Source: a virus (taxonomy: Duplodnaviria > Caudoviricetes). Taken from it: a stretch of DNA of 58,449 nt. Positions 1 to 58,449 of the stretch are shown here, in pieces (position 1 is the first letter of the stretch; each line of letters begins with the position of its first letter). The DNA is taken from the IMG/VR virus record IMGVR_UViG_3300017913_001414, positions 1 to 58,449 of that record, one strand, 5' to 3'. The notes beneath the pieces were generated by a model. That model was not told the origin of the DNA, made no database searches, and was given only the letters and a program-made list of their open reading frames with translations. Both the position numbers and the translations under genes were made by a program.

Positions 1-393
1 ACAGAGCTAAAGATTGGCGGTGTCAATCTCAAGGGCGTATGGATTGCAATCGTCTTATCTATCGGCACCACCCTAGCTGGCGGTATATGGGCAGTCGCGG
101 AATTTTACGGGCGGATAGAGTCTGTGGAGGCCGCAGTCGCTGGCTCTGGTGAAACAGCAGAAAAGCTTACCGTTCTCGGTACTAACTTAGAAACCATCAT
201 GGAGAATCAGAAAGAGCTTCTGGATATGCGAGACCGTATATCAGAGGTTGAAAAAGTTTCTCTTGAGAACGATTTGTTGGTGCAGGGGTTCAAAGAGCAA
301 GTCGGCTCTATAGATAAAAGATTCTCAAAGATTGAGAGAGAGATAGATGACCTATGGCGCGGCTTGGATGCCGCAGCTAATCCATTGCAATAG
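1..393 (+). CDS. 5'-truncated membrane-anchored coiled-coil protein
   Basis: Frame 1 is open from base 1 (TELKIGGVNLKGVWIAIVLSIGTTLAGGIWAVAEFYG...): hydrophobic helix followed by a heptad-rich region; extends the listed 124..393 ORF. Confidence 0.7.
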   Translation, partial: TELKIGGVNLKGVWIAIVLSIGTTLAGGIWAVAEFYGRIESVEAAVAGSGETAEKLTVLGTNLETIMENQKELLDMRDRISEVEKVSLENDLLVQGFKEQVGSIDKRFSKIEREIDDLWRGLDAAANPLQ

Positions 394-433
394 TTATCGT
401 AGACTGCTGGGGTGAAGAGGGGTACAATGAGAT

Positions 434-691
434 ATGGCAAAGAAGAAGTCACAGAAGAGTTTGACGCGCTGGACGAAGCAGAAATGGCGCACGAAATCTG
501 GCAAGCCAAGCACGCAAGGGCCAAAAGCTACAGGAGAAAGGTATCTCCCAGAGAAGGCAATCAAAAGATTAAGCTCAAAGGAGTACGCGGCCACAACAAG
601 AAAAAAGAGAGCCGATACAAAGAAGGGGAAACAATTCTCCAAGCAACCTAAGACTGTGGCGAAGAAGACCAGAAAGTACAGGAAAAAGTAA
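434..691 (+). CDS. small highly basic phage protein
   Basis: K/R-rich 85 aa with W-T-K-Q-K-W and TGERYLP motifs typical of small late proteins of marine phages; stop overlaps the next start. Confidence 0.75.
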   Translation: MAKKKSQKSLTRWTKQKWRTKSGKPSTQGPKATGERYLPEKAIKRLSSKEYAATTRKKRADTKKGKQFSKQPKTVAKKTRKYRKK

Positions 692-924
692 TGCGCGATG
701 GTTTACTAGTAAGGTCTTTGGTTATCATAGTGGGTCTTCTAGCTATAGTCATTTTAAGTGCATGTGTCCCGATGAACCTGCAAAAAGATGCTGTTGCACT
801 AGAGCAAAGAGCGCTCAGAAGTGCTATAACTTTATGTAGTAAGTTCGGTCACACAGAGGGTACGAAGGAGTTCACTCGCTGTGCCGAGCAACGCTATGAT
901 GAGTATTTATTGAACAACAGGTAA
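691..924 (+). CDS. putative lipoprotein
   Basis: Hydrophobic N-terminus ending in lipobox-like LSA-C; two further Cys. Confidence 0.6.
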   Translation: MRDGLLVRSLVIIVGLLAIVILSACVPMNLQKDAVALEQRALRSAITLCSKFGHTEGTKEFTRCAEQRYDEYLLNNR

Positions 925-927
925 AAC

Positions 928-1599
928 ATGGCTGTAGTAACCCCAGACTTACCGGATATCTTTGAGGAAGCCTTTGAGCGTGCTGGTACCCAGTTGCGTA
1001 CAGGTTATGACTTAAAAACCATCAGGCGCAGCTTTAACCTGCTGACCCTTGAGTGGCAGAACCGTGGCCTCAACCTGTTTACGATTGACCCGGGAACGCT
1101 GTCACTGACTGCTGGTACAGCTACATATACCATGCCAGCTGATACTATTGACCTTCTAGAGCATCAGTTGAGGGACGGCACCGGAACCAATCAGATAGAT
1201 ACAAACATTCAGCGCGTTTCTGTTTCGACCTACGCACAACAGACAAACAAGAACACACAAGGAAGACCCACTCAGGTCTTCGTAGAGCGCCTCGCAACGG
1301 AAGTTAAGGTTACCCTTTGGCCCGTACCGGACCAAGCCTATACGCTCTCTTACTACCGTCTGAAGGGTATTGATGGCCTGTCTAGCGGGGGAGGTACAAC
1401 CGCCGCCGTGCCGCCGAGGTTTGTCCCGTGCCTTGTGTCTGGTTTGGCTTACTATGTGGCTATGAAGAAGCCAGAGTTGGCTGATAGGGTAACCGCCTTA
1501 AAGCAAGAGTACGAGTTCCAGTTTGAGTTAGCTGCTGGCGAGGACACTGATAGCTCTTCAATTAAGTTCGTTCCATACGATACGTTCTATTTGGGGTAG
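928..1599 (+). CDS. head-tail adaptor / tail tubular-like protein
   Basis: 223 aa; RSFNLLTLEWQNRGLNLFT and GRPTQVFV..LWPVPD motifs of podovirus adaptors; late-cluster position. Confidence 0.65.
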   Translation: MAVVTPDLPDIFEEAFERAGTQLRTGYDLKTIRRSFNLLTLEWQNRGLNLFTIDPGTLSLTAGTATYTMPADTIDLLEHQLRDGTGTNQIDTNIQRVSVSTYAQQTNKNTQGRPTQVFVERLATEVKVTLWPVPDQAYTLSYYRLKGIDGLSSGGGTTAAVPPRFVPCLVSGLAYYVAMKKPELADRVTALKQEYEFQFELAAGEDTDSSSIKFVPYDTFYLG

Positions 1600-1602
1600 G
1601 TT

Positions 1603-1908
1603 ATGGCATACGCAAAGGGTAATTATGCATACGGCTTTTGTGATAGAACAGGCTTTCGCTATCCGTTAAACGAGCTTGTCTATGAGTACAAGGATGGCGT
1701 TAAAACAGGTATGCGTGTAGGCTTTGATGTTGTTGATGTAGACCACCCCCAAAACTTTTTGGGTAGAATTAAGATTAACGACCCCCAATCCCTCATGGAC
1801 CCACGCCCAGACAGGACTGTTGAGTCTTTGTATGGGTTCAACCCAGTATGGAATCCGGCACAGTATATGCAAGGTGCTGTGGGTTCTGTTAAGATAGTAA
1901 CATCGTAG
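1603..1908 (+). CDS. conserved phage protein
   Basis: CDRTGFRY...D.DHPQ...DPRPD motif pattern; tight gene packing. Confidence 0.7.
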   Translation: MAYAKGNYAYGFCDRTGFRYPLNELVYEYKDGVKTGMRVGFDVVDVDHPQNFLGRIKINDPQSLMDPRPDRTVESLYGFNPVWNPAQYMQGAVGSVKIVTS

Positions 1909-1919
1909 GAGAAAGTTAC

Positions 1920-2069
1920 ATGGAACAAATTGTATCTTGGATTACGGCAATCGTAGCTGCGGCTTCTGTAATCGCTAACATCACACCGTCTATGAAAGAC
2001 AATGAATTTATCGCCAAGCTGGACAAGTTTGTACAGATGTTGGCTCTCAACCTTCGAAAGGATAAGTAA
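1920..2069 (+). CDS. 49-aa membrane peptide, holin-like (not in ORF track)
   Basis: AGGAG RBS upstream; MEQIVSWITAIVAAASVIANITPSMKDNEFIAKLDKFVQMLALNLRKDK; TAA overlaps the next ATG. Confidence 0.7.
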   Translation: MEQIVSWITAIVAAASVIANITPSMKDNEFIAKLDKFVQMLALNLRKDK

Positions 2070-2350
2070 TGCCTGAGGTAAATGGAAAGAAGTTCCCCTA
2101 CACCGCAAAGGGAATGAAAGACGCAGAAAAAGAAAAGGAGCGTCTGGGCCGGGACCGTACCCGTGGTCTTGACCCTGAGTTCAGCCAGAGCGTAATGGAT
2201 GCAAATCGCAAGCGCGAAGAAGAAGGCATGAAGCGCATCCAAAGAGAGATGGGCATGGCTTACGGTGGTAAGGTCAAGAAAATGAAGTCCGGTGGTATGT
2301 GCCGTGGCATGGGCAAAGCCTCTAAGGGTGGTCGTTACTCAAGGGCCTAG
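2069..2350 (+). CDS. small virion-associated protein
   Basis: MPEVNGKKFPYT start; C-terminal MAYGG/MKSGG motifs. Confidence 0.7.
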   Translation: MPEVNGKKFPYTAKGMKDAEKEKERLGRDRTRGLDPEFSQSVMDANRKREEEGMKRIQREMGMAYGGKVKKMKSGGMCRGMGKASKGGRYSRA

Positions 2351-2356
2351 TAAAAG

Positions 2357-3004
2357 ATGAGCTTTACCTACTCAGAACTAAAGCAGGCGATTCAGGACTA
2401 CGCTGAAAACACGGAGACTTCCTTCGTGAACAATCTTCCTGTGTTTATTAGAAATGCAGAAGAGAGAATCCTGAAGACGGTGCAGCTGAATCTGTTCCGC
2501 AGGAATGTTACGGCAAGCCTTACAAGCGGTAACAGGTTCTTGGCTATGCCCGACGACTTTCTTGCGTCATACTCGCTTTCGCTTACATCTGCTGGTGACA
2601 AGTTTTTCTTAGACCATAAAGATGTAAACTTTCTTGAAGAGTACTGGCCGGACAATACGGACACCGGACGCCCGCGTTACTATGCTGAATTTACATCGGA
2701 CAACTTTGTTCTCGCGCCGACACCTGATGCAGCGTACCAAGTAGAGCTACACTATTTTTATAGACCAGCCAGCGTCACATCGCTTGCCGATAGTGGTAAG
2801 TCTTGGCTGTCAGACAATGCTCCATATGCGATGCTTTATGGTTCTCTGACTGAGGCGTATGTGTATATGAAGGGAGAGGCAGACGTATTTTCTGTTTACG
2901 ATGCAAAGTTTGCTGAGGCCGTAGCCCGCCTCAAGGACCTCGGAGAGGCGAAGCAGACAGGTGATGCATATCGTGACGGTCAGGTTATACTGCCTAAAAC
3001 ATAA
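2357..3004 (+). CDS. second adaptor/tail tubular-like protein
   Basis: TYSELKQAIQDY, GRPRYYA, LAPTPD, LYGSL motifs of phage adaptor proteins. Confidence 0.65.
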   Translation: MSFTYSELKQAIQDYAENTETSFVNNLPVFIRNAEERILKTVQLNLFRRNVTASLTSGNRFLAMPDDFLASYSLSLTSAGDKFFLDHKDVNFLEEYWPDNTDTGRPRYYAEFTSDNFVLAPTPDAAYQVELHYFYRPASVTSLADSGKSWLSDNAPYAMLYGSLTEAYVYMKGEADVFSVYDAKFAEAVARLKDLGEAKQTGDAYRDGQVILPKT

Positions 3005-3297
3005 TGTTTGAGATTGGTTCTAATATCGGCACCGACCCAATAGTGAAGGTGCAGACAACTAATGGCCGTGGCCGAACTCCAGAGGAAATAGCAGAGAACT
3101 GCTTGGACCGAATAATGTATGTTTCTGATAGTGCGCCAGCGCCAATTAGAGACCAAGCAAATGCGTTCAAGGATGCAATCAGGCCCATAATTATCTTTTA
3201 TATGAGGGAAGCTATTAACAGCGACAGGACAACCTTGTATAATAAACTTCGCGATGCAGGTCATACTGAGGTCGCAGAGATACTTAGGAGACTATGA
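3004..3297 (+). CDS. hypothetical conserved phage protein
   Basis: 97-aa ORF with overlapping start and stop. Confidence 0.7.
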   Translation: MFEIGSNIGTDPIVKVQTTNGRGRTPEEIAENCLDRIMYVSDSAPAPIRDQANAFKDAIRPIIIFYMREAINSDRTTLYNKLRDAGHTEVAEILRRL

Positions 3298-3731
3298 TGG
3301 CAATTACTCAAGCGATGTGTACATCGTTCAAGGTTGAACTTCTCAAGGGGGTTCATGATTTTACAAACAGCACTGGCGATAGCTTTAAGATTGCCCTGTA
3401 TACAAGTAGCGCCGACCTTAGCGCCACAACCACTGCTTACACCACAAGCGAAGAAGTTGCTAACGGTAACGGGTACACCACAGGTGGCGCTGCGCTCACA
3501 AATGTTACGCCAACCTCTAGCGGCACTACTGCCTTTACTGACTTTGATGACGTAACATTCTCTTCTTCTACAATTACTGCTCGCGGTGCATTGATTTATA
3601 ATGACACCGAAGCGGGGGACCCGGCTGTTGTTGTCTTGGATTTCGGCGCTGACAAATCTTCTACAAGCGGCGACTTTACAATTCAGTTCCCCACCGCTGA
3701 TGCGAGCAACGCAATTATCCGAATCGCTTAG
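3294..3731 (+). CDS. virion structural protein (tail-associated)
   Basis: MAITQAMCTSFKVELL...FKIALYT...ITARGALIYN...VLDFG..K pattern; T/S-rich. Confidence 0.75.
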   Translation: MMAITQAMCTSFKVELLKGVHDFTNSTGDSFKIALYTSSADLSATTTAYTTSEEVANGNGYTTGGAALTNVTPTSSGTTAFTDFDDVTFSSSTITARGALIYNDTEAGDPAVVVLDFGADKSSTSGDFTIQFPTADASNAIIRIA

Positions 3732-3739
3732 GTGCCGTC

Positions 3740-4456
3740 ATGACAGTGCCTGTAGTAAAGGATAGGGTTAAAGAAACCACAACAACCACTGGCACGGGAA
3801 CGTTGACCCTAGCGGGCGCGGAAGCAGGCTTTCAGGCCTTTTCTGCCATTGGTGATGGAAACACAACATATTACTGTATTACAGATGATACCGACTTTGA
3901 AGTTGGTTTCGGTGTCTACACGTCTAGCGGCACGACATTAAGTCGAGATACTGTTCTGGAGAGCAGTAACTCGGGCAGCAAAGTTGACTGGGGTTCTGGT
4001 GCAAAGACTGTCTTTTGTACATATCCGGCAGAGAAATCTTTATACAAAGACACGAGTGACAACATTGATTATGCCAACAGCGTATTAGAGAATGTTACTT
4101 TAGAATCATTCCAAGAAAAGATTACAGACACTGCAAGCGCATCTGGCTCCCTGACCGTCCCCAATGGCGTAAACAATGTTAGCTACACACTGACCGGTGA
4201 TGTAACTCTAACACTGCCGCAAAACAGTGATTTAGCATCTGGAAGCACACGCGCCGTCTCTATAAGGGTTACGCAAGATGGGACTGGCGGCCATACATTT
4301 ACTTTAGCTGCACCGGCAAGCTATACAATAAAATATAATAGCTCTTCAACCCAACCGGCGGTTAACTCAACTGCAAACAAAACTACAATTTACACTGCTC
4401 TATTGGAGGCCGGGAGTACAGATATCTTAGTTAGCTTGTCTTTTTACGAGGGATGA
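3740..4456 (+). CDS. tail fibre-associated protein
   Basis: KDRVKETTTTTGTG N-terminus; C-terminal TQDGTGG.T beta-rich domain. Confidence 0.65.
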   Translation: MTVPVVKDRVKETTTTTGTGTLTLAGAEAGFQAFSAIGDGNTTYYCITDDTDFEVGFGVYTSSGTTLSRDTVLESSNSGSKVDWGSGAKTVFCTYPAEKSLYKDTSDNIDYANSVLENVTLESFQEKITDTASASGSLTVPNGVNNVSYTLTGDVTLTLPQNSDLASGSTRAVSIRVTQDGTGGHTFTLAAPASYTIKYNSSSTQPAVNSTANKTTIYTALLEAGSTDILVSLSFYEG

Positions 4457-4457
4457 T

Positions 4458-4769
4458 ATGATTAGATATGAAAACATATACTTACACGCTCAAGTGGGTC
4501 ACGGACCATCCGATGACTTTAGACAATGGTTAGAAGACAATGATGTATCTTTTACTTACTTGGGATATGAAGACCCCACAGACGACTTACATGCGATTAG
4601 CACGTGGTTTGAAAACGAACCTGATTTTACCTCTTCTCCGGTCCTTACGTTTGACCAGTTGATGTGGGAGGCCGAAGACGGCACGGATAGATATGTTAGA
4701 AACAAGTTCGCCAAAAGTTACAGCGAACTTCCCTCTGACTTTCTTGACCTAGCCCAGCGAGTTGAATAA
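4458..4769 (+). CDS. hypothetical protein (possibly glutaredoxin-like fold without CxxC)
   Basis: Acidic 103-aa ORF coupled to the Gly-rich gene. Confidence 0.55.
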   Translation: MIRYENIYLHAQVGHGPSDDFRQWLEDNDVSFTYLGYEDPTDDLHAISTWFENEPDFTSSPVLTFDQLMWEAEDGTDRYVRNKFAKSYSELPSDFLDLAQRVE

Positions 4770-6238
4770 TGCCCTCCGTGGGTACATCCCTGCAATATGA
4801 CCCCCTGTTTCCCGGGGGTAGCGAGACGTTCACCTCGTCCGGAACATTTAACTTGCCTCCGGGTATTCATGTTGTAACCGCTACTGTTGTCGGTGGTACT
4901 GGTAATTCGGGGACTTCTGGGAACGCAGGCACTGATGGCAACTCAGGCAACCCCGGCACAGCAGGCGCTGCCGGTAATGCTGGCGCGGCTGGAAATCCCG
5001 GTAACCCCGGAAACTCAGGCAATAATGGTTCTGGTGGTGCAGGGGGCGCAGGGGGGAATGGTAATCCCGGTAACCCGGGAAATCCGGGTACAGCGGGCGG
5101 AGGCGGCGGAGGCGGCGGAGGCGGCGGTGGTGGTGTTTTTAATCTACAACTCAAAGGTCAGCCTCCAGTACCCCCCGCCGTTCAGGGAAACCCCGGAAAC
5201 CCCGGCAATGCAGGTCCGGGTAACAGGGGTGGCAGCGCGGGTACGGGGGGGACCGGATATGGTAATCCAGGTGGTGCTTTTAACACTCCCGGGAACGCCG
5301 GAGGCGCTGGTAATGCTGGAAGCGCAGGAACCAATGGTAACAGCGGCAATTCTAATGCAGGCAGCGCAGGTAGCCCCGGAAATGCTGGCGCGAATGGTAA
5401 TGCTGGTAACGCTGGCTCAGGTGCTAACTCAGGCGGCGCGGGCGGAAGCGGCACAGCTGGCAATCCGGGGACGGCAGGTACTGCCGGAACTGACGGCTCT
5501 TCTGGCAACACGGGGGCAGCATCAAGCTTTGGAACTTACGTAACTGCAAATGGCGGGGCGGGTGGTGCTGCTGGCACCGGAGGGGCTGCGGGTACAGCTG
5601 GTACTGCCGGTACTGCGAATGACGGCAATCCCGGCAACCCCGGCAACAGCGGCACAGCTGGTAATGGGGGTAGTGCTGGTAATCCGGGCGCTCAGGGCGG
5701 CACTGGCAACCCCGGCACAGCTGGCAATCGTGGAAATGCTGGCAGTGCTGGGAGTGCTGGTGGGGGTGGTAACGGCGGCAGTGCAGGGAGTAATGCTAGC
5801 TCAGGCACAAACGGTAACACAGGAAGTCCCGATGGCAACCTTAACTCGTTTGGCAATGGTGGCAATAAGGGTAACAGAAACGCATCCGCAAATTATGGAA
5901 ATGCTGGCAACGGAGGTCGAGGTGGCAGACCTAATAATGGCGCCCCCGGAAATTCTGGAGGTTCCGGGTCATCCGGTAACACTGGCTCAACGGGCGCTAA
6001 TGGAACTGGGGCTACAAGCGGCAACCCCGGAAACGCAGGCGCAAATGGCAATGCAGGCTCCGCAGGTAGCGCCAACTCAGGCGGCGCTGGTAACTCAGGC
6101 ACACCCGGAAACGCTGGGGGTTCTGGTTCCGCAGGCAATACAACTAATCAGCAGCAAAGAATAAATGTTGCTCAACAAGCGGTTTCTGTTACAGTTGGAA
6201 GCGGTGGCTCAGTAGAGGTAAATTGGAGTAGACAATGA
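4769..6238 (+). CDS. Gly-rich G-X-X repeat fibre protein
   Basis: Long runs of GNP/GNA/GSA/GTA triplets and a poly-Gly tract; TFTSSGTF and VTVGSGG flanking motifs. Confidence 0.8.
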   Translation: MPSVGTSLQYDPLFPGGSETFTSSGTFNLPPGIHVVTATVVGGTGNSGTSGNAGTDGNSGNPGTAGAAGNAGAAGNPGNPGNSGNNGSGGAGGAGGNGNPGNPGNPGTAGGGGGGGGGGGGGVFNLQLKGQPPVPPAVQGNPGNPGNAGPGNRGGSAGTGGTGYGNPGGAFNTPGNAGGAGNAGSAGTNGNSGNSNAGSAGSPGNAGANGNAGNAGSGANSGGAGGSGTAGNPGTAGTAGTDGSSGNTGAASSFGTYVTANGGAGGAAGTGGAAGTAGTAGTANDGNPGNPGNSGTAGNGGSAGNPGAQGGTGNPGTAGNRGNAGSAGSAGGGGNGGSAGSNASSGTNGNTGSPDGNLNSFGNGGNKGNRNASANYGNAGNGGRGGRPNNGAPGNSGGSGSSGNTGSTGANGTGATSGNPGNAGANGNAGSAGSANSGGAGNSGTPGNAGGSGSAGNTTNQQQRINVAQQAVSVTVGSGGSVEVNWSRQ

Positions 6239-6942
6239 TTTTTGGAGGACAGCCGAAGGTAGAGTTTACATGCTCTCCAGAACTGCATGGTGTTATACCT
6301 GAACCAGTACCTGCGCGGACTTACATGCCGGACTGGTTTAAGAACCTAAAGCAGTACACGAAAGACTTTGTGGAACTTACTGAGAGTGAGTTCAGCGGTA
6401 AGACAGCTAAAAGATGCCCACCAATACTAGATACTCTGACCACGGGTTGGATTATCCCGCTACAGACCACTATAACTGTAAAGACAAACCATGATTGCTC
6501 TTGGTTCCAGTGGGCGCAATCCAAGATTCCTGCTTTTGAAGCGCACGGCATGGAGCAGATAAATGGTCACCCGATGTTACCGCGCCCCCCGATAAAGGCC
6601 CTGAATCACTGGCACATTAAAACCCCACCGGGATGGTCAACTCTTTTTGTAGCCCCGTTGAATAGAGACAATGATATATTCCAAGCCATACCCGGCATAG
6701 TGGATACAGATAAGTTTACTGAAAATATAAATTTCCCGGGTTTTTTTGTAAAACCTGATATGAATGAAGACTTAAAGGCTGGCTTTCCTGTGGTTCAAGC
6801 AATACCCTTCAAGAGGGGGATAGATAAAAAGGCCATAGTAAGGAGCCGCACCGAAAAAGAAGAGGCCATTATGTTAAAGAAAAATAATAAATATGGTAAT
6901 ATGCAGGGATTATATAGAGATAAATGGTGGGTTAAAAAATGA
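6235..6942 (+). CDS. conserved phage protein (DUF6065-like)
   Basis: P.PA...P.WFK, KRCP, W.IKTPPGWS, PG.VDTD, G.P..Q.IPFKR motifs. Confidence 0.65.
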   Translation: MIFGGQPKVEFTCSPELHGVIPEPVPARTYMPDWFKNLKQYTKDFVELTESEFSGKTAKRCPPILDTLTTGWIIPLQTTITVKTNHDCSWFQWAQSKIPAFEAHGMEQINGHPMLPRPPIKALNHWHIKTPPGWSTLFVAPLNRDNDIFQAIPGIVDTDKFTENINFPGFFVKPDMNEDLKAGFPVVQAIPFKRGIDKKAIVRSRTEKEEAIMLKKNNKYGNMQGLYRDKWWVKK

Positions 6943-7244
6943 GCAATTACCCCTACAGGATTATCGACTTCATAGACGATACTAATTGCTACTCTGTTGT
7001 TTGGACGGGCAAAGACCAAGTGGAACACAACGCTTTGGTTCCTGCCTTAAAGGACGCCAATGGCAATGTAAACAGAACTCAGTCCTTGAGGGCTATAGAG
7101 CAGCACATAAAATCCGTAGAGAATAAAGAAAAAACTATACCAGATGGGCAAACTTTAGTTGGCACCACCGGCACAGCCGTGGATAATAATGATGACGCAC
7201 AGGATGCGGTAGAGCAGCCGCCGGAAGATGCTGAGGAACTATAA
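6939..7244 (+). CDS. hypothetical protein
   Basis: 101-aa ORF overlapping both neighbours. Confidence 0.6.
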   Translation: MSNYPYRIIDFIDDTNCYSVVWTGKDQVEHNALVPALKDANGNVNRTQSLRAIEQHIKSVENKEKTIPDGQTLVGTTGTAVDNNDDAQDAVEQPPEDAEEL

Positions 7245-7954
7245 TGGCCGCTTATGGTGAGACAGACATACCATTCCATGTGTACCACAACTGCGAAGAC
7301 CAGTTCTTTGTGTCTGCCGTAGAGAGTGCGGATAGGGCATCGTACTACCTGAGGGATGAGCGCCACCCCTTGAATAAAATGACTCATGCCGGAGGCGTTG
7401 TTACGAGGCATCCAGAGCATCCAGATATCCTGTACAAAAATGCAAATAATCACATACTGTGCAATGACACACCATTGAGAATGAGATGGTGGTGGAAAGA
7501 TGGTCAGTTCTCCGAAGATAGAATCAGAGCCGCTGTCGATTATTTTCAGGATGTTATACCCGAGGGTTCTATAGTTTATGATATGGACGAGCGCCTGTTG
7601 GATATAACAGTCACTACAGTTTGGTCTAAAAACCAGCGGGAGTTCGCCCCTGTGCGCCCAGAGTATGGTTTGTTTACGGAAAAGGCCAGATTTGATATTT
7701 CTGCTGGTGCAAGGTTTTTGTGCATAATACGCATGGCTGACGACTATCAGGAATGGAAGACTGAATGGAGGGACTTGATGGCTGGGGAGACATGCCAGCT
7801 AAAAAGAAATACGGAAGATTGTTATTTCGTATTCTCTACCAATGTCAGCAAGGGCGGCACCGAGCTTGAGGCGTTTAAGCCATATAGGTTGTCTAGGGAA
7901 GCTGTTGATATATCATGTACAGAAAACACAAAGATAGTTCGAATAAGTCGATAA
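7244..7954 (+). CDS. hypothetical protein
   Basis: 236-aa ORF with GAGG RBS, coupled to the upstream gene. Confidence 0.65.
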   Translation: MAAYGETDIPFHVYHNCEDQFFVSAVESADRASYYLRDERHPLNKMTHAGGVVTRHPEHPDILYKNANNHILCNDTPLRMRWWWKDGQFSEDRIRAAVDYFQDVIPEGSIVYDMDERLLDITVTTVWSKNQREFAPVRPEYGLFTEKARFDISAGARFLCIIRMADDYQEWKTEWRDLMAGETCQLKRNTEDCYFVFSTNVSKGGTELEAFKPYRLSREAVDISCTENTKIVRISR

Positions 7955-8637
7955 AATATTTTTCCGCCTTAGTGTCCCTAGTTAAATTCAACAGAACTAG
8001 GGGTGAGGAGTCCATACGGCATATTAGGGAAGCTATGCTTTGTCTTGACGGCGGGGCATCACAAAGCGCTCACGATATATTTATTGAGCAAGGAGGGTAC
8101 CTGTACCTACCCCAAGTCCTTTCAAACACAGAGTACTTAGAGTCCCTCCCTCCAGACTCTCTGGGCGCTCACTACCTTAGACATATTACAGACGGTGTGG
8201 ACGATAAGGTCTCAAGGTTATCATCTATTGTTCATGCTAACCCAGAAAGTTCCATAGAACATTTTATGGCGCGGCAAGCTGATGTTCATGACCTGATGCA
8301 TGTTTTGTTGGGGTACGGGAAAGAGAGGCTTGGAGAGGCTTGCGTTGTTAGTGCTTATTCAAACTACTATAAGGGTTGGCGCTTGATTGTTGTGGGGGGG
8401 ATTGTGTTGAATATGTTCCGGCGCAGGCTTTTTATCCCAAGTAGGATTCGTGACGTATGGAGGGCTGTCTATACTGAGCCGAGGCTTAGGGCTGCTTCTA
8501 TCGAGTGTTGGGACTTAATACACTGGGAGAGGTATTTGGCTCATCCGATTGAGGATGTCCGCAGAAGGTTCGGTGTTTATCCATCTGAGCATTATAGCTT
8601 GGTTCAAAGAAAATATTTATCTGAGGGAGGTATATAA
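7915..8637 (+). CDS. Coq4-like protein
   Basis: L.SLP..SLG..Y, HDLMHVLLGY (HDxxH) and GEA motifs of the Coq4 family. Confidence 0.7.
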   Translation: MYRKHKDSSNKSIKYFSALVSLVKFNRTRGEESIRHIREAMLCLDGGASQSAHDIFIEQGGYLYLPQVLSNTEYLESLPPDSLGAHYLRHITDGVDDKVSRLSSIVHANPESSIEHFMARQADVHDLMHVLLGYGKERLGEACVVSAYSNYYKGWRLIVVGGIVLNMFRRRLFIPSRIRDVWRAVYTEPRLRAASIECWDLIHWERYLAHPIEDVRRRFGVYPSEHYSLVQRKYLSEGGI

Positions 8638-9182
8638 TGTTTGTTGACCCTCTTTACTGGGTGTTTGAGTCAGAGTTGCCTAATCGTCTGTGCGACCAAA
8701 TCATTGAGGAGGGAAAAAAGATGTCCCCCTCTGAGGGTGTTGCCGGTGATAAGGTTGACAAAAGTGTCAGGGATTCTGGTGTTTGTTTCTTCAGAAATCC
8801 AAGTTGGGTCGGTGGTCTTTGTGAGCATTACGTTAGGGTTGCTAATAGGTCTAGTGATTGGAACTTCGACTTGAAGGTTGTGCAGGACCCCCAATTTACT
8901 ATTTACGAATCTGGTCAGCATTATACTTGGCATCAAGACGTTATTGGTAAGGGCAACGTAAGGAAGTTGAGTATGGTAATTCAGCTTACTGACCCCAATG
9001 AGTACGAGGGAGGTAAGCTAGAGTTGAAGAACAATGTCGGGGAGGAGGTTGTGTGCCAAGATTTCATGGCTCGTGGTTCTGTAATTGTGTTTCCATCTGT
9101 GACTTGGCACCGCGTTACTCCCATCACAAAGGGTCGTAGATATAGTGCGGTAGCTTGGGCTGTCGGTCCTGAATTTAAGTGA
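8637..9182 (+). CDS. 2OG-Fe(II) oxygenase (prolyl hydroxylase-like)
   Basis: QFT.Y, WHQD (HxD), RKLS, YEGG.L, FPS..WHRVTP.T.G.RYS.V.W. Confidence 0.9.
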   Translation: MFVDPLYWVFESELPNRLCDQIIEEGKKMSPSEGVAGDKVDKSVRDSGVCFFRNPSWVGGLCEHYVRVANRSSDWNFDLKVVQDPQFTIYESGQHYTWHQDVIGKGNVRKLSMVIQLTDPNEYEGGKLELKNNVGEEVVCQDFMARGSVIVFPSVTWHRVTPITKGRRYSAVAWAVGPEFK

Positions 9183-9193
9183 TATAATGAATT

Positions 9194-9889
9194 ATGTCAT
9201 TCGCTAAGGCAACATTTTCGCAGGCAGCATTTTCGGCTTTGGGCATCAGTCCGAATGTCGTTGCCATTGTCACTGGCCTATCTGCCACCGCAACCGACGG
9301 AGTCGTTACGATTTCGACGGATGGTAGTGTGGCTGTTGCTGGGCAATCCGCCACATCTGCTGTAGGCTCTGTCAGTGTTGCCGAGGGGGTCGGTGTTTCT
9401 TTAACGGGATTGCAAGCTACTGGCTCACTGGGGTCGGTATCTGTTTCGGAGGGGGTTGGCGTTGATGTGTCTTTGACGGGTCAAGCTGGCACCACTGCGG
9501 TTGGCACCGTAAGCATTACAGAGGGAACGGGCGTGAGTGTGTCCCTGACAGGTATCGCAGCGACAACCTCTGTTGGGGATGTTGTTGTGGGTATCCCCAT
9601 CGATGTTCCGGTCACAGGTCTTTCGGCCACTGGCTCAGTTGGTGAGGTCGTTGTACCTGTAACTGTGGGTGGCCTCGAGGCGACAGGTGGCGTTGGATTC
9701 GTTCTTATATGGGGTGATGTGCAGCCCGGTATCAATCAGGTCTATACAGAGGTCGCTGAAGGCACCACCCCGTCTTGGTCAAACGTATCCGGAGGTTCCG
9801 CCACATGGGTGGAGATAGATGAGGGTGACGCAGAAACATGGACAGATATTAGTGGTGGAGGTCAGTCATGGACAGATATTGCAGCCTGA
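9194..9889 (+). CDS. virion protein with V-S-L-T-G repeats
   Basis: Repeated (V/L)TG.SAT..VG.V motifs and a W-containing acidic C-terminus. Confidence 0.7.
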   Translation: MSFAKATFSQAAFSALGISPNVVAIVTGLSATATDGVVTISTDGSVAVAGQSATSAVGSVSVAEGVGVSLTGLQATGSLGSVSVSEGVGVDVSLTGQAGTTAVGTVSITEGTGVSVSLTGIAATTSVGDVVVGIPIDVPVTGLSATGSVGEVVVPVTVGGLEATGGVGFVLIWGDVQPGINQVYTEVAEGTTPSWSNVSGGSATWVEIDEGDAETWTDISGGGQSWTDIAA

Positions 9890-10011
9890 TTGTTTTGACC
9901 GGACTGGCAATGGGTATCGGATTATTGTATTATAGTCCTGAGTTTCAAGAGGCTCTGGTCACCCAGAAAAAGGGTGAGTTGGTCAGGGCGTGGCTTTGCC
10001 AATGTTATTAA
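9868..10011 (+). CDS. 47-aa membrane peptide (not in ORF track)
   Basis: GGAGG upstream of ATG; MDRYCSLIVLTGLAMGIGLLYYSPEFQ...; fills the apparent intergenic gap. Confidence 0.55.
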   Translation: MDRYCSLIVLTGLAMGIGLLYYSPEFQEALVTQKKGELVRAWLCQCY

Positions 10012-10020
10012 GGGAATAGG

Positions 10021-10977
10021 ATGCCTAGTAACTACACAGACAATAACAAGCTGGAGAAAATCGGCACCGGTGAACAGGCTGGTACTTGGGGTAACACCAC
10101 CAACACCAACTTCGATATTGTTGACGCCGCGCTTAGTGGCGTTGTTAGCTTCACCGTTTCCGGCGCTTCATCGAATCTAACATCGACAGACGGCACCCTC
10201 ACAAACGCGACTCGCAAGATGCTTGTGATTACCGCTGCCTCAGAAAACCACACGATTACCATCGACCCGAATACAGTTGAGAAGGTGTATTACGTTGTCA
10301 ATGACAGTGGTTATCAAATCACGTTTACTCAAGGGACTGGCGGGAACGTAGCCATACCAGATGGCAAGAACGCCTTCATATATGCAGACGGCGCAGGCTC
10401 TGGCGCAAAGGTCGCTGAGTTCAAACCAAACGACCCAACAAACCTTGACGCTAGCCTTGCCTCAACAACAACGGATGTGACCGGAAGTGATTTTGTCTTC
10501 TTTGCTGACGCTAGTGATAGCAATAATATTAAGAAAGCCACGATAACAAACGCGGCTCTTCAGGGTCCCACTGGCCCCACGGGACCTTCAGGTAGTGATG
10601 GCAACACAGGACCCACTGGACCCACTGGACCCACTGGACCTACAGGACCAACTGGGCCAACAGGACCCGCTGGTAACCCAAACACCACATTCGCTGCTAT
10701 TGGCTCCTACGCTATAGCATTTAACACCAGCAACAATGTTGTAACGGCTGTGGGAAGCAATGTTTCGGGTTCAAATCTAGCGTATTATGCAAATACCCAA
10801 ACTAACGAAGGTAATAGCACTAGCTTTGGGGGTTGGGTTACGGACAGAAACAATAACCTCTTAACCACTCTTAATGGGACATGGAGGAACATGGGTCCCC
10901 AGAGGAATAAAAGATTTACAGTTGACGGCAAGGAAGGCCCCTTTTACGCATTAAATCTTTTTGTCAGGGTTTCTTAA
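10021..10977 (+). CDS. tail fibre with collagen-like (GPT)n repeat
   Basis: [21 protein letters not shown]-terminus; GPT repeats at about 10564-10680. Confidence 0.8.
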
Positions 10978-10996
10978 AGCTAGAGGTTGAGAGAAG

Positions 10997-11251
10997 ATGC
11001 AGGTTGATTCTATACAGGTGGAGTATGTTGTTCATGGTAGTGCAGTCTGGGCAACGTCGGAGCAAGAAAATACCTTTGACTGTATTGTGAAGTTTTCTCA
11101 TTTAGACGGGGAGACGGAGTTCACCTGTCACAAGGATGATGAATTACCCCATAACCTAGAGGTGTACAACATTGTCATTAATGGAGAAGCCGGGGAGATA
11201 TCGCCATATATAGAGCCAGAGGATTTTGAGGGGGACGAAGAGGTAATATAA
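10997..11251 (+). CDS. putative tail fibre assembly chaperone
   Basis: DC.VKF....EFT...DD...H....Y......GE.G.I..Y pattern, directly downstream of the fibre gene. Confidence 0.55.
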   Translation: MQVDSIQVEYVVHGSAVWATSEQENTFDCIVKFSHLDGETEFTCHKDDELPHNLEVYNIVINGEAGEISPYIEPEDFEGDEEVI

Positions 11252-11254
11252 TCT

Positions 11255-11788
11255 ATGTTATGGAGGATGTTCCCGGGTGCCTTTCCGGAAGAAAAATGTG
11301 ATGAGATAATATCTCTAGGGCTTTCTCTTGGCACAGAGGACGCAACTGTATTCAATAATTCAGAAAGTGTGAGGCGCAGCCAAGTCGGTTGGATTGATAA
11401 TCGAGAGCTACTTGAAAACCTCCACCACTTAGTGACTATCGCAAACAGCGAATTGTTTGCTTTTGATGTTCACAAGGTTGCGCCGATTCAGTTCACTAAA
11501 TACTCATCAGATGACAGTGGTTGGTATGATTGGCACCATGATGTTGACTATGCCAGCACTAAGGCCTTTTCCAGAAAGCTATCGGTTACCGTGCAGTTAT
11601 CAGACCCGAGAGCCTACGCTGGAGGGGATTTGCAGTTTTCAGAGTGTGAAAATCCAGACTCAGAGGTGCTTAGGGCAAAGGGGACGGCAATAGTGTTCCC
11701 TTCATATTTGAGGCATAGAGTAACACCAGTAACTAGCGGAAGGCGCTATAGTTTGGTATCTTGGTTTGAGGGTCCAAGATGGAGATAA
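11255..11788 (+). CDS. 2OG-Fe(II) oxygenase (prolyl hydroxylase-like)
   Basis: WHHD, RKLS.TVQL, FPSY..HRVTPVT.G.RYSLV.W. Confidence 0.9.
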   Translation: MLWRMFPGAFPEEKCDEIISLGLSLGTEDATVFNNSESVRRSQVGWIDNRELLENLHHLVTIANSELFAFDVHKVAPIQFTKYSSDDSGWYDWHHDVDYASTKAFSRKLSVTVQLSDPRAYAGGDLQFSECENPDSEVLRAKGTAIVFPSYLRHRVTPVTSGRRYSLVSWFEGPRWR

Positions 11789-11789
11789 T

Positions 11790-13868
11790 ATGCCGCTGCA
11801 AAAACTTAATTTTACGCCGGGCATCAATCAAGACGTAACGTCACTCAGTGACGGCACCGGGTTTACCGATTGCGATAAGGTGCGCTTTCGGCTTGGCTAT
11901 GCTGAGAAAATTGGTGGTTGGGAAAAGTATTCTCCAAACACATATCGGGGAACGGCACGGGACTTGCATGACTGGGTCGCGCTTGATGGCTCCCAATATT
12001 TAGGGGTAGGAACCAGCAACAAATACTACATCGAAGAGGGCCAGACCTTTAACGATATTACACCGGTACGCGCAACTACATCCGCTGGCGACCTAACCTT
12101 TGATACGACATTAGGTTCCACAACCGTTCAGGTAAATGACTCCGACCACGGCGCGGTTCTTGGTGATTTTGTAACTATTAGTGGCGCTGATGATGCGGGC
12201 GGGGTTGTGGCTGCCGACCTGAACAAAGAGCATGAGATTACCAGAATTGTCTCCGGTAATGCTTATGAGATTGTTGTGGCAAATGCAGCAACCTCTACCC
12301 AAAGCGGTGGAGGTGGCTCCTCTGCCATAGGTGAGTATCAGTTGAGCGTTGGTCTTGACGCTTCTGTCGCAGGTACAGGTTGGGGTGCTGGGGTCTGGGG
12401 CGGCCAAGAGACAGCAGCAGTCACATCGACACTAAACGAGGGCGGCACGCTATCGGCCACCGACACCACCATCACGTTAACTAGCGCGGCTAGTTTTCCC
12501 GATAATGGTGTTGTTGTTATTGAGTCAGAGGTCATTATTTATACCGGTAAAAGTACCAATGACCTGACCGGATGTCAGCGCGGTTCTTACGGGACGACAG
12601 CCGCGACACACGCCGATGGCACAACTGTAACCGATGGTAGTAAGGGTTGGGGCATACCGGTTGGGGTTGGCTCAGAGAATGAACTCCGTCTTTGGAGTCA
12701 TGATAATTTCGGTGAGGACTTAATAATAAATCCTCGTGATGGTGGTATTTACTACTGGGATAGGACGAATGGCGTAAGCGATAGGGCTGTAAATATCACG
12801 GGCCTGTCTGGTGCTGATAACCCCCCAGTAGTTGCAAAGCAAGTTCTGGTTTCCGATATAGACCGTCACGTGATTGCATTTGGTGCCAACACACTGGGGA
12901 CCTCAATTCAAGACCCTCTTCTTATTCGATTCTCAGACCAAGAGAGTGCTACCGAATGGAACCCAGCGTCCGACAATACCTCCGGCTCTCTGCGTCTCGG
13001 CACAGGCTCTAAAATAATGCAAGCGCTAGAGACTAAGCGCGAGATTCTTGTTTGGACTGATGTTTCCCTGCACTCTATGCGCTTTATTGGCCCGCCATTC
13101 ACATTCGGCATAGAGCAGATTGCATCAGGGATTACTATAGCAAGTCCCAACTCCGCCGCTGCCGCTGAGGAGAATGTGTACTGGATGGGGATTGACAATT
13201 TTTATATTTACAATGGTCAAACAAGCCAGCTTCCATGCACCGTAAAGGACAAGGTGTTTTTGGATTTCAACACTGAGCAGCGTGAGAAGGTTGTCGGTGG
13301 TATTAACAGTGAATACAACGAGGCAATTTGGTTTTACCCGAGCGCCAACTCAGAAGAGAACGATAGATATGTAATATATAATTACAAAGAAAACCTGTGG
13401 TATTTTGGCAGCATGGTTCGTACGGCTTGGATTGACCGTGGTGTAAAACAGTTCCCTGTGGCCGCTGGCTCCTCATACCTATACAGTCACGAAGTAGGCT
13501 ACAATGACGACACATCAGCGATGAGTTCATTTGTAGAGACAGGCAGTATAGATTTGGATGATGGTGACAGATTCTTGTTCCTGCGCCGTATAATACCTGA
13601 CCTTACATTCAAAGGCTCCACCGAAAACTCAAGCCCACAAGGTACGATAACAATTAAGGCGAGAGATTTTCCGGGCAGCGGCACCGATGACACTGATAGC
13701 GGCACTATATCTAGAACAGTAAGCTCACCAGTTGAGGAGTTTACCGACCAGATACACCTTCGTGTGCGTGGTCGTTCATTCAAGTTTCGCTTTGAGTCCG
13801 ATGCGTCAGACACCAGATGGCGTCTTGGAACACCCAGAGCAGACATAAGAACTGATGGGAGGCGATAA
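11790..13868 (+). CDS. tail nozzle / packaged-DNA stabilisation protein (P22 gp10-like)
   Basis: Start corrected to MPLQKL after a GGAG RBS; D.DKVRFR.G..EKIGGW and IRFSDQE motifs; beta-propeller-like composition. Confidence 0.7.
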   Translation: MPLQKLNFTPGINQDVTSLSDGTGFTDCDKVRFRLGYAEKIGGWEKYSPNTYRGTARDLHDWVALDGSQYLGVGTSNKYYIEEGQTFNDITPVRATTSAGDLTFDTTLGSTTVQVNDSDHGAVLGDFVTISGADDAGGVVAADLNKEHEITRIVSGNAYEIVVANAATSTQSGGGGSSAIGEYQLSVGLDASVAGTGWGAGVWGGQETAAVTSTLNEGGTLSATDTTITLTSAASFPDNGVVVIESEVIIYTGKSTNDLTGCQRGSYGTTAATHADGTTVTDGSKGWGIPVGVGSENELRLWSHDNFGEDLIINPRDGGIYYWDRTNGVSDRAVNITGLSGADNPPVVAKQVLVSDIDRHVIAFGANTLGTSIQDPLLIRFSDQESATEWNPASDNTSGSLRLGTGSKIMQALETKREILVWTDVSLHSMRFIGPPFTFGIEQIASGITIASPNSAAAAEENVYWMGIDNFYIYNGQTSQLPCTVKDKVFLDFNTEQREKVVGGINSEYNEAIWFYPSANSEENDRYVIYNYKENLWYFGSMVRTAWIDRGVKQFPVAAGSSYLYSHEVGYNDDTSAMSSFVETGSIDLDDGDRFLFLRRIIPDLTFKGSTENSSPQGTITIKARDFPGSGTDDTDSGTISRTVSSPVEEFTDQIHLRVRGRSFKFRFESDASDTRWRLGTPRADIRTDGRR

Positions 13869-14098
13869 TGGCCTTACGTGAACTGGCTGCGCCGAGACTA
13901 CCGACACCACCAGCCCAGATAACACAACAATATATGAGTGACCTAATTAGGGCGCTTGAAGTGTTCATGTCTCAAGAGAGAAACCCGGGTGAGTTGCGCG
14001 GTACAAAAATAACACTGACAGACCTACCCACCAGCGCAACAGGATTGGAGACGGGTGCTTTGTATAATGACTCCGGAACTGTTAAAATAGTTACATAA
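13868..14098 (+). CDS. small virion protein
   Basis: LPTSATGLETGALYNDSGTVKI motif typical of the gene after the nozzle. Confidence 0.7.
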   Translation: MALRELAAPRLPTPPAQITQQYMSDLIRALEVFMSQERNPGELRGTKITLTDLPTSATGLETGALYNDSGTVKIVT

Positions 14099-14114
14099 AA
14101 CTTTTGGAGACACT

Positions 14115-14510
14115 ATGTTAAACGCACTGATAGGACCAGTCACTGGACTTCTTGATAAGTTTGTAGAAGACAAAGACCAGAAGGCTAAGTTGGCGCATGA
14201 CCTAGCAACTATGGCTGAGAGACATGCTCACGATTTAGCTAGGGGCCAGATGGAGATTAACAAGCAAGAGGCTGCCTCTCGCAATGTGTTTGTCGCTGGT
14301 TGGCGTCCCTTTATCGGTTGGGTCTGTGGTGTTGCTATGGCTTGGCATTTCGTCATTGCACCGTTTGTTATGTTCTTCGCCACTTGGTTCGGCGCAGAAA
14401 TACCAGAACTCCCTGTCTTTGACATGGATAGTCTGATGACTGTCCTTCTTGGTATGCTTGGCTTAGGTGGTCTCCGCACATATGAAAAATCCAAAGGGCT
14501 ATCTAAGTAA
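14115..14510 (+). CDS. holin (3-TM, GTA-release family-like)
   Basis: FVAGWRPFIGWVCG and L.GMLGLGGLRT.EK motifs. Confidence 0.85.
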   Translation: MLNALIGPVTGLLDKFVEDKDQKAKLAHDLATMAERHAHDLARGQMEINKQEAASRNVFVAGWRPFIGWVCGVAMAWHFVIAPFVMFFATWFGAEIPELPVFDMDSLMTVLLGMLGLGGLRTYEKSKGLSK

Positions 14511-14719
14511 TGACTGAAGACAATAATATTGTAGATAAGGGCGCTTATCAAAAGAACCGCCGATACATGGCTTGGGCCTGTCTGGGTATGATGTTGGTTA
14601 GTACAATCGCCGTGCTTCTTACCCCAGAAAGGTTTCAGTCAGCGGAGGCTATATTAATGATGATGTATGGCTCGCTGTCTGCTGTTGTGGCAGCTTATTT
14701 TGGGTTCGCTAAAAAGTAG
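14510..14719 (+). CDS. two-TM membrane protein
   Basis: NRRYMAW followed by two hydrophobic helices ending VVAAYFG. Confidence 0.7.
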   Translation: MTEDNNIVDKGAYQKNRRYMAWACLGMMLVSTIAVLLTPERFQSAEAILMMMYGSLSAVVAAYFGFAKK

Positions 14720-14778
14720 ACAAGCTAGAGCGAATAATGCTCTAGTTATGTTCTCGATTTGTTTTGAGGGGACACTAA

Positions 14779-15843
14779 ATGACTAACGCACACAGCGAAG
14801 ACTCGCTGAAAAATATAGCAACCATATTTATCCAAAGTGGTTCGAGTGTAACAAAGGCAGCTAGGGCCGCCGGAGTTCCAAGAACAACCATGCAGAGCAG
14901 GGTGGATGCCGCTAGGTTAAAGGGATATTTAGAGGGAAGTGAGTTCGGCAGGGATTACCAAGAAGCTGTCAAGATAGAGACAGAGGATTCTGCGCCGATT
15001 GTTACCGTAAAGCCAAGACTTACAATCATACAGAGACCTGAGGCTAAGGGTGTGAATAAGCGTATCTTAGCCATAGGTGATGCTCACGACAGCCCTCACA
15101 TACCAGACAAAAGTAGGTTCTATGCGCTTGGTAAGTATGCTCGTGATAATGACATTGACAAAGTAATACAGATTGGCGACTTCGCCTCACTCGATTCATT
15201 GAGTAGGCATGATGCTAACGACACCCTGAAGGGGCGCGAGAAGCCCAGCTTTGACGATGATATGCTCTCATTTAGTGACGCCCTGTCAGCCTTTCATGAT
15301 GGCCTCGGTGGTAGGAGAGTTGAGAAGCATGTTGTTCTTGGTAACCACGAGGACAGGATATGGAGTTTTACAAACAGGAATCCCGAGGTTGTTCATATAT
15401 TAGATAATATCCTTTATCAGAATCTAAACATGTACGGCTGGACCTACTCTCCATTTGGCGAGTTGTACTTTGAGGGGGATGTAGCATTTACGCACGTTCC
15501 CCTTAATACTATGGGTAAAGCTTACGGAGGTATGCACTGCGAGAACCAGATAGCAAGAGATAGCCTGCACGATATTGTGTTTGGTCATACTCACAAAAGG
15601 TTAGATAAAACTTTTCCAAAGCTGGGCGGACAGAGCATTACTGTGATAAACTTAGGTTGCGCCCTACCAGATGGGCATATCGAAGACTATGCTAAACATA
15701 GTCTAACTGGCTGGAGTTATGGGGCTTATGACATCACAATCAAAGATGGGAAAATTTCTGAAAGGACTTGGATTCCAATGGGCAAGCTCAAAGAAGAATA
15801 CTCAGAAGGATACAAGCACATCGAGCATGGAGAACAGTCGTAA
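14779..15843 (+). CDS. calcineurin-like metallophosphoesterase with N-terminal HTH
   Basis: GDAH, GDFASLD, GNHE, FTH and GHTH motifs; SVTKAARAAGVPRTT HTH. Confidence 0.85.
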   Translation: MTNAHSEDSLKNIATIFIQSGSSVTKAARAAGVPRTTMQSRVDAARLKGYLEGSEFGRDYQEAVKIETEDSAPIVTVKPRLTIIQRPEAKGVNKRILAIGDAHDSPHIPDKSRFYALGKYARDNDIDKVIQIGDFASLDSLSRHDANDTLKGREKPSFDDDMLSFSDALSAFHDGLGGRRVEKHVVLGNHEDRIWSFTNRNPEVVHILDNILYQNLNMYGWTYSPFGELYFEGDVAFTHVPLNTMGKAYGGMHCENQIARDSLHDIVFGHTHKRLDKTFPKLGGQSITVINLGCALPDGHIEDYAKHSLTGWSYGAYDITIKDGKISERTWIPMGKLKEEYSEGYKHIEHGEQS

Positions 15844-16249
15844 CATCAACCTTATCGTCATTCATTGCGCCGACACACCTGAGGGCAGGGATATAAGCAC
15901 AGATGAAATCAAGCGCTGGCATATGGAAGAGCGTGGGTGGTCTGATATTGGCTATCATTATGTTGTTGAGCTTGATGGTAAAATCTGTAAAGGACGCCCT
16001 GAAGAGGTAGCGGGGGCGCACGCCAGAGGTTATAATAGCACATCGATAGGTGTTTGTTATGTAGGCGGTGCTGACAAGGATGGCAACGCCAAAGATACCA
16101 GAACTGAAAGTCAAAAACAGTCTCTGGATACTTTGTTGGAAGGTCTGCTAGTGAACTATCCTGATGCTCAAATAGTTGGGCATAGAGACTTGGATAATGG
16201 GAAGGCTTGCCCTTCCTTTGATGCGAAAAAGGAATACGAGGCTTTCTGA
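15827..16249 (+). CDS. N-acetylmuramoyl-L-alanine amidase endolysin (T7 lysozyme-like)
   Basis: IVIHCA, WH..RGWSDIGYHY, GAH..GYN..SIGVC, GHRD, KACPSF; start corrected to MENSRN. Confidence 0.92.
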   Translation: MENSRNINLIVIHCADTPEGRDISTDEIKRWHMEERGWSDIGYHYVVELDGKICKGRPEEVAGAHARGYNSTSIGVCYVGGADKDGNAKDTRTESQKQSLDTLLEGLLVNYPDAQIVGHRDLDNGKACPSFDAKKEYEAF

Positions 16250-17379
16250 TGGCTCTTCCCCTTCTCTTAGGTTTGGTTGCACCCAGCTTGGCTGTAGGCA
16301 CTGGGATAAGCGCCGCAACAGCTGCTGCTTTAGGCACTGGTCTTGGGCAGTTTATTGAGACCGGAGATTTGGAAGAAGGTATTGCCGCTGGTCTTACTGG
16401 CTATCTTGGTGGTAAAGCCCTCGGCGGTATGTTTGGTGGTTCTGGTAAGCAAGCGGCGGACGCAGCCACTGCCACAACAGAAGCCGCAGCCGCAACGCAA
16501 GCACCAGCTGCTGTATCTAATATGCCGCCTCTCCCTCCTACCATTGAGGCAGCTAGAGATGCGGGCATACAAGCCAGTATAAGTCCAGCAGCCACACAAG
16601 CAGCTTCGACTACCGCGCAGACAGCACCCACCCTCTCAGAAAAACTGGCCCAAGATTTTGTCGTTGACCCGCAGGCTATAACGGGTGCTTTGTACGCTGA
16701 GGCTGTAAGGATGCCAGAGGAGGAGGAAGAAGAAGAAAAAGAGGTCGTGGATTTCACTCGCTCAGAAGCGGTCACTAGGGAGGCTAATTACCCCGGGTCG
16801 GTCTCAACAACTGGGCGCGAGTTTGTTTACTTCAAGGAGGGTGGTTTAGCTTCTCTGAAGGGGGGAGGATTCCCTGACCTCAGCGGTGACGGTGAGACAA
16901 CCATGAAGGATGTTCTCATTGGTCGAGGTGTGATTAATAAACAGGAGGGGGGAGAGATGCCAAACGATAAGGACGTTATCGTTATGGCGGTAGATGCTAT
17001 CAAGGGTAAGTCTGACGCCCCTGAGATTGCTCTCGCAAGATTTGTGGAGCGCTACGGGGAACAGAGCTTGATGGATTTGGTTGAGCGTGTCCGCACCGGA
17101 GAGTTCGATATGAACGCGCAGCGCACAGAGGGCAAAGTGAACGGCGCAGGTGACGGCATGGATGATATGATTCCTGCTACTTTGGAGGGCGAACAGGATG
17201 TAGTTCTTAGCGATGGTGAGTTTATTGTTCCCGCTGACGTTGTCAGTGGTTTGGGCAATGGCTCCTCAGACGCTGGGTCTAAACGCCTATACGATATGAT
17301 GGAGAGAGTCCGTCAGCTTCGTACAGGTCAATCTGAACAACCCAAGCAGGTTAGCCCGGAGAAGATGTTACCTGCATGA
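16249..17379 (+). CDS. internal virion / ejection-associated protein
   Basis: Gly/Ala hydrophobic N-terminus; G.GDGMDD.IPA...LSDGEF.VPADVVS.LG.GSS.AG C-terminal domain. Confidence 0.7.
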   Translation: MALPLLLGLVAPSLAVGTGISAATAAALGTGLGQFIETGDLEEGIAAGLTGYLGGKALGGMFGGSGKQAADAATATTEAAAATQAPAAVSNMPPLPPTIEAARDAGIQASISPAATQAASTTAQTAPTLSEKLAQDFVVDPQAITGALYAEAVRMPEEEEEEEKEVVDFTRSEAVTREANYPGSVSTTGREFVYFKEGGLASLKGGGFPDLSGDGETTMKDVLIGRGVINKQEGGEMPNDKDVIVMAVDAIKGKSDAPEIALARFVERYGEQSLMDLVERVRTGEFDMNAQRTEGKVNGAGDGMDDMIPATLEGEQDVVLSDGEFIVPADVVSGLGNGSSDAGSKRLYDMMERVRQLRTGQSEQPKQVSPEKMLPA

Positions 17380-17795
17380 TTGTGACGATTGTTCCACAGG
17401 AAGCTATAGACTTCATGTGGCCCCAATGCGAACCGCACCTCAGTAGGGCGGTGGACAGAGCTAGCGAAATGTTTGACGTTAGCGATATATATTTAGGGGC
17501 CAAAATGGGTTATTATGGCTTGTGGGTTGTGATGGAAGGGGAGCAGGTTATTGCTTCGTATTCCACCCGCATGGTGTCTTACCCAAAAAGGAAGGCGCTC
17601 GTGATTGATTTTATGGGGGGCGACAAGCTCAATGAGTGGTTGCCCCAGATGGTAGAAGTAACAGGCGATTTCGCCAAACTTAATGGATGCAGTAATTTGG
17701 AAGCATACGGAAGACACGGTTGGAAGAAACCTCTAGCCAAGCTGAACTGGACAGCTGACACCGTTTGCTACAATTTGGAGCTTAACAATGAGTAA
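17376..17795 (+). CDS. GNAT-fold-like virion assembly protein
   Basis: YP.RK.L...F.GG...W and GC..LE.YGR.GW motifs; lies before the ejection genes. Confidence 0.6.
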   Translation: MIVTIVPQEAIDFMWPQCEPHLSRAVDRASEMFDVSDIYLGAKMGYYGLWVVMEGEQVIASYSTRMVSYPKRKALVIDFMGGDKLNEWLPQMVEVTGDFAKLNGCSNLEAYGRHGWKKPLAKLNWTADTVCYNLELNNE

Positions 17796-18744
17796 AAGAA
17801 GCGGCGGCGGACAAACCACATCCACAACATACACGAGTAGTGTGCCTGAGTATCTACAGCCATACCTAGAGGATTTGGTTGCTAGAGCCGAGGGCGAAAG
17901 CATGGTTACATACGCCCCATATCAAGGGGGCCGAATTGCTGGCTTGTCCGACCAAGTAGGGCGAGCGCGCACAATGGTCGAGGGGTTGGTTCCCCGGGGG
18001 CAACAAGATGTAGGTGCTGCTAGGTCTGCGATTCAATCTGGTATAGCAACTGGCTCTGACTTGGCATCATTTGTTCCTGAGGGTGGATTTACGCCAGCCC
18101 AACAATTCACTGGGGATGTGGTCCAACAATACATGTCCCCCTACATGCGGTCCGTTTTGGACATGCAGAAGAGGCAGGCAAAGTCAGAGGCGGCAATGGC
18201 TGGCGCTCAAAGGGCATCTGAAGCGGCACAGGCAGGCGCGTTTGGCGGCTCTCGTTTTGCTATACAAGAATCAGAAGCACAGGCGGCCTTGCAGCAGCAG
18301 CTTCAAGACATTGAAGCGAAGGGTATGCAGCGTGCTTATGAGCAAGCTCAAGAGTCATTCTTAGCTGACCGAGAGGCTCAGTTTGCGAGAGAGCAAGCTG
18401 GAGTGCAGGCCGGTATATCTGGTGCTGATGTGGCGAGCAGGGGCGCTCAAGCTATTCAGGAACTTGCTGGAACCGAAGCTGGTTTGGCTGGGCTTCTTGA
18501 ATCAATAGGTCTCGATGTCGAGGCACGCGAGCAGCGTGGCTTGGATATTGCTTATGAGGACTTCCTGCGTCAGCGAGACAAGCCAAGAGAAGATATCCAG
18601 TTCTTGTCTTCTGTTATTCAGGGTATCCCAGCACCAAGCTCTCAAGAGATTGCGAAGTTTGGTCCACAAGCAAGCCCGGCACAGCAGGCTCTTGGCGCGG
18701 GCATAGCTGCCTACTCATTGAACAGAGCATTGGGACAGGGTTAA
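17788..18744 (+). CDS. ejection (DNA pilot) protein
   Basis: Q/A-rich; YMSPY, AGAFGGSR and LD.AY.DF motifs. Confidence 0.7.
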   Translation: MSKRSGGGQTTSTTYTSSVPEYLQPYLEDLVARAEGESMVTYAPYQGGRIAGLSDQVGRARTMVEGLVPRGQQDVGAARSAIQSGIATGSDLASFVPEGGFTPAQQFTGDVVQQYMSPYMRSVLDMQKRQAKSEAAMAGAQRASEAAQAGAFGGSRFAIQESEAQAALQQQLQDIEAKGMQRAYEQAQESFLADREAQFAREQAGVQAGISGADVASRGAQAIQELAGTEAGLAGLLESIGLDVEAREQRGLDIAYEDFLRQRDKPREDIQFLSSVIQGIPAPSSQEIAKFGPQASPAQQALGAGIAAYSLNRALGQG

Positions 18745-18747
18745 GTC

Positions 18748-20580
18748 ATGAATGTTATTGAAGTACAGGAAAACCTAAAAGACTTCTCAGAAGAGCAGTT
18801 GATTTCAGAGATGCAAAACCCCAGCGGGTTCGCACCGCAATTTCTTGTGCTTTCTGAGATACAGCGCCGTAAGCGTATGCGCGATTCTTACAATCAGGCG
18901 AAGGCAGCACAGCAACCAACCGTGGCTCAGGAAGTGGTTAATGCTGCTGGAGTTCCTCAAGGGGGCGTTATGGACATGGCTCAGGCTATGGCCCCCAAAA
19001 GTTCTATGGAACAAAATACAGGCGTCATGTCTATGTATGGTGGCGGACTTATTGAAAAGCAGATAGGCGGGGATTTTGCCCTCAGCCTTCCTAGTGGTGC
19101 GCGTCAGGCCGCTGAACGCCGCCGTTCTCTGGAGCGCCGAATCCAGCGCCTTGCAGAAGAAGAAATGAGAAACATGAACCCGGGTCTTGTAGGCCCCGCA
19201 TTGGCCTCTCGCCGTATTAGCCGTCCAGAATATGAGGAATTTTATAGCGACCCTAACATGCCCGGGTACACGGACACTATTCCGGGTCGAGTTTTTGACG
19301 CTGAAATAGATGAGAGAAGAAGTATAGGTCAGGAGGCCGCTGCGTTAGGAGCAGACATCCCAAGCGTCATGCAGCTTACGGACGAAGAAGTTCAGATGGC
19401 TGGCTTGCGCGGCGCTCAACAGGCTGCTAGCGACCCAGAAAACTACAAGCGCCTTGCTAGCTCTGCCTTAGATGCTGTTGTTGACACTGGTAAAAGCGCT
19501 GCTCAGAATGTTTACGATGCCATTTACGGCTTTGGCTATGACAATCAGGAAGCCATTGATAGAGGTGTTGCTGCGGCGGGCGCAGCAGGTAGAGCCATCC
19601 AGCAGGGTGCTGAAACAGCATATGGCTCAATCCGCGAAGGCCTTACAAACCGTGAGTTGTCTGCCCCACGAGAGGGTGACACCGTTCTACAACGGGCTGG
19701 AAGGGATGCACTTGGTGGTATTCAGTCTCTAGCCAGTGGTATTTATGATGTTGCAGCGTCACCCTTCAGGGGAGCGGAGGAGATTGGACGTTATCTTGGT
19801 TCACCTGCCGATGCTCCTGAGGTCCCTGATGCATTCATAGCACTCGACCAAGCTATGGCCCGCAGGGGAGTCCGTCAGGATATGGAGCGTCAGCTAGAGA
19901 TGGCGCAGGCCGTGCAGTCAGGGTCCATGACAGCAGAGGAAGCTAATGAGGCATTGGCGATGGGTGCTAAACCTCCAGTGGCAACACCAACAGGAACAGC
20001 AAGCGCTGCCGACAAAGCAGCAGGCGTTATTGAGGTAGACCCTGCCGCCGTTCCTGATGCTGCTCCCGTCACCCAAATCCCAGCAGTACCCGGAAGGCCC
20101 GGCTCTGAAGTTACAGTTACCCCTCTTGAAGAGAGGTTGGTGCAGATGGAAGAAGACCGTGCTAAGGCTCTCGAGGCTAACAAGTATATAGCGCTGGCAC
20201 AGGCCGGGCTAACCTTGATGGGTTCTAATAAACCTACATTCGGAGAGGCTGTAAGTGAGGCAGGTCTTGCGGGCCTGAAGGCGATGCAGGGTGCCAAAGC
20301 ACAATACGACAAGGATGTTATTAGCCTTCTTAATGCCCGCTCTAAAGTGCAGCAGGCCCAGCAGAGGCGCGTAACTGACCCGCTTGAGTATCTTAAACTA
20401 GCCCAGCAATCTGAGAGACGTGCGATAGATATCCAAAAACTCCTTAGTGGGACAGAAGGTTCTTTAATGTCCGAAGAGCAAAGACAGCAACTAATGCAAG
20501 AACTGATAGACGTTAAGAACGAAGCGCGTCAGTATAGGCTTTTCGGTGGTGGAGCAAGGGTAGACCGCCGCGTATCGTAA
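18748..20580 (+). CDS. ejection protein
   Basis: 610-aa helical A/Q-rich protein between the pilot and giant genes. Confidence 0.65.
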   Translation: MNVIEVQENLKDFSEEQLISEMQNPSGFAPQFLVLSEIQRRKRMRDSYNQAKAAQQPTVAQEVVNAAGVPQGGVMDMAQAMAPKSSMEQNTGVMSMYGGGLIEKQIGGDFALSLPSGARQAAERRRSLERRIQRLAEEEMRNMNPGLVGPALASRRISRPEYEEFYSDPNMPGYTDTIPGRVFDAEIDERRSIGQEAAALGADIPSVMQLTDEEVQMAGLRGAQQAASDPENYKRLASSALDAVVDTGKSAAQNVYDAIYGFGYDNQEAIDRGVAAAGAAGRAIQQGAETAYGSIREGLTNRELSAPREGDTVLQRAGRDALGGIQSLASGIYDVAASPFRGAEEIGRYLGSPADAPEVPDAFIALDQAMARRGVRQDMERQLEMAQAVQSGSMTAEEANEALAMGAKPPVATPTGTASAADKAAGVIEVDPAAVPDAAPVTQIPAVPGRPGSEVTVTPLEERLVQMEEDRAKALEANKYIALAQAGLTLMGSNKPTFGEAVSEAGLAGLKAMQGAKAQYDKDVISLLNARSKVQQAQQRRVTDPLEYLKLAQQSERRAIDIQKLLSGTEGSLMSEEQRQQLMQELIDVKNEARQYRLFGGGARVDRRVS

Positions 20581-20590
20581 GGAGCCACCA

Positions 20591-23500
20591 ATGGGCATTT
20601 ATAGCGCATATGGTAAAAGTGGTAGGCTCTACAATTTGGGTATTGCTGGTGATGCACCAACACCTCAAGAGCTAGAGAAGATACCGGGGATTCTGGATGA
20701 GTTGGATGCCCAGTATTTTCCCCAACAATCAGCGCCTTTAGTAGAAGAAGATGACGGCACGGCACTTGGCCGTGGTCTTAGTCGTGGTGTGGATATTCTA
20801 CAGGAGGGTTACGGCTCTGCTGTAGAAGGTATCGGTAGCATCATAGGCAACAGAACCATCGAGGACTACGGCAGGGAGGTTGTTGAGGCTCAGAAGAGAG
20901 ACCTTGAAGATGTGCAGCGTGCTGTAGCAACATTCGAGGAAGTCAAAGACCTCGGTACGTTTGCCACATATTTCGGAGAAACCTTAGGCGAGACATCGCC
21001 TCAACTTGCAAGCACTATTGCTGGCTCGATAGCTGGTCAAGCGCTGATTCCTATCCCGGGTGTTGGTGCTGCCATAGGTGGTCTGGCTGCAAATATACCA
21101 TTCTTCTATGGTATGAATCGCGAGGCCCAGAAGGACGCCATCCAAGAGGGGTACAGAACAGAAATGAATGAGGGGGCTGCGGCTCTCACAGCAATTCCTC
21201 AGGCAGCCTTAGACCTTGTTGTTGACCGTCTTCTGGTAGGTTTATCTCCCACCCCGAAACTACTACAAGGTGGTGGCATATTTACTCGTGTTAGTAAGGG
21301 CGTTGGTGCTGGTGCTGCCATCGAAGCGCCTACTGAGGTTGGGCAACAATTACTGGAGCGTTATCAGGCCGGGAAACCGATTGATGACGAGGAGGCAATC
21401 AACGAATACCGTGAAGCGGCCATCGCTGGCGGTCTTGTTGGTGGTACTGTTCGAGGTACAACAAGCGCTTTCGGTGCAGCCGACCCAGAACAAAAGCAAA
21501 AAGATGCAGAATTAAACGAGGACTTAGAAGAGCTAGCTGTTGAGGCTTCTTCTAAGGCTCAGTTCGCCCGTGAATCTATAACAGCGCCGGAGTTGCTGCC
21601 AGCACCTGCACAGGTTGAGGAGCAGGAGATTGTTAATCAGCAGAGACAAGAGGACGCGACAACGACAGAGGAGTTGCTTGAGGCTAAACAGGAGGAGGCA
21701 CAAGAGCAGCAGCAGGAGCAGATAGACCAGTTGGGGTTGGCGGCTGACGAGAAGGCTGCTCTCGCCATGCAGAATGAAAAAGAAGCTGCCACTAAGTATG
21801 AACCTGTAGAGCTAGACACTCTTCCTGAAGAAGAACAGTTCAACATTATAGGCGCTAGGGATGTTCGTGGTGACGCGCTGATTAGCGCCCCAGTAACCAT
21901 AGAAGAGATTGAGAATCTCGTTGGACCAGAGGCAGCGCAGCGCGAAAGAAACAAGCAGAAGCCCCTGTCTCAGGGTGTAGACAACTCAACACCCAAACAG
22001 AGCAGACCATTCCGTCAAGACCAGTATGAGGCGGCGGTTGAGGCTGTCAGAAAAGATGGCAAAGTAAGTATCCCACGTATCGCCCGGGCAGCACGTATCG
22101 AAAGTGATGACGTTGTAAATAATGGGATGGCTAGGGAGCTTCGTTCAGAGCTTATTAGGAAGGGCGTTATTAATGAGGTTGGCGAAAACAAGTATGAGGT
22201 TGCACCAGAGCGCACCGTAGAAGAGGACCCAACCGTCGCCCTAGAGGAGTTGGACTCTGCCTACCAGCAGGAACTAGACCTAGCCCGTGATGAGTACAGG
22301 GCCTTAGAGCAACGCAGACAGGACCTGATAGAACAGAACACACCAGAGGCAACGGCAGAGATAGCCGATGTGCAGCGTGACATGGACAGCTTGGAGGCTG
22401 CCATATCATCAGCAGAGCAGAGCCGACAGACTGTTTCGCAGAGTGTGCAGGACGCCAAAGAAACTCAAGTACCGAAGGAATCTGCCCTCCCAGCCAAAGC
22501 ATCTAACAACGCCAGCCGCGCCGTCAACTCAGAAGTTACCGATAACTATGGGCAGGTTAGGCAGAAGGTAGCCAACAGATTGCGTAAATATCTACGCAGT
22601 CTTGGCCTCACAGATGTAAACTTGGTGACTGCAAATGTTCTTGAGGCTGGTAGGCTGGAGGATGGCACTCTGGTTGAGGGCTTCGAGGAGGCTGGAGAGA
22701 ATGGCAGCCGCATCATTGCTCTGGCTATGGAGATATACGACCCGTCACTGAGCGACACAGAGCTTGAGGCCCGCCTTCGCAGTGTGATGAACCACGAGAT
22801 TATTCACTCGCTAAAAGCGCTTGGCTTGTTTACTGATGCCGAGTTTGCTGCTCTGGTTAAGGCCGCCGAAAACCGTAAGTATGTGGCAATAAAGGGTGGC
22901 AAGGCTGTAGAGCGCAGCTACACATACCTTGACCGTGCAAAGAGACTATATCCCGGCGCTGATTTAGAGTTGCAGCAAGAGGAAGCTGTGGCTGAATTGT
23001 TCCGTGATTGGGCTGACGGCAAAATTAAGCTTGCTGGTCGCCCGAACACACTGTTCCAGCGGATTAAGAAGTTCATCAAGTCTATCTTCAACGCACACAA
23101 TGAAGAGGGTATTGATGGTGCAGACCAGATATTCTCGAACATTGTTACCTCAACCAAAGAGGACCAGATTGGTAGCCGTGCCAGACAGCAAGGCTTAGAA
23201 CGTCAGCAGAGGCTGTACTCCCTGCGCCGCACAAAGTCAGGCCAATATGTTGGCGCACCACAGGGTATTGATTCGCCACAAAAACTGCGCTCACTGCGCC
23301 GTAAGCTTGAGGCTCTCGCTGCTGCTGGTGAAGAAGGCCGCTTCTGGTACGAGCGTAGCGGTCAAGCAATACTAGAAGCTGCTGGCGGCAACAAGAGAGA
23401 AGCAGAGAAGATTGTTCAAGCTATAGCAATCACATCACCATCCACTCCCGTGAAGGATAACTTTGCCTATGCAATTCAAGCTTACGCTGCTTGGCGTGCT

Positions 23501-26500
23501 GGCAAGGAGATTAAGACAGGGCGATTCCCTCAAGCTATGAGCAAGCGCCTTGAAGAACTGTTCAATGGAAAGGACTGGGAGGGTCGTAAGACCAACAACT
23601 TCTACATCAACTTGATGAGAGAGATTGACCCAGAACGTAGTCAAGGCGTTACCATTGATATCTGGATGATGCGTGCTTTGGGTTATGACAGTGAGAATCC
23701 AACAGACGCCCAGTATTCATTCGCTGAAGAAGAGACACTCCGTATTGCGAACAAGTACGGCTGGGAGCCTCAGCAGGCGCAGGCTGCTATTTGGGTAGCG
23801 GCTAAGGCGGCTATGGACGGTAAGCCAGTATCTCAAATGTCATATGACTACTCCACTGCCCTTGAAGAAAATCTTGGTCAGATTAGCTGGGAAAGTATAC
23901 CCGGTGCTACGGCTAATCATATGCCCGAAATGTTTGATGCGCCGATGGAGCAGCAGGCTGAGTATCATGTCGATATATCTAAGGCGTTTTTAGATGATGA
24001 GGGATTTGATATTGCTGCGCGGGAGCTTGGCCTTCTTACGCCCGGTGACTTTGAGGCGCCCGGATACTTCGAAGGCAAGGTAAGCCCCGGAACTCAGACC
24101 GAAGCTGTCATGGCCCGTCAGTACAAAGGCCCAACCTACGGTCAGGTTGACGCCGCCACTGAGGATTTGATTACTGCATATGCTGCTGTTCGTGGAATCC
24201 TAATGAAGCAGGATGGTGTCGGATGGCATCGCCCGTGGTTCGGTGATAAAGTGCGCCGCAAAGACTCTAATGGTGTTGAGATTCGATTGGGCAGGCCTTT
24301 GACTCAAGATGAGACAGCAAGGCTGGCGCAAATCATGAGTGACATAACGGGCCATAGCGAGTACAATCCTATTGGGTCTCGGGATGGTGCGCGTATAATT
24401 AACTTTGATTATGTCGGCACAGAGAACGCAGACTTTCAGTCTCAGGTTGAGCAAGCCCTTGAAGCTATGGAGTTTGACGGAGACCCAGAAGTAGATGCTG
24501 TACGATTTGCAGCGCAAACCGGATATGCCGGTAATGATTGGAGTGTAAATAAAAATGGCGAAGGTTACATTCAGACAGGCCTCGATGGACGACCCTCTCT
24601 TCAGCGGAGAGTTCAAGATATCGTCGAAACCATCCAGTCCAGAATCGATGACATCGATGCAGACTACTCAGAAAAATATGGATGGACAAGAAACAACGAA
24701 GTCAACGCAAACTTCAGGGCCACAGAAGAAGCGCCAGTAGAACCCCAACCTGCTGAGGAAAGTGACAGGGAACTTTCTGATATTGATGAGGGTCTCACAA
24801 GAGACCAGATTGATGACTTGCAGGATGCTCGAAGTGATATCGAGACAGCAGAGCAAGCCCAGCGTAAGTACAGCGTAAACCCGACAAAGCCATTCGCACT
24901 CAATCGTGCGCCAATCAAACGCGATACATATGAGTATGGTCAGATACGCGAAGGTAATCGCTTGGTGCCAGTTGTCTTGCCAGCAGGTAGGCACTTCGAT
25001 GACCAAGATGGGAGCAGCTTCGGATTGCACCACATACAAGAACGCAACCACGACACGGAGTTGCAAGAGGTGTCCAAGTATCCGCGTGTTGAGGAAGCTA
25101 TATACGACTTGCTCGCACGTTGGCGCAGCCAACAACACACAGACGGCTCTGATGTAGTTGGATTCCCACAGGGAAGAAACTTCTACCGCCTAGAGTGGGT
25201 CAACAATACTGGTCGCTCAAAAGTTCCATTGAACTTAGTTCTCCAGAGGGGGCAGACCAAAGACGGCAACGCCATCTATTTTGTTAAGACGTTCTTCCCA
25301 GACATGAATGCCGCGCAACCTCAACAGAGGCAGGCTGGTATGAGGCGGCGCAGCGCCCTGCCCATGACATCTGTGCGCTCATACAGCGTTATCATGCCAG
25401 AGAGACAGAGCAATATTGCGTACAGTCGTGCGGGCAAGCTTATACAAAAGGTAATCGGCAAGCCATTGAAGTTATTTGTTGGTGAGGATAAGGCCCAGAA
25501 ACTGTCTGAGCAGTTCATCACAAACTTCCAAGACAATATGTATCCTGTCGCAAAGCTTATTGATGACCTGAAAGCTGCTGGCGCTAACATCACAGACGCC
25601 CTAGATACATATCTGCAAGAGGAACTGTATCATGGACGGGTCGGCGCTAGGGTCGAAGAGAATCAGAAGAAGTTTTACACGCCGCTTGCCGAGTTGGTTA
25701 GGGATATAAGTATCCCAGCAGCTGTAATAGAAAGAATGTCTTCGTTTAGTGGTTTTGTTAAAGGCTCTTACGAGAACAACAATAGTGCCAAGCTCACTCT
25801 TGCCGAAGCATTTTTGTACGCCCGCCATGCAAAAGAACGCAACGCATATATCAGAGGAATCAACCCGGGTGAGGACTCAGGTTCTGGTATGACTGATGTT
25901 GAGGCTGACAAGATACTTGCGTTTATCTCTGGTCTTGATTCAGAGACTCAGTCCCAGCTTGCTGCTATAGCTGATGCTGCTGATGCCACGATTCAGAATA
26001 CAAATGATATACGTGTGGCCTCTGGCCTAACGCCAGACTTTAATGATGGAAGTCCAGTCACCCTTGAGGATGGCACAGAAGCTGCGCCACCTAGCTTCTC
26101 TTCGTATGTTCCGTTGCGCGGTATCTTAGACCCAGAGAGTGAAGCCACAGAGGAGGCCAGAACAAGCTACGGCAGGGGTGGCGACAGGTTCGGTGTTCGT
26201 GGTCGTGAGGACCGCAGGGCTTTGGGTCGCGGTGAGTACGCAGAGAGCATACTCGCCAACATCATGACGCAAAATCAGAACGCTATTATACGTTCAGAGA
26301 AGAACAATGTGGGCAAGTCTTTCTTGGAGTTGATTAGGCAGAACCCAGAACTGATGGCTCCAGTTGCCCGTGTGCTTGAGAGCCGACCCACCACCCGTGG
26401 TTTGGTAAACGGTACTGTTCGCACAGTCCCAGCCATGATGCCACAAGATGACATACTTGTAGTAAAGGATGGCGGTCAGGAAGTGTATATAGAAATCCTT

Positions 26501-28258
26501 GACCCTCGCATTGCCAAAGCAATGAAGGGTGCAAGCGGTATGTCTACGGAGTCTATGGGTGTTGTTACTCGTGCTATGGGCAAGCTGAACAGATACCTGT
26601 CCAACATCAACACCTCATTCAACCCTGAGTTCTTGATTACTAACTTGGTCCGTGACTTGCAAACTGCCGGTGTTAACTTGGGTCAGTTTGACCAAGACAA
26701 GTTGTCTCGTGAGGTTCTTGGTGGGGTCACTGGTGCGCTGAAGGGAATCAAGCGTTCAATTATCAACGGAGACAATAGCTCTGAGTGGTCGCAAATATTT
26801 GAAGACTTTGTAGCCAATGGTGGCAAGACATCTGCTAACCCCATGACAACGCTGCAAGACCAGCTAAACTCAATCAACGATACTTTGGGCGACATCTCCG
26901 ATGCTGGTGTACGCAAGCAGTGGGGTCGTGTGAAGCGCAGTTTCGTTGGCGATATCTTTAGAGCGCTTGAGAATTACAACACCGTGGTTGAGAACGGTAT
27001 CCGTGTCGCTACATACAAGGCGCTGCTTGACCGTGGGTACACAAAAGAACGTGCGGCGCAGGCAGCTAAAAATGTTACAGTGAACTTTACAAAGGGCGGT
27101 GAGTACAAGACATTCATGAACTCTTGGTCTCTGTTCTACAATGCATCACTGCAAGGTTCGATGGCACTCCTCACGGCTGCTACACGCTCCAAGCGTGTGC
27201 AGAAACTGTGGGCTGGTGTTGTGGTGGCTGGACTTCTGCAAGACCAGTTGAACGCTGCCCTCTCAGAGGAGGACGAGGACGGAGAACTTCAGTACGATAA
27301 GATTCCTGACTATGTTCTTGAGCATAACTTCATACTGCCCGACCCATTCGGTATTACTGAGCGCTCTTACATTAAGATTCCACTGCCATATGGATTAAAT
27401 ATGGCACACAACATTGGTCGAACATTGAGCCGTTCTGGTCGTGGAGAGTACCAGCCGGGCGAAGCAACAAGCACTATTGTTGCGACAATTCTTGAGGCAG
27501 TTAACCCGATGGGCGGACTTGACCCAGATGCAACTGGGTACGGCTTCCTTAACTTTGTTGCCCCGACAATCGCTGACCCGTTTATTGACATCGCAGAGAA
27601 CGAGGACTTTGCTAACAAGCCAGTATATAAAGAGGCATCACAGTTTGGTGTGCCTGCCCCAGATAGTCAGCTTTACTGGTCTACAACCTCGCCATCAGCT
27701 AAGTGGATTACTGATAATCTCAACAGCTTAACAGGTGGTACACCCTCCATGTCTGGTTACATCGACATATCACCAGACATATTGGACTTCTGGTTTGAGT
27801 TTGCAACGGGTGGTGTCGGTAGGTTCGTTCAGCGCACTGCTGAGTTTGGTGCGTCAACCGCACCCAAGATTATTACTGGTGACTTTGAGGACGAGATGGT
27901 TCGGGCGATACCTCTCGCTCGTAAGGTTGTCGGCAGTGTCTCAGACAGAGAAGATACAGAGAACTTTATTAACAACAGAAACGTCATCCTAACGGCACGG
28001 AGAGAGTTGCTTGAGGCAACTCGTGCGGGAGATGTAGCCAGAATAGAGGCCGTAAGAAACAGCTACGCAGATGAACTGGCTATCGCTCCTCGTATGAATG
28101 CTCTCAACAACAGACGTAATCAGTTGCTGCGCCGCCGCAATCAGATTAAAAAAGCGCCGAATATTCCTGAGGCTCAAAAAGAAAAGCTTTTAGAGCGAGT
28201 TAATGAGCAGATACAGGAAGTTGTGCTAAGGGCAAACCAGCTTACTCGTCAGCGTTAA
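20591..28258 (+). CDS. giant polyvalent internal virion protein (zincin HEXXH, glycosylase-like, PBECR-like and LPD38-like domains)
   Basis: 2555 aa; NHEIIH..E motif; WY..AITSP..KT.NF..VTIDIWM..QAAIW; FGLHHI; C-terminal YIKIPLPYG..N.DF...P. Confidence 0.75.
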   Translation: MGIYSAYGKSGRLYNLGIAGDAPTPQELEKIPGILDELDAQYFPQQSAPLVEEDDGTALGRGLSRGVDILQEGYGSAVEGIGSIIGNRTIEDYGREVVEAQKRDLEDVQRAVATFEEVKDLGTFATYFGETLGETSPQLASTIAGSIAGQALIPIPGVGAAIGGLAANIPFFYGMNREAQKDAIQEGYRTEMNEGAAALTAIPQAALDLVVDRLLVGLSPTPKLLQGGGIFTRVSKGVGAGAAIEAPTEVGQQLLERYQAGKPIDDEEAINEYREAAIAGGLVGGTVRGTTSAFGAADPEQKQKDAELNEDLEELAVEASSKAQFARESITAPELLPAPAQVEEQEIVNQQRQEDATTTEELLEAKQEEAQEQQQEQIDQLGLAADEKAALAMQNEKEAATKYEPVELDTLPEEEQFNIIGARDVRGDALISAPVTIEEIENLVGPEAAQRERNKQKPLSQGVDNSTPKQSRPFRQDQYEAAVEAVRKDGKVSIPRIARAARIESDDVVNNGMARELRSELIRKGVINEVGENKYEVAPERTVEEDPTVALEELDSAYQQELDLARDEYRALEQRRQDLIEQNTPEATAEIADVQRDMDSLEAAISSAEQSRQTVSQSVQDAKETQVPKESALPAKASNNASRAVNSEVTDNYGQVRQKVANRLRKYLRSLGLTDVNLVTANVLEAGRLEDGTLVEGFEEAGENGSRIIALAMEIYDPSLSDTELEARLRSVMNHEIIHSLKALGLFTDAEFAALVKAAENRKYVAIKGGKAVERSYTYLDRAKRLYPGADLELQQEEAVAELFRDWADGKIKLAGRPNTLFQRIKKFIKSIFNAHNEEGIDGADQIFSNIVTSTKEDQIGSRARQQGLERQQRLYSLRRTKSGQYVGAPQGIDSPQKLRSLRRKLEALAAAGEEGRFWYERSGQAILEAAGGNKREAEKIVQAIAITSPSTPVKDNFAYAIQAYAAWRAGKEIKTGRFPQAMSKRLEELFNGKDWEGRKTNNFYINLMREIDPERSQGVTIDIWMMRALGYDSENPTDAQYSFAEEETLRIANKYGWEPQQAQAAIWVAAKAAMDGKPVSQMSYDYSTALEENLGQISWESIPGATANHMPEMFDAPMEQQAEYHVDISKAFLDDEGFDIAARELGLLTPGDFEAPGYFEGKVSPGTQTEAVMARQYKGPTYGQVDAATEDLITAYAAVRGILMKQDGVGWHRPWFGDKVRRKDSNGVEIRLGRPLTQDETARLAQIMSDITGHSEYNPIGSRDGARIINFDYVGTENADFQSQVEQALEAMEFDGDPEVDAVRFAAQTGYAGNDWSVNKNGEGYIQTGLDGRPSLQRRVQDIVETIQSRIDDIDADYSEKYGWTRNNEVNANFRATEEAPVEPQPAEESDRELSDIDEGLTRDQIDDLQDARSDIETAEQAQRKYSVNPTKPFALNRAPIKRDTYEYGQIREGNRLVPVVLPAGRHFDDQDGSSFGLHHIQERNHDTELQEVSKYPRVEEAIYDLLARWRSQQHTDGSDVVGFPQGRNFYRLEWVNNTGRSKVPLNLVLQRGQTKDGNAIYFVKTFFPDMNAAQPQQRQAGMRRRSALPMTSVRSYSVIMPERQSNIAYSRAGKLIQKVIGKPLKLFVGEDKAQKLSEQFITNFQDNMYPVAKLIDDLKAAGANITDALDTYLQEELYHGRVGARVEENQKKFYTPLAELVRDISIPAAVIERMSSFSGFVKGSYENNNSAKLTLAEAFLYARHAKERNAYIRGINPGEDSGSGMTDVEADKILAFISGLDSETQSQLAAIADAADATIQNTNDIRVASGLTPDFNDGSPVTLEDGTEAAPPSFSSYVPLRGILDPESEATEEARTSYGRGGDRFGVRGREDRRALGRGEYAESILANIMTQNQNAIIRSEKNNVGKSFLELIRQNPELMAPVARVLESRPTTRGLVNGTVRTVPAMMPQDDILVVKDGGQEVYIEILDPRIAKAMKGASGMSTESMGVVTRAMGKLNRYLSNINTSFNPEFLITNLVRDLQTAGVNLGQFDQDKLSREVLGGVTGALKGIKRSIINGDNSSEWSQIFEDFVANGGKTSANPMTTLQDQLNSINDTLGDISDAGVRKQWGRVKRSFVGDIFRALENYNTVVENGIRVATYKALLDRGYTKERAAQAAKNVTVNFTKGGEYKTFMNSWSLFYNASLQGSMALLTAATRSKRVQKLWAGVVVAGLLQDQLNAALSEEDEDGELQYDKIPDYVLEHNFILPDPFGITERSYIKIPLPYGLNMAHNIGRTLSRSGRGEYQPGEATSTIVATILEAVNPMGGLDPDATGYGFLNFVAPTIADPFIDIAENEDFANKPVYKEASQFGVPAPDSQLYWSTTSPSAKWITDNLNSLTGGTPSMSGYIDISPDILDFWFEFATGGVGRFVQRTAEFGASTAPKIITGDFEDEMVRAIPLARKVVGSVSDREDTENFINNRNVILTARRELLEATRAGDVARIEAVRNSYADELAIAPRMNALNNRRNQLLRRRNQIKKAPNIPEAQKEKLLERVNEQIQEVVLRANQLTRQR

Positions 28259-28763
28259 AGAACGCGGCGAAGGTAAACCTATACTCAGGTGCTGCTTGGC
28301 TGGGTGGTCTAAGACTGTGCATCACTCCAGCTTTTAACCAAAGAACCCTTCCGGGCCTAAATGTTATTGCGTGTTCTGCTTCGTAGTCATGCTCAGAGTA
28401 AATGATTGTCTCCCCCGCCCACTCAGGATTCCACCTGTGGTTGCAGTAGTAGAGGAAGACCTCTTCGTTGTGATGGGTGTGGGGCAGGAATGTATTTGAC
28501 GGTTCGGCAAGATTGATAACCTGCTTTACTGGTGTCCTGCCCCTAATCAGTTCATCTATTCTGGGGTTGTTGTGAAGACGAAACACCCCCATCTCCTCAA
28601 CGTCCTCTAAGGAATAGTTACTGAATAGAATCCTGCGCTGACCCGTCACATCATCCCAATGTTGGTCTGCCCAGCCCAAGAGATACCGACTGTTCCGCAC
28701 ATAGCCGAACATATGCTCCCTATCCTGCGCGGAGTATGCGTTGTCTATTATCTCGAATCGCAT
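28242..28763 (-). CDS. 2OG-Fe(II) oxygenase-like protein
   Basis: PHTH, LYYCN..W..EWAGET, PGRV, HS.RPP, YRFT. Confidence 0.75.
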   Translation of the reverse strand: MRFEIIDNAYSAQDREHMFGYVRNSRYLLGWADQHWDDVTGQRRILFSNYSLEDVEEMGVFRLHNNPRIDELIRGRTPVKQVINLAEPSNTFLPHTHHNEEVFLYYCNHRWNPEWAGETIIYSEHDYEAEHAITFRPGRVLWLKAGVMHSLRPPSQAAPEYRFTFAAFFNADE

Positions 28764-28764
28764 A

Positions 28765-29190
28765 TCAATCCCATCTATAGAATATATGGCTGTCTATCTT
28801 CACTATCCGTGTGTGAAGCTTGGACCATCGGGGTGATACATAGTCAGCGTGATAGTGTGTTGCGCCATCAAGTATCCCGTAATAATGACCATCCAAAACA
28901 GTCTTTGCATTTTCGTATGCTTGCTTAAATGCCTTCTCGTTTCTTGGGGTATCAGGCAGCCCATCGCAATACCAGCTAAACTGGCATCGGTCTCGAATCG
29001 GGTAGGTCTTACCACTCTTTGCTGTGTAGTGCCTTCCCTCGTATATTACATCGCAAGGTGTATCGGGAAACCTATCATCCCCAACACGGTTCATCACAAC
29101 CTGCGCGACAGCTAACTGTCCCACAGTGCTTTCGTTTCTGGCCTCGTGATATATGTTTAAGGCCATGCACATAATTGTTTCTGCAATCAT
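28765..29190 (-). CDS. cell wall hydrolase (SleB/Hydrolase_2 family)
   Basis: CMALNIYHEARNE, AVAQVVMNRV, CQFSWYCDG, GATHYHADYV.P.W, HIFY. Confidence 0.92.
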   Translation of the reverse strand: MIAETIMCMALNIYHEARNESTVGQLAVAQVVMNRVGDDRFPDTPCDVIYEGRHYTAKSGKTYPIRDRCQFSWYCDGLPDTPRNEKAFKQAYENAKTVLDGHYYGILDGATHYHADYVSPRWSKLHTRIVKIDSHIFYRWD

Positions 29191-29216
29191 GAAGTCCTCC
29201 CAAAAGTTATATATAA

Positions 29217-29402
29217 CTAATGAAGGAGACCACCGTTCTCGTGGTACTCCCTTTCATCTAAAGATTTGTGTACTACAGTAAAGCCATCATCGTCTGGGTT
29301 ACACCAGCAGTGCCTAGATTTCCTATGCTCCATGATGTCACCCAGCGGTATGATGTGAACAGCTGGTAAGCTGTCTTCTTCAAGCGTTACTACAATCCAC
29401 AT
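29217..29402 (-). CDS. small His/Cys-containing hypothetical protein
   Basis: H..P..D..EH...CWC.P...VVH motif; AAGGA RBS. Confidence 0.55.
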   Translation of the reverse strand: MWIVVTLEEDSLPAVHIIPLGDIMEHRKSRHCWCNPDDDGFTVVHKSLDEREYHENGGLLH

Positions 29403-29403
29403 A

Positions 29404-29595
29404 CTATCCTTTGTAGTTTCGATACCATTCCTGTACATCTTCATACAGCCACCTCTTCATTTTAGGTAGCCTTCGGTCTGGCTCTGGGAAGTTTTCGTCT
29501 TGCTTTATTATCCTATAAACAGTGGGTCTGCTGCAAGCTAATAGAGCAGCAACATCCTTCACTGTTACAAACTTCTTTTCGGCTTGTTCTTCCAT
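29404..29595 (-). CDS. AlpA/excisionase-like HTH regulator
   Basis: VKDVAALLACSRPTVYR..K...FP.P....RW...V..W. Confidence 0.85.
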   Translation of the reverse strand: MEEQAEKKFVTVKDVAALLACSRPTVYRIIKQDENFPEPDRRLPKMKRWLYEDVQEWYRNYKG

Positions 29596-30056
29596 TACGC
29601 GCCTCTCTTGTGGTTCATAAACTGTTCTCTCAGTTCCTTAAACTTCTCTCTGGCTACTGAGTTGTTCGACATCTCTGCGCGGCTTTGTACACCAAGATGC
29701 TGCCTGAGATAGTTGGCAACCTGCTCCTCTCTCTTGGCGTCATCAGTGCCATCATACTCATCAATCTCACCAGACGCCCACAGGAAGTGAGCAAAATCTA
29801 AGTTGCGGCACAGCAGGCCAGCAGACTGTATAAGTTTTTGCGTTTCCATTTGTTGAGGATTAACTGCCACACTTTCGTCATCTTCCAAGCGAACCATAGC
29901 AACCATATACCTAGCACCAACCCAGTCTGTATGTAGACTGGCTGGCACTTCGTTGGGGTGTATAGCAAGGCGAAGGATAGTCCCAGCCTTGCTCTGTGAC
30001 ATTGATGTCTTTACAGCCTCAAAGTTTACTGCGTTCTGTCGTATCTCATCTGTCAT
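29595..30056 (-). CDS. conserved phage protein
   Basis: FEAVK....G..L.L.IHP, VGARY.VAMV and AG.LCR motifs. Confidence 0.7.
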   Translation of the reverse strand: MTDEIRQNAVNFEAVKTSMSQSKAGTILRLAIHPNEVPASLHTDWVGARYMVAMVRLEDDESVAVNPQQMETQKLIQSAGLLCRNLDFAHFLWASGEIDEYDGTDDAKREEQVANYLRQHLGVQSRAEMSNNSVAREKFKELREQFMNHKRGA

Positions 30057-30289
30057 AGTCCAGCTTGAGCCTCCTCAGACTGAGCCTCCACACCACGAAC
30101 CGGAATTGCTACGTCAGTTCTGCGCGGACGCATTGTTACTTGGAGACCTTCTGGCGTGTAGACTAGCCGCACCGATTCTCGCGGCGTGTGAATCCACACT
30201 GAGCGCCAGCCTAAATCAAACTCGTTGCCCACAATATGGACCAACGGTTCTGATTCCTCACTAATAAGCGGTTTACCTTCTGTTAACAT
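30053..30289 (-). CDS. hypothetical protein
   Basis: GAGG RBS; coupled ORF in the minus-strand operon. Confidence 0.55.
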   Translation of the reverse strand: MLTEGKPLISEESEPLVHIVGNEFDLGWRSVWIHTPRESVRLVYTPEGLQVTMRPRRTDVAIPVRGVEAQSEEAQAGL

Positions 30290-30518
30290 TGTTTACCTCA
30301 TGAATATAAATATCACCAAGAGAGTATCCTTGACTCTCTCTAGTCTTGTTTCTTTTGGTGAGGCGTTCCTCTAGAACATCACCAGCTTCTTCTGGGCTTT
30401 CAGCCCTAACCTTAAACTCCTTCTTATATTCCACTGTCGCGAAAACCTTGTAGGTATTCTTCACAGGCTGCTTCGGCTTCCTGTATCTCACTTGCGGTCT
30501 TGGCTGTCTTTTCCACAT
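30273..30518 (-). CDS. hypothetical protein
   Basis: V.A.S.EEA motif common in small phage proteins. Confidence 0.6.
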   Translation of the reverse strand: MWKRQPRPQVRYRKPKQPVKNTYKVFATVEYKKEFKVRAESPEEAGDVLEERLTKRNKTRESQGYSLGDIYIHEVNNVNRR

Positions 30519-30643
30519 GGTCTCTTACCCTCGTTGATAAATCTGCCCAATCAAATTCCTGAGCAATACGACCAGAAAAGTTTGCTGGTAGTTCGCACCG
30601 ATACAGTTCAGACATAAATAAGTTCCTTAGAACTTCTGCTAAA

Positions 30644-30925
30644 TCACTTTTCATTGTATTTCTTCCAGTTAACCTCAGCCCATTTCATGGGTTCGATTCC
30701 TTGCAAGTCCCACCACGTTCTCTCATCCCCGAAACCATGAAGTTCCATGTGATGGTGGTGGCACAGCGGAACACACCAGTTGTCTCCAACCTTCATTGCC
30801 ATAGCCTTTGGTTCGGCAAAGGTAATGTGGTGTGCTTCGCTGCCCTGCCTACAGACCAAGCACGGCGCACCGCGCAGGGTCTTCATGTAGGCCTCACTCC
30901 TAATCCTCTTAGGCTTTAGCTTCAA
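30644..30925 (-). CDS. HNH-like Zn-finger protein (DUF968-like)
   Basis: PCLVC, EAHH, KVGD...VPLC..HH..LH. Confidence 0.8.
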   Translation of the reverse strand: MKLKPKRIRSEAYMKTLRGAPCLVCRQGSEAHHITFAEPKAMAMKVGDNWCVPLCHHHHMELHGFGDERTWWDLQGIEPMKWAEVNWKKYNEK

Positions 30926-31212
30926 AATGGTATCTCATCATTCATCTGCTGGCGTTGGGGTTGTTGCTGACCACCAGAGTTCATTGGCTTGAACACATTA
31001 CCGACTAGCGAGACAAAGTTGTTCCCCGCTTTCGATGTCTTGCGCCACCCGACAAGACTGATGATTGGCTTCTCGACACCACGTTCCATCTGGCTGATAA
31101 GGTCATTGACGACTTCGTCTGACAACTCCAACTTGCCACTAAAGTCTGGTGACTTTTCGGACTTCTTTTCCTTTGTCGGAAAGAGCGCACCGCTTGGGCC
31201 ATAATTGCTCAT
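30922..31212 (-). CDS. single-stranded DNA-binding protein-like
   Basis: SGALF, K.PD.SG, GW.K.SK.G..F.SL and acidic DEIPF tail. Confidence 0.75.
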   Translation of the reverse strand: MSNYGPSGALFPTKEKKSEKSPDFSGKLELSDEVVNDLISQMERGVEKPIISLVGWRKTSKAGNNFVSLVGNVFKPMNSGGQQQPQRQQMNDEIPF

Positions 31213-31214
31213 AT

Positions 31215-31850
31215 CTATTCTCCTATGCTTTCTTTATGGCTAGTGAAGGCCTCTAACACCGTGTTGTATGCCTTCTCGTTTTTCTCTTTCAAGAAAGAGA
31301 TTGCTTCCCCATTGTCAGACCAGAATGTGCGGAGCGTTTCAACGTCCGAACACTCAGGAATGAATGTAAGAAAAGCTGTCATTACTGTATCGACTTGGTT
31401 GTCTCCGCTGCACTCTACGTCAGCCTCCTTTCCAAACCCATGAACAGTAACTGGTTTAGCTGGCGCGCCCTCTGGTAGGTCTTCGCCAGCGTAAATGTAA
31501 AACCCAAGACCAAAGTAGGCGATGGCCTTAACAAGACAGCGTTGCAAAGCTTTGTTTACTTGCTGACTGTTCGGGTTCTGAATTGATTGGTTGCGGTTGT
31601 CCATGACGTACAGGAGTTCAGTCATCTCCCTCTCGCCAATCCGCACCGTCACTTTGACAAAGGCATTGCCCTTGTCATCGGTGAAGCATGGATACCCCTC
31701 TTCGTTGCAGTGCTTATGAAACTCTGCGTCAGGGTAGTGCTGCTTCAAGGTTGACCACGCCCATGTCCAACTCAGGTAGCTAAAGCCACCCTTGTTCTCA
31801 ACGTGTTCGCTACAGTCAATGACTGAAAGTGTTTTCCATATGTCGCTCAT
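31215..31850 (-). CDS. Sak3/DUF1071-like single-strand annealing protein
   Basis: YLSW.WAW, L.VMD.RN, NKA.QRCLVKAIA.FGLG.YIYAGEDLP. Confidence 0.88.
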   Translation of the reverse strand: MSDIWKTLSVIDCSEHVENKGGFSYLSWTWAWSTLKQHYPDAEFHKHCNEEGYPCFTDDKGNAFVKVTVRIGEREMTELLYVMDNRNQSIQNPNSQQVNKALQRCLVKAIAYFGLGFYIYAGEDLPEGAPAKPVTVHGFGKEADVECSGDNQVDTVMTAFLTFIPECSDVETLRTFWSDNGEAISFLKEKNEKAYNTVLEAFTSHKESIGE

Positions 31851-31876
31851 ATTGTCCTCTCAAAAGTTATATGGAA

Positions 31877-32101
31877 CTATTTTGATGGTGTAGTGCATAC
31901 TACTGTGTATGACTTCTCATCAACTATCACCTCACCATCTTTGTGGTGTCGGCGTAGGGCTTGAAGGAAAATGTTTACATCGTTCTGGTCAAACAAAGTG
32001 ACCGAGTCATGCTCCTTCATATCTTTCGCAAAGTTTGCGTAAACCATTGGCTTCTCATCTTCTATTCTGGTCATCGGTTCTTCCCCCACATCTGAAACCA
32101 C
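31877..32101 (-). CDS. hypothetical protein
   Basis: ORF in the operon; start uncertain. Confidence 0.45.
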   Translation of the reverse strand: MVSDVGEEPMTRIEDEKPMVYANFAKDMKEHDSVTLFDQNDVNIFLQALRRHHKDGEVIVDEKSYTVVCTTPSK

Positions 32102-32170
32102 AACCAGTCTGAAAATTTAGACACCTTGTGGGAAAACCAAATCATAAATGGACTGTGCCAAAACCAATGA

Positions 32171-33055
32171 TTATATCTCTGTTTCATTAGTCATCTCCTT
32201 GTATTGAGAGCAGAAGTCAGAGACGCCGCAGTAGTTACCCGCGCAGCGAGTAGGCTCACCCTGACGATACTCAATGAATGTTTCCTTGTCTGTCTGCTGG
32301 TCGTACTGGGTCGCATCTGATTCGTTATCGAAGACACGCAGCGCTCTCTTTCTGCCTTTCGGTATTACCGCCCAGCTATCGTTCCTGCGCCACATATCAT
32401 CCTTGCTACAAACGGGGAACTTCCCTTGCAGGTCGTAACCCATTTGTGCTTCTTGGTGTAACGCAACCCGCCCCTCAAGATACTCCCTACGCTTTTGTGC
32501 GTCCCAAATAGGAATATCAACAGTGACTACGGGCAGGTTGGGGTAGTCTGGTTTGAACTGTGCGTCCTTGCGATTCCAGTCGCGCAGGATTGCACAGATT
32601 TGCAGGCTCTTAACTTTCAGACCCTTCTCTTTTTCAATGAGTGTGGCGTATGCGTTAAGCTGATGCTCCCAAGATTCCTTGCCAAATATAACAGACCAAG
32701 CGGAGGTAACTTTGTAATCGACAACAGAGACCGCGCCCCTGTCTACCTTTTGATAATCAACCGCGCCGCTTACTGTCCATCCGTTTATCTCGCTGAACAA
32801 TCGCTCCTCCACAATCACACCATCTGTATCAGCATGGCTCTCAAGAACTTGGTGGACAGCAGTGCCGAACAATGCCCATATAGAATCACTAACGTCAGAC
32901 ACAAGGTCACCACTATGATGCTGCTGCATGATGCGTATACGAGGGCTGTCAATCAGTTGAGTAACACTGATGTCTGCCTCGCCACGAGTGTATGGGTCGG
33001 CCTTCGCAAAAGACACGAAAGGTTCTGGGAGATTGTTTCGGTTTGTGTATTCCAT
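32171..33055 (-). CDS. PD-(D/E)XK exonuclease (partner of the SSAP)
   Basis: SVTQL, GTAVH..LE, EERL, SG.VD, DYKVT, QLN.Y and C-terminal RC..YC....C; AGGAGG RBS. Confidence 0.85.
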   Translation of the reverse strand: MEYTNRNNLPEPFVSFAKADPYTRGEADISVTQLIDSPRIRIMQQHHSGDLVSDVSDSIWALFGTAVHQVLESHADTDGVIVEERLFSEINGWTVSGAVDYQKVDRGAVSVVDYKVTSAWSVIFGKESWEHQLNAYATLIEKEKGLKVKSLQICAILRDWNRKDAQFKPDYPNLPVVTVDIPIWDAQKRREYLEGRVALHQEAQMGYDLQGKFPVCSKDDMWRRNDSWAVIPKGRKRALRVFDNESDATQYDQQTDKETFIEYRQGEPTRCAGNYCGVSDFCSQYKEMTNETEI

Positions 33056-33073
33056 GTGTTCCTCCTGTTCCTT

Positions 33074-33101
33074 AAAATAACACAAGGTGAACAGGTGTCA
33101 A
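33074..33101 (-). promoter_or_regulatory. sigma70-like promoter for the recombination operon
   Basis: Minus strand TTGACA-16 nt-TATTTT upstream of the AGGAGG RBS. Confidence 0.55.
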
Positions 33102-33112
33102 GAGTATAATAT

Positions 33113-33496
33113 ATGGAACAAAAGTCAACAACATTTACGATATACGGCGAGCCTGCCTCGAAAGCAAATAGCAGAAAAATTGTTTACATGAAGGGCAAAC
33201 CCGTATCTATTAAAAGTGACAAAGCGAGGGGCTATGTTAAAGTTTTTGAGCAGCAATGTCCTTGTCTGGACGTTGTGTTTGAAGAAGATGTAAAAGTAGA
33301 GATGCTCATATATTATGCTTCGCGCCGCCCTGACCTAGACGAAAGCCTGATACTCGACTGTATGCAGGGTAGGATTTACAAGAATGACAGACAGGTCAAA
33401 GAAAAGCATATATACTGGGGGCTGGATAAGCAGTCACCCAGAACTGTCATCAGAGTTTCGCCTATGGAGGTCGGTAGTATCCCAAGCTATCTCTGA
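33113..33496 (+). CDS. rusA: RusA-like Holliday junction resolvase
   Basis: GEPASKANSR, RRPDLD, D.MQG.IY.ND.QV motifs. Confidence 0.8.
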   Translation: MEQKSTTFTIYGEPASKANSRKIVYMKGKPVSIKSDKARGYVKVFEQQCPCLDVVFEEDVKVEMLIYYASRRPDLDESLILDCMQGRIYKNDRQVKEKHIYWGLDKQSPRTVIRVSPMEVGSIPSYL

Positions 33497-33692
33497 TGTA
33501 TACCTTGATAATCCAAAGCATAAACTTGAAGTCATGGAGTGGTTGGACACCGATGACTTTGAAACAGTTTGCGACCTTGCCGATTTGAACCCAGACTTTG
33601 TGAAGAAAGCTATAAGAAACATAGCCGAATCCAAGCCAGCAATCGCCAGATTCACAGGCCGAAAGATAAAAGATGTCATCGACAAGTATTAG
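33384..33692 (+). CDS. hypothetical phage protein
   Basis: LW.SV..QA..D...W....DF..VC.LA..NP pattern; start uncertain. Confidence 0.6.
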   Translation: MTDRSKKSIYTGGWISSHPELSSEFRLWRSVVSQAISDVYLDNPKHKLEVMEWLDTDDFETVCDLADLNPDFVKKAIRNIAESKPAIARFTGRKIKDVIDKY

Positions 33693-33695
33693 TCG

Positions 33696-33724
33696 TTGAC
33701 ACCCAGTGCGACCCGTCTTAGGCT
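33696..33724 (+). promoter_or_regulatory. sigma70-like promoter of primase-helicase
   Basis: TTGACA-17 nt-TAGGCT, then GAGGGG RBS and ATG at 33759. Confidence 0.65.
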
Positions 33725-33758
33725 CACCATTGCGTTGATTTACTAATGAGGGGGTCTC

Positions 33759-35519
33759 ATGAAAGTTGATAACATAATCAGGCAGGCGGTCAGGGATGGT
33801 CAGCCACACACGCGGCGCATAAACTGTCCCTTCTGTGACCATACAAGAAAAAAAAGAGGGGAGCGTACCATGAGCGTGACTCCCAAAGACGATGTTATAT
33901 TGTATAATTGTTGGCACTGCGAGGAATCTGGGGGCGTTCAGCTTTCCGCTAAATCCTCAAAGTTTAACACACCAAACAGGGAGTTTGCTGTGCCGCAAAC
34001 AAACATAAAAAGTTCTAGGGAACTTTCTCCAGCGGTTATTAAGTTTCTCAATCAGAGAGGCATATCAAAAGACACAGCGGAAAAGGCTGGTGTCGGTACG
34101 AAACAAAACTACATACGCTCTGTCGGCGCTGAGGTTGAGTGCATCACGTTCCCCTACAAGTATGAGGGCAAGGTGTATGCACAAAAAATACGCAGCCTGT
34201 CCGAGAAGGGGTTTGCCTGCGAGGGTAATCCCCAGTCCCTTTTCAACCTGCACAATGTGGATTTGGGCGACAGCCTAATTATTTGTGAGGGGGAGATGGA
34301 CACACTTGCTTTTATGGAGGCTGGCTTTGAGAGTGTCGTGTCTGTTCCAAACGGCGCGGTAATGAAGGTCAGTGAAGGGAAGGTAGAGCCAGAGGAAGAC
34401 GGAAAGTTTCGCTTCCTCTGGTCTGCCAAAAAAGAAATAGAAAAAGCAGAGCGAATTATCATAGCAACGGACGCAGACTCTGCGGGTCAAGCAATGGCTG
34501 AGGAGATTGCGCGGCGCGTTGGGAAGGATAAGTGTTGGCGAGTAGAGTACCCAGAGGGGTGCAAGGACGCCAATGACACGCTGCTGAAGGGGGGCAAGGA
34601 AGCCCTTGATTCTGTTGTATCAGATTGCAAGCCGTGGCCTGTCAGTGGCCTGTATGATGCCGAACATTTCTATGACCAGCTTGATGAGATTTATGAAAAG
34701 GGTATGGGTCGTGGTGAATCGACAGGCTACCAGAATGTTGATGACCTATACACTGTGGTTGGTGGGCAGCTTACAGTGGTGACGGGCATACCTTCATCCG
34801 GTAAGTCTGAGTTCATTGACCAGATAATGATTAATTTATCGGAGCAAAGAGATTGGAAGTTTGCTATCTGCTCATTTGAGAATGAGCCGCGCCTACATAT
34901 TGCAAAGCTAGCCGCCAAGCGGGTTCGCAAACCATTCTTTGACGGGCCGACCCAGAGGATGAACGACTGGGAATTAAGTCAGGCAAAGACATTTGTGCAA
35001 AAGCATTTCTGCTTTTTGTATCAGGCAGATGGTAGCCTCGCTACTCTCGACCATATAATTGATAGGCTGAAGGTGGCGGTGCTGCGCTATGGTGTGCGCG
35101 GCGCAATCATCGACCCGTACAACTACATATCTCGACCCAGCACTATCAGTGAGACCGACTGGGTTAGTGATATGCTTACGAAGCTTCGGGTGTTTGCACA
35201 GGCACACGATATTCACATTTGGTTTGTCGCCCATCCAACAAAGATGCAACGAGGGCAGGACGGGAAAGTACCAGTGCCGAAGGGTTACGATATATCTGGT
35301 TCTGCTGCTTGGTTTGCCAAAGCTGATTGCGGCATGTCAGTTCACCGCCCCGACCCCACATCAGTGATGTCAGAAATACATATATGGAAGTGCAGGTTTA
35401 GCTGGATTGGCAAGCAGGGTATGGCTACTCTTAATTTTGACAAGGCCACATCGCGATATACAATGAATGGGTACGACCCCATTCTCAATCCTAACAGACA
35501 CTCAGGCGTGCCGTTCTAA
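33759..35519 (+). CDS. primase-helicase (T7 gp4/Twinkle-like)
   Basis: CPFC..CWHC Zn finger; TOPRIM ICEGEMD, SVPNGA, D.D.AG, KDAN; Walker A GIPSSGKS; IIDPYN; VAHPTK. Confidence 0.92.
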   Translation: MKVDNIIRQAVRDGQPHTRRINCPFCDHTRKKRGERTMSVTPKDDVILYNCWHCEESGGVQLSAKSSKFNTPNREFAVPQTNIKSSRELSPAVIKFLNQRGISKDTAEKAGVGTKQNYIRSVGAEVECITFPYKYEGKVYAQKIRSLSEKGFACEGNPQSLFNLHNVDLGDSLIICEGEMDTLAFMEAGFESVVSVPNGAVMKVSEGKVEPEEDGKFRFLWSAKKEIEKAERIIIATDADSAGQAMAEEIARRVGKDKCWRVEYPEGCKDANDTLLKGGKEALDSVVSDCKPWPVSGLYDAEHFYDQLDEIYEKGMGRGESTGYQNVDDLYTVVGGQLTVVTGIPSSGKSEFIDQIMINLSEQRDWKFAICSFENEPRLHIAKLAAKRVRKPFFDGPTQRMNDWELSQAKTFVQKHFCFLYQADGSLATLDHIIDRLKVAVLRYGVRGAIIDPYNYISRPSTISETDWVSDMLTKLRVFAQAHDIHIWFVAHPTKMQRGQDGKVPVPKGYDISGSAAWFAKADCGMSVHRPDPTSVMSEIHIWKCRFSWIGKQGMATLNFDKATSRYTMNGYDPILNPNRHSGVPF

Positions 35520-35968
35520 TGACAGAAACTATTACCTACCCAAGCAAGGAAGTTAACAGAAAGCACTCGCCACGCGCTGAGTCTAGCAGCGGTTCTATTA
35601 GATTTCGCAGGCGCGACAAGGCTGTGCTGGACAAGCTTTTGATTGATGAAGTTATTAACGTGAAACAGTACGAGGTGCTTCACGACCTGATAACAGATGT
35701 TGAGAAATGTGAGCAGGGGATGTATCGTACATCAAGTGTCAGTGAAAGAGTTGATGGAGGAACAATGTCATACGAACACAAACACATAGACAAGCGCCGC
35801 GCCGTTGAGCAAGCCCTTGAGAATGTCAGGGGTCTTGGTAAGGATAAGACGTTGATTTTACAGAAAATTATTAACGACACCGAACTAACGGGTGAAGACA
35901 TACAAATAGTTAGAGATAACTTTTTTGATGTGGTGGATGTCATCTCGCGAACTCAGGTAAGCGAATGA
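35519..35968 (+). CDS. hypothetical protein
   Basis: 149-aa coupled ORF. Confidence 0.65.
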   Translation: MTETITYPSKEVNRKHSPRAESSSGSIRFRRRDKAVLDKLLIDEVINVKQYEVLHDLITDVEKCEQGMYRTSSVSERVDGGTMSYEHKHIDKRRAVEQALENVRGLGKDKTLILQKIINDTELTGEDIQIVRDNFFDVVDVISRTQVSE

Positions 35969-36279
35969 ACATCTACAAGAGACTAGCCAAGAGGGAGGAG
36001 ACCCTTCGCAAAATAGCCTCTATGCCCAACGACAGTCATGGGTGGAGGGATTTACGCAAGCGCACAGCCCGTGAAGCCTGCGAAGAGATAGACAGTCATG
36101 GAGAACTCTTGGTTTATTTGCGTGACGCAGATGATGGCGGTGCTGAGTTGTGTATCAGCAGACCAGAGGGTTACGAGGTGTTCAAGCTTTCTGATGGTAT
36201 GCTTATCAACATAGCACTCAAAGCAGTAAAGGTTATATCCAAAAGGATTATGAAAAATGAGATTAATATTCCAAAGTAA
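35965..36279 (+). CDS. hypothetical protein
   Basis: 104-aa ORF with ATGA overlap. Confidence 0.6.
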   Translation: MNIYKRLAKREETLRKIASMPNDSHGWRDLRKRTAREACEEIDSHGELLVYLRDADDGGAELCISRPEGYEVFKLSDGMLINIALKAVKVISKRIMKNEINIPK

Positions 36280-36430
36280 AGACGGGTATTCGCACGGCTC
36301 GTCAGGTAAGGTACACGGCAAGACCCTGCCTTTGTCTGAATGGGCTGGTCGCTGGGACGAGTTTTATTTCAGACAAAAATATCCAAGAACTCATTGGATA
36401 AGAAAATACTTTAGAAAGAAAAAGAAATAG
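36257..36430 (+). CDS. 57-aa basic hypothetical protein (not in ORF track)
   Basis: MRLIFQSKDG...WIRKYFRKKKK fills the gap before the terminator. Confidence 0.4.
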   Translation: MRLIFQSKDGYSHGSSGKVHGKTLPLSEWAGRWDEFYFRQKYPRTHWIRKYFRKKKK

Positions 36431-36453
36431 CCACCATAATGGGCATGGTGGTT

Positions 36454-36481
36454 AGGGGGGCAAGAGAAATCCTGCCCCCCT
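36454..36481. terminator. hairpin between convergent genes, probable terminator
   Basis: AGGGGGGCA...TGCCCCCCT stem, plus a second stem at 36429-36453. Confidence 0.6.
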
Positions 36482-36486
36482 TATTC

Positions 36487-37395
36487 TTATGCGATTGGCG
36501 GGAAGCCATCGCCTTCACGAATAGTCATGTCTGCTTTGGTGCAAGCGCGACCAAGCCGATGCTTCGTGAATGCTTTTAGTAATAAAGCGTTATGCGTTGA
36601 TACGTCAATCCTCATGCGGTTAGACACACGAATACGCATGATACTCTCAAGCAGGTAACGTGCTGGTGCGCGAGGCCCAGAACCAGTACCAGACTGCAAG
36701 CATTTCATGAAGTCTTTTGCTTCCTCAGAATACCCAGCCTTGTGCCACAAGTAGTGCATTGCCGCAAGCGGTGCAGTGAGCAGAGATGTTGTTCTGTTCG
36801 TAGCTTTCGCTGTCTTTACGCAAAACTGGAGAAGGGTTTGGTCTACCTTGTTGAGGTAAAAATCCTTCACCTGTTCATTCGTCCAGTTTAGAGATTGCGT
36901 GGTTAGCTTTTCATTCTGGAACGCCAAGATAAATCGCGCAGCAGTGCCAGTATCTTTGGGATATTGCACACCCATAATGCTAAACACGTCAGTGTTGGAG
37001 CGTTGCGCCCCGCTATCCATGTGAGCAAAGGTGGATGGGTCAATGCCAAACACAGCGTGTGTCGTGAAGCTAGAGCCAGAGCGCACACAAGCGGCCAGTC
37101 TGTTCTGCCCGTCCTTGAGATGTCCGTCTGTGCCGAACTTCACGCTCTCACCTGTCAGCGTCCACTTATCATCCTTCATGTCGGTGGCATACTGTGCAAT
37201 CTTCTTGCTTTTCTTTGGGCGATTACCCACGTTGAGATTTTCCAGTATGTAAGCTGCTAAGTCTGGTGAGAACTCGACCACCCTTGAGTTTTGTGGCGGG
37301 TTCTTTACTAGCGATTTTAAGTTGTCCACTTGCGTGTGGACATCTAAGTCAGCCGCGATGCGGCGTTGGTTTGAAATGATGTCGTTAGCCATCAC
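36487..37395 (-). CDS. ParB/Srx-like N-terminal domain protein
   Basis: NR......YA.DM....W..TGE...F...G.L.DGQNRL.A motif; D.G..RS..D. Confidence 0.7.
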   Translation of the reverse strand: MMANDIISNQRRIAADLDVHTQVDNLKSLVKNPPQNSRVVEFSPDLAAYILENLNVGNRPKKSKKIAQYATDMKDDKWTLTGESVKFGTDGHLKDGQNRLAACVRSGSSFTTHAVFGIDPSTFAHMDSGAQRSNTDVFSIMGVQYPKDTGTAARFILAFQNEKLTTQSLNWTNEQVKDFYLNKVDQTLLQFCVKTAKATNRTTSLLTAPLAAMHYLWHKAGYSEEAKDFMKCLQSGTGSGPRAPARYLLESIMRIRVSNRMRIDVSTHNALLLKAFTKHRLGRACTKADMTIREGDGFPPIA

Positions 37396-37500
37396 TTACC
37401 TTTCTGCCTCTTGTCCGTTTGTAGAGGCCTGTCGCCTTGCTCAAGGGCATGGTTGTCCTCATTCTGGTTGAGCAATCCAGAAAATTACATATAACTTTTT

Positions 37501-37541
37501 AAGAAAAGCGGGGCAGCCCATCCTTCCAAAGACTGCCCCGC
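37501..37541 (-). terminator. intrinsic terminator of the early operon
   Basis: Minus strand GCGGGGCAGUC-loop-GGCUGCCCCGC followed by UUUUCUU. Confidence 0.75.
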
Positions 37542-37655
37542 AAGAGGGTGGCACGGAGGTAAAGCCACCCTATCAGCCAGTGTCCCGTTGGGTGTAGTGC
37601 GTTACTCTACCTGTGGGAGTACACAGAAACACTGGTCTGTTATTAGGTGACGCTA

Positions 37656-37919
37656 TCAGTCATCCCCAAGCTGGTCAAGGATTTCTTTGTCCTCCGTCAT
37701 TACCTTCTGCACCACTTCTAGGATTTCCTCCTTCACGTTGTGGCGCACAGAAAGAACCACACCATCAGCGGTCATGATGCATATGCATGGCTCGTCATGT
37801 GAAGATAACTCTATATCATCACTCCACATATCACGGGTCATCCCCGTGACCTGCTTCGCGGTTATGCCAAGCTTCTTACACTCAGCTTCATATGCCTGCC
37901 TAGCTTGCTCTATGTTCAT
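37656..37919 (-). CDS. hypothetical early protein
   Basis: 87-aa ORF with RBS. Confidence 0.55.
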   Translation of the reverse strand: MNIEQARQAYEAECKKLGITAKQVTGMTRDMWSDDIELSSHDEPCICIMTADGVVLSVRHNVKEEILEVVQKVMTEDKEILDQLGDD

Positions 37920-38088
37920 CGTCCATCCCCTTCAGTTCTGACATAAACAATCTGGCAGTTGCGTATGCCGCAGCAAAGCACATCAAAGCCACAAACCAGT
38001 CGGCACGGATGCCATCCATGCCAGCGAATAGAAGACCGACAAACACAAGCAAGCCAGTCATCAGTGCGTAAAATAAAGCCATAAACAT
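37900..38088 (-). CDS. two-TM membrane protein
   Basis: Two hydrophobic segments; GAGGGA RBS. Confidence 0.6.
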   Translation of the reverse strand: MFMALFYALMTGLLVFVGLLFAGMDGIRADWFVALMCFAAAYATARLFMSELKGMDDEHRAS

Positions 38089-38107
38089 ATTAGTCCCTCA
38101 ATCCTCA

Positions 38108-38326
38108 TCAGACCTCGTTTGTATCATACCAATACGGCTGCACTGGTTTGATTACAGTGTCATCAAACACCTCACCCATGTCAGCTTCTTCTTCCCGAAT
38201 GGTATCAACAATTTCATTGGCAGCTTCGGCATCAACCGCTTCCACCACATACTCACGCGCCTCTGCGTGAATAAAAGTTACACGAAACTTTTTCGTTTCG
38301 ACAACATTGATTTTATCTTGCGTCAT
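38108..38326 (-). CDS. acidic hypothetical protein
   Basis: VEA.D.E.A motif; GGAG RBS. Confidence 0.6.
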   Translation of the reverse strand: MTQDKINVVETKKFRVTFIHAEAREYVVEAVDAEAANEIVDTIREEEADMGEVFDDTVIKPVQPYWYDTNEV

Positions 38327-38637
38327 TTTACAATCTCCAAATAACTTTCACCCTGATTTTCTCTGAGCAGCTTATACACTCGCTCGACATTTTGATAAAC
38401 CTCTTTGGCTATCTCAGGGTCTTGAACAAACTCAGTGACAACATTCAGGTTGTCACCAAACCAATCGCTACACCCATTAAGCGCATACAGTATCTCTGGT
38501 AGGACAGAGATAATAAACTCGTATTGCTTATTGGGTTCGCAGACAACGTCACCCGTAGACTTGCTACGGATGACGAGGCCATCTGCATCCCAAGTGTCGT
38601 AAGACACCTTGCGCCAGTGACCATTTTTATGTGGCAT
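38323..38637 (-). CDS. hypothetical protein
   Basis: AGGAGG RBS; MPH..G.W start. Confidence 0.65.
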   Translation of the reverse strand: MPHKNGHWRKVSYDTWDADGLVIRSKSTGDVVCEPNKQYEFIISVLPEILYALNGCSDWFGDNLNVVTEFVQDPEIAKEVYQNVERVYKLLRENQGESYLEIVK

Positions 38638-38646
38638 ATAATCCTC

Positions 38647-39534
38647 CTATAGTTCATCAAGTAGTTGTGAAAGAACCTCGCCCTTTGTGCGGCGGCGCAG
38701 CAACGCCTCTGCATCGGAAAGGTTCACGCCGATACCATGCACTGGTGTGTCAGACCCGTCAAGGCTTGTGACCCATCGCTCATGCTCCTCAGCCCTACCA
38801 TTTCTCGATACAATTACACGGCATTTGTAGACAGATATACCATCCTCAGACAGTCGTTTGACTTCACGCTTCTTGGCTTGAAGTACAAACACCTGACGCA
38901 GCTTCGGGTCTTTGATGACACTCAGCCCACGATTGTAGACCTGAGACAGCCAAGCTGGAGAAACATGAACAATGTTCTCAGCATAGTGCTGCTTCTCTGG
39001 TCTAGGCTCTATGCCTACTGGCTCTTTACCACAATAGACTTTCCAGTATGAGCGTTGGAACGTGTCGCATATTGTGCGATAGGCAACAATCTGACTGTCA
39101 TCTTTGTGGCGAGACATGGGTTGGTAGTCGTCACACTTTTGGAGACCCTTGCGGTAATCCCTGATTGCCTCGACTAGCTTTGAGCCGTAATGGTCGAAGG
39201 CACTGCGGAGAGCATACCCAGCTTCGCCGCCAAGTTTTTCCACAATGTCTTCGGCTGTAGAGAAGTCATCATTCCTCGAATATGAAGCCCTGCTAAACTG
39301 CCCCAACGCTTTGCTCGGAAGACCATACTTGGCACAGTGGTCTTTGAGTTCCTGCTTGGCAAACTGATGCATCTTATGTGCATACTCCGCTAGACGGGCG
39401 CGGGAAGCACTATTGCGAAGGAAGCCGATATCGCTATCGTCTGGGTTTGCCTCCGCGTGTTTGTGCAGATGAATTAAGTTCAGCAGCGTTGCGGGGTTAT
39501 CCCGCACCGCCTTCTTGTCATTATCGTGTATCAT
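38647..39534 (-). CDS. hypothetical early protein
   Basis: Start corrected to MIHDND after a GGAGG RBS; the upstream part of the listed ORF overlaps the VWA gene. Confidence 0.7.
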   Translation of the reverse strand: MIHDNDKKAVRDNPATLLNLIHLHKHAEANPDDSDIGFLRNSASRARLAEYAHKMHQFAKQELKDHCAKYGLPSKALGQFSRASYSRNDDFSTAEDIVEKLGGEAGYALRSAFDHYGSKLVEAIRDYRKGLQKCDDYQPMSRHKDDSQIVAYRTICDTFQRSYWKVYCGKEPVGIEPRPEKQHYAENIVHVSPAWLSQVYNRGLSVIKDPKLRQVFVLQAKKREVKRLSEDGISVYKCRVIVSRNGRAEEHERWVTSLDGSDTPVHGIGVNLSDAEALLRRRTKGEVLSQLLDEL

Positions 39535-39535
39535 A

Positions 39536-40693
39536 TCAAACCTCCATTTGTAGATAAGTTGTTTCACCGAATGGTGCTTCTGGGGTGCGGTCATTCGTGC
39601 CGACCCACAGGACAGGATAGTCGGGTGCATCATTCGGATAGTCATTGACCTCAAGGTCAGACAGGTAGACAAGATTGTCCACCGCCAGTTGGTGTTCGGC
39701 AATGTAGTTGAACACTGGCCTGACCCGTGTGCCGCCTCGACCTTTGGCAGAAAAGTTATCGATAACTTCTCCCTGCTCATAGGTCTTGGTGTATTGCACC
39801 TCAGTGTCACAGGCAATCACAGTGATGCTGCGCGGTGACAGTTCATCACTGATGGCGTTCATCTCACCAAGAAAGTGAGCCAGTTCATTAGCCGATACTG
39901 ACGCACTGGTATCAATGGCAATCACCACATCGCCAGTGCCAATCTTGTCAACCGAAGGCATCACCATTTGATACTGGTGGTATGCCTTGCGGTGTGGGCG
40001 CGACCATGAGTAGTCATCTGGCTGGTCACCACCAACAAAGCGGCGCAGCACATCACGCCAGTCAACCTGTGACCGCTTCATGCGGTCAACCAGTTGCTCG
40101 ATTTGCGCTGGCAGCTTGCCGACAGCTTTGGCAGATGCGGCGGCGATAAACACCTTTTGCTCCACATCAGCCTCAGCCATCTTTTTCTCAGCGTCAGACA
40201 GTTCCGACCCGTCAGGATTGGTCATGTCCAACACCATGCCCCAGCCAGCAGCATTGTCACTGGCGTCAGTTGGAAGGCGGTCATAGATAGCCTCAGCCGA
40301 CAGGTCAGCATACTGCTTGTCATGAAGGCCGCCCTCAGGGAGAACAAAGGCAGGCGTATAGTCGCCGTTCTTATCTTTCTCCTGAGCAGACAGAATGATG
40401 TCATTGATGGCATAGTCACAGGCCACATTCCATCTGTCCTTGTCGCGCTCACCGCGCCGCAGCATGTGCTTGAAAACGACATGCAGCACCTCGTGAGCAA
40501 TCACACCACGGATTTCTTCCTCAGTGTGTTCGTCAATGAAACCAGCGGAGTAGAATATACTACGCCCGTCAGTTGCCATTGTTTCTATCTCTTGGCTCTC
40601 AACGAAAGCGAGAGATAGGGCGCACGAACCAAAGAACGGCTGGCGTATGAGCAAGCGCGTCTTGGCTCGTGCAATCTTATCGGATGCGTTCAT
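39536..40693 (-). CDS. metallopeptidase-VWA protein (DUF2201-like)
   Basis: TMATDG, HEVLH (HEXXH), WN.ACDYAIN, MIDAS DTSAS, GRGGT. Confidence 0.9.
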   Translation of the reverse strand: MNASDKIARAKTRLLIRQPFFGSCALSLAFVESQEIETMATDGRSIFYSAGFIDEHTEEEIRGVIAHEVLHVVFKHMLRRGERDKDRWNVACDYAINDIILSAQEKDKNGDYTPAFVLPEGGLHDKQYADLSAEAIYDRLPTDASDNAAGWGMVLDMTNPDGSELSDAEKKMAEADVEQKVFIAAASAKAVGKLPAQIEQLVDRMKRSQVDWRDVLRRFVGGDQPDDYSWSRPHRKAYHQYQMVMPSVDKIGTGDVVIAIDTSASVSANELAHFLGEMNAISDELSPRSITVIACDTEVQYTKTYEQGEVIDNFSAKGRGGTRVRPVFNYIAEHQLAVDNLVYLSDLEVNDYPNDAPDYPVLWVGTNDRTPEAPFGETTYLQMEV

Positions 40694-40701
40694 GCAACCT
40701 C

Positions 40702-41721
40702 CTACAGGACTAGTGATTTACCCTTAGTCAAAATCCATTGCTTGACCGCCTCAGCGCGTTTCAACTCAGGGTCGCGGTTCAGCGCATCCTTGATGGTGAA
40801 GGCCGCAAATTCCTGATGCGGTAAGCGGTTGAGATATTTGACCACATTGGCAATGTTCGACTTGTTGGCCTTGTGAGCCAGCGCAGCGCAGATGGCATAG
40901 CCGATGGACGGGTCTTCTGAGACCTCAGCCGTGTCGGGGTTTGCAATCAGCTTGTCGATATCTGGGCAGGTCTCATAGACACGCAGGAAGCCGACAAAAT
41001 CAGCCGCCGCACCCTGTCCAACCTGACCAGCCAGTGCCTCATTCTGACAGGTGCTGTCCAGCTTCCATTGCAGGACGCTAGACACACGCTCCCATGAGCG
41101 AGGTGAGGGACACGCATTTGCATCGCGGTCAAACTTGTGCAGGAACTCAGGGCGAAAGCGCAGGAAGGCGCAGACGCGAGGGTCTATCTGCTTGCTGTTG
41201 AAATAACCGACAGTGTCCTCAAGGTCAGCCTCGACCTCTAGGAACATCAGGCGGTCACGCAGGTGTGTGGGCATCTGGTTCGTGCCAGCCTTGTCGCTGG
41301 TGCGGTTACCAGCCGCCACAATCACCCAGCCATCTGGCAGGTGGTGTTGGCCTACACGCCGTTCATTGACGATTTGTGCCGCGATATTCTGATTGGCAAC
41401 AGGGGCTTGGGGCAATTCGTCTAGGAACAAAATACCTTCGCCATCTGCTGGCATCCAGTCAGGACGGGCGCGATACATGGTCTCGCCATCTTTGTTGGGT
41501 AACACCCAGCCAGCCAATTCGCCAGCGTCATACTGAGCCAGCGACACGATGCGGCAGTCAACGCCACGCGCATCTGCAACATCTTGGATGATGGTTGTCT
41601 TGCCCAAGCCTGCGCCGCCCACAAGGTACGGCACGACATACTGGGCATCCCGCCCGTCAGTGATTGACAGGTTGCTGTCGATTGAAGCCTCGACAATGGC
41701 TTTTGCTTGTGAAAGTTTCAT
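40702..41721 (-). CDS. MoxR-like AAA+ ATPase
   Basis: Walker A GGAGLGKT, Walker B LFLDE, AAGNR..D.AG, L.DR, PSPRSWE. Confidence 0.92.
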   Translation of the reverse strand: MKLSQAKAIVEASIDSNLSITDGRDAQYVVPYLVGGAGLGKTTIIQDVADARGVDCRIVSLAQYDAGELAGWVLPNKDGETMYRARPDWMPADGEGILFLDELPQAPVANQNIAAQIVNERRVGQHHLPDGWVIVAAGNRTSDKAGTNQMPTHLRDRLMFLEVEADLEDTVGYFNSKQIDPRVCAFLRFRPEFLHKFDRDANACPSPRSWERVSSVLQWKLDSTCQNEALAGQVGQGAAADFVGFLRVYETCPDIDKLIANPDTAEVSEDPSIGYAICAALAHKANKSNIANVVKYLNRLPHQEFAAFTIKDALNRDPELKRAEAVKQWILTKGKSLVL

Positions 41722-41745
41722 GTAACTTTACCTCCGTTCATGAAT

Positions 41746-41799
41746 TGCTGTTTCGACCTAGTCGGTCTCATCAGTGCAGGTCACTACCTACAGACAGCA
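41746..41799 (-). ncRNA. type III hammerhead ribozyme (HH1)
   Basis: RNA: UGCUGU-C^-UGUAGGU AGUG ACCUGCA-CUGAUGA-GACC GACUA GGUC-GAA-ACAGCA; full core and three stems; predicted cut between 41793 and 41792. Confidence 0.93.
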
Positions 41800-41800
41800 G

Positions 41801-41824
41801 GCAGGGCGACCTAAGCCGCCCCGC
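41801..41824 (-). other. GC-rich hairpin immediately 5' of HH1
   Basis: GCGGGGCGGC-UUAG-GUCGCCCUGC; no U-tract. Confidence 0.7.
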
Positions 41825-41833
41825 CCGTTCTCA

Positions 41834-42238
41834 CTAAGAGACCGCTACCGCGCTCTCCAGTTGAGCCTCAATCTTCTGCACATCTTCAGCGAGTTTTTCG
41901 GTTGCCTCGACAACAGCGTCCAGTGCAGACATGTCGGTGCGGGGCAAACCCAAGCGCTTGATTACACCAGCAGGGAAGTGCCGTGCTGGGTGCAGTGCAA
42001 CCCGATGGGCTTTCGTGATGACGCTAGCGAGTGCCGTTGAAAGCACGTTGTAGCTTATCTCGAAGCCGCCCAAGCTATCGGCGTAGATAACGCCGAAGTC
42101 ATCTTCGGGGTCTAGCCAGTCGCCAGCCACAAAGTGAGCAACCTCATAGTGCCGAATTTGCACATCAAAGTTTGCATCTTTGTTCTCGATGACAGCGAGA
42201 TAGAATTTGTTGGCGAGTGGGATTGTGATTTGAGCCAT
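41834..42238 (-). CDS. hypothetical early protein flanked by two hammerheads
   Basis: Start corrected to MAQITIP after a GGAGGU RBS. Confidence 0.75.
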   Translation of the reverse strand: MAQITIPLANKFYLAVIENKDANFDVQIRHYEVAHFVAGDWLDPEDDFGVIYADSLGGFEISYNVLSTALASVITKAHRVALHPARHFPAGVIKRLGLPRTDMSALDAVVEATEKLAEDVQKIEAQLESAVAVS

Positions 42239-42267
42239 GTGAACCTCCGAATGTTTCATGGAACTTT

Positions 42268-42322
42268 TTGCTGTTTCGGCATATTAGCCTCATCAGTGCG
42301 GGTCACTACCCGCAGACAGCAA
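42268..42322 (-). ncRNA. type III hammerhead ribozyme (HH2)
   Basis: RNA: UUGCUGU-C^-UGCGGGU AGUG ACCCGCA-CUGAUGA-GGC UAAUAU GCC-GAA-ACAGCAA; predicted cut between 42315 and 42314. Confidence 0.93.
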
Positions 42323-42352
42323 GCGGGGCAGCCAGAGGGATAGCCGCCCCGC
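42323..42352 (-). other. GC-rich hairpin immediately 5' of HH2
   Basis: GCGGGGCGGCUA-loop-UGGCUGCCCCGC. Confidence 0.7.
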
Positions 42353-42358
42353 CCGTTG

Positions 42359-43024
42359 TTACTCAGCCGCGAAAGCCTCGACAACGTCTTCGACAGTGTC
42401 GGCTTCCTCAGCAGCAGCCTGAGCCGCAGCGCGAATGTCATGCTTGCGATGCACCGCATCGGTCAGCTTGGCAACGAAAGCAGCCAGTGCTTCCAACTCA
42501 TCATTGCGGTCATCAAAGCCGTTGAGCAGCGCAGCAGCCTCGCTGATATTGCCAGTCTTGGTCTCGCGACCAACAACCTTTTCGACAAGCAAATCTTCCT
42601 GAGATTTCTCATCATCACCGCAAACCAGCTTGCGAAGCTTGGCCTCGCTGGTCACCTCAGCCTGCTCGAATGCTTCAAGCACAGCGTCAGCAGTCACGTT
42701 AGTGCCTTCGCCAGTTGAGAAGCCGAAGTAGCGCACAGCCGCTTGACTGTTCTCGACATACTTTTTGATGGTTGCAGGCTTGAGGCCGCAATCAATCTCA
42801 AGCAAATCGCGAATGTCTTTGGCGATGGACACGGGCAGCTTGCCCTTAGCTGTCCATTCGTTCTTGCACATTTCAGCAATCAGGTCTGCATAACACGCAA
42901 CCTTCAGCACGTTGGCTTGGTCAGTGTTGGCTGCATTGTCAGCACGAAGCGTTGCAATGCCACCCTCACGATTTGCGATGTTGTCCAGAATGTCCTGCTC
43001 GAATGAAAGAGTGAATTTAGTCAT
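42359..43024 (-). CDS. acidic helical hypothetical protein, first early gene
   Basis: 221 aa, A/E/D-rich; GGAGGU RBS; lies between HH3 and HH2. Confidence 0.8.
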   Translation of the reverse strand: MTKFTLSFEQDILDNIANREGGIATLRADNAANTDQANVLKVACYADLIAEMCKNEWTAKGKLPVSIAKDIRDLLEIDCGLKPATIKKYVENSQAAVRYFGFSTGEGTNVTADAVLEAFEQAEVTSEAKLRKLVCGDDEKSQEDLLVEKVVGRETKTGNISEAAALLNGFDDRNDELEALAAFVAKLTDAVHRKHDIRAAAQAAAEEADTVEDVVEAFAAE

Positions 43025-43046
43025 GGTGTAACCTCCGATTGGTAAA

Positions 43047-43099
43047 CTCTGTTTCGGCCTTTAGGCCTCATCAGGGGCAGCACACACTGCCCGACAGAG
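43047..43099 (-). ncRNA. type III hammerhead ribozyme (HH3)
   Basis: RNA: CUCUGU-C^-GGGCAG UGUGUG CUGCCC-CUGAUGA-GGCC UAAA GGCC-GAA-ACAGAG; predicted cut between 43093 and 43092. Confidence 0.94.
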
Positions 43100-43261
43100 C
43101 CTTGCCGCCGTTGGACTGTAATCAAACGTGTACCTCAGGACGGGTGGAAGATTAGGTTGGCTAGCATCACCTGAGGGTCTCTCACCCCAGCAGCTAGCGA
43201 GAGCCTGTCTCGCCTTGTTGTTGCGCTTCGTTTTTGGGCAGCGTCCCCATCGGATGACCAT

Positions 43262-43300
43262 TATGTACCGCACCTAGATTTTACAGTCAACACTTTTTTT
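43262..43300 (-). promoter_or_regulatory. sigma70-like early promoter with UP-like A tract
   Basis: Minus strand AAAAAAAGTG-TTGACT-17 nt-TACATA. Confidence 0.6.
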
Positions 43301-43435
43301 ACACCTGTTACAATGCAGGGTGAGTAAGGGTTTGCGGCGATAGTAAATTGTTCCATGTAACTTTTTTTGATACACTGGTGACAGAATTGACGGGGTAAAA
43401 TCCCGCACCAAGCGAAGCGCATGGAAGGCGATACA

Positions 43436-43894
43436 ATGGCTAAGGGTAATAAACCAAATCACCTGTCACTGGTGGCAGATAACCTAACAGGGAAGCAAGA
43501 AGCCTTTGCTCAGAAAGTAGCAGCAGGGGCAGTGCTGTCAGATGCCTACAGGGAAGCCTATGAGGCAGAGAATATGAAGGATAGCAGCATATGGACTGAG
43601 GCCTGCAAGCTAGCGCAGCACCCAAAGGTCTCCCATAGGATTAAAGCTATTCAGGCTGATATTGAGGCAGACCGCCGCACGAGAGAGGCTAGGCGAGAGG
43701 AATACGTTTTGAAAATGCTTCAGGCGGAGGCAGAAGGGGCTGAGACAGACGGGGCAAGGGTTCGTGCGCTGGAATTACTGGGCAAGACCATTGGCATGTT
43801 CACCGACAGGGTTGAGACCGATGACCAAACAGAGCGCAGCGCGGCAGACATTGAGGCTGAGATTCGCAGGACGCTAGCGAGGCTGGGGGATTGA
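43436..43894 (+). CDS. terS: terminase small subunit
   Basis: LT.KQE.FA, AY..AY, A.KL..HPKV..RI, ALELLGK..GMFTDRVE. Confidence 0.85.
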   Translation: MAKGNKPNHLSLVADNLTGKQEAFAQKVAAGAVLSDAYREAYEAENMKDSSIWTEACKLAQHPKVSHRIKAIQADIEADRRTREARREEYVLKMLQAEAEGAETDGARVRALELLGKTIGMFTDRVETDDQTERSAADIEAEIRRTLARLGD

Positions 43895-43996
43895 CGATTC
43901 GGCGGCAGGCTGACCCCCACCGCCCCCCTACCCCCCGTATAATAGATAGAGTACGCGCACGCATACTACATGATGTTCCACTCACCCGATGAGATA

Positions 43997-44578
43997 TTAC
44001 CTCAAATAGTGGATTACACCTTCTTCCCAGTCTTCGATTGGGCATGAAAAGCCAAATATCCAGATATATCTACTTGATTCACCTGTTACAGTGCTAACAC
44101 TATGGGGGTGCTTTGTTGCTGCGTAGCAGTGGAGTTCCCTTTCCTTTGGTAGGAACATCTTATCACCTACGGTTAGGATTCCACCAGCCTCAGAATTTTG
44201 CAAAACAATATTGAAACGGATTCCGTGCCGCCCCATAGGGTGTATCACTGGGTCTATATGCTTGTATGTGTCCCCTCCGGGGTGTGTCACGACACAAATC
44301 ATGCCCGGGCCGCCTCCGACAGCCTCCATGACGGACTTTGGTGTGAAGGAAAAGCTGTCTTTTATGCGCTGGCTTATGTCATGCGCTAGTTTTGGGTACT
44401 CGACATCCCCCTTATAGCGGCGCGTTGTCTGTCGGAAACTGACATCAAATTGTTTCCCATCGACCCTTTCCATACCATTTACAAGGTATCCGCCGGGTTC
44501 TTGCTGCTCTTTCATCCACTGAAGCAGGGTACCCCTTTCTTCTTCTGATATGAAGTCTGGTATGCGTTCAATTCTCAT
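43997..44578 (-). CDS. 2OG-Fe(II) oxygenase-like protein
   Basis: HID (HxD), R.N..LQ..E.GG.L, H.VS.V.G...R..W. Confidence 0.75.
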   Translation of the reverse strand: MRIERIPDFISEEERGTLLQWMKEQQEPGGYLVNGMERVDGKQFDVSFRQTTRRYKGDVEYPKLAHDISQRIKDSFSFTPKSVMEAVGGGPGMICVVTHPGGDTYKHIDPVIHPMGRHGIRFNIVLQNSEAGGILTVGDKMFLPKERELHCYAATKHPHSVSTVTGESSRYIWIFGFSCPIEDWEEGVIHYLR

Positions 44579-44586
44579 GAAATCAC

Positions 44587-45273
44587 CTAAAGGGGCCTAA
44601 GATTCCTAGACAAGGCATCTTCATATAATTTGAAGTCTTCATCATACCTATCAAGAACATCGTTCCACTTTGGGTGTGACTTGATTTCCATGTATCCTAT
44701 AAGGTTGCTTGATTCATTAACCCACGGTGTTTTGGTCGTGGCACCGACCCACTCAGACATTTCATCAAAATGCTCCAAAGCAAACACATGCACCCCATTA
44801 CCCTTCGCTCCCTCTAGATACCATGACTGAGACGTTAGACCAAAAGCAGACTTTAGCGTAACCTTTTTGTCCACCCTCCACCTATTCTCCCACTGGTCGC
44901 GGCCATAAAGAGAATCATCCGCCACAGACACAGGGACAAACGGGCTGACAGTATTTCGTTTCAGTATTTTATTTATCACCCTATCGACATAATCCATAGG
45001 CTCAATAACCTCTGGTACACCCTGAATGTTTTGATAAGCACACCTGATTGCACTCATTATGCGATATTCAGGGTTACGAACAGTGGCAAACATCTTGACT
45101 GGATTTGGATGATTCCTAGTAATCATCTCTGCGTCTAGATAGCAGGGATGAACAAAGAGACCTGCCTTACGATTCGCGCTTCCAAAATTCTGGCCCAATA
45201 CACGCTTAACCGACTGGGTGCCTGCTCTTGGAATCGGGATAAAAAATATATCATATTCAGGAATCCAAACCAT
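44587..45273 (-). CDS. sulfotransferase family protein
   Basis: FIPIPRAGTQS (5'-PSB-like), VRNP..R..S (3'-PB-like), Y..DF..Y. Confidence 0.75.
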   Translation of the reverse strand: MVWIPEYDIFFIPIPRAGTQSVKRVLGQNFGSANRKAGLFVHPCYLDAEMITRNHPNPVKMFATVRNPEYRIMSAIRCAYQNIQGVPEVIEPMDYVDRVINKILKRNTVSPFVPVSVADDSLYGRDQWENRWRVDKKVTLKSAFGLTSQSWYLEGAKGNGVHVFALEHFDEMSEWVGATTKTPWVNESSNLIGYMEIKSHPKWNDVLDRYDEDFKLYEDALSRNLRPL

Positions 45274-46004
45274 TAATTAGCTTCTTTATATACTGCCCAG
45301 TCCCTTTGATATCTGTCCATCATTGTATCAAATAATGGGTGGCCCCGCACCATATCCTTGCTAACTGGCTGTTCCTTAAACCCACTCCTTTCCACATAAT
45401 CAACGTTCCGATTTTTGTGTGGTATATTTGCAACATGTAAACCGTGGTCCCGCAACCAATCAGCCAAATTAGCTAAATTGTCCATTTTGAAAAGAGTGAC
45501 ATCCACGGTAGAGCCTTCAAGCCAAAATGCCTGCCCCGTGTACACAAAGCTAGACATCCTACTGAACTTGGTCTCCTTCCATCTTTGCCTCCAGTCCTTA
45601 TGCGTTACAGGCTCGTAGGTGTTCGGGAGAGTTGGTGTCACCCTAGATTCGTAAATCAGTGAGGATATTGGGTAAACCGATTTTATAGCAATAAGTTCCC
45701 TAAGACTTTTATCAACAAACTCCTCTGGCGTTGATATTCTATTATCGAAACTGTTGAAGTTTTTGCAATGAGATATCCAAGAGTATCTTATGGCGCTGAC
45801 CATCCTATCGTCAGGCTTTCTAACTACCGAGAAAAACTTAGGGGCTTCACCAGTGTGATTTTCTAAAAATTTTTTTGCGTCTAAATAAGTTGGGTGTCCG
45901 CCCCGGTCCTGTCTATCCTCATACCCCTTAAAGATATCTCTAACAGTTTGTGTACCAGTCTTGGGTATTGGTATGAACCACAGCCCCCTGTCTCTAAGCC
46001 ACAT
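45273..46004 (-). CDS. sulfotransferase family protein
   Basis: FIPIPKTGTQT, VRKP.DR.VS, H.N, Y.RDW.VY. Confidence 0.78.
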   Translation of the reverse strand: MWLRDRGLWFIPIPKTGTQTVRDIFKGYEDRQDRGGHPTYLDAKKFLENHTGEAPKFFSVVRKPDDRMVSAIRYSWISHCKNFNSFDNRISTPEEFVDKSLRELIAIKSVYPISSLIYESRVTPTLPNTYEPVTHKDWRQRWKETKFSRMSSFVYTGQAFWLEGSTVDVTLFKMDNLANLADWLRDHGLHVANIPHKNRNVDYVERSGFKEQPVSKDMVRGHPLFDTMMDRYQRDWAVYKEAN

Positions 46005-46192
46005 GACTCCTCCGCCCTTAGTTATATAACTATATTTTATTTAGATAATTATAAATAGTTAGACTAGTCTAACTAGTTATATATAACTATACTTGAGTGG
46101 ATGCAAGATTTTTTTGCATCAGGGGGGTGGGTTTGAGCATTGTCCTCCCTCGGCTCCTCACCCCCCACCTTAACGAGGACGAAGGGGACGTT

Positions 46193-46459
46193 ATGTCTGA
46201 TGATGAAAACATTGTAAGGTTTCCGGGAGCAAAGCGCCCAGATTCCTCTGCGTCCGATAAGGAATTCGATGGTGTCATACCGCCGAAAGAGATGCTTTCC
46301 GCAATATCCTCAGAGGTAAATATGAGCGAGGCTGTTGTTATCGGGTGGACGGATGATGATGACCTATTCATTGCGACTTCACATCCAACGACCTCTGAGG
46401 TAATATGGCTTTTAGAACTGGCAAAAGCCATGTTTGTTAACAAGTCTATTTACGGGTGA
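46193..46459 (+). CDS. conserved phage protein
   Basis: Start corrected to MSDDENIVRF; V.IGW.....LF.A.S....V.WLLE.AK. Confidence 0.7.
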   Translation: MSDDENIVRFPGAKRPDSSASDKEFDGVIPPKEMLSAISSEVNMSEAVVIGWTDDDDLFIATSHPTTSEVIWLLELAKAMFVNKSIYG

Positions 46460-46463
46460 AGAC

Positions 46464-46562
46464 ATGAACAGATGTTTCCGTTGCAGCGAGACCCCCTGCA
46501 ATCCGGATACCTGCAAGTGCGAATGCCACAGAGAGGACAATGATGGAAAACAATCTAGCTGA
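46464..46562 (+). CDS. 32-aa Cys-rich peptide (not in ORF track)
   Basis: MNRCFRCSETPCNPDTCKCECHREDNDGKQSS. Confidence 0.5.
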   Translation: MNRCFRCSETPCNPDTCKCECHREDNDGKQSS

Positions 46563-46686
46563 GTATCTCGTAACGCTGCAAATCGGCTTTATGGGTTTTA
46601 TGATTGGTTGGGCTACGCCACGAGGGAAGTACCTGAAGGCGGTGCAGCTTCGCGCACTCCGTTGGCTGATTCACTTCTTTAAGTAA
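46540..46686 (+). CDS. 48-aa membrane peptide (not in ORF track)
   Basis: GAGG RBS; hydrophobic segment and basic tail; TAA overlaps the TerL ATG. Confidence 0.55.
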   Translation: MMENNLAEYLVTLQIGFMGFMIGWATPRGKYLKAVQLRALRWLIHFFK

Positions 46687-48191
46687 TGGACCTATCAGCA
46701 ATCCAAGATAAACTTGCTTCCATGCCCCAGCATGAGAAGGAGCGTATGCTTGAGTTGTTGGGGGAACTAGAAGAAGCAAAGGGCAAGGAGAAAGCCCGCA
46801 CCGGATTCCTAGACTTTGTCCGTATGATGTGGCCCAGCTTTATCGCAGGCGAGCATCATCAGGTTATGGCGAATGCGTTTGAGCGTGTGGCTAGAGGGGA
46901 ACTAAAGCGCCTAATCATCAACATGCCCCCGCGACACACGAAGTCAGAGTTCGCATCATACCTGTTTCCTGCTTGGTATCTGGGCCAGTATCCTGAAAAG
47001 AAGATAATTCAAACAGCGCACACGGCAGAACTTGCTGTCGGGTTTGGCCGTAAAGTTCGTAACCTTATTGGTCAGGAAGATTTCCAAACAGTCTTCCCGG
47101 GCATATCGCTGTCGTCAGACTCAAAGGCTGCTGGCCGCTGGAATACAAACAAGCGAGGTGACTATTTCGCTATTGGTGTTGGCGGTGCCGTAACCGGTAA
47201 GGGTGCTGATGTTCTTGTGATTGATGACCCGCACTCAGAACAAGAAGCGCAGATGGGTGCGTATAATCCCGAGGTGTATGACAGGGTTTATGAATGGTAC
47301 ACCTCTGGTCCACGGCAGCGCTTACAGCCCGGGGGCGCGATTATTATCGTGATGACCAGATGGTCCACACGAGACCTGACCGGACAGATAATCAAAAACT
47401 CAACACAGCGAGAGGGTTCAGGTGAGTGGGAGGTGATTGAACTCCCCGCCATCCTTCCTTCAGGTAACGCCCTTTGGCCTGAGTTCTGGGAGCTTGAAGA
47501 GCTTGAGGCTTTGAAGGCGGAACTACCCGTATCAAAGTGGTCGGCCCAGTACCAACAAGACCCAACCTCTGAGGAGGGCGCGCTCATCAAGCGTGAGTGG
47601 TGGAGAGAGTGGGAGCATGAAGCACCGCCCCAGTGCGAGGCTATCATCCAATCATGGGATACAGCGTTCTTAAAAACGCAACGCTCTGACTATTCAGCCT
47701 GCACAACATGGGGGATATTCCATCACCCAGATGATGAGGGTGTTACCCGCCCCAACCTAATTCTTCTTGACGCCTACAAGGAGAAGCTGGAGTTCCCCGA
47801 CCTGAAAAGGGCGGCGTATGACAAGTACTGGGAATGGGAACCAGACCAAATGGTGGTCGAGAAGAAGGCGTCAGGTGCGCCGTTGATTTTCGAACTTAGG
47901 GCTATGGGTATTCCCGTTACGGAGTTTACACCGTCACGCGGACAGGATAAGATAGCACGTGTAAATGCGGTTACTGATTTGTTCGCCAGTGGGGTCGTTT
48001 GGACACCGAACAAAAGATGGGCTGACGAGCTTATCGAAGAGTGCGCCGCATTTCCGTCCGGAGACCATGATGACTTGGTGGACTCCACAACGCAGGCGCT
48101 CTTGCGGTTTAGGCAGGGGGGTTGGATTAGAACCGAGATGGATGACTGGGATGACGAGCCTAGTTACCGCAGACCAGTAGAGTATTATTGA
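46686..48191 (+). CDS. terL: terminase large subunit
   Basis: INMPPRHTKS, GGAVTGKGAD..IDDP, MTRW, QYQQ.P, QSWDTA, FP.G.HDD.VDS. Confidence 0.96.
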   Translation: MDLSAIQDKLASMPQHEKERMLELLGELEEAKGKEKARTGFLDFVRMMWPSFIAGEHHQVMANAFERVARGELKRLIINMPPRHTKSEFASYLFPAWYLGQYPEKKIIQTAHTAELAVGFGRKVRNLIGQEDFQTVFPGISLSSDSKAAGRWNTNKRGDYFAIGVGGAVTGKGADVLVIDDPHSEQEAQMGAYNPEVYDRVYEWYTSGPRQRLQPGGAIIIVMTRWSTRDLTGQIIKNSTQREGSGEWEVIELPAILPSGNALWPEFWELEELEALKAELPVSKWSAQYQQDPTSEEGALIKREWWREWEHEAPPQCEAIIQSWDTAFLKTQRSDYSACTTWGIFHHPDDEGVTRPNLILLDAYKEKLEFPDLKRAAYDKYWEWEPDQMVVEKKASGAPLIFELRAMGIPVTEFTPSRGQDKIARVNAVTDLFASGVVWTPNKRWADELIEECAAFPSGDHDDLVDSTTQALLRFRQGGWIRTEMDDWDDEPSYRRPVEYY

Positions 48192-50626
48192 TGGCAGTAG
48201 AAAAAAACATGGAGCCTTCAGAGGTCGAGATGCAGGAGGGCGGTGCAGTCGAGGTTGAAGTTCTAAACCCTGATGCTGTTGCAATCTCCCAAGACGATGA
48301 GGGGATGATTATTGATTTTTCTGGCGAGGTGACGCAGGGCATAATGGGTCCCGACCACAACGCCAACCTTGCTGAGTTCATGGATGAGTCTGACCTAGAC
48401 TCTCTAGCCTCAGACCTTGTAGATGACTTTGAAGCCGACAGGCAGTCTCGCTCGGATTGGGCGCGTTCCTATGTGAAGGGATTAGACCTTCTGGGTATGA
48501 AGATTGAGGAGCGCCAACAACCGTGGGCTGGCGCATCTGGTGTGTTCCACCCCGTTCTTACTGAGTCAGTCATCCGCTTCCAAGCGCAGGCTATGGGGGA
48601 GATATTCCCGCCGTCTGGTCCGGTGCGGACAAAAATCGTTGGCAAGATGACGCCTGAGAAGTTCGAGCAGTCGCAGCGCGTTGAGGACGAGATGAACTAT
48701 CTCCTGACTGAGGAGATGACTGAGTACCGCGATGAGACAGAGCAGCTTTTGTTCAAGCTTCCGCTGGCTGGCTCCGCTTTCAAAAAGATTTACTACGACC
48801 CGATTATGGAGCGCCCATGCTCTATGTTTGTACCGGCTGAAGACTTTGTCGTGTCATATGGCGCGGCAGACCTCCTGACATGCCCGCGTTACACACACAT
48901 CATGAAAAAGACGGAGAACGAACTGTACGAGTTGCAAGTTAATGGGTTCTACCGTGACATTGACCTGCCAGCACCCGAGCCTGACTACTCTGACATTCAA
49001 GAGAAGTACGACGAGCTAGAGGGAGAGCAGGCAGTTATTGAGGATGATGACCGCCACACAATCCTAGAGATGCATGTTGATTTGGTTCTACCTGAACCAT
49101 TCGATGACCCTGACGGTCTGGCCTGTCCGTATATCATCACTGTCGAAAAGTCATCGAGAACTATTCTGGCTATTCGTAAGAACTGGTATGAGGACGACCA
49201 GAAGAAGATGAAGCGTTTGCACTTCTCCCACTACCGATACCTCCCCGGTTTGGGTTTCTATGGCACTGGTCTTATCCACATTATTGGCGGTCTGGCGAAG
49301 AGTGCAACATCCATCCTGCGTCAGCTTATTGACGCTGGCACCCTGTCCAACCTACCCGCTGGCCTCAAAGCACGAGGCCTACGCATCAAGGGCGATGACA
49401 CACCGCTAATGCCCGGTGAGTTCCGCGATGTAGATGTCCCGGGTGGTGCCATCCGAGATTCAATCACGTTTATTCCGTACAAAGAACCATCGAGTGTTCT
49501 TTACAATCTGCTTGGCAACATCGTGGATGAGGCCCGCCGTATTGGTTCCGTTGCCGATATTGATGTTGGTGACATGAACGCGCAGGCTCCAGTCGGCACG
49601 ACACTCGCCTTAATGGAACGCAGCATGAAGGTTATGTCTGGTGTACAGGCAAGACTTCACGCATCTCTCAAAAACGAGCTTCGTCTATTGGCGAAGGTTA
49701 TCCGTGACTATATGCCGGATGAATATACTTACGAGATGGACGGGGACTTCTCTCGCATTCAGGACTTTGATGGCCGTGTAGATGTGATTCCAGTCTCTGA
49801 CCCGAATGCCGCTACAATGTCTCAAAGGGTTATGCAGTATCAGGCGGCGCTGCAAATGGCTCAACAGGCACCGCAACTGTATGACATGGGTAAACTTCAC
49901 AGACAGATGCTAGAGGTGCTTGGTGTTAAAGACGCAGACGATATCGTTAAACTTCCAGATGATATTAAACCTTCCGACCCCGTTTCGGAAAACATGTCTA
50001 TCCTTAAACAGGAGCCTATTAAAGCTTTTGAACATCAAGACCACGAAGCGCACATCCAAGTCCACATGGCAGCGGCGCAAGACCCCAAGATACAGCAGCT
50101 TGTGGGGCAGTCTCCTTTTGCTGGAGCAATCCAATCTTCATTGGCTGCACACATCACAGAGCATTTGGCTTTGCAGTATCGTAAGGAAATCGAGAAGAAC
50201 CTCGGGGTCACATTACCACCAGCAGGCGAACCGCTTCCGGAAGACATTGAGAACGAGATTGCACGGATGTCGGCGGCAGCAGCAGAGAAACTGCTCTCTC
50301 AGAGCCAAGCTGAGGTCACGGCAGAAGAGAATGAACGTAAGCAACAAGACCCACTTACTATTATCCAACAGAGAGAACTCGCTCTGAAGGAACGCGAACA
50401 AGCTCACAAGGAGCGCATGGATAATCTGAAGATTCAACTTGATGCTGCTAAAGCAGAGGAGAATGTTGAGGTCCAGAGAGAGCGCATTGAGAGCGAAGAG
50501 AAACGCGAGGGCGCTCGCCTCGGCGTTAAGATGGCAACGGAGAAGGATAAAAACCGCCGTGCCGATATGAAAGACGGTGCCAAGATTGGCATGGAACTAG
50601 CGAGGGAGATGACAAAGGATGAGTGA
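48188..50626 (+). CDS. portal protein
   Basis: 812 aa directly after TerL; PW.GAS.V.HP, GSAFKKIYYD, PGLGFYG.GL, RQLIDAGTLSNLP. Confidence 0.9.
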   Translation: MMAVEKNMEPSEVEMQEGGAVEVEVLNPDAVAISQDDEGMIIDFSGEVTQGIMGPDHNANLAEFMDESDLDSLASDLVDDFEADRQSRSDWARSYVKGLDLLGMKIEERQQPWAGASGVFHPVLTESVIRFQAQAMGEIFPPSGPVRTKIVGKMTPEKFEQSQRVEDEMNYLLTEEMTEYRDETEQLLFKLPLAGSAFKKIYYDPIMERPCSMFVPAEDFVVSYGAADLLTCPRYTHIMKKTENELYELQVNGFYRDIDLPAPEPDYSDIQEKYDELEGEQAVIEDDDRHTILEMHVDLVLPEPFDDPDGLACPYIITVEKSSRTILAIRKNWYEDDQKKMKRLHFSHYRYLPGLGFYGTGLIHIIGGLAKSATSILRQLIDAGTLSNLPAGLKARGLRIKGDDTPLMPGEFRDVDVPGGAIRDSITFIPYKEPSSVLYNLLGNIVDEARRIGSVADIDVGDMNAQAPVGTTLALMERSMKVMSGVQARLHASLKNELRLLAKVIRDYMPDEYTYEMDGDFSRIQDFDGRVDVIPVSDPNAATMSQRVMQYQAALQMAQQAPQLYDMGKLHRQMLEVLGVKDADDIVKLPDDIKPSDPVSENMSILKQEPIKAFEHQDHEAHIQVHMAAAQDPKIQQLVGQSPFAGAIQSSLAAHITEHLALQYRKEIEKNLGVTLPPAGEPLPEDIENEIARMSAAAAEKLLSQSQAEVTAEENERKQQDPLTIIQQRELALKEREQAHKERMDNLKIQLDAAKAEENVEVQRERIESEEKREGARLGVKMATEKDKNRRADMKDGAKIGMELAREMTKDE

Positions 50627-50807
50627 ATCAATATTCGCACCAATCAAGAGACGAATTAGAGAATTTATGAACGAGGCAGCAGACCATCTGGCATCAGGTG
50701 GGGCGCAGAGCTTCGATGAGTATCAGCGCATGGTTGGTCGTGTTGATGCCCTTGCGATTCTCGAGCGTGAGATTATCGATATTGAGGAACGCATGATTGA
50801 TGAATGA
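50619..50807 (+). CDS. small conserved protein after the portal
   Basis: L..G....DEY...VG....L motif. Confidence 0.7.
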   Translation: MSESIFAPIKRRIREFMNEAADHLASGGAQSFDEYQRMVGRVDALAILEREIIDIEERMIDE

Positions 50808-50983
50808 GACACTGGATTGAGAGTAGGGCTTTCTACTTACTGAGTGTGTCTTGGTTGGTGGTGCTTGCTTTAATTCTCAGTCCATTCTTCATCATGTTCA
50901 CATTGTTTTCTGTATTTGGAAGTAAAGAGTTTTACATTGGCATTCTAGCTGCCAGCGTACTTTACACAGTTTACCTATTTTAA
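50804..50983 (+). CDS. 59-aa two-TM membrane protein (not in ORF track)
   Basis: ATGA overlap; MRHWIESRAFYLLSVSWLVVLALILSPFF...GILAASVLYTVYLF. Confidence 0.55.
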   Translation: MRHWIESRAFYLLSVSWLVVLALILSPFFIMFTLFSVFGSKEFYIGILAASVLYTVYLF

Positions 50984-51103
50984 TTTTTTTCTTTTGGGGG
51001 GATTCCGAACATGTCAAGAACAGGTTATATTTATTTTGAGGACACTTACGGGGGTTGCCCCGCAAGGTCTCTGTGAACCTTAATCACTGCAAGGAAATTC
51101 AGA

Positions 51104-51469
51104 ATGTATTCTGCACAAGATATCAGCGAGGAAGTCGCTGAAAAACTACCAAAGCCGCAAGGCTATAAGCTGCTAATCGCAGTCCCAGAGGTTAACGAAA
51201 AGACAGAAGGTGGAGTGTTTCTCCCTGACAGTCGAGTTGGTGATGAGAAAGTCGCCTCGATTGTAGGTCTTGTCGTTAAGTGCGGTCCCGATGCTTATCA
51301 AGATATGGATAAGTTTGGTTCGGGTCCGTATTGCAAAGAAGGAGACTTTGTAATCTTTAGGTCTTATTCCGGAACACGGTTTAAGATTAAAGGTTCTGAG
51401 TTTCGTTTGATTAATGATGACACCGTTGAGGCTGTTGTCGATGACCCGAGAGGATATGAGCGAGCATGA
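51104..51469 (+). CDS. groES: GroES/Cpn10-like co-chaperonin
   Basis: P.GYKLLI, EKTEGGVFLPD, V..GPDAY, GD.V.F..YSG, FRLINDD.V.AVV. Confidence 0.88.
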   Translation: MYSAQDISEEVAEKLPKPQGYKLLIAVPEVNEKTEGGVFLPDSRVGDEKVASIVGLVVKCGPDAYQDMDKFGSGPYCKEGDFVIFRSYSGTRFKIKGSEFRLINDDTVEAVVDDPRGYERA

Positions 51470-52434
51470 ATGAAGCAGCAGAAGCCATCGAAAATGATGA
51501 AGTCGAAGCTCCAGTCGAGGAAACGTCTGCGGAATCCGTGGACACTGACTCAGGTTTTGACATTGAGATTCTTGATGATACGCCTGAAGAGGATAGAGAT
51601 AAGCCCCGCCGTGCCGAAGGCTCGGAGCCGGAGGTTCCTAAGGACAGCGAGATTGAGAACTATGGCGAGAACGTACAAAAACGTATCAAGCAACTTAAAT
51701 ACGAATACCACGAAGAGCGCCGTGCAAAAGAAGAAGCGGCCCGTTTGCGCGAAGAGGCAGTCACCTTTGCTCAAAAGACTTACGAAGAAAACAAAAAGCT
51801 TCGTAAAGCCCTTGAGGAAGGTGAAGGTGTCCTTGTCGAGCAAGCCAAAGGTCGCGTTGAGTCGGAGCTTGAGCTAGCGAAGAAGTCTTATAAAGAGGCT
51901 TATGAGCTAGGCGACCCCGATAAACTTCTGGATGCACAGGAGCGCCTTAGCAAGGCCCAGTACGATAGGAATCAGGTTGAGTCATACAAGCCGTCCTATC
52001 CGGAACCTGAGCCGGAACAGCAGCCTGCACCCCAGCCTGCGCCGCAGCCTGTACGAAGGGCTGACCCAAAAGCAGAAGAGTGGGCAAAGGATAATGACTG
52101 GTTTAACCGTGATACGGAAATGACCGGATATGCTTTTGGTGTCCACGAAAAACTGGTGAGAGAGGAAGGTCTGGACCCCTCTCGTGATGCTGAAGAATAT
52201 TACCGCCGCATTGATGAGTCGATGCGCTCGCGGTTCCCAGACAAGTTTGGTGTTGAAGAAATTGAGGAAGCACCTCAACGCCAAGCTGGTTCCGTGGTTG
52301 CCCCCGCTAGTCGGAGTGCAAAAAAACCACGCAAGGTGCAACTGACCTCAACCCAAGTCGCTCTCGCCAAGCGAATTGGTGTTACTCCTGAGCAATATGC
52401 GGCGCAACTCTTGAAGGAGTCCAAAAATGTCTAA
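51466..52434 (+). CDS. capsid scaffolding protein
   Basis: Acidic coiled coil; W...N.WF; C-terminal LT..QVA.AKR.GV..E.YA. Confidence 0.75.
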   Translation: MNEAAEAIENDEVEAPVEETSAESVDTDSGFDIEILDDTPEEDRDKPRRAEGSEPEVPKDSEIENYGENVQKRIKQLKYEYHEERRAKEEAARLREEAVTFAQKTYEENKKLRKALEEGEGVLVEQAKGRVESELELAKKSYKEAYELGDPDKLLDAQERLSKAQYDRNQVESYKPSYPEPEPEQQPAPQPAPQPVRRADPKAEEWAKDNDWFNRDTEMTGYAFGVHEKLVREEGLDPSRDAEEYYRRIDESMRSRFPDKFGVEEIEEAPQRQAGSVVAPASRSAKKPRKVQLTSTQVALAKRIGVTPEQYAAQLLKESKNV

Positions 52435-52873
52435 TCGAACCCCACGCACTAATGAAACTAGGGAAAAGAAAGCTCGTAAGGTAACTTGGCAGCGTCCGTC
52501 TGCACTACCTGACCCAGAACAGCAAGATGGTGTATCGTACCGTTGGGTGCGTACAGCCACACTGGGGGAGGCAGATAACAAGAACGTTTCGAGTCGATTC
52601 CGTGAGGGTTGGACCCCGGTTAAGGCAGAGGACCATCCTGAGATGCACGTTATGCCCGATGTGGATTCCCGCTTCGAGGGTAACGTTGAGGTTGGAGGCT
52701 TGCTCCTTTGCAGGAACTCAACTGAAAACGTTGAAGCACGTGTAGAGCATCAGCAGATGCAGACAGACCAAGCAATGGAAGCTGTCGATAATAACTACAT
52801 GCGCGAAAACGATTCGCGGATGCCTATGCTCCGTCCGGAACGTAGCAGCCGCACAACTGACTTTGGTAAGTAG
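52427..52873 (+). CDS. conserved head-cluster protein
   Basis: YRW.R, REGW.PV and VGGLLLC motifs. Confidence 0.75.
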   Translation: MSNRTPRTNETREKKARKVTWQRPSALPDPEQQDGVSYRWVRTATLGEADNKNVSSRFREGWTPVKAEDHPEMHVMPDVDSRFEGNVEVGGLLLCRNSTENVEARVEHQQMQTDQAMEAVDNNYMRENDSRMPMLRPERSSRTTDFGK

Positions 52874-52923
52874 TCTAATAGTGGACGCTTACCGTTAACC
52901 TTGTAGAAAGAAGGAAAACCAAA

Positions 52924-53526
52924 ATGAGTACTACTGCTGCTCCCTTCGGTCTGCGTCCTATTGGTCGTCTTGACAGTGGGTCACTGGAAGTAAACCGCCA
53001 GTACCCGATTGCCTCTGGCTACGCTACCAACATCGCTATGGGTGATGTTGTTCAGCTTGTAGACGGCGGCACTGCCACCACGATTGAAAAGCAGTCCGGA
53101 ACTGGCGATGATACGACAGCAATCGACATCGTTGGTATCTTTATGGGTTGTTCTTATACAGACCCGAACACAAACCAAAAAGTGTTTAGCCAACTGTGGC
53201 CTGCAAGCACCGTTGCTTCAGACGCAATGGCTTACGTAGTTGATGACCCGAATGTTCTGTTCGCCATCCAAGCTGATGCCGCACCGACCAACACTGGTGA
53301 CATCTACGGCAAAAACACTCTGCTGGTACAAACTGCTCCGAACACCACGCTGAAAATCAGCCGTGTTGCTTTGGACATTTCTGAACTCAGCACCGACCCC
53401 CAAAACCCGATTCGTGTAATCGATTACTTGGGCGGTGATGCAGGCGATGAGAAAGGTACTACGTACCCAATTATTGTTGCTAAGTTCAATTACCATCAGC
53501 ATTCTTCAACAACTGGTAGTGCATAA
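52924..53526 (+). CDS. capsid decoration/minor capsid protein
   Basis: APFGLRP, GD.V, G.F.GC.YTDP, V.DDP; directly upstream of the MCP. Confidence 0.7.
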   Translation: MSTTAAPFGLRPIGRLDSGSLEVNRQYPIASGYATNIAMGDVVQLVDGGTATTIEKQSGTGDDTTAIDIVGIFMGCSYTDPNTNQKVFSQLWPASTVASDAMAYVVDDPNVLFAIQADAAPTNTGDIYGKNTLLVQTAPNTTLKISRVALDISELSTDPQNPIRVIDYLGGDAGDEKGTTYPIIVAKFNYHQHSSTTGSA

Positions 53527-53539
53527 GGGGTATTGAATA

Positions 53540-54445
53540 ATGGCAATTTCACGCGCACAACTATTGAAAGAACTGCTGCCGGGTCTTAATGCCCTGTTCG
53601 GCCTTGAGTACGAAAAGTACGAAAACGAACATGCAGAAATCTATGAAACCGAAAACTCAGAGCGTAGCTTCGAAGAAGAAGTGAAACTGTCTGGCTTCGG
53701 TGCCGCTCCGGTCAAGCCGGAAGGTTCTGCTATCGCATTTGATTCAGCACAAGAATCTTTCACAGCCCGTTACAATCACGAAACGATTGGCATGGGTTTC
53801 TCCGTCACCGAAGAAGCAATGGAAGACAACCTGTACGATGCACTTTCTGCTCGTTACACGAAAGCACTGGCTCGCGCTATGGCTTACACGAAACAGGTTA
53901 AAGCTGCCAACTTGCTGAACAATGGTTTCACCACGTTCAACTCCGGCGACTCTGTCACACTCTTCAGCACAGCACACCCGACTGTCGCTGGTGGCAATAA
54001 CTCTAACCGTCCGTCAACGGACTCTGACCTGAACGAGACCTCACTCGAGCAGGCTGTGATTGATATCGCTGCCTTCACTGATGAGCGTGGTCTTCTGGTT
54101 GCGGCTCGCCCGCGCAAACTGATTGTGCCACCGGCACTGATGTTTGTTGCTACTCGCCTGCTGCAAACTGAACTGCGTACAGGTACCGCTGACAATGACA
54201 TCAACGCCCTTCGCACCAACGGTTCGATTCCGGAAGGTTTCCGCGTCAATCACTACCTGACTGACACCGATGCCTTCTTCATCACCACCGATGTGCCGAA
54301 TGGCATGAAGCACTTTGTCCGTACTCCGATGACCACATCGATGGACGGTGACTTCGACACAGGTAATGTCCGCTATAAAGCCCGTGAGCGTTATAGCTTT
54401 GGCGTATCTGACCCGCTTGGTATTTACGGTTCGCCGGGTGCCTAA
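53540..54445 (+). CDS. major capsid protein
   Basis: MAISRAQLLKELLPGLNALFGLEY...DFDTGNVRYKARERYSFG.SD; strong codon bias; followed by a terminator. Confidence 0.9.
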   Translation: MAISRAQLLKELLPGLNALFGLEYEKYENEHAEIYETENSERSFEEEVKLSGFGAAPVKPEGSAIAFDSAQESFTARYNHETIGMGFSVTEEAMEDNLYDALSARYTKALARAMAYTKQVKAANLLNNGFTTFNSGDSVTLFSTAHPTVAGGNNSNRPSTDSDLNETSLEQAVIDIAAFTDERGLLVAARPRKLIVPPALMFVATRLLQTELRTGTADNDINALRTNGSIPEGFRVNHYLTDTDAFFITTDVPNGMKHFVRTPMTTSMDGDFDTGNVRYKARERYSFGVSDPLGIYGSPGA

Positions 54446-54470
54446 GCATTAAAAGTTATTTAGAACTTTT

Positions 54471-54500
54471 GGGGCGGTCCTTCGGGGCCGCCCTTTTTTT
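54471..54500 (+). terminator. intrinsic terminator after the MCP
   Basis: GGGCGGTCC-TTCG-GGGCCGCCC followed by a T-run. Confidence 0.9.
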
Positions 54501-54583
54501 ATTTGTCAACAAGTGGTACAATGACCTGTTCCTTGACAGTCGCATGAGGCGATTGACAACAACCCAAGACAAGGAGATTGACA

Positions 54584-55048
54584 ATGGGTCAAACTACTTT
54601 TTCAGGTCCGGTTCGTTCTGAGCGCGGATTTACAGCAGTTGGTTCAAACGCTGTAGTTAATATCACAGCAGAAACAACTCTTACATATGCAGACCATGTT
54701 GGCCGCATCATTGAAATCAATGACGCAGACGGCGCGGTTACGCTTCCCTCAATTACTTCAGACACTATTGGTGCAAAGTACACGTTCTTTGTTGGTACAG
54801 ACGCAACTGACCTTGACATCAAAACTGATGGCACGGACAAGTTCTTAGGTTCTGTTAGTGTTATTGGAGCAACCACCGCTGGCTTTGTGCCGGGTGCAAA
54901 CAATGATGTTATCTCAATGAACGGCGGCACCACTGGTGGTGACAAAGGCTCGTATGTAGAGGTCACCGCATTGGCTACCGCTGAATATTTAGTTCAGGGT
55001 GTTCTGGTTGGCGCGGGTACCGTAGCTACACCTTTTGCTGATAGCTAA
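54584..55048 (+). CDS. virion structural protein
   Basis: MGQTTFSGPVRS start; ATPFADS end; AAGGAG RBS. Confidence 0.75.
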   Translation: MGQTTFSGPVRSERGFTAVGSNAVVNITAETTLTYADHVGRIIEINDADGAVTLPSITSDTIGAKYTFFVGTDATDLDIKTDGTDKFLGSVSVIGATTAGFVPGANNDVISMNGGTTGGDKGSYVEVTALATAEYLVQGVLVGAGTVATPFADS

Positions 55049-55102
55049 GATAGTTAGGGGGGGCTGCCTTTGGGTGGCCCCCACAACATAAAGGAGAAGC
55101 AA

Positions 55103-55864
55103 ATGGCAAGCCCAGCATCCACTTCAAAACTTGGCGTTACCGAGCCTTTCGATTTACAGATGTCACGTGGTCAAATCACTGGTCACACCCGCTTTTATAA
55201 GTTTGGTTATAACCCAGCCGTAGGTACGACAGATGAGACCATCTGTGACTTGGGTGGTCAGTACGTATATCTGACAACCGCCACAACTCTTACAGTTTCA
55301 AGCTCTAACACAGACGATACCGACCAAGGGGTAGTGGTTTACATTGAGGGGTTGGACGCTAACTATGACGTTAAGTATGAAACCGTAACTCTGGGTGCTA
55401 CAGGTTCTGCCACAACCTCCAACTCTTACCTCCGTGTGTATCGTGGGTTTGTTGCTGGCGGCACAGCAGTAGATGGCAACATAAGTGTTACCGCGAACTC
55501 AAACACCTACCTGTATATTTCTGCTCGTGACCAACAGTCTATGGTTGCCGTTTATACGGTGCCGCGTGGTTACACTCTGTTTGTGGACCTTTTCTCGGCA
55601 TCAACCGGTACGACATCCACCACAAACTTCATCACCCTTCGCGCACGCGCACGCGCCATCGGTGGTGTTTTCCGCACAACTCACCAATGGACTGTTCAAT
55701 CTGCTCAGTTCCAATATAACTTCAAGTATCCATTTGCTCTTCCCGAGAAGACGGACTTCGAGGTCCGGGCGCAGTCATCATCTGGTGACCAAGAGGTATC
55801 CTCCATGTTTGAGGGTATCCTCGTGAAAAATGACCTAAATGTGGGCGGAGGCTTAGGACTATAA
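55103..55864 (+). CDS. virion protein, paralogue A
   Basis: EPFDLQ..RGQI, KFGYN, VSSSN..D, GLDANY, YTVP.GYT, EKTD. Confidence 0.75.
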   Translation: MASPASTSKLGVTEPFDLQMSRGQITGHTRFYKFGYNPAVGTTDETICDLGGQYVYLTTATTLTVSSSNTDDTDQGVVVYIEGLDANYDVKYETVTLGATGSATTSNSYLRVYRGFVAGGTAVDGNISVTANSNTYLYISARDQQSMVAVYTVPRGYTLFVDLFSASTGTTSTTNFITLRARARAIGGVFRTTHQWTVQSAQFQYNFKYPFALPEKTDFEVRAQSSSGDQEVSSMFEGILVKNDLNVGGGLGL

Positions 55865-56640
55865 TGGCAAGCTCAATCTCAAGAGTAGGAACTACAGAGC
55901 CTTTTAATTTACAGGTATCTCGCAGTCAGATTGCCAACCACAAGACCCAGTTCAAGTTTGGTTTCAATGCTGATGTGGACGCTTCCCTCGAAACAATATG
56001 GACTGAGGGTGGATTATACTCCTACCTCTCCTCAGCATCTGTCCTCAAGATTTCTAGCGCGTCAGCGAATGACACATCCGCTGGCACAGGCGCTCGCACC
56101 GTAAAGATTAGTGGCTTGGATGGCGACTACAATGAGGTGTCTGAGACAGTTACATTGAGTGGGCAAACTGCTGTTAATACCACCAACTCATTTATTCGCG
56201 TCTTCCGCATGGAAGTACTGACCGCAGGCACTGGTGAGAAAAACGCCGGTAAAGTTTATGCTGGTACCGGCACCGTCACGTCTGGTGTCCCCGCCAACAA
56301 GTACGGCGTCATTGCTGTGGGTGATAACCAAACCCTTATGGCTTTGTGGACAGTCCCTGCTGGGTACACAGCTTACCTATATCAAACAACAATCGCCGCT
56401 GGTTGCACCACAGCTAATAAGCTTATCGAGGCAAGTGTTCTGGCCCGCCCCGATGGCGGAGTTTTCCAAGTAAAAGACCGGATTGCCCATGGCGTGGGCG
56501 GCGCTCATGTTGAGCAACGCTATCACTTCCCCTTAAAGTTTGAGGAAAAGACTGACATTGAGGTTCAAGCCCTTTGTGACGCAGCTGCAAGCGTGAGGGT
56601 TTCTGCTGGTTTGGATATTGTTTACATTAAGAATGATTAG
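55864..56640 (+). CDS. virion protein, paralogue B
   Basis: EPFNLQ..RSQI, KFGFN, ISS.S..D, GLD.DY, WTVP.GYT, EKTD. Confidence 0.75.
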   Translation: MASSISRVGTTEPFNLQVSRSQIANHKTQFKFGFNADVDASLETIWTEGGLYSYLSSASVLKISSASANDTSAGTGARTVKISGLDGDYNEVSETVTLSGQTAVNTTNSFIRVFRMEVLTAGTGEKNAGKVYAGTGTVTSGVPANKYGVIAVGDNQTLMALWTVPAGYTAYLYQTTIAAGCTTANKLIEASVLARPDGGVFQVKDRIAHGVGGAHVEQRYHFPLKFEEKTDIEVQALCDAAASVRVSAGLDIVYIKND

Positions 56641-56642
56641 AT

Positions 56643-56933
56643 ATGCCAAAGAAGAAAGACCCTAGATTAGCCCGCGCCGGAGTATCAGGTTATAACAAAC
56701 CAAAGCGCACACCGGGCCACCCGAAGAAGTCTCATATAGTTGTCGCCAAAGAGGGTGACAAGGTTAAGACTATTCGTTTCGGGCAAAAGGGCGCGAAGAC
56801 GGCGGGCAAGCCTAAGGCTGGCGAGTCTGCTCGCATGAAGGCAAAGCGCAAATCGTTCAAAGCTCGTCACGCTAAAAACATCGCTAAGGGTAAAATGTCG
56901 GCGGCTTATTGGGCAGACAAGGTGAAGTGGTAA
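56643..56933 (+). CDS. basic phage protein
   Basis: GYNKPKRTP, K.IRFGQ.G, SFKARH, SAAYWADKVKW. Confidence 0.8.
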   Translation: MPKKKDPRLARAGVSGYNKPKRTPGHPKKSHIVVAKEGDKVKTIRFGQKGAKTAGKPKAGESARMKAKRKSFKARHAKNIAKGKMSAAYWADKVKW

Positions 56934-57136
56934 TGTCTAAGAACCTAGAAGCTGCCATAGCAAGACTTGAGGAACGTGTGGCCCATGTTGCCGATGAGGT
57001 TCGTCATGTACACGAAGAGGTGTCTGAACTAAAAGCGACAGCGAATAGGTGGAAGGGCGCGTTCTGGGTTATGGTAGGTGTAGGTGGTGTTATCGGAACG
57101 GCGGCTAATTTTATTTTAGGGTGGCTAGGGAAGTGA
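56933..57136 (+). CDS. coiled-coil protein with C-terminal TM helix
   Basis: IARLEERV..., then ANRWKGAFW and a hydrophobic tail. Confidence 0.7.
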   Translation: MSKNLEAAIARLEERVAHVADEVRHVHEEVSELKATANRWKGAFWVMVGVGGVIGTAANFILGWLGK

Positions 57137-57250
57137 ACAAGAAGCAAAAACAAAAGTTGGTTCGGCGCAGAGCAATCACTTTGCAGAATAATAGTTCCAT
57201 AAAACTTTCTATGACAGAGGCTGTTAACAGAGTTATGAAGGAGATGGATA

Positions 57251-57568
57251 ATGCCAGCGCCACGTAAAAGGCGTAACCCAGCAGCAGCGTCCCTTAGAGC
57301 TAGGGGCAAGTCTGTTGTCCCCGCCAAGAGGGGGAGGGGTTCATACACCAGAAAAAAGCCCGCAGCCAAACCAATGAAGGCTGGCGGGAAGAGTAAAAAG
57401 TCTCGCGTAAATGAAGCTGGCAACTACACCAAGCCTACAATGCGTAAGCGCTTATTCAACAAAATTAAAGCTGGCAGCAAAGGGGGCAAGCCGGGCCAGT
57501 GGTCAGCGCGTAAAGCGCAAATGCTTGCCCGCGAATACAAAGCAGCGGGTGGTGGTTATAGAGACTAG
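57251..57568 (+). CDS. basic phage protein
   Basis: NYTKP.MRK, GGKPGQWSARKAQ.LA..YK..GGGY. Confidence 0.8.
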   Translation: MPAPRKRRNPAAASLRARGKSVVPAKRGRGSYTRKKPAAKPMKAGGKSKKSRVNEAGNYTKPTMRKRLFNKIKAGSKGGKPGQWSARKAQMLAREYKAAGGGYRD

Positions 57569-57570
57569 TC

Positions 57571-58206
57571 GTGAAGCGGCTGGTCCTATTGGTGTTGCTG
57601 TTATTCCCGGCACACTCACTCGCACAGAGTGAGCAGACCGGAGACCTCAACACAAGCAACGTCAACTCAACCGTATCCAGTAACAACCCTAATCAGTCTA
57701 CAACAAATAATTACAACGGTGCTGGGGCTGCTTCCAATGTAACACCACCGCCTACAGCTGTATCCCCCAGCGCCCCCTCCGGTGGCTCTGAGAGTTGCTT
57801 GATAGGTCGAGGTATGGGGGTACAGGTCAATGTACTTGGCCTCTCTATGGGCGGTTACAAGCAAGATGAGGAGTGTAATAGGCGCAGAGACGCTAAGGCA
57901 CTGAAGGAGCAGGGTATGTCGATTGCTGCTGTTGCTCGTCTTTGCCAGTCCTTAGACACATGGAAAGCGATGTTTCAGTCGGCAACACCATGCCCAATAT
58001 CTATGAATGGTAAACTTGTGGTGGGCCGTGCCGCCACTTTATTGATGAAAAGAGACCCGATGACATTCATCCCTGATTACAAACGCAGGAAAATGTACTA
58101 CGATAAGATATTGGGTATCGGAAAGGATGATAGTGATGAAGAAAGTAGCAGCGCTGATGGCAGCATTTCTGAGCGTTTCCGCAGCACACTCAGAGACAAC
58201 GATTGA
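57571..58206 (+). CDS. secreted Cys-containing protein
   Basis: Signal peptide MKRLVLLVLLLFPAHSLA; PPPTA..P; C...D.EC.R..; LC; ATPCP. Confidence 0.7.
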   Translation: MKRLVLLVLLLFPAHSLAQSEQTGDLNTSNVNSTVSSNNPNQSTTNNYNGAGAASNVTPPPTAVSPSAPSGGSESCLIGRGMGVQVNVLGLSMGGYKQDEECNRRRDAKALKEQGMSIAAVARLCQSLDTWKAMFQSATPCPISMNGKLVVGRAATLLMKRDPMTFIPDYKRRKMYYDKILGIGKDDSDEESSSADGSISERFRSTLRDND

Positions 58207-58449
58207 TAATTTGGTTGAGGCCAGTAAAACAATCGCAGCCAAGCTTGAACAAGGTCGCTATGCGGTTTACGGCGCTGAGTACTATGCCTCTGTTGGGGGT
58301 ATCATCGACTATAACGCAGTGGATGACGAACAATACATCATCAATGACGGTGACATAGCTGCCTATAATGATGCATTAGATGGTGTGCGTAATGCATTGT
58401 ACTACACAACTCAAATGGCACTGGAGGAAAAATATGAAGAGTCAATGGT
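58136..58449 (+). CDS. 3'-truncated secreted protein (not in ORF track)
   Basis: MKKVAALMAAFLSVSAAHS-ETTID... signal peptide; open to the window end. Confidence 0.65.
   Translation, partial: MKKVAALMAAFLSVSAAHSETTIDNLVEASKTIAAKLEQGRYAVYGAEYYASVGGIIDYNAVDDEQYIINDGDIAAYNDALDGVRNALYYTTQMALEEKYEESM

Follow-up and report, generated by a model that had tools for sequence, protein, structure and literature searches.

Regulation by pairing between the two ends of an mRNA has so far been documented for a few bacterial genes, icaR and hbs among them. In icaR of Staphylococcus aureus, a pyrimidine-rich anti-Shine-Dalgarno (anti-SD) sequence in the 3′ untranslated region (3′UTR) reportedly complements the SD sequence of the same mRNA, and Ruiz de los Mozos and colleagues are said to have proposed in 2013 that this blocks translation and brings about duplex-dependent decay. 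A related principle is used in trans by S. aureus RNAIII and other UCCC-loop sRNAs, which mask SD sequences with C/U-rich hairpin loops, and sRNAs derived from 3′UTRs are also known. A recent preprint on B. subtilis describes how distal anti-SD-like 8-mers, including those in 3′UTRs, pair with the ribosome-binding site (RBS), promote decay and block translation, with long-range effects measured over hundreds of nucleotides; it cites icaR and the 5′-3′ UTR pairing of hbs, and describes anti-SD-like sequences as depleted from genes (Gill et al. 2025; PMC12697547). In phage and prophage operons, hammerhead ribozymes have been found to flank genes, where a long transcript is cut to gene-sized mRNAs (Perreault et al. 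2011; PMC3088659).

Here we describe a phage operon with a candidate element of this kind at its 3′ end. The window (the whole stretch of 58,449 nt that was analyzed) is a complete tailed-phage genome of ~58 kb originating from marine metagenomes, and its leftward operon ends in a hairpin, SL2, that carries an anti-SD sequence in its loop. Like icaR, the operon has an anti-SD in the 3′UTR that complements an SD of the same transcript; unlike icaR, that transcript would be a polycistronic phage RNA of 4.3 kb with a hammerhead-made 5′ end, the motif lies in a loop beside the terminator, and the regulatory pairing is a predicted one. SL2 shares with the SD-masking sRNAs an apical-loop seed directed against an SD region and a terminator hairpin at the 3′ end, but it is encoded by a phage, finds its best target in its own operon, and would belong to a discrete sRNA that is only putative. 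As in the B. subtilis work, a far-off anti-SD is able to pair with an RBS and CCUCC is depleted in the operon; the part of that work compared here concerns avoidance and synthetic insertions, whereas the phage lineages keep one copy and expose it in a loop, which implies that it is used and not avoided (PMC12697547). Several hammerheads are present, as in the operons of Perreault et al., here three, each with a GC hairpin before it and an RBS after it; the phage adds a 3′-terminal anti-SD hairpin, which the passages of that work compared here do not describe (PMC3088659). A search of article full texts brought up no description of a phage 3′-terminal anti-SD hairpin.

Organization of the leftward operon

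The plus strand of the window encodes terminase, portal and major head protein, and the genome also encodes a primase/helicase, an exonuclease and a Sak-like annealing protein. The leftward operon (Table 1) contains, downstream of the hammerhead HH1, genes for a MoxR-like AAA ATPase, a DUF2201 VWA/metallopeptidase protein and five small or unknown proteins; the stop codon of its last open reading frame is at 37656, which leaves a 3′UTR of ~155 nt. The operon probably starts near 43300, and a plus-strand gene at 43421-43894 stands between it and the genes further left. This 157-aa frame, within the leftward "early" region, has a homologue in the relatives L084/85 (46% amino acid identity over 156 aa), which makes it a real gene, and one that divides the leftward genes into two units. 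For the gene that follows HH2, the ATG at 42238, with GGAGGU 7 nt upstream, is a likelier start than the first in-frame ATG at 42259.

Table 1. Coordinates in the window of the operon, its ribozymes, the terminal hairpins and the proposed pairing partners.
Feature	Position	Strand	Basis or remark
Leftward operon	~43300 to 37500	minus	three type III hammerheads inside
HH3, type III hammerhead, followed by RBS UCGGAGGUU	43046-43100	minus	RF00008 match
HH2, type III hammerhead, followed by RBS UCGGAGGUU	42268-42322	minus	RF00008 match
HH1, type III hammerhead	41745-41800	minus	predicted cleavage between 41793 and 41792
Small RBS hairpin UUCAUG...CAUGAA	41717-41744	minus	-6.5 kcal/mol, z -2.6
ACGGAGGUAAAGUUAC, ATPase SD and spacer, target of the loop	41722-41737	minus	complementarity
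AAA ATPase gene, MoxR-like, phrog_1297, 339 aa	40702-41721	minus	RBS is the best target of the loop
SL1, long imperfect stem-loop upstream of SL2	37574-37639	minus	3′UTR fold
SL2, 8-bp stem AGGGUGGC/GCCACCCU with 11-nt anti-SD loop UUUACCUCCGU	37545-37571	minus	fold; homologues in L079, L085, L113/116, L103
16 nt of SL2 (GGUGGCUUUACCUCCGU side) able to pair with the ATPase start	37553-37568	minus	complementarity; perfect 12 nt at 37553-37564
SL3, terminator hairpin GCGGGGCAGUCU...GGGCUGCCCCGC	37508-37541	minus	fold; missing in relative L079
U-tract UUUUCUU after SL3	37501-37507	minus	sequence
5′ leader of the ParB-like gene (36487-37395)	37396-37475	minus	conserved in 13 phage lineages

The three hammerheads score between 39.4 and 46.9 bits against Rfam RF00008 (gathering score 48.5; E 7e-8 to 9e-6), and each has the CUGAUGA...GAAA core, three stems and GUC cleavage triplet of a type III hammerhead. 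The HH1 stem carries three compensatory pair changes in the relative L079. A GC-rich hairpin stands before each ribozyme, and the RBS after each has a CGGAGGU core; the core that the first-pass annotation had seen shared behind HH2 and HH3 is present, both sites having the same sequence. The GC hairpin before each hammerhead would become the 3′ end of the upstream cleavage product, and predicted cleavage at HH1 would make the ATPase RBS the first RBS of an RNA of ~4.3 kb that ends at the terminator. Among 48 relatives of the AAA ATPase (at most 71% identical, L002 excepted), no hammerhead precedes the ATPase gene; the sole candidate there, a downstream hairpin of G/C runs in L039/L042, was ambiguous and was set aside. 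Separately, six viral contigs of 50-64 kb (L058, L065, L069, L071, L073 and L074) have CCGGAGGUUUGAAACCCUCC after a hammerhead; it forms a local hairpin whose SD-like GGAGG pairs with a CCUCC lying a few bases further on, and no start codon comes after it at the usual distance.

The SL2 loop and the RBS of the AAA ATPase

The whole 3′UTR folds into three stem-loops (SL1, SL2 and the SL3 terminator hairpin; z -4.0), of which SL2, running on the minus strand from AGGGUGGC (37571-37564) through UUUACCUCCGU (37563-37553) to GCCACCCU (37552-37545), reaches -15.2 kcal/mol when folded alone (z -3.5). Together with UUUUCUU, SL3 makes up a predicted intrinsic terminator. SL2 itself does not qualify as one in the window, since it is followed by CUU and then by SL3, and the UUUUCUU tract belongs to SL3 only. 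Its loop is unable to pair with the 5′ arm of its own stem in the window (GGUGG); in L079, an alternative fold of this type is possible (GGAGG/CCUCC). When 37380-37700 was compared with Rfam, the best hit had an E of 0.76 (10-17 bits, against cut-offs of 44-80), and across the window only Mu-gpT-DE, located elsewhere, reaches its gathering score.

The sequence CUUUACCUCCGU (37564-37553), which comprises the loop and the closing C, is the exact reverse complement of ACGGAGGUAAAG (41737-41726), which ends 4 nt before the ATPase ATG (41721-41719), and the 12-mer is present exactly twice in the window, at these two sites. Three claims of the first-pass annotation are borne out by these comparisons: a minus-strand hairpin with the stem and loop sequences that it described, a position just before the terminator, with SL3 and UUUUCUU directly downstream, and a 12-nt perfect antisense match of the loop to the ATPase RBS. 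Beyond the 12 perfect pairs, UUAC can pair with GGUG, which brings the match to 16 bp; this extension consists of two G·U pairs, one A-U and one C-G pair, and ends at the base before the AUG. With a duplex energy of -26.4 kcal/mol for the 16 bp, the ATPase site is the second-best non-self site genome-wide, and co-folding of the 5′ end of the HH1 product with the 3′UTR gains 8.3 kcal/mol over the separate folds, the opening of SL2 included. The predicted unpaired probability exceeds 0.9 both for the SL2 loop and for GGAGGUAAA of the ATPase RBS; the predicted small RBS hairpin has the SD in the loop and the AUG within the stem. As both loops are predicted to be exposed, a loop-loop first contact is plausible. 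The hallmark of icaR, a 3′UTR anti-SD complementary to an SD of the same transcript, is thus found here over 12 perfect bp, or 16 with two G·U pairs.

The same letters read on the plus strand give the hairpin ACGGAGGUAAA, which could be a CsrA/RsmA-type GGA-loop site, a resemblance noted at first pass, or an SD decoy. CsrA/RsmA binds GGA in the hairpin loop of a transcribed RNA, usually at several sites. The plus-strand loop does contain A-C-GGA, as a single site; in the window, in L079 and in L085 alike, neither a gene nor a start codon lies downstream of it on the plus strand, and the nearest plus-strand operon ends ~1 kb off, behind a minus-strand gene. We regard a function of the plus strand as extremely unlikely. 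The terminator, for its part, works on the minus strand only, because no U-run follows on the plus strand. We also considered a small plus-strand open reading frame behind the SD-like sequence and discarded it, as the window, L079 and L085 all lack a start codon at a usable distance.

Probability of a chance match

When the ACCUCC core was kept and the remainder of the 12-mer randomized, 39 of 20,000 sequences perfectly matched any of 80 start regions (P=0.002), and a 12-nt match by chance within this genome is unlikely. In the same randomization, matches of at least 8 nt were frequent given the core (P=0.72). Half of the match (6 of 12 nt) is the SD/anti-SD core itself, as the first-pass annotation had cautioned in calling the match partly plain SD consensus. 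By our estimate, ~100 chance inverted repeats of 12 nt are to be expected in 58 kb; it is therefore the placement that is unusual and not the length alone. Because the match was picked from a very large scan, P=0.002 is weak when taken alone: the window is one among very many that were scanned, and a 1-in-500 coincidence was bound to appear somewhere.

A loop motif kept on different stems

A comparison of 37300-43200 with a phage GenBank collection (blastn, distant mode) gave zero matches, and scanning genomes for prophages with the ParB-like alignment found nothing. None of the sequencing runs listed as containing the stretch is recorded as RNA. Contigs from four runs in four studies represent strains 95-99% identical to the window; those from runs X1 and X5 are identical across the hairpin, and the X8 contig has three differences in 37300-37696. 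In the ~98%-identical fragment L002, hairpin and RBS are both unchanged, which adds little information. A metagenome scan found one further relative, L079, which is ~88% identical around the ATPase. Its terminal hairpin, GGGGGAGGCGC-uucuaACCUCCGU-GCGCCUCCCC (also written GGGGGAGGCGC-UUCUAACCUCCGU-GCGCCUCCCC), has a stem rebuilt by a U-A to A-U swap and extra G-C pairs, and a loop altered in its 5′ part with ACCUCCGU intact. L079 is without a second terminator hairpin; UACCUUUUC, a weak tract, directly follows the SL2 homologue, which may therefore itself be the terminator there.

Deeper relatives were found through the conserved leader upstream of the ParB-like gene. The ParB-like loci fell into 33 sequence clusters, of which the 13 with the leader are the lineages compared here. 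L084/85/86 are fully syntenic with the window (amino acid identities of 83% for terminase, 45% for the ATPase and 50% for the ParB-like protein), and their operon ends in a long hairpin with the apex GCGGG-UAACCU-CCCGC. L113/116 end in GGUUGGUGCGG-...GGGUUUCCUCCCUUA-CCGCAUCAACC (also written UUUCCUCCCUUA); L103 ends in UCAGUGUUG-...GGGGUUUCUCCUUUC-CGACACUGA (also written UUUCUCCUUUC) with, as in the window, a separate terminator after it. A small apical GGG/CCC stem takes up half of the motif in L085 and L113, which counts against its pairing with an SD. An anti-SD-like loop is thus present in 5 of the 13 leader-bearing lineages, counting the CUCCU of L103, and absent in any form from the other 8; in the five, the motif [A/U][A/U](C/U)CUCC is kept on four or five unrelated stems. 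A seed kept more strongly than its scaffold, as expected of a 3′UTR-derived sRNA, is therefore found, but in 5 of 13 lineages only. The more distant, hammerhead-bearing L059/60/66/67/70 have ACCUCCGG between stop codon and terminator of a hammerhead-led single-gene mRNA with the RBS ACGGAGGU, and their sister lineage L061/62/76 has no counterpart of ACCUCCGG.

Up to 650 nt upstream of the ParB-like gene, CCUCC occurs in 4 of the 13 lineages, and all five occurrences lie in the terminal hairpin (four in the loop, one in the stem). Outside the hairpin, the sense strand of the operon has no CCUCC at all, in the 5.8 kb of the window (3.35 expected), the 4.9 kb of L079 (2.2 expected) or the 6.2 kb of L085 (5.9 expected), which fits the published depletion of anti-SD-like words from mRNAs as presented in the text considered here (PMC12697547). 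Other occurrences were rejected: the free-loop hairpin pattern matches L051-L055 in viral contigs (besides L002) are unrelated to the locus, four of them being the same GC-rich stretch, and CCUCC upstream of the ParB-like genes of L143/144, L152, L160 and L165 is antisense to minus-strand genes or lies in AT-rich sequence without a hairpin.

These comparisons bear on the main alternative, that SL2 is purely structural, an ancestral intrinsic terminator or protector of the 3′ end against exonucleases in the manner of the GC hairpins before each hammerhead, and that the match is SD consensus plus chance. The L079 homologue, as the only terminator-like structure before UACCUUUUC, speaks for it, as do the plain hairpins or hammerheads that 8 of the 13 related lineages have at the site, and a match that is half SD/anti-SD core and whose extended part is not conserved. 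A structural hairpin would not, however, be expected to have loops of 11-22 nt, which are unusually large for terminators, to present the same pyrimidine motif on four or five unrelated stems, or to hold the only CCUCC of each operon; the P of 0.002 for the 12-mer and the missing U-tract of SL2 in the window point the same way. We consider a purely structural role possible but unlikely. What appears instead to be selected at the 3′ end of the operon is the exposed anti-SD motif, carried by a stem that varies; since this motif is kept while the stem changes, SL2 probably damps translation of the operon.

Possible pairing with the SDs of the operon in general

The ATPase RBS of L079 reads ACGGAGGUAAAAGUUCC, having gained an A and exchanged one A for C, with no compensating change in the loop. 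Eight contiguous base pairs are left there (-18.7 kcal/mol, against -26.4 kcal/mol in the window), and the ATPase RBS is not the top-ranked site for the loop within that locus. In L085 the loop can form 5-6 bp at the ATPase RBS and slightly more, 7 bp, at the RBS of the next gene. The lengths in both relatives are those to be expected by chance, 8 bp being what an ACCUCC core readily yields. Covariation of loop and RBS, which the first-pass annotation had set as the test that could refute its proposal, accordingly failed for the ATPase-specific part: the complementarity is not kept by compensating changes in L079 (8 bp) or L085 (5-7 bp). The ATPase-specific match of 12-16 nt is therefore a feature of this strain only, the L002-type relative included.

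We also compared the SD type of the leading gene with the loop, lineage by lineage. The SDs are CGGAGGU in the window and L079, GGGAGAC in L085, GGGAG/AGGAGA in L116 and AAGGAGA in L103, and the loops are CCUCCG in the window and L079, CCUCCC in L085 and in L116, and UCUCCU in L103. This agreement resembles co-variation and is suggestive only: in the 5x5 matrix of energies between loops and start regions, the diagonal does not stand out significantly (12 of 120 permutations are as good), nor does it when L079 is left out (4 lineages; 5 of 24 permutations as good). In the window, start regions of the operon itself give the loop stronger pairing energies (mean -11.4 kcal/mol, n=9) than do the start regions of the late genes (mean -7.6 kcal/mol, n=40; one-sided Mann-Whitney p=0.0025, with start sites assigned by a crude rule), which have AAGGAG-type SDs. 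Pairing of the loop with the ParB-like RBS or with the leader loop was rejected as a candidate, amounting to 5-7 bp that are not kept in L079. The early proposal of an anti-SD regulator at the 3′ end of the operon therefore survives in its general part, with a pyrimidine anti-SD loop kept on changed stems and CCUCC absent elsewhere, and loses the part that tied it to the ATPase, where covariation is missing.

A loop that is conserved with no significant covariation with any single RBS could also be what a protein or nuclease recognizes, for instance an RNA-binding protein of the phage or the host, or a processing enzyme. The mini-hairpin GGG-(U/A)(A/U)(A/U)CCU-CCC that recurs in L085, L113 and L094 would suit such a site, being a defined structure and not a free seed. 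The inner GGG/CCC stem is missing, however, in the window and L079, no candidate protein is known, and the motif is exactly anti-SD, which makes RNA pairing the simplest form of partnership. We judge a recognition site to be improbable.

Proposed mechanism

What is observed directly is the structure of SL2, its complementarity to the ATPase RBS, a loop motif that stays conserved as the stems change, and a depletion of CCUCC in the rest of the operon. The explanation that we tentatively place first, at somewhat less than even confidence, is that SL2 is a generic 3′UTR anti-SD element, acting in cis or as a 3′ fragment, whose partners are the GGAGGU-type SDs of the same operon. With ACCUCCGU as the anti-SD in an exposed loop, SL2 would close the hammerhead-processed operon, and this loop would pair with the strong GGAGGU-type SDs of the operon once the RNA is complete. 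Pairing could take place end to end inside the 4.3-kb RNA released by HH1, or in trans from a stable 3′-terminal fragment (SL1-SL2-terminator), and by either route would lower the translation, and probably the stability, of the operon mRNAs; both the pairing in vivo and this effect are what we infer from the comparisons above. Across the relatives, any strong SD of the operon could pair over 6-8 bp. In the window and its ~98%-identical L002-type relative, the pairing would have been tuned to the ATPase RBS, with 12 perfect bp (16 with two G·U), and this RBS would for that reason be the main target in this strain. The distance between loop and RBS, 4.2 kb with translating ribosomes between, counts against the pairing.

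A putative 3′ fragment could also act in trans mainly on host mRNAs, or on all SDs of the GGAGGU type, and so shift translation from early to late. The layout of a seed loop followed by a terminator with a U tail resembles that of 3′UTR-derived sRNAs, and the loop does discriminate SDs of its own operon from those of late genes; a single anti-SD of 6-8 nt, however, would have to compete with abundant ribosomes, and we think it very improbable that this is the main function. We assign a low probability as well to the idea that the SL1-SL2-terminator tail serves several marine phage lineages as a stable phage RNA that masks GGAGGU-type SDs, possibly those of the host too, and spares the AAGGAG-type late genes, which would amount to an early-to-late translational switch.

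If the loop does pair with RBSs of the operon as we propose, it would be a phage example of regulation by mRNA end-to-end pairing. Such pairing would here be combined with hammerhead processing, which would define the RBS that comes first, and a natural anti-SD would have been kept and displayed in an operon from which it has otherwise been purged. If SL2 is only a terminator hairpin, the finding is an ordinary one.

The ParB-like leader and the operon junction

The leader through which the relatives were found is kept although the encoded proteins are only 40-50% identical among lineages. Copies are at 4945-5024 in L079, 1235-1323 in L080 and 725-813 in L081, and also in L083, L084-86, L103, L113 and others. 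One of its hairpins has the loop A(C/U)UGCUCA; a second shows ACAAACGGAC as an invariant loop above a stem that covaries (U-A in two sequences, C-G in two), and the leader also has an inverted repeat, GCCCUUGAGCAAGGC (GCGCUGUGGCAUAGCGC in L081). It could function as regulatory RNA or, at the level of DNA, as an operator for the ParB-like protein. The L084-86 lineage has a palindrome, TTGTAC-N5-GTACAA, before the ATPase gene, a 274-aa gene and the ParB-like leader (on the reverse strand of L085 at ~5905-5925, ~8235-8260 and ~9880-9900); it takes the places that hammerheads have in the window, and is probably a repeated operator or promoter element.

Some relatives have a hammerhead at the place that SL2 and the terminator take in the window: at ~960-1020 in L081, at ~1895-1950 in L094, and ~149 nt upstream of the ParB-like start in L127/L128. 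These have an open stem I and are type I by reading. Across the relatives, the junction between the operon and the ParB-like gene thus appears to be handled by either termination or self-cleavage.

Other features of the genome

At position 40702, one metagenomic strain (the contig from run X5) has a 20-nt insertion between the ATPase stop codon and the next start codon, and loose ends of X1 and X8 at the same position suggest a variable short hairpin there. The Mu-gpT-DE match, at 54531-54586 on the plus strand, lies exactly at the gathering score (49.0 bits, E 2.6e-8); it overlaps the start of the gene at 54584 together with its RBS, and lies downstream of the gene for the major head protein.

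Follow-up and report, generated by a model that had tools for sequence, protein, structure and literature searches.

Hairpin-coupled type III hammerhead ribozymes as a candidate mRNA punctuation module in a marine phage operon

Clustered hammerhead ribozymes that flank genes in prophages and phages have been described previously, with triple arrays in Agrobacterium tumefaciens, Azorhizobium caulinodans and Clostridium scindens (Perreault et al. 2011, PMC3088659). Clustered phage hammerheads cleave both in vitro and in E. coli, and a role in processing polycistronic RNA, into single-gene mRNAs, has been proposed (PMC3088659; review PMC6765202). The idea that they might yield a circular or spliced product was already raised in 2011 (PMC3088659), and their purpose is still called unresolved in the review (PMC6765202). 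Tandem hammerheads also make the circular RNAs of viroids, satellites and retrozymes (PMC4918200, PMC7229834).

Here we describe an array of three hammerheads at the head of a phage operon. The window, i.e. the whole stretch of DNA that was analyzed, comprises an entire virus record (58,449 bases; estimated completeness 99%), which encodes phage structural genes, a primase/helicase, a Sak-like annealing protein, an exonuclease and an endolysin. A related stretch is present in many marine, estuary and sediment runs (20 rows from 11 studies; 18 rows with at least half of the sampled words). The ribozymes and their flanking elements lie at the head of a minus-strand operon running from 43024 to about 36487, in the order p221, p134, a MoxR-type ATPase gene, a gene for a DUF2201 metallopeptidase/VWA-like protein, and further genes. 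A candidate operon promoter can be read by eye on the minus strand at 43260..43290, with TTGACT at 43290-43285 and, as a second box, either TACATA after 17 nt or CATAAT (43265-43260) after 19 nt; it was not reported by the consensus promoter scan and is a lead only.

The first gene, p221 (221 aa; 42359..43024, minus strand, from the ORF list), has a GGAGG at 43036-43032, an ATG at 43024 and a TAA stop at 42361-42359. It belongs to no PHROG or Pfam family and falls only in phage hypothetical-protein clusters of the protein atlas; homologues of 30-42% identity precede the ATPase gene in related phage loci. The second gene of the ORF list, p134 (134 aa; 41834..42238, minus strand; GGAGG 42248-42244, ATG 42238, TAG stop 41836-41834), is an orphan bracketed by two of the hammerheads, HH2 and HH1. 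It likewise had no PHROG or Pfam family and no match in the protein atlas; a search of 5.8 billion proteins returned its own cluster and one 87% variant, nothing else, and no homologue was seen in the related phage loci examined, apart from a near-identical record. The MoxR/AAA-type ATPase gene (40702..41721, minus strand; GGAGG 41735-41731, ATG 41721) would head a long downstream mRNA, with the DUF2201 gene (40693-39536, minus strand) following 8 nt after it. The ATPase and DUF2201 genes gave family matches to phrog_1297 (E 4e-80) and phrog_1314 (E 7e-102), and to Pfam DUF2201_N and DUF2201. A blastn search in distant mode with 40700-43900 found no match in the phage collection.

All three hammerheads are on the coding strand, in intergenic 5′ UTRs, and each is followed by a GGAGG and an ATG, so that p221 and p134 are bracketed by a same-strand array. 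HH3 (43100-43046, minus strand) sits in the 5′ leader of p221 and scores 46.7 bits against RF00008 (E 1.3e-8), with a stem III of its own of 9 bp; HH2 (42322-42268, minus strand) scores 46.9 bits (E 1.1e-8; own stem III 7 bp) and HH1 (41800-41745, minus strand) 39.4 bits (E 1.5e-6; own stem III 6 bp). In cmscan, each is full-length on the model (positions 1-54 of 54) with its stems paired. All three fall just short of the RF00008 gathering score of 48.5 bits, which is why a default Rfam scan missed them. The core CUGAUGAG ... CGAAAC and the GUC cleavage site are intact throughout, and the conserved hammerhead features (CUGANGA ... GAAA, A15.1-U16.1 and a non-G cleavage nucleotide) are present in all three; stems I and II are closed by loops and stem III is open, which makes them type III. 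The motif CTGTC..CTGATGAG..CGAAACAG has 3 matches in the window, vs. 0 in each of 100 dinucleotide-preserving shuffles. Given this control and E values of 1e-8 to 1e-6, a chance origin of the three is very unlikely despite their sub-cut-off scores. Cleavage is predicted after GUC, between C43093 and G43092 in HH3, C42315 and U42314 in HH2, and C41793 and U41792 in HH1. The fragments between the predicted cuts are 778 nt (HH3-HH2) and 522 nt (HH2-HH1), the very sizes given in an earlier note on this DNA.

HH2 and HH1 are each preceded by a strong hairpin. Hairpin 2 (42323..42355, core stem 42352-42323, minus strand) is GC-rich, adjoins stem III of HH2 and starts 3-6 nt past the TAA of p221. Hairpin 1 (41801..41827, core stem 41824-41801, minus strand) reaches up to or into the outer pairs of stem III of HH1 and starts 6-9 nt past the TAG of p134. 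The 40 nt upstream of stem III fold with -28.5 kcal/mol for HH2 and -27.1 kcal/mol for HH1. No T-tract follows hairpin 1 or 2, the stem III strand (U)UGCUGUC coming next, and the terminator scan calls neither. The earlier note had described a repeated cassette of hairpin, ribozyme and ribosome-binding site, with hairpins that have no U-tract, follow the upstream stop codons and directly precede HH1 and HH2. Every feature of this cassette was present in the sequence at the positions it gave, and the fold energies and the terminator scan confirm its view of the hairpins. HH3 has neither an upstream gene nor a hairpin (its upstream 40 nt fold with only -5.7 kcal/mol), which fits the idea that the hairpin goes with the end of an upstream gene.

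In RNAfold minimum-energy folds of the uncleaved ribozymes in 125-131-nt contexts, which leave out the tertiary contacts of hammerheads as all nearest-neighbor folding does, HH3 alone folded as a hammerhead, and HH2 and HH1 lacked stem III. In the latter two, the hairpin region paired with part of the 5′ strand of stem III. This predicted preference for an extended hairpin over stem III could mean that cleavage of HH2 and HH1 is slow or conditional.

The HH1 cassette (41711..41838, minus strand) is one copy of a duplicated block whose partner copy lies at 42249-42366; the two are about 88% identical over roughly 125 nt. The direct repeats between them (D2, 41 nt, 88%; D6, 25 nt, 88%; D8, 19 nt, 89%) are spaced 522-538 nt apart and span the hairpin, the ribozyme and the segment behind the ribozyme. 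The HH2 copy even retains a relic of the start region of the ATPase gene: 42249-42267 matches 41711-41729, including the ATG at 41721, and beyond it come a new GGAGG and then the start of p134. The HH1 and HH2 cassettes are, as judged from these repeats, paralogous and recent duplicates. Insertion of the orphan p134 between p221 and the ATPase gene, accompanied by duplication of the cassette, is the simplest history for this arrangement. Since the duplication, HH1 and HH2 have come to differ by pair-preserving changes in stem I and by wholly different stem II sequences, which argues that both were kept functional. A strain 97.4% identical overall has 23 differences in 41700-43300, including a TAG to TAA change and one difference in the loop of HH3 stem II; none falls in HH1, HH2 or the hairpins, where about 2.5 would be expected, a deficit consistent with constraint and not significant.

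Of 48 records retrieved by their ATPase, 1 had hammerheads (E<=0.1), namely the near-identical fragment; no hammerhead was found in the other 47 (45-77% identity in the ATPase), which makes the device dispensable for this type of operon. The hammerhead-less relatives have tightly overlapping genes or small ORFs, without intergenic cassettes. A p134 search of viral contigs for a diverged HH2-p134-HH1 unit gave 1 locus, again the near-identical one, and a p134 pattern in metagenome contigs gave 367 stretches with no relative among them. A DNA pattern specific for HH1/HH2 found the same record alone in viral contigs, and in metagenome contigs two contigs, both from an unrelated phage whose hammerheads are of type II.

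To place the cassette among phage hammerheads at large, we used a sequence-pattern scan of viral contigs, which gave at least 118 stretches; of 79 records checked with RF00008, 74 proved to carry a type III hammerhead at E<=0.001 (35/40 and 39/39). The 117 loci among the matches listed, together with the window, yielded 115 instances and 77 non-redundant clusters. With a hairpin called when the upstream 40 nt fold with -10 kcal/mol or better, 55 of the 77 clusters among the matches listed have one, compared to 166/942 windows taken after stop codons and 42/472 random windows. The difference between these listed clusters and the controls is large (Mann-Whitney, p ~1e-21 vs. after-stop and ~1e-27 vs. 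random windows), bearing in mind that the 77 were chosen by one pattern and include some related phages (one group has a common palindromic hairpin), and are hence not independent. The distance from the last pair of the hairpin to the first pair of stem III is 0 nt in 41 and at most 2 nt in 49 of the 55 hairpins among the matches listed. These matches hold 49 distinct hairpin sequences, indicating that structure and position are conserved rather than sequence.

Hairpin presence is also linked to the end of an upstream gene (odds ratio 7.3, p=0.003, for the 77 clusters among the matches listed), with upstream ORFs called crudely, by a length of 50 aa or more and an end no farther than 80 nt away. 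Hairpin and ORF occur together in 47 of these listed clusters, a hairpin without an ORF in 4, an ORF without a hairpin in 16 and neither in 10; thus, 16 of the 63 listed hammerheads with an upstream ORF do without a hairpin. Among the same matches, the stop codon is mostly 22-39 nt ahead of CUGUC and the first ATG mostly 19-30 nt past the ribozyme. Stem III measures 4-7 bp in 49/49 hairpin-bearing cases among the matches listed, and all four stems of 8-9 bp are hairpin-less. From these patterns, the unit of hairpin, hammerhead and ribosome-binding site turns out to be what looks like a widespread phage module.

Two further ideas did not hold up. A longer stem III as compensation in hairpin-less ribozymes was not supported (5.4 vs. 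5.8 bp, p=0.19, among the matches listed). A translation-coupled switch was rejected. In it, the stem III strand would be sequestered by the 5′ flank of the hairpin, as the minimum-energy folds of HH2 and HH1 show, but this is not general: over 49 cases, 2.06 nt were paired with native flanks and 1.90 with swapped flanks (p=0.25).

We propose that the polycistronic transcript is probably cut by its ribozymes into linear mRNAs with structured ends. An early/replication operon would give rise to one long minus-strand RNA from one promoter, and the three hammerheads, presumably constitutive and each about 25-30 nt before a start codon, would cut it co-transcriptionally, as predicted from their sequences. 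The products would be a discarded leader, a 778-nt p221 mRNA, a 522-nt p134 mRNA and a long mRNA starting with the ATPase gene. Each downstream product would have its 5′-OH start buried within stems I and II, which form a closed ribozyme body, and the 3′ terminus of each upstream product would consist of a strong GC hairpin followed by 6-7 nt with a 2′,3′-cyclic phosphate. Lying between the stop codon and stem III, the hairpin would block 3′-to-5′ exonucleases on the freed upstream message, with stacking on, and insulation of, the short stem III as a probable second role. The outcome would be linear mRNAs, each separately stable and translated, with cassette duplicates that would have arisen together with the insertion of p134. 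The earlier note had envisaged monocistronic mRNAs that are either protected at both ends or circular; the protected linear messages fit the association of hairpins with gene ends, whereas the circle finds no comparative support, as detailed below.

The hairpin might instead be mainly a folding aid, which stacks coaxially on a short, open stem III and walls the ribozyme off from coding sequence and terminating ribosomes upstream, with 3′ protection merely incidental. The exact junction of hairpin and stem III in 41/55 cases among the matches listed speaks for this, as do the short stem III (4-7 bp) wherever a hairpin is present and the 9-bp stem of HH3, which has none. Insulation also explains the association with upstream ORFs as well as protection does, and that association would also arise if the hairpin did no more than shield the ribozyme from upstream translation. 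However, the difference in stem III length among the matches listed (5.4 vs. 5.8 bp, p=0.19) is not significant, and hairpins 1 and 2, at -27 to -28.5 kcal/mol, are far stronger than stacking requires. We therefore regard a role restricted mainly to folding as rather unlikely, while folding aid and 3′ protection are not mutually exclusive. Far less probable still is the alternative that the hairpins are terminators or attenuators, that each downstream gene has a promoter of its own, and that the hammerheads only trim read-through or are relics; the earlier note had set terminators with separate downstream promoters against its own proposal. Such hairpins would be GC-rich and placed straight after stop codons, as these are, and hairpins are fairly common behind genes in the controls (166/942). 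Nevertheless, neither hairpin resembles a terminator in T-tract or scan, and the consensus pattern scan found no promoter-like site on the minus strand from 43100 to 41700. Between the array genes, the pattern scans, which see sequence patterns alone, returned 0 consensus promoters and 0 T-tract terminators. Moreover, the 45-60 nt from hairpin to ribosome-binding site are occupied by the ribozyme, and each ribozyme core is intact and does not differ between strains. Termination with separate promoters is accordingly extremely unlikely.

The remaining alternative is a circular mRNA, in which the 3′ end of the 522-nt p134 fragment would pair with its own 5′ end, rebuild a hammerhead and be joined into a translatable circle. 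UGCUGUC with its cyclic phosphate would pair with ACAGCA, and joining would occur by reversal of the ribozyme or by host RtcB; hammerhead cleavage is reversible, and RtcB joins 5′-OH to 2′,3′-cyclic phosphate ends. The claim that the ends of this fragment could refold a chimeric hammerhead holds in silico: the 3′ strand of HH2 and the 5′ strand of HH1 form six contiguous stem III pairs, the highest number among 19 adjacent pairs of hammerheads, five of the six have a probability of 0.79-0.89 in the partition function of the 522-nt fragment, and the rebuilt ribozyme has a full core and a GUC site. The ends of the 778-nt HH3-HH2 fragment (3′ strand of HH3, 5′ strand of HH2) fit over 4 contiguous pairs only, as had also been noted. 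However, HH1 and HH2 have a common stem III because whole cassettes, about 88% identical, are duplicates, so that descent explains the match, which would be inherited rather than selected. For the 19 adjacent pairs from 13 phage records, the mean chimeric fit is 3.6 bp, vs. 5.5 bp for the ribozymes' own stems and 3.8 bp for unrelated pairs, and a fit of at least 5 bp occurs in 5/19 adjacent and 249/940 unrelated pairs. This set comprises 32 hammerheads, after 15 of 44 listed rows were dropped (11 were incomplete, scored low or had a partial match as their partner, and 4 came from two records identical to a kept one); owing to the dropped rows, two of its 'adjacent' pairs skip a weak hit in between. 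In three related records with a bracketed fragment of 343 nt, the own stems are 6-9 bp long and the chimeric pairs number only 3.

Other observations also weigh against the circle. A rebuilt hammerhead would cut the circle again, a strong 3′ hairpin would be pointless on it, and the phage record has no gene for RtcB (PF01139). PMC3088659 reports, as 'data not shown', that a search for circular or spliced products of clustered phage hammerheads detected none. We looked up RNA in the contigs of 4 runs, 2 of them probably DNA and 2 from RNA libraries with one contig each: the 2 RNA-library contigs touching the region both lie within p221 (42711-43023 and 42547-42776) and are uninformative on ends, and no back-joined contig was present, although contigs are unable to exclude rare circles. 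As modeled here, the circular reading is geometrically sound, nothing indicates selection for it, and we consider it very unlikely. A broader scheme would have the cassettes act as a widespread and portable phage 'mRNA punctuation mark' and as recombination joints for new genes. The duplication around p134 would then give the excised message self-complementary ribozyme ends, and a fraction of it would close into a circular mRNA that can be translated, as a natural counterpart, in a bacterial virus, to the circles of retrozymes; we see this as a long shot.

What gives the processing into linear mRNAs its appeal is the regular grammar of the cassette, which, in the window and the 77 clusters among the matches listed, runs from the stop codon through a hairpin in contact with stem III and the ribozyme to a start codon about 25 nt further on. 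This grammar turns a vague notion of 'mRNA processing' into a testable design, in which the ribozyme sets one 3′ end and the next 5′ end and the hairpin protects the 3′ end. If confirmed, it would amount to a protein-independent phage control of gene stoichiometry and stability from one promoter, and would offer a ready-made natural part for synthetic operons. A circular mRNA would be the more striking outcome, and the case for it is at present one of geometry.

The hammerheads themselves are ordinary type III, and a triple array that brackets phage genes is of a known kind. Two features go beyond the literature that we could find: at gene ends, a hairpin is regularly fused to stem III on its 5′ side, and the cassette was apparently duplicated upon gene insertion. 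The main text of PMC3088659 does not mention a coupling of hairpin and hammerhead ('terminator' and 'stem-loop' have 0 occurrences in it), and a full-text search with partial coverage of the literature gave no title or abstract with a natural hairpin-plus-hammerhead cassette or with hammerhead-derived circular phage mRNAs. Like the arrays of PMC3088659, as its main text presents them, same-strand hammerheads here flank individual genes, of no fixed identity, within a phage transcript; unlike them, all three are type III, the record is that of a lytic-type marine phage, and two are fused to a strong hairpin.

Compared to RF00008 type III hammerheads in general, the canonical core, the GUC site, the closed stems I and II and the open stem III are the same; the context differs, being the mRNA of a DNA phage rather than a viroid, satellite or retrozyme, and the scores of 39.4-46.9 bits are below 48.5. 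The locus resembles viroid and retrozyme units in having two hammerheads of the same polarity and, in the HH2-HH1 fragment, ends that can rebuild a ribozyme. It differs from them in that this end compatibility is not conserved across other phage arrays, and from their circles in that the fragment, part of a dsDNA phage operon, codes for a protein and carries a ribosome-binding site of its own. The closest counterparts by design are the ribozyme insulators (such as RiboJ) and protective 3′ hairpins of engineered synthetic operons, along with terminator or REP hairpins that act as barriers to 3′ exonucleases; their logic is likewise a cut between cistrons, a defined 5′ end ahead of the ribosome-binding site and a 3′ hairpin on the upstream message. 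RiboJ carries an added hairpin downstream of its ribozyme, whereas the cassette described here is natural and has its hairpin upstream of the ribozyme.

The cassette formed by hairpin 2 and HH2, the type III hammerhead on the minus strand (42322-42268) that precedes the orphan gene p134, retains a relic of the start region of the ATPase gene further down the operon: the stretch at 42249-42267 is 89% identical to 41711-41729, and contains an in-frame ATG at position 42259. Because the HH2 cassette holds this copy of the ATPase start, the sequence suggests that the hairpin-ribozyme cassette was duplicated when p134 was inserted. Phages may use cassettes of this type as joints at which genes are exchanged.

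A single plus-strand gene (43421-43894), flanked by two minus-strand blocks, is oriented divergently to the hammerhead operon. It shows a weak match to the terminase small subunit (phrog_51, E 3.5e-15), with a Pfam score (24 bits) below the cut-off. In view of its position, this gene may encode a regulator that binds DNA, and not a protein of the packaging machinery. The only Rfam match in the window to reach the gathering score is a Mu-gpT-DE RNA on the plus strand (54531-54586; 49 bits, E 2.6e-8), which sits within the head-gene block, shortly 3′ of a 301-aa ORF (53540-54445); an ATG forms the end of the match. The plus strand also carries a 2555-aa ORF (20591-28258), the C-terminal 900 residues of which match uncharacterised giant phage proteins (phrog_14770, E 7e-142); at the N-terminus the ORF matches a family of virion structural proteins.

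A predicted type III hammerhead also precedes a p221-family gene in a different phage lineage. In the contig L131, the p221 homologue (33% identical) begins 24 nt downstream (ATG 6057) of a plus-strand hammerhead (5957-6033, 34.9 bits) that has a 27-nt insertion in stem II. From this arrangement, the predicted first-gene ribozyme recurs with the p221 gene family, although it is absent from the closer relatives that share the ATPase gene.

In many phage contigs, type III hammerheads are immediately preceded on the 5′ side by a palindromic hairpin with an almost invariant core, GTGTCTTCAAAGACAC. This core was found in L055, L059, L066, L078, L079, L108, L109, L110 and L173-L176, most of them about 45-63 kb long. 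Since its sequence is conserved beyond the needs of the stem, this hints at either a protein-binding site or recent common descent.

Two further kinds of hammerhead-like motif were seen elsewhere. An unrelated metagenome phage contig (L190/L191) carries paired motifs spaced about 800 nt apart (L190, about 1680-1740 and 2470-2540; L191, about 10770-10830 and 11560-11630), which we read as type II, with a UUCG loop closing stem III and stem II open. The second motif shares the stem I loop UAGUGA with HH1 and HH2. In other pattern hits (L096, L113, L119, L120, L134 and L131 about 5319-5368, the last giving no match with the Rfam type III model), the stretch between CUGAUGAG and CGAAAC is too short for stem II, but its sequence complements that of the stem I loop (GGUA against UACC in one case). 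These hits may be pseudoknot-type hammerhead variants.

Follow-up and report, generated by a model that had tools for sequence, protein, structure and literature searches.

The minus strand of the window (the whole 58,449-nucleotide stretch analysed here, IMG/VR virus record IMGVR_UViG_3300017913_001414) carries three type III hammerhead motifs, HH1, HH2 and HH3, at the head of an operon. These ribozymes are probably active, and would then cut the operon transcript co-transcriptionally into gene-sized, hairpin-ended mRNAs. The copies span no more than 1.36 kb of sense strand, in a virus record that is 99% complete, and two of them abut a GC-rich hairpin, a layout that recurs in other phages.

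Three hammerhead motifs on the sense strand

43100-43046, minus strand: HH1, type III hammerhead (RF00008, 46.7 bits, E 3.8e-7)
43093/43092, minus strand: predicted HH1 cleavage at a GUC site, after C43093
42322-42268, minus strand: HH2, type III hammerhead (RF00008, 46.9 bits, E 3.5e-7)
42315/42314, minus strand: predicted HH2 cleavage at a GUC site, after C42315
41800-41745, minus strand: HH3, type III hammerhead (RF00008, 39.4 bits, E 4.7e-5)
41793/41792, minus strand: predicted HH3 cleavage at a GUC site, after C41793

An E-value scan with the Rfam model Hammerhead_3 (RF00008) returned exactly three matches in the whole window, all on the minus strand, which confirms the places proposed in an earlier note on this DNA. 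The same three were found when the record was searched as a genome. Each alignment is full length, spanning model positions 1-54 of 54 (cmscan). All three copies score below the gathering score of 48.5 bits for RF00008, and the default Rfam scan of the window therefore reports no hammerhead.

The catalytic core, CUGAUGA and GAA, is invariant across the three copies, with zero deviations. Each has C3 U4 G5 A6 N7 G8 A9 joining stem I to stem II and G12 A13 A14 joining stem II to stem III, as well as the GUC, where A15.1 pairs with U16.1 and this pair is followed by H17. The 1.1-2.1 pair is G-C, U-A and U-A in HH1, HH2 and HH3 respectively, and the 10.1-11.1 pair is G-C in all three. The core positions and core-adjacent pairs satisfy the acceptance criteria of Perreault et al. 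The topology is that of three helices round a junction: loops close stems I and II, whereas stem III opens to the flanks. The core (GUC, CUGAUGA, GAAA) and the paired stems described previously are borne out in every copy, and the predicted cleavage sites are as first placed. The bare core pattern (CTGATGA, 6-30 nt, GAAAC) was counted 3 times, as against 0.17 expected, a count reached in 0/100 shuffles.

When each motif is folded alone, the minimum free energy structure is the hammerhead three-way junction (-25.8 kcal/mol for HH1), with folding z scores of -3.99, -3.69 and -2.60 for HH1, HH2 and HH3. With flanks, nearest-neighbour folding favours structures that lack stem III by up to 2.6 kcal/mol (HH1, 0.0-1.5; HH2, 1.6-2.6; HH3, 1.8-2.3), and here an extended upstream hairpin competes for the 5' strand of stem III. 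The loops of HH1 (loop I GUGU, loop II UAAA) fit the phage family consensus (GUGU, NAAA). Those of HH2 and HH3 (loop I AGUG; loop II of 6 and 5 nt) are unlike it and unique in the family set, making the loop-loop tertiary contact, and hence the speed of cleavage at cellular Mg2+, uncertain for these two copies.

Alignment shows HH3 to be a diverged copy of HH2 in which compensatory changes have occurred in stems I and II. Relative to a 97.4% identical contig, the sole change in 166 nt of ribozyme sits in a loop, which is weak evidence as only about 2 changes are expected. On sequence and predicted fold, the three elements are bona fide type III hammerhead motifs on the sense strand.

The operon and its leader

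43260..43290, minus strand: candidate sigma-70-like promoter (TTGACT, 19-nt spacer, CATAAT), about 160 nt upstream of HH1, read by eye
42359..43024, minus strand: gene 1, acidic 221-aa protein of pI 4.56, without a Pfam or PHROG family
41834..42238, minus strand: gene 2, 134-aa protein (ORFan), no detectable relatives beyond a near-identical contig
40702..41721, minus strand: gene 3, MoxR-like AAA ATPase (phrog_1297, E 4.4e-80)
39536..40693, minus strand: gene 4, DUF2201 protein (PF13203 4.4e-44, PF09967 1.3e-25, phrog_1314 7.2e-102)

The head of the operon has only three long spacers, and the three motifs lie in exactly these. As the earlier note had it, one hammerhead precedes each of the first three genes, whose start codons, each led by GGAGG, follow HH1, HH2 and HH3 at 22, 29 and 23 nt. 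HH2 and HH3 lie between genes; HH1 separates no two genes but belongs to the 5' leader, and the roughly 900 nt upstream of it hold no minus-strand gene. The term "early" operon was an overstatement, having been derived from gene content only. We infer the promoter identity of 43260..43290 only weakly; this site is absent from the consensus scan, which covers spacers of 16-18 nt.

Single-protein locus searches with the products of genes 1 and 2 matched only the near-identical contig. Distant homologues of the 221-aa protein were found by local tblastn, and in 44 related loci a homologue of gene 1 precedes the ATPase. An ArdA-like or DNA-mimic identity for this acidic protein was considered and rejected, there being no Pfam or PHROG match and only unnamed viral clusters in the protein atlas. 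The gene 2 start at 42238 has GGAGG upstream, which an alternative ATG at 42259 does not. For gene 3, the Pfam AAA_5/AAA matches are weak and under cut-offs, and the best cultured match is annotated as "MoxR family ATPase". Gene 4 combines a metallopeptidase-like N domain with a VWA-like domain and starts 8 nt downstream of gene 3, a gap that holds no ribozyme. Positions 40700-43300 have no match by DNA similarity among GenBank phages.

Small shares were found in RNA libraries, in 3 of the 24 runs listed, with one assembled contig each, carrying no strand information:

42711-43023: RNA-library contig, inside gene 1
42547-42776: RNA-library contig, inside gene 1
41515-41748: RNA-library contig, 5' part of gene 3

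These contigs cross no ribozyme, and DNA carry-over may account for them. As they are assembled and have neither end nor strand information, nothing about cleavage is concluded from them.

Hairpins abutting HH2 and HH3

42323..42352, minus strand: GC-rich hairpin, 12 pairs, 6-nt loop, before HH2
41801..41824, minus strand: GC-rich hairpin, 10 pairs, 4-nt loop, before HH3

The hairpin before HH2 begins 6 nt past the gene 1 stop, and in both cases a single unpaired base separates the hairpin from stem III of the hammerhead. The 5' arm is identical in the two hairpins; the 3' arm of the HH3 hairpin differs, with pairing kept. HH1 is without such a hairpin, and folding the 48 nt upstream of each motif gives -7.2 kcal/mol for HH1 compared to -24.5 for HH2 and -25.7 for HH3. 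The earlier reading of the sequence overlooked these hairpins.

A role for 42352-42323 and 41824-41801 as intrinsic (Rho-independent) terminators was rejected. There is no U-tract, as what follows each hairpin is the 5' strand of stem III and not a run of U, and no terminator-like site was found there on the minus strand.

The layout recurs among phage hammerheads

In IMG/VR, a model of the hammerhead family built here, R1, gave 133 matches in 82 sources, 112 of them distinct. Across the distinct copies 94.8% of cells are paired, as against 65.2% in shuffles and 34-49% when the alignment is slid. In total, 600 cells are changed on both sides, and 15/17 pairs show two-sided changes, in an alignment that is fitted to the model and in which part of stem III is set by the search pattern. 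The GAA is kept in 112/112 members and CUGAUGA in 101/112. In the 12 loci with several hammerheads, all 39 copies lie on one strand per locus, and only 1/39 reaches the gathering score. Visibly perfect AT-rich copies go unreported by Rfam even at E up to 1. Since the gathering score misses almost all these phage copies, routine annotation under-reports hammerheads.

The genes around these ribozymes follow a common order: stop, hairpin, hammerhead, about 20 nt, start. A same-strand ORF of at least 50 codons starts within 40 nt downstream in 86/118 distinct contexts, and the stop of an upstream ORF lies 20-39 nt before the ribozyme in 61/118. A terminal hairpin of -8 kcal/mol or lower ends at most 4 nt from the ribozyme in 77/118 contexts, and at 0 nt in 62/118, compared to 41/236 random positions and 153/610 post-stop windows by the same criterion. 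After clustering, the hairpin is present in 57/78 clusters in which an upstream ORF ends within 80 nt vs 8/26 clusters without one (Fisher p 3e-4). These loci were ascertained by one stem III pattern, and the counts fall short of full independence, since the cassettes may have a common origin. The window obeys the same rule, HH2 and HH3 having the hairpin and the leader copy, HH1, being without it.

Ribozymes in relatives of the operon

Conservation in related phages, which the earlier note had made a condition of its proposal, fails among close relatives and returns at a distance. No hammerhead was found in 35 loci whose ATPase is 63-77% identical; their genes overlap, so that the operon works without hammerheads. 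The small genes that these close relatives have between their 221-aa homologue and their ATPase are different ones. In contrast, more distant relatives of the ATPase/DUF2201 operon carry hammerheads of other subtypes or topologies, and 15/79 pattern-selected loci have ATPase, DUF2201 or 221-aa homologues beside hammerheads. The position of the ribozyme within the operon varies between lineages.

In L126, one of the relatives, stem III shares bases of its 3' strand with the AGGAG of the following gene, a motif that cleavage and release would thus expose. The same locus has a candidate type I hammerhead read by eye (L126:4325-4396, minus strand), a three-way junction with a z score of -2.16 and an extra U after A9, which was reported neither by RF00163 nor by the E-value scan. 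A match to R1 just upstream of the ATPase in L051 (18.8 bits), considered as a decayed ribozyme, was judged to be chance because it lies inside conserved coding sequence common to L018, L020-L026 and L029. RF02276 gave a single weak match (18.2 bits) on 50 records, which was disregarded.

The cultured Roseobacter phage CRP-7 (MK613349.1) has a type II hammerhead that scores 50.1 bits with RF02276, above the cut-off of 37. It lies at positions 570-633, between gp01 and gp02 at the left genome end, 1.7 kb upstream of the MoxR gene and on the same strand. CRP-7 is a marine podophage of 58.1 kb whose ATPase is 42% identical to that of the window; it differs in having one copy of type II topology where the window has three of type III, and model R1 found no type III copy in the whole CRP-7 record. 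Neither "ribozyme" nor "hammerhead" occurs in the text of its description (PMC6918029) or of a second paper that mentions CRP-7 (PMC12629253).

Probable self-cleavage and the readings that compete with it

The most economical reading of these findings is self-cleavage of the polycistron. We infer that the 221-aa, 134-aa, MoxR-like ATPase and DUF2201 genes form one transcription unit, that its RNA is cleaved and that the hairpin protects the 3' end. HH1 would remove a 5' leader of about 150 nt, and HH2 and HH3 would part genes 1, 2 and 3. Each downstream RNA would begin with a 5'-OH at the base of the stem I hairpin and have its ribosome-binding site about 15-25 nt behind the ribozyme, and the upstream RNAs, of genes 1 and 2, would end in a strong GC hairpin, an 8-nt tail and a 2',3'-cyclic phosphate. 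As the hairpin would cap the upstream product and stem I the downstream one, hairpin and hammerhead together would make up a two-part punctuation cassette. The cassette would yield single-gene mRNAs with both ends structured and chemically unusual, thereby uncoupling mRNA stability and translation from neighbouring sequence with no need of a host endonuclease. The earlier proposal that a 5'-OH resists RNase E stands as partial protection, because direct entry, which does not depend on the 5' end, lets RNase E cut at many sites (PMC4191395).

Cleavage could instead serve chiefly to give each gene a fixed, short 5' UTR, shielding its ribosome-binding site from upstream sequence, ribosomes and read-through. 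On this view message stability would not be what is selected, and the main task of the hairpin would be to prevent misfolding between the ribozyme and the coding RNA upstream. The synthetic RiboJ insulator acts by giving a fixed 5' untranslated region. The narrow ribozyme-to-start distance in the survey (within 40 nt in 86/118 contexts), the overlap of AGGAG with stem III in L126 and the HH1 leader, which has nothing upstream to separate, agree with such a role. However, the ribosome-binding sites of the window lie about 10-20 nt beyond stem III and are not sequestered by it, and a pure folding role does not predict that the hairpin should depend on an upstream gene (57/78 vs 8/26). We consider this translational role unlikely as the explanation, and it is compatible with cutting into gene-sized mRNAs. 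Less likely again is a mobile or recombination cassette, in which the hairpin-hammerhead unit spreads with, or shuffles, small accessory genes between phages, the cores acting as recombination microhomology and any expression benefit being secondary. The spacers before genes 2 and 3 are indeed diverged duplicates flanking the 134-aa ORFan, ribozyme-free close relatives differ in their small genes at this place, ribozyme positions differ among lineages, and hammerheads flank small, non-conserved ORFs (review, PMC6155905). Yet the core is intact in all three copies and nearly so across the family (GAA 112/112, CUGAUGA 101/112), and the stems covary, which implies selection on catalysis-competent RNA and not just on DNA homology. 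That different hammerhead topologies occur in comparable places argues for a need for cleavage itself.

Scores under the Rfam cut-off, the absence of ribozymes from close relatives and the atypical loops of HH2 and HH3 might also suggest inactive relics or chance matches with no effect on the transcript. This is extremely improbable, given that the long spacers of the operon head, only three in number, each hold a full match on the coding strand, that 0.17 core matches are expected by chance and that the core shows zero deviations; the loop position of the only ribozyme change from the 97.4% identical contig adds weakly to the case. A further, very doubtful possibility is that the gene 2 message becomes circular. 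Stem III is identical in HH2 and HH3, with six identical pairs, so that the 522-nt RNA released between 42315/42314 and 41793/41792 can rebuild a complete hammerhead, nicked at the cleavage site, when its cyclic-phosphate 3' end pairs with the 5' region of the same molecule. Closure into an exonuclease-proof mRNA might then come from reverse hammerhead ligation or from a host ligase of the RtcB type. Such a circle would carry a ribosome-binding site and the 134-aa ORF, as a phage counterpart of viroid and retrozyme circles. Gene 1 would be a poorer candidate, as only the inner four pairs are common to the 5' half of HH1 and the 3' half of HH2.

What the locus adds

The locus adds no new principle but is a clean, compact example, with a predicted leader cut and two predicted intergenic cuts. 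Three rules are suggested. In this lineage of phage hammerheads, intergenic copies have a hairpin abutting stem III if a gene ends just before it, and mostly not otherwise; a start codon follows within about 40 nt; and the MoxR-ATPase/DUF2201 operon of a group of marine phages has repeatedly gained, lost or swapped hammerheads of different subtypes and topologies. As CRP-7 is cultured and has a hammerhead in the equivalent region, the question is open to bench work.

Comparison with known systems

Clustered hammerheads flanking single genes in prophages were described in 2011 by Perreault et al. (PMC3088659), so that neither such clusters in phages nor the role proposed for them are new. For triple and tandem prophage sets cleavage was shown both in vitro and in E. 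coli, and the proposal made there is that processing turns long transcripts into mRNAs of operon or gene length (PMC3088659). Their clustered arrangement, at least two close coding-strand hammerheads flanking genes, is found in the window with three. An example is the triple set around ardA in Agrobacterium tumefaciens (PMC3088659), where, as in the window, several one-strand hammerheads flank single genes or short blocks. The window differs in its genes, which encode the 221-aa acidic protein (not ArdA by Pfam), an ORFan and a MoxR-like ATPase, and in coming from an uncultured marine phage. The abutting upstream hairpin goes unmentioned in the main-text passages of PMC3088659 that describe these sets.

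Haloviruses HF1 and HF2 have a hammerhead variant upstream of a helicase gene, and the 5' end of an early HF2 transcript maps within 3 nt of the hammerhead site (PMC3088659). There the ribozyme sits a few nt before the first ORF of a polycistronic early message, a position that HH1 matches; it differs in being a single, core-variant ribozyme of an archaeal virus. In Desulfovibrio vulgaris, type II hammerheads adjoining phage-like genes are cleaved in vivo, as was seen by capture of cyclic-phosphate and 5'-OH ends (cyPhyRNA-seq, PMC8782182). These are likewise bacterial hammerheads beside phage-like genes, but they are of type II and lie at three separate genomic locations, not in one operon, and the sections of that report on these sites do not address function. 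A 2019 review still calls the role of bacterial and phage hammerheads "elusive" (PMC6765202). A literature search of main full texts found no paper that has ribozyme with DUF2201, nor hammerhead with twister and von Willebrand. Overall, the kind of arrangement is already known; the hairpin abutting HH2 and HH3, the recurring layout and the variation across the operon are new here.

The early polycistron of T7 is cut between genes by host RNase III, and the upstream products end in stable hairpins. The window would work alike, with a polycistron cut between genes and hairpin-ended upstream products, although its elements are not members of the T7 RNase III system. In T7, a host enzyme acts at a dsRNA site and leaves 5'-phosphate and 3'-OH ends, whereas the window transcript would cut itself and leave 5'-OH and 2',3'-cyclic phosphate ends.

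Three hammerheads in a minus-strand operon

The operon consists of four minus-strand genes, of which the first three are each preceded by a type III hammerhead ribozyme, named HH1, HH2 and HH3 in the order of transcription.

Features of the operon
43290–43260, minus: possible promoter, from reading of the sequence
About 160 nt, minus: leader, from promoter to HH1
43100–43046, minus: HH1 (RF00008 match)
43024–42359, minus: gene 1, 221-aa acidic protein, with a GGAGG-led start 22 nt past HH1
99 nt, minus: gene 1/gene 2 spacer, containing a GC hairpin and HH2
42352–42323, minus: GC hairpin before HH2, 30 nt
42322–42268, minus: HH2 (RF00008 match)
42238–41834, minus: gene 2, 134 aa (gene call)
112 nt, minus: gene 2/gene 3 spacer, containing a GC hairpin and HH3
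41824–41801, minus: GC hairpin before HH3, 24 nt
41800–41745, minus: HH3 (RF00008 match)
41721–40702, minus: gene 3, MoxR-like ATPase (gene call and family search)
40693–39536, minus: gene 4, DUF2201 metallopeptidase/VWA protein, 8 nt past the ATPase gene

A default Rfam scan of the window reported no hammerhead, its sole report being a Mu-gpT-DE RNA elsewhere. When matches were taken by E-value, the scan of all 58,449 bases yielded no ribozyme other than three full-length Hammerhead_3 elements, located where the earlier note had placed them: HH1 (46.7 bits, E 3.8e-7), HH2 (46.9 bits, E 3.5e-7) and HH3 (39.4 bits, E 4.7e-5), all below the RF00008 gathering score of 48.5. The core pattern was seen three times against 0.17 expected, a number attained in none of 100 shuffles. 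The full core proposed for all three copies was borne out, as each has the consensus at every core position, standard core-adjacent pairs and a GUC cleavage triplet. Core, adjacent pairs and cleavage triplet are also the acceptance rules for candidates in Perreault et al. (PMC3088659).

The minimum-energy fold of each isolated element is the hammerhead (z −3.99, −3.69 and −2.60 for HH1, HH2 and HH3). HH2 and HH3 align as diverged copies. Between them, stems I and II each show a single G-C to A-U swap and one further pair goes from C-G to U-G, in agreement with the proposal that the stems vary yet keep pairing. When 60–120 nt of flank are included, the hammerhead-competent fold lies 0–2.6 kcal/mol above the minimum, a gap within the error of a folding model blind to tertiary structure but kept as a caveat, and the extended upstream hairpin can take up the bases with which stem III begins.

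A hairpin mostly precedes the ribozyme when a gene ends upstream

The exact pattern with the window's stem III occurs in at least 118 stretches of IMG/VR. A model built from the three window copies (R1) was applied to 82 sources, namely the window, two loci found earlier and 79 of 80 loci among the matches listed, the near-identical one being dropped. Among the matches listed, it found 133 copies (E 0.001 or lower), with strong stem covariation. Twelve of these loci hold two to five copies each, 39 in total, always on the same strand within a locus, and only one of the 39 attains the Rfam gathering score. In the 112 distinct copies among the matches listed, the core is CUGAUGA in 101 and GAA in all, and the commonest loops are GUGU (loop I) and NAAA (loop II), which the loops of HH1 fit and those of HH2 and HH3 do not.

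Among the matches listed, in 86 of 118 distinct contexts an ORF of 50 codons or more begins on the same strand no further than 40 nt downstream, and in 61 an upstream ORF stops 20–39 nt before the ribozyme. Folding of the 48 nt upstream revealed a recurrent hairpin of 7–12 pairs, which ends at the base before stem III. Counted at −8 kcal/mol or better and ending within 4 nt of the ribozyme, it is present in 77 of the 118 contexts among the matches listed (62 at 0 nt), versus 41/236 random positions and 153/610 post-stop windows. When upstream regions were clustered at 80% identity into 104 clusters, the hairpin was found in 57 of 78 that have a gene ending no more than 80 nt upstream and in 8 of 26 that do not, again among the matches listed (odds ratio 6.1, p 3e-4). 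Median hairpin length is 24 nt, with a start about 8 nt past the stop codon. The window conforms exactly, with a hairpin before HH2 and HH3 but none before HH1, the leader element. Hairpin and hammerhead are a cassette, more than a ribozyme alone, in loci that were all ascertained via one stem III pattern and may be a single cassette lineage. Terminator function was ruled out, since no U-tract follows the hairpins.

Many of the abutting hairpins have a near-identical sequence, with a GUGUC/GACAC-type stem and UUCAAA-like loop, which occupies the 24 nt before the hammerheads of L084, L101, L102, L058, L054, L065, L075, L103 and other IMG/VR loci that otherwise differ. This similarity suggests a conserved cassette sub-lineage or a protein-binding site.

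Ribozymes in related operons

The ATPase was used to retrieve 48 IMG/VR loci, and RF00008 matches just one of these, a contig that shares 97.4% identity with the window. Over 43320–41700 the two differ by 23 substitutions, with none in the hairpins and one in the 166 nt of ribozyme (HH1 loop II, UAAA to GAAA), which tells little as only about two changes were expected. RF00008 is insensitive to AT-rich phage copies, so the 48-locus negative depends on R1 too. The search of related genomes gave a divided answer. R1 gave no convincing hammerhead in 35 loci with ATPases 63–77% identical, where the gene upstream overlaps the ATPase start and leaves no spacer, while six of nine loci at 45–46% have a single hammerhead-like element, some 1 kb before the ATPase. 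In these, stem I covaries but a U-U opposition is present at 10.1/11.1; another record of this group has a type I hammerhead above the Rfam cut-off (38.1 bits). The elements 1 kb before the ATPase are those of L040, L041, L043, L044, L045 and L048; they resemble type III and can be read with U-U at 10.1/11.1 or with stem II flanked by an inserted U on both sides, and stem I covariation is seen between L041 and L048; their activity is uncertain.

ATPase, DUF2201 or 221-aa relatives (28–67% identity, local tblastn) occur in 15 of 79 pattern-selected loci among the matches listed, with ribozymes located ahead of the 221-aa homologue, on either side of the DUF2201 gene or behind the ATPase. The operon may attract hammerheads, a possible enrichment given here as a raw count, not relative to the operon's frequency in IMG/VR. 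The ribozyme at the head of the operon belongs to another subtype in L126 (whose ATPase is 67% identical) and L110, with stem II almost absent and 4–5 bases of loop I/loop II complementarity that could form a pseudoknot, a class described by Perreault et al. (PMC3088659). In the L126 element (4716–4783, minus), the 3' strand of stem III shares bases with the AGGAG of the next gene, a ribosome-binding site that could be freed once the 5' product is cut off and released. The spacer before the L126 221-aa homologue holds a candidate type I hammerhead (4325–4396, minus). It has GAAA, GUC, three stems and CUGACGA with one additional U, and its fold is a three-way junction (z −2.16), but no Rfam model reports it.

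Among cultured phages, Roseobacter phage CRP-7 (MK613349.1; 58,106 bp; 42% identity) has the nearest ATPase. It has a type II hammerhead (RF02276; 570–633, plus; 50.1 bits, cut-off 37) between gp01 and gp02 at the left genome end, 1.7 kb upstream of the MoxR gene, and R1 had no match in the whole record. The element overlaps the annotated gp02 start (619), which may therefore be mis-called. Neither "ribozyme" nor "hammerhead" occurs in the CRP-7 description (PMC6918029) or in PMC12629253, which also mentions the phage.

Genome and occurrence

The window, a whole virus record, is 99% complete. Large terminase, portal, major head and tail genes lie on the plus strand, as does the gene for a 2555-aa virion-type protein; minus and plus blocks at 28.2–46.4 kb encode an endolysin, a Sak-like annealing protein, an exonuclease, primase/helicase and the operon. 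From this gene content it is plausible that the operon is early. Window DNA is present at 67–99% of sampled words in 17 metagenome runs (seawater, marine, estuary, sediment and biofilm), and any part of it in 20 runs from 11 studies.

The 2555-aa protein gene (20591–28258, plus) lies in the structural block. The protein's C-terminal 900 residues match PHROG families of 2800–3900-aa proteins without known function (phrog_14770, E 7e-142), and it is possibly a giant protein that is ejected or part of the virion. A small-terminase-like gene (43421–43894, plus; phrog_51, E 3.5e-15) is isolated between minus-strand blocks, 2.8 kb from the large terminase gene at 46686. Directly past the major head gene (53540–54445), a strong GC stem followed by seven U (54451–54500, plus), also a weak sbrA match in the E-value scan, looks like a classical intrinsic terminator. 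The Mu-gpT-DE RNA (RF03012; 54531–54586, plus; 49.0 bits, exactly the gathering score; E 2.6e-8) lies between the major head gene and the next ORF, with its 3' end on that ORF's ATG.

Probable consequences for the messages

Hammerhead cleavage leaves the upstream piece with a 2',3'-cyclic phosphate and the downstream piece with a 5'-OH (PMC6765202). From the anatomy, the HH1 cut would strip the leader, the messages of genes 1 and 2 would end in hairpin, 8-nt tail and cyclic phosphate, and each downstream message would begin at the first pair of stem I. The hairpin could guard against 3' exonucleases, and 5'-end-dependent attack by RNase E would be reduced. The earlier view that 5'-OH ends resist RNase E would hold in part: PMC4191395 reports poor cleavage of 5'-hydroxylated substrates, yet the enzyme also enters directly at many sites, so that protection would be partial. 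Of three RNA-library contigs, two (separate runs of a single study) map within gene 1 and one (another run) within the 5' part of gene 3. No contig spans a ribozyme; being assembled, they do not reveal ends, strand or RNA authenticity.

Relation to known systems

In the accessible main texts, no description was found of the hairpin rule, the turnover of ribozyme type in the MoxR/DUF2201 operon or the CRP-7 copy, and it is not claimed that these are unpublished. Clustering of this kind, with the same proposed role, was described in 2011 (PMC3088659), together with an archaeal-virus leader hammerhead and a triple set that cleaves in vitro and in E. coli. Reviews from 2017 (PMC6155905) and 2019 (PMC6765202) repeat the phage link and call the function unresolved. 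The window operon is another case of this published phage arrangement, HH1–HH3 being like the clusters of Perreault et al. in arrangement and in proposed role (PMC3088659).
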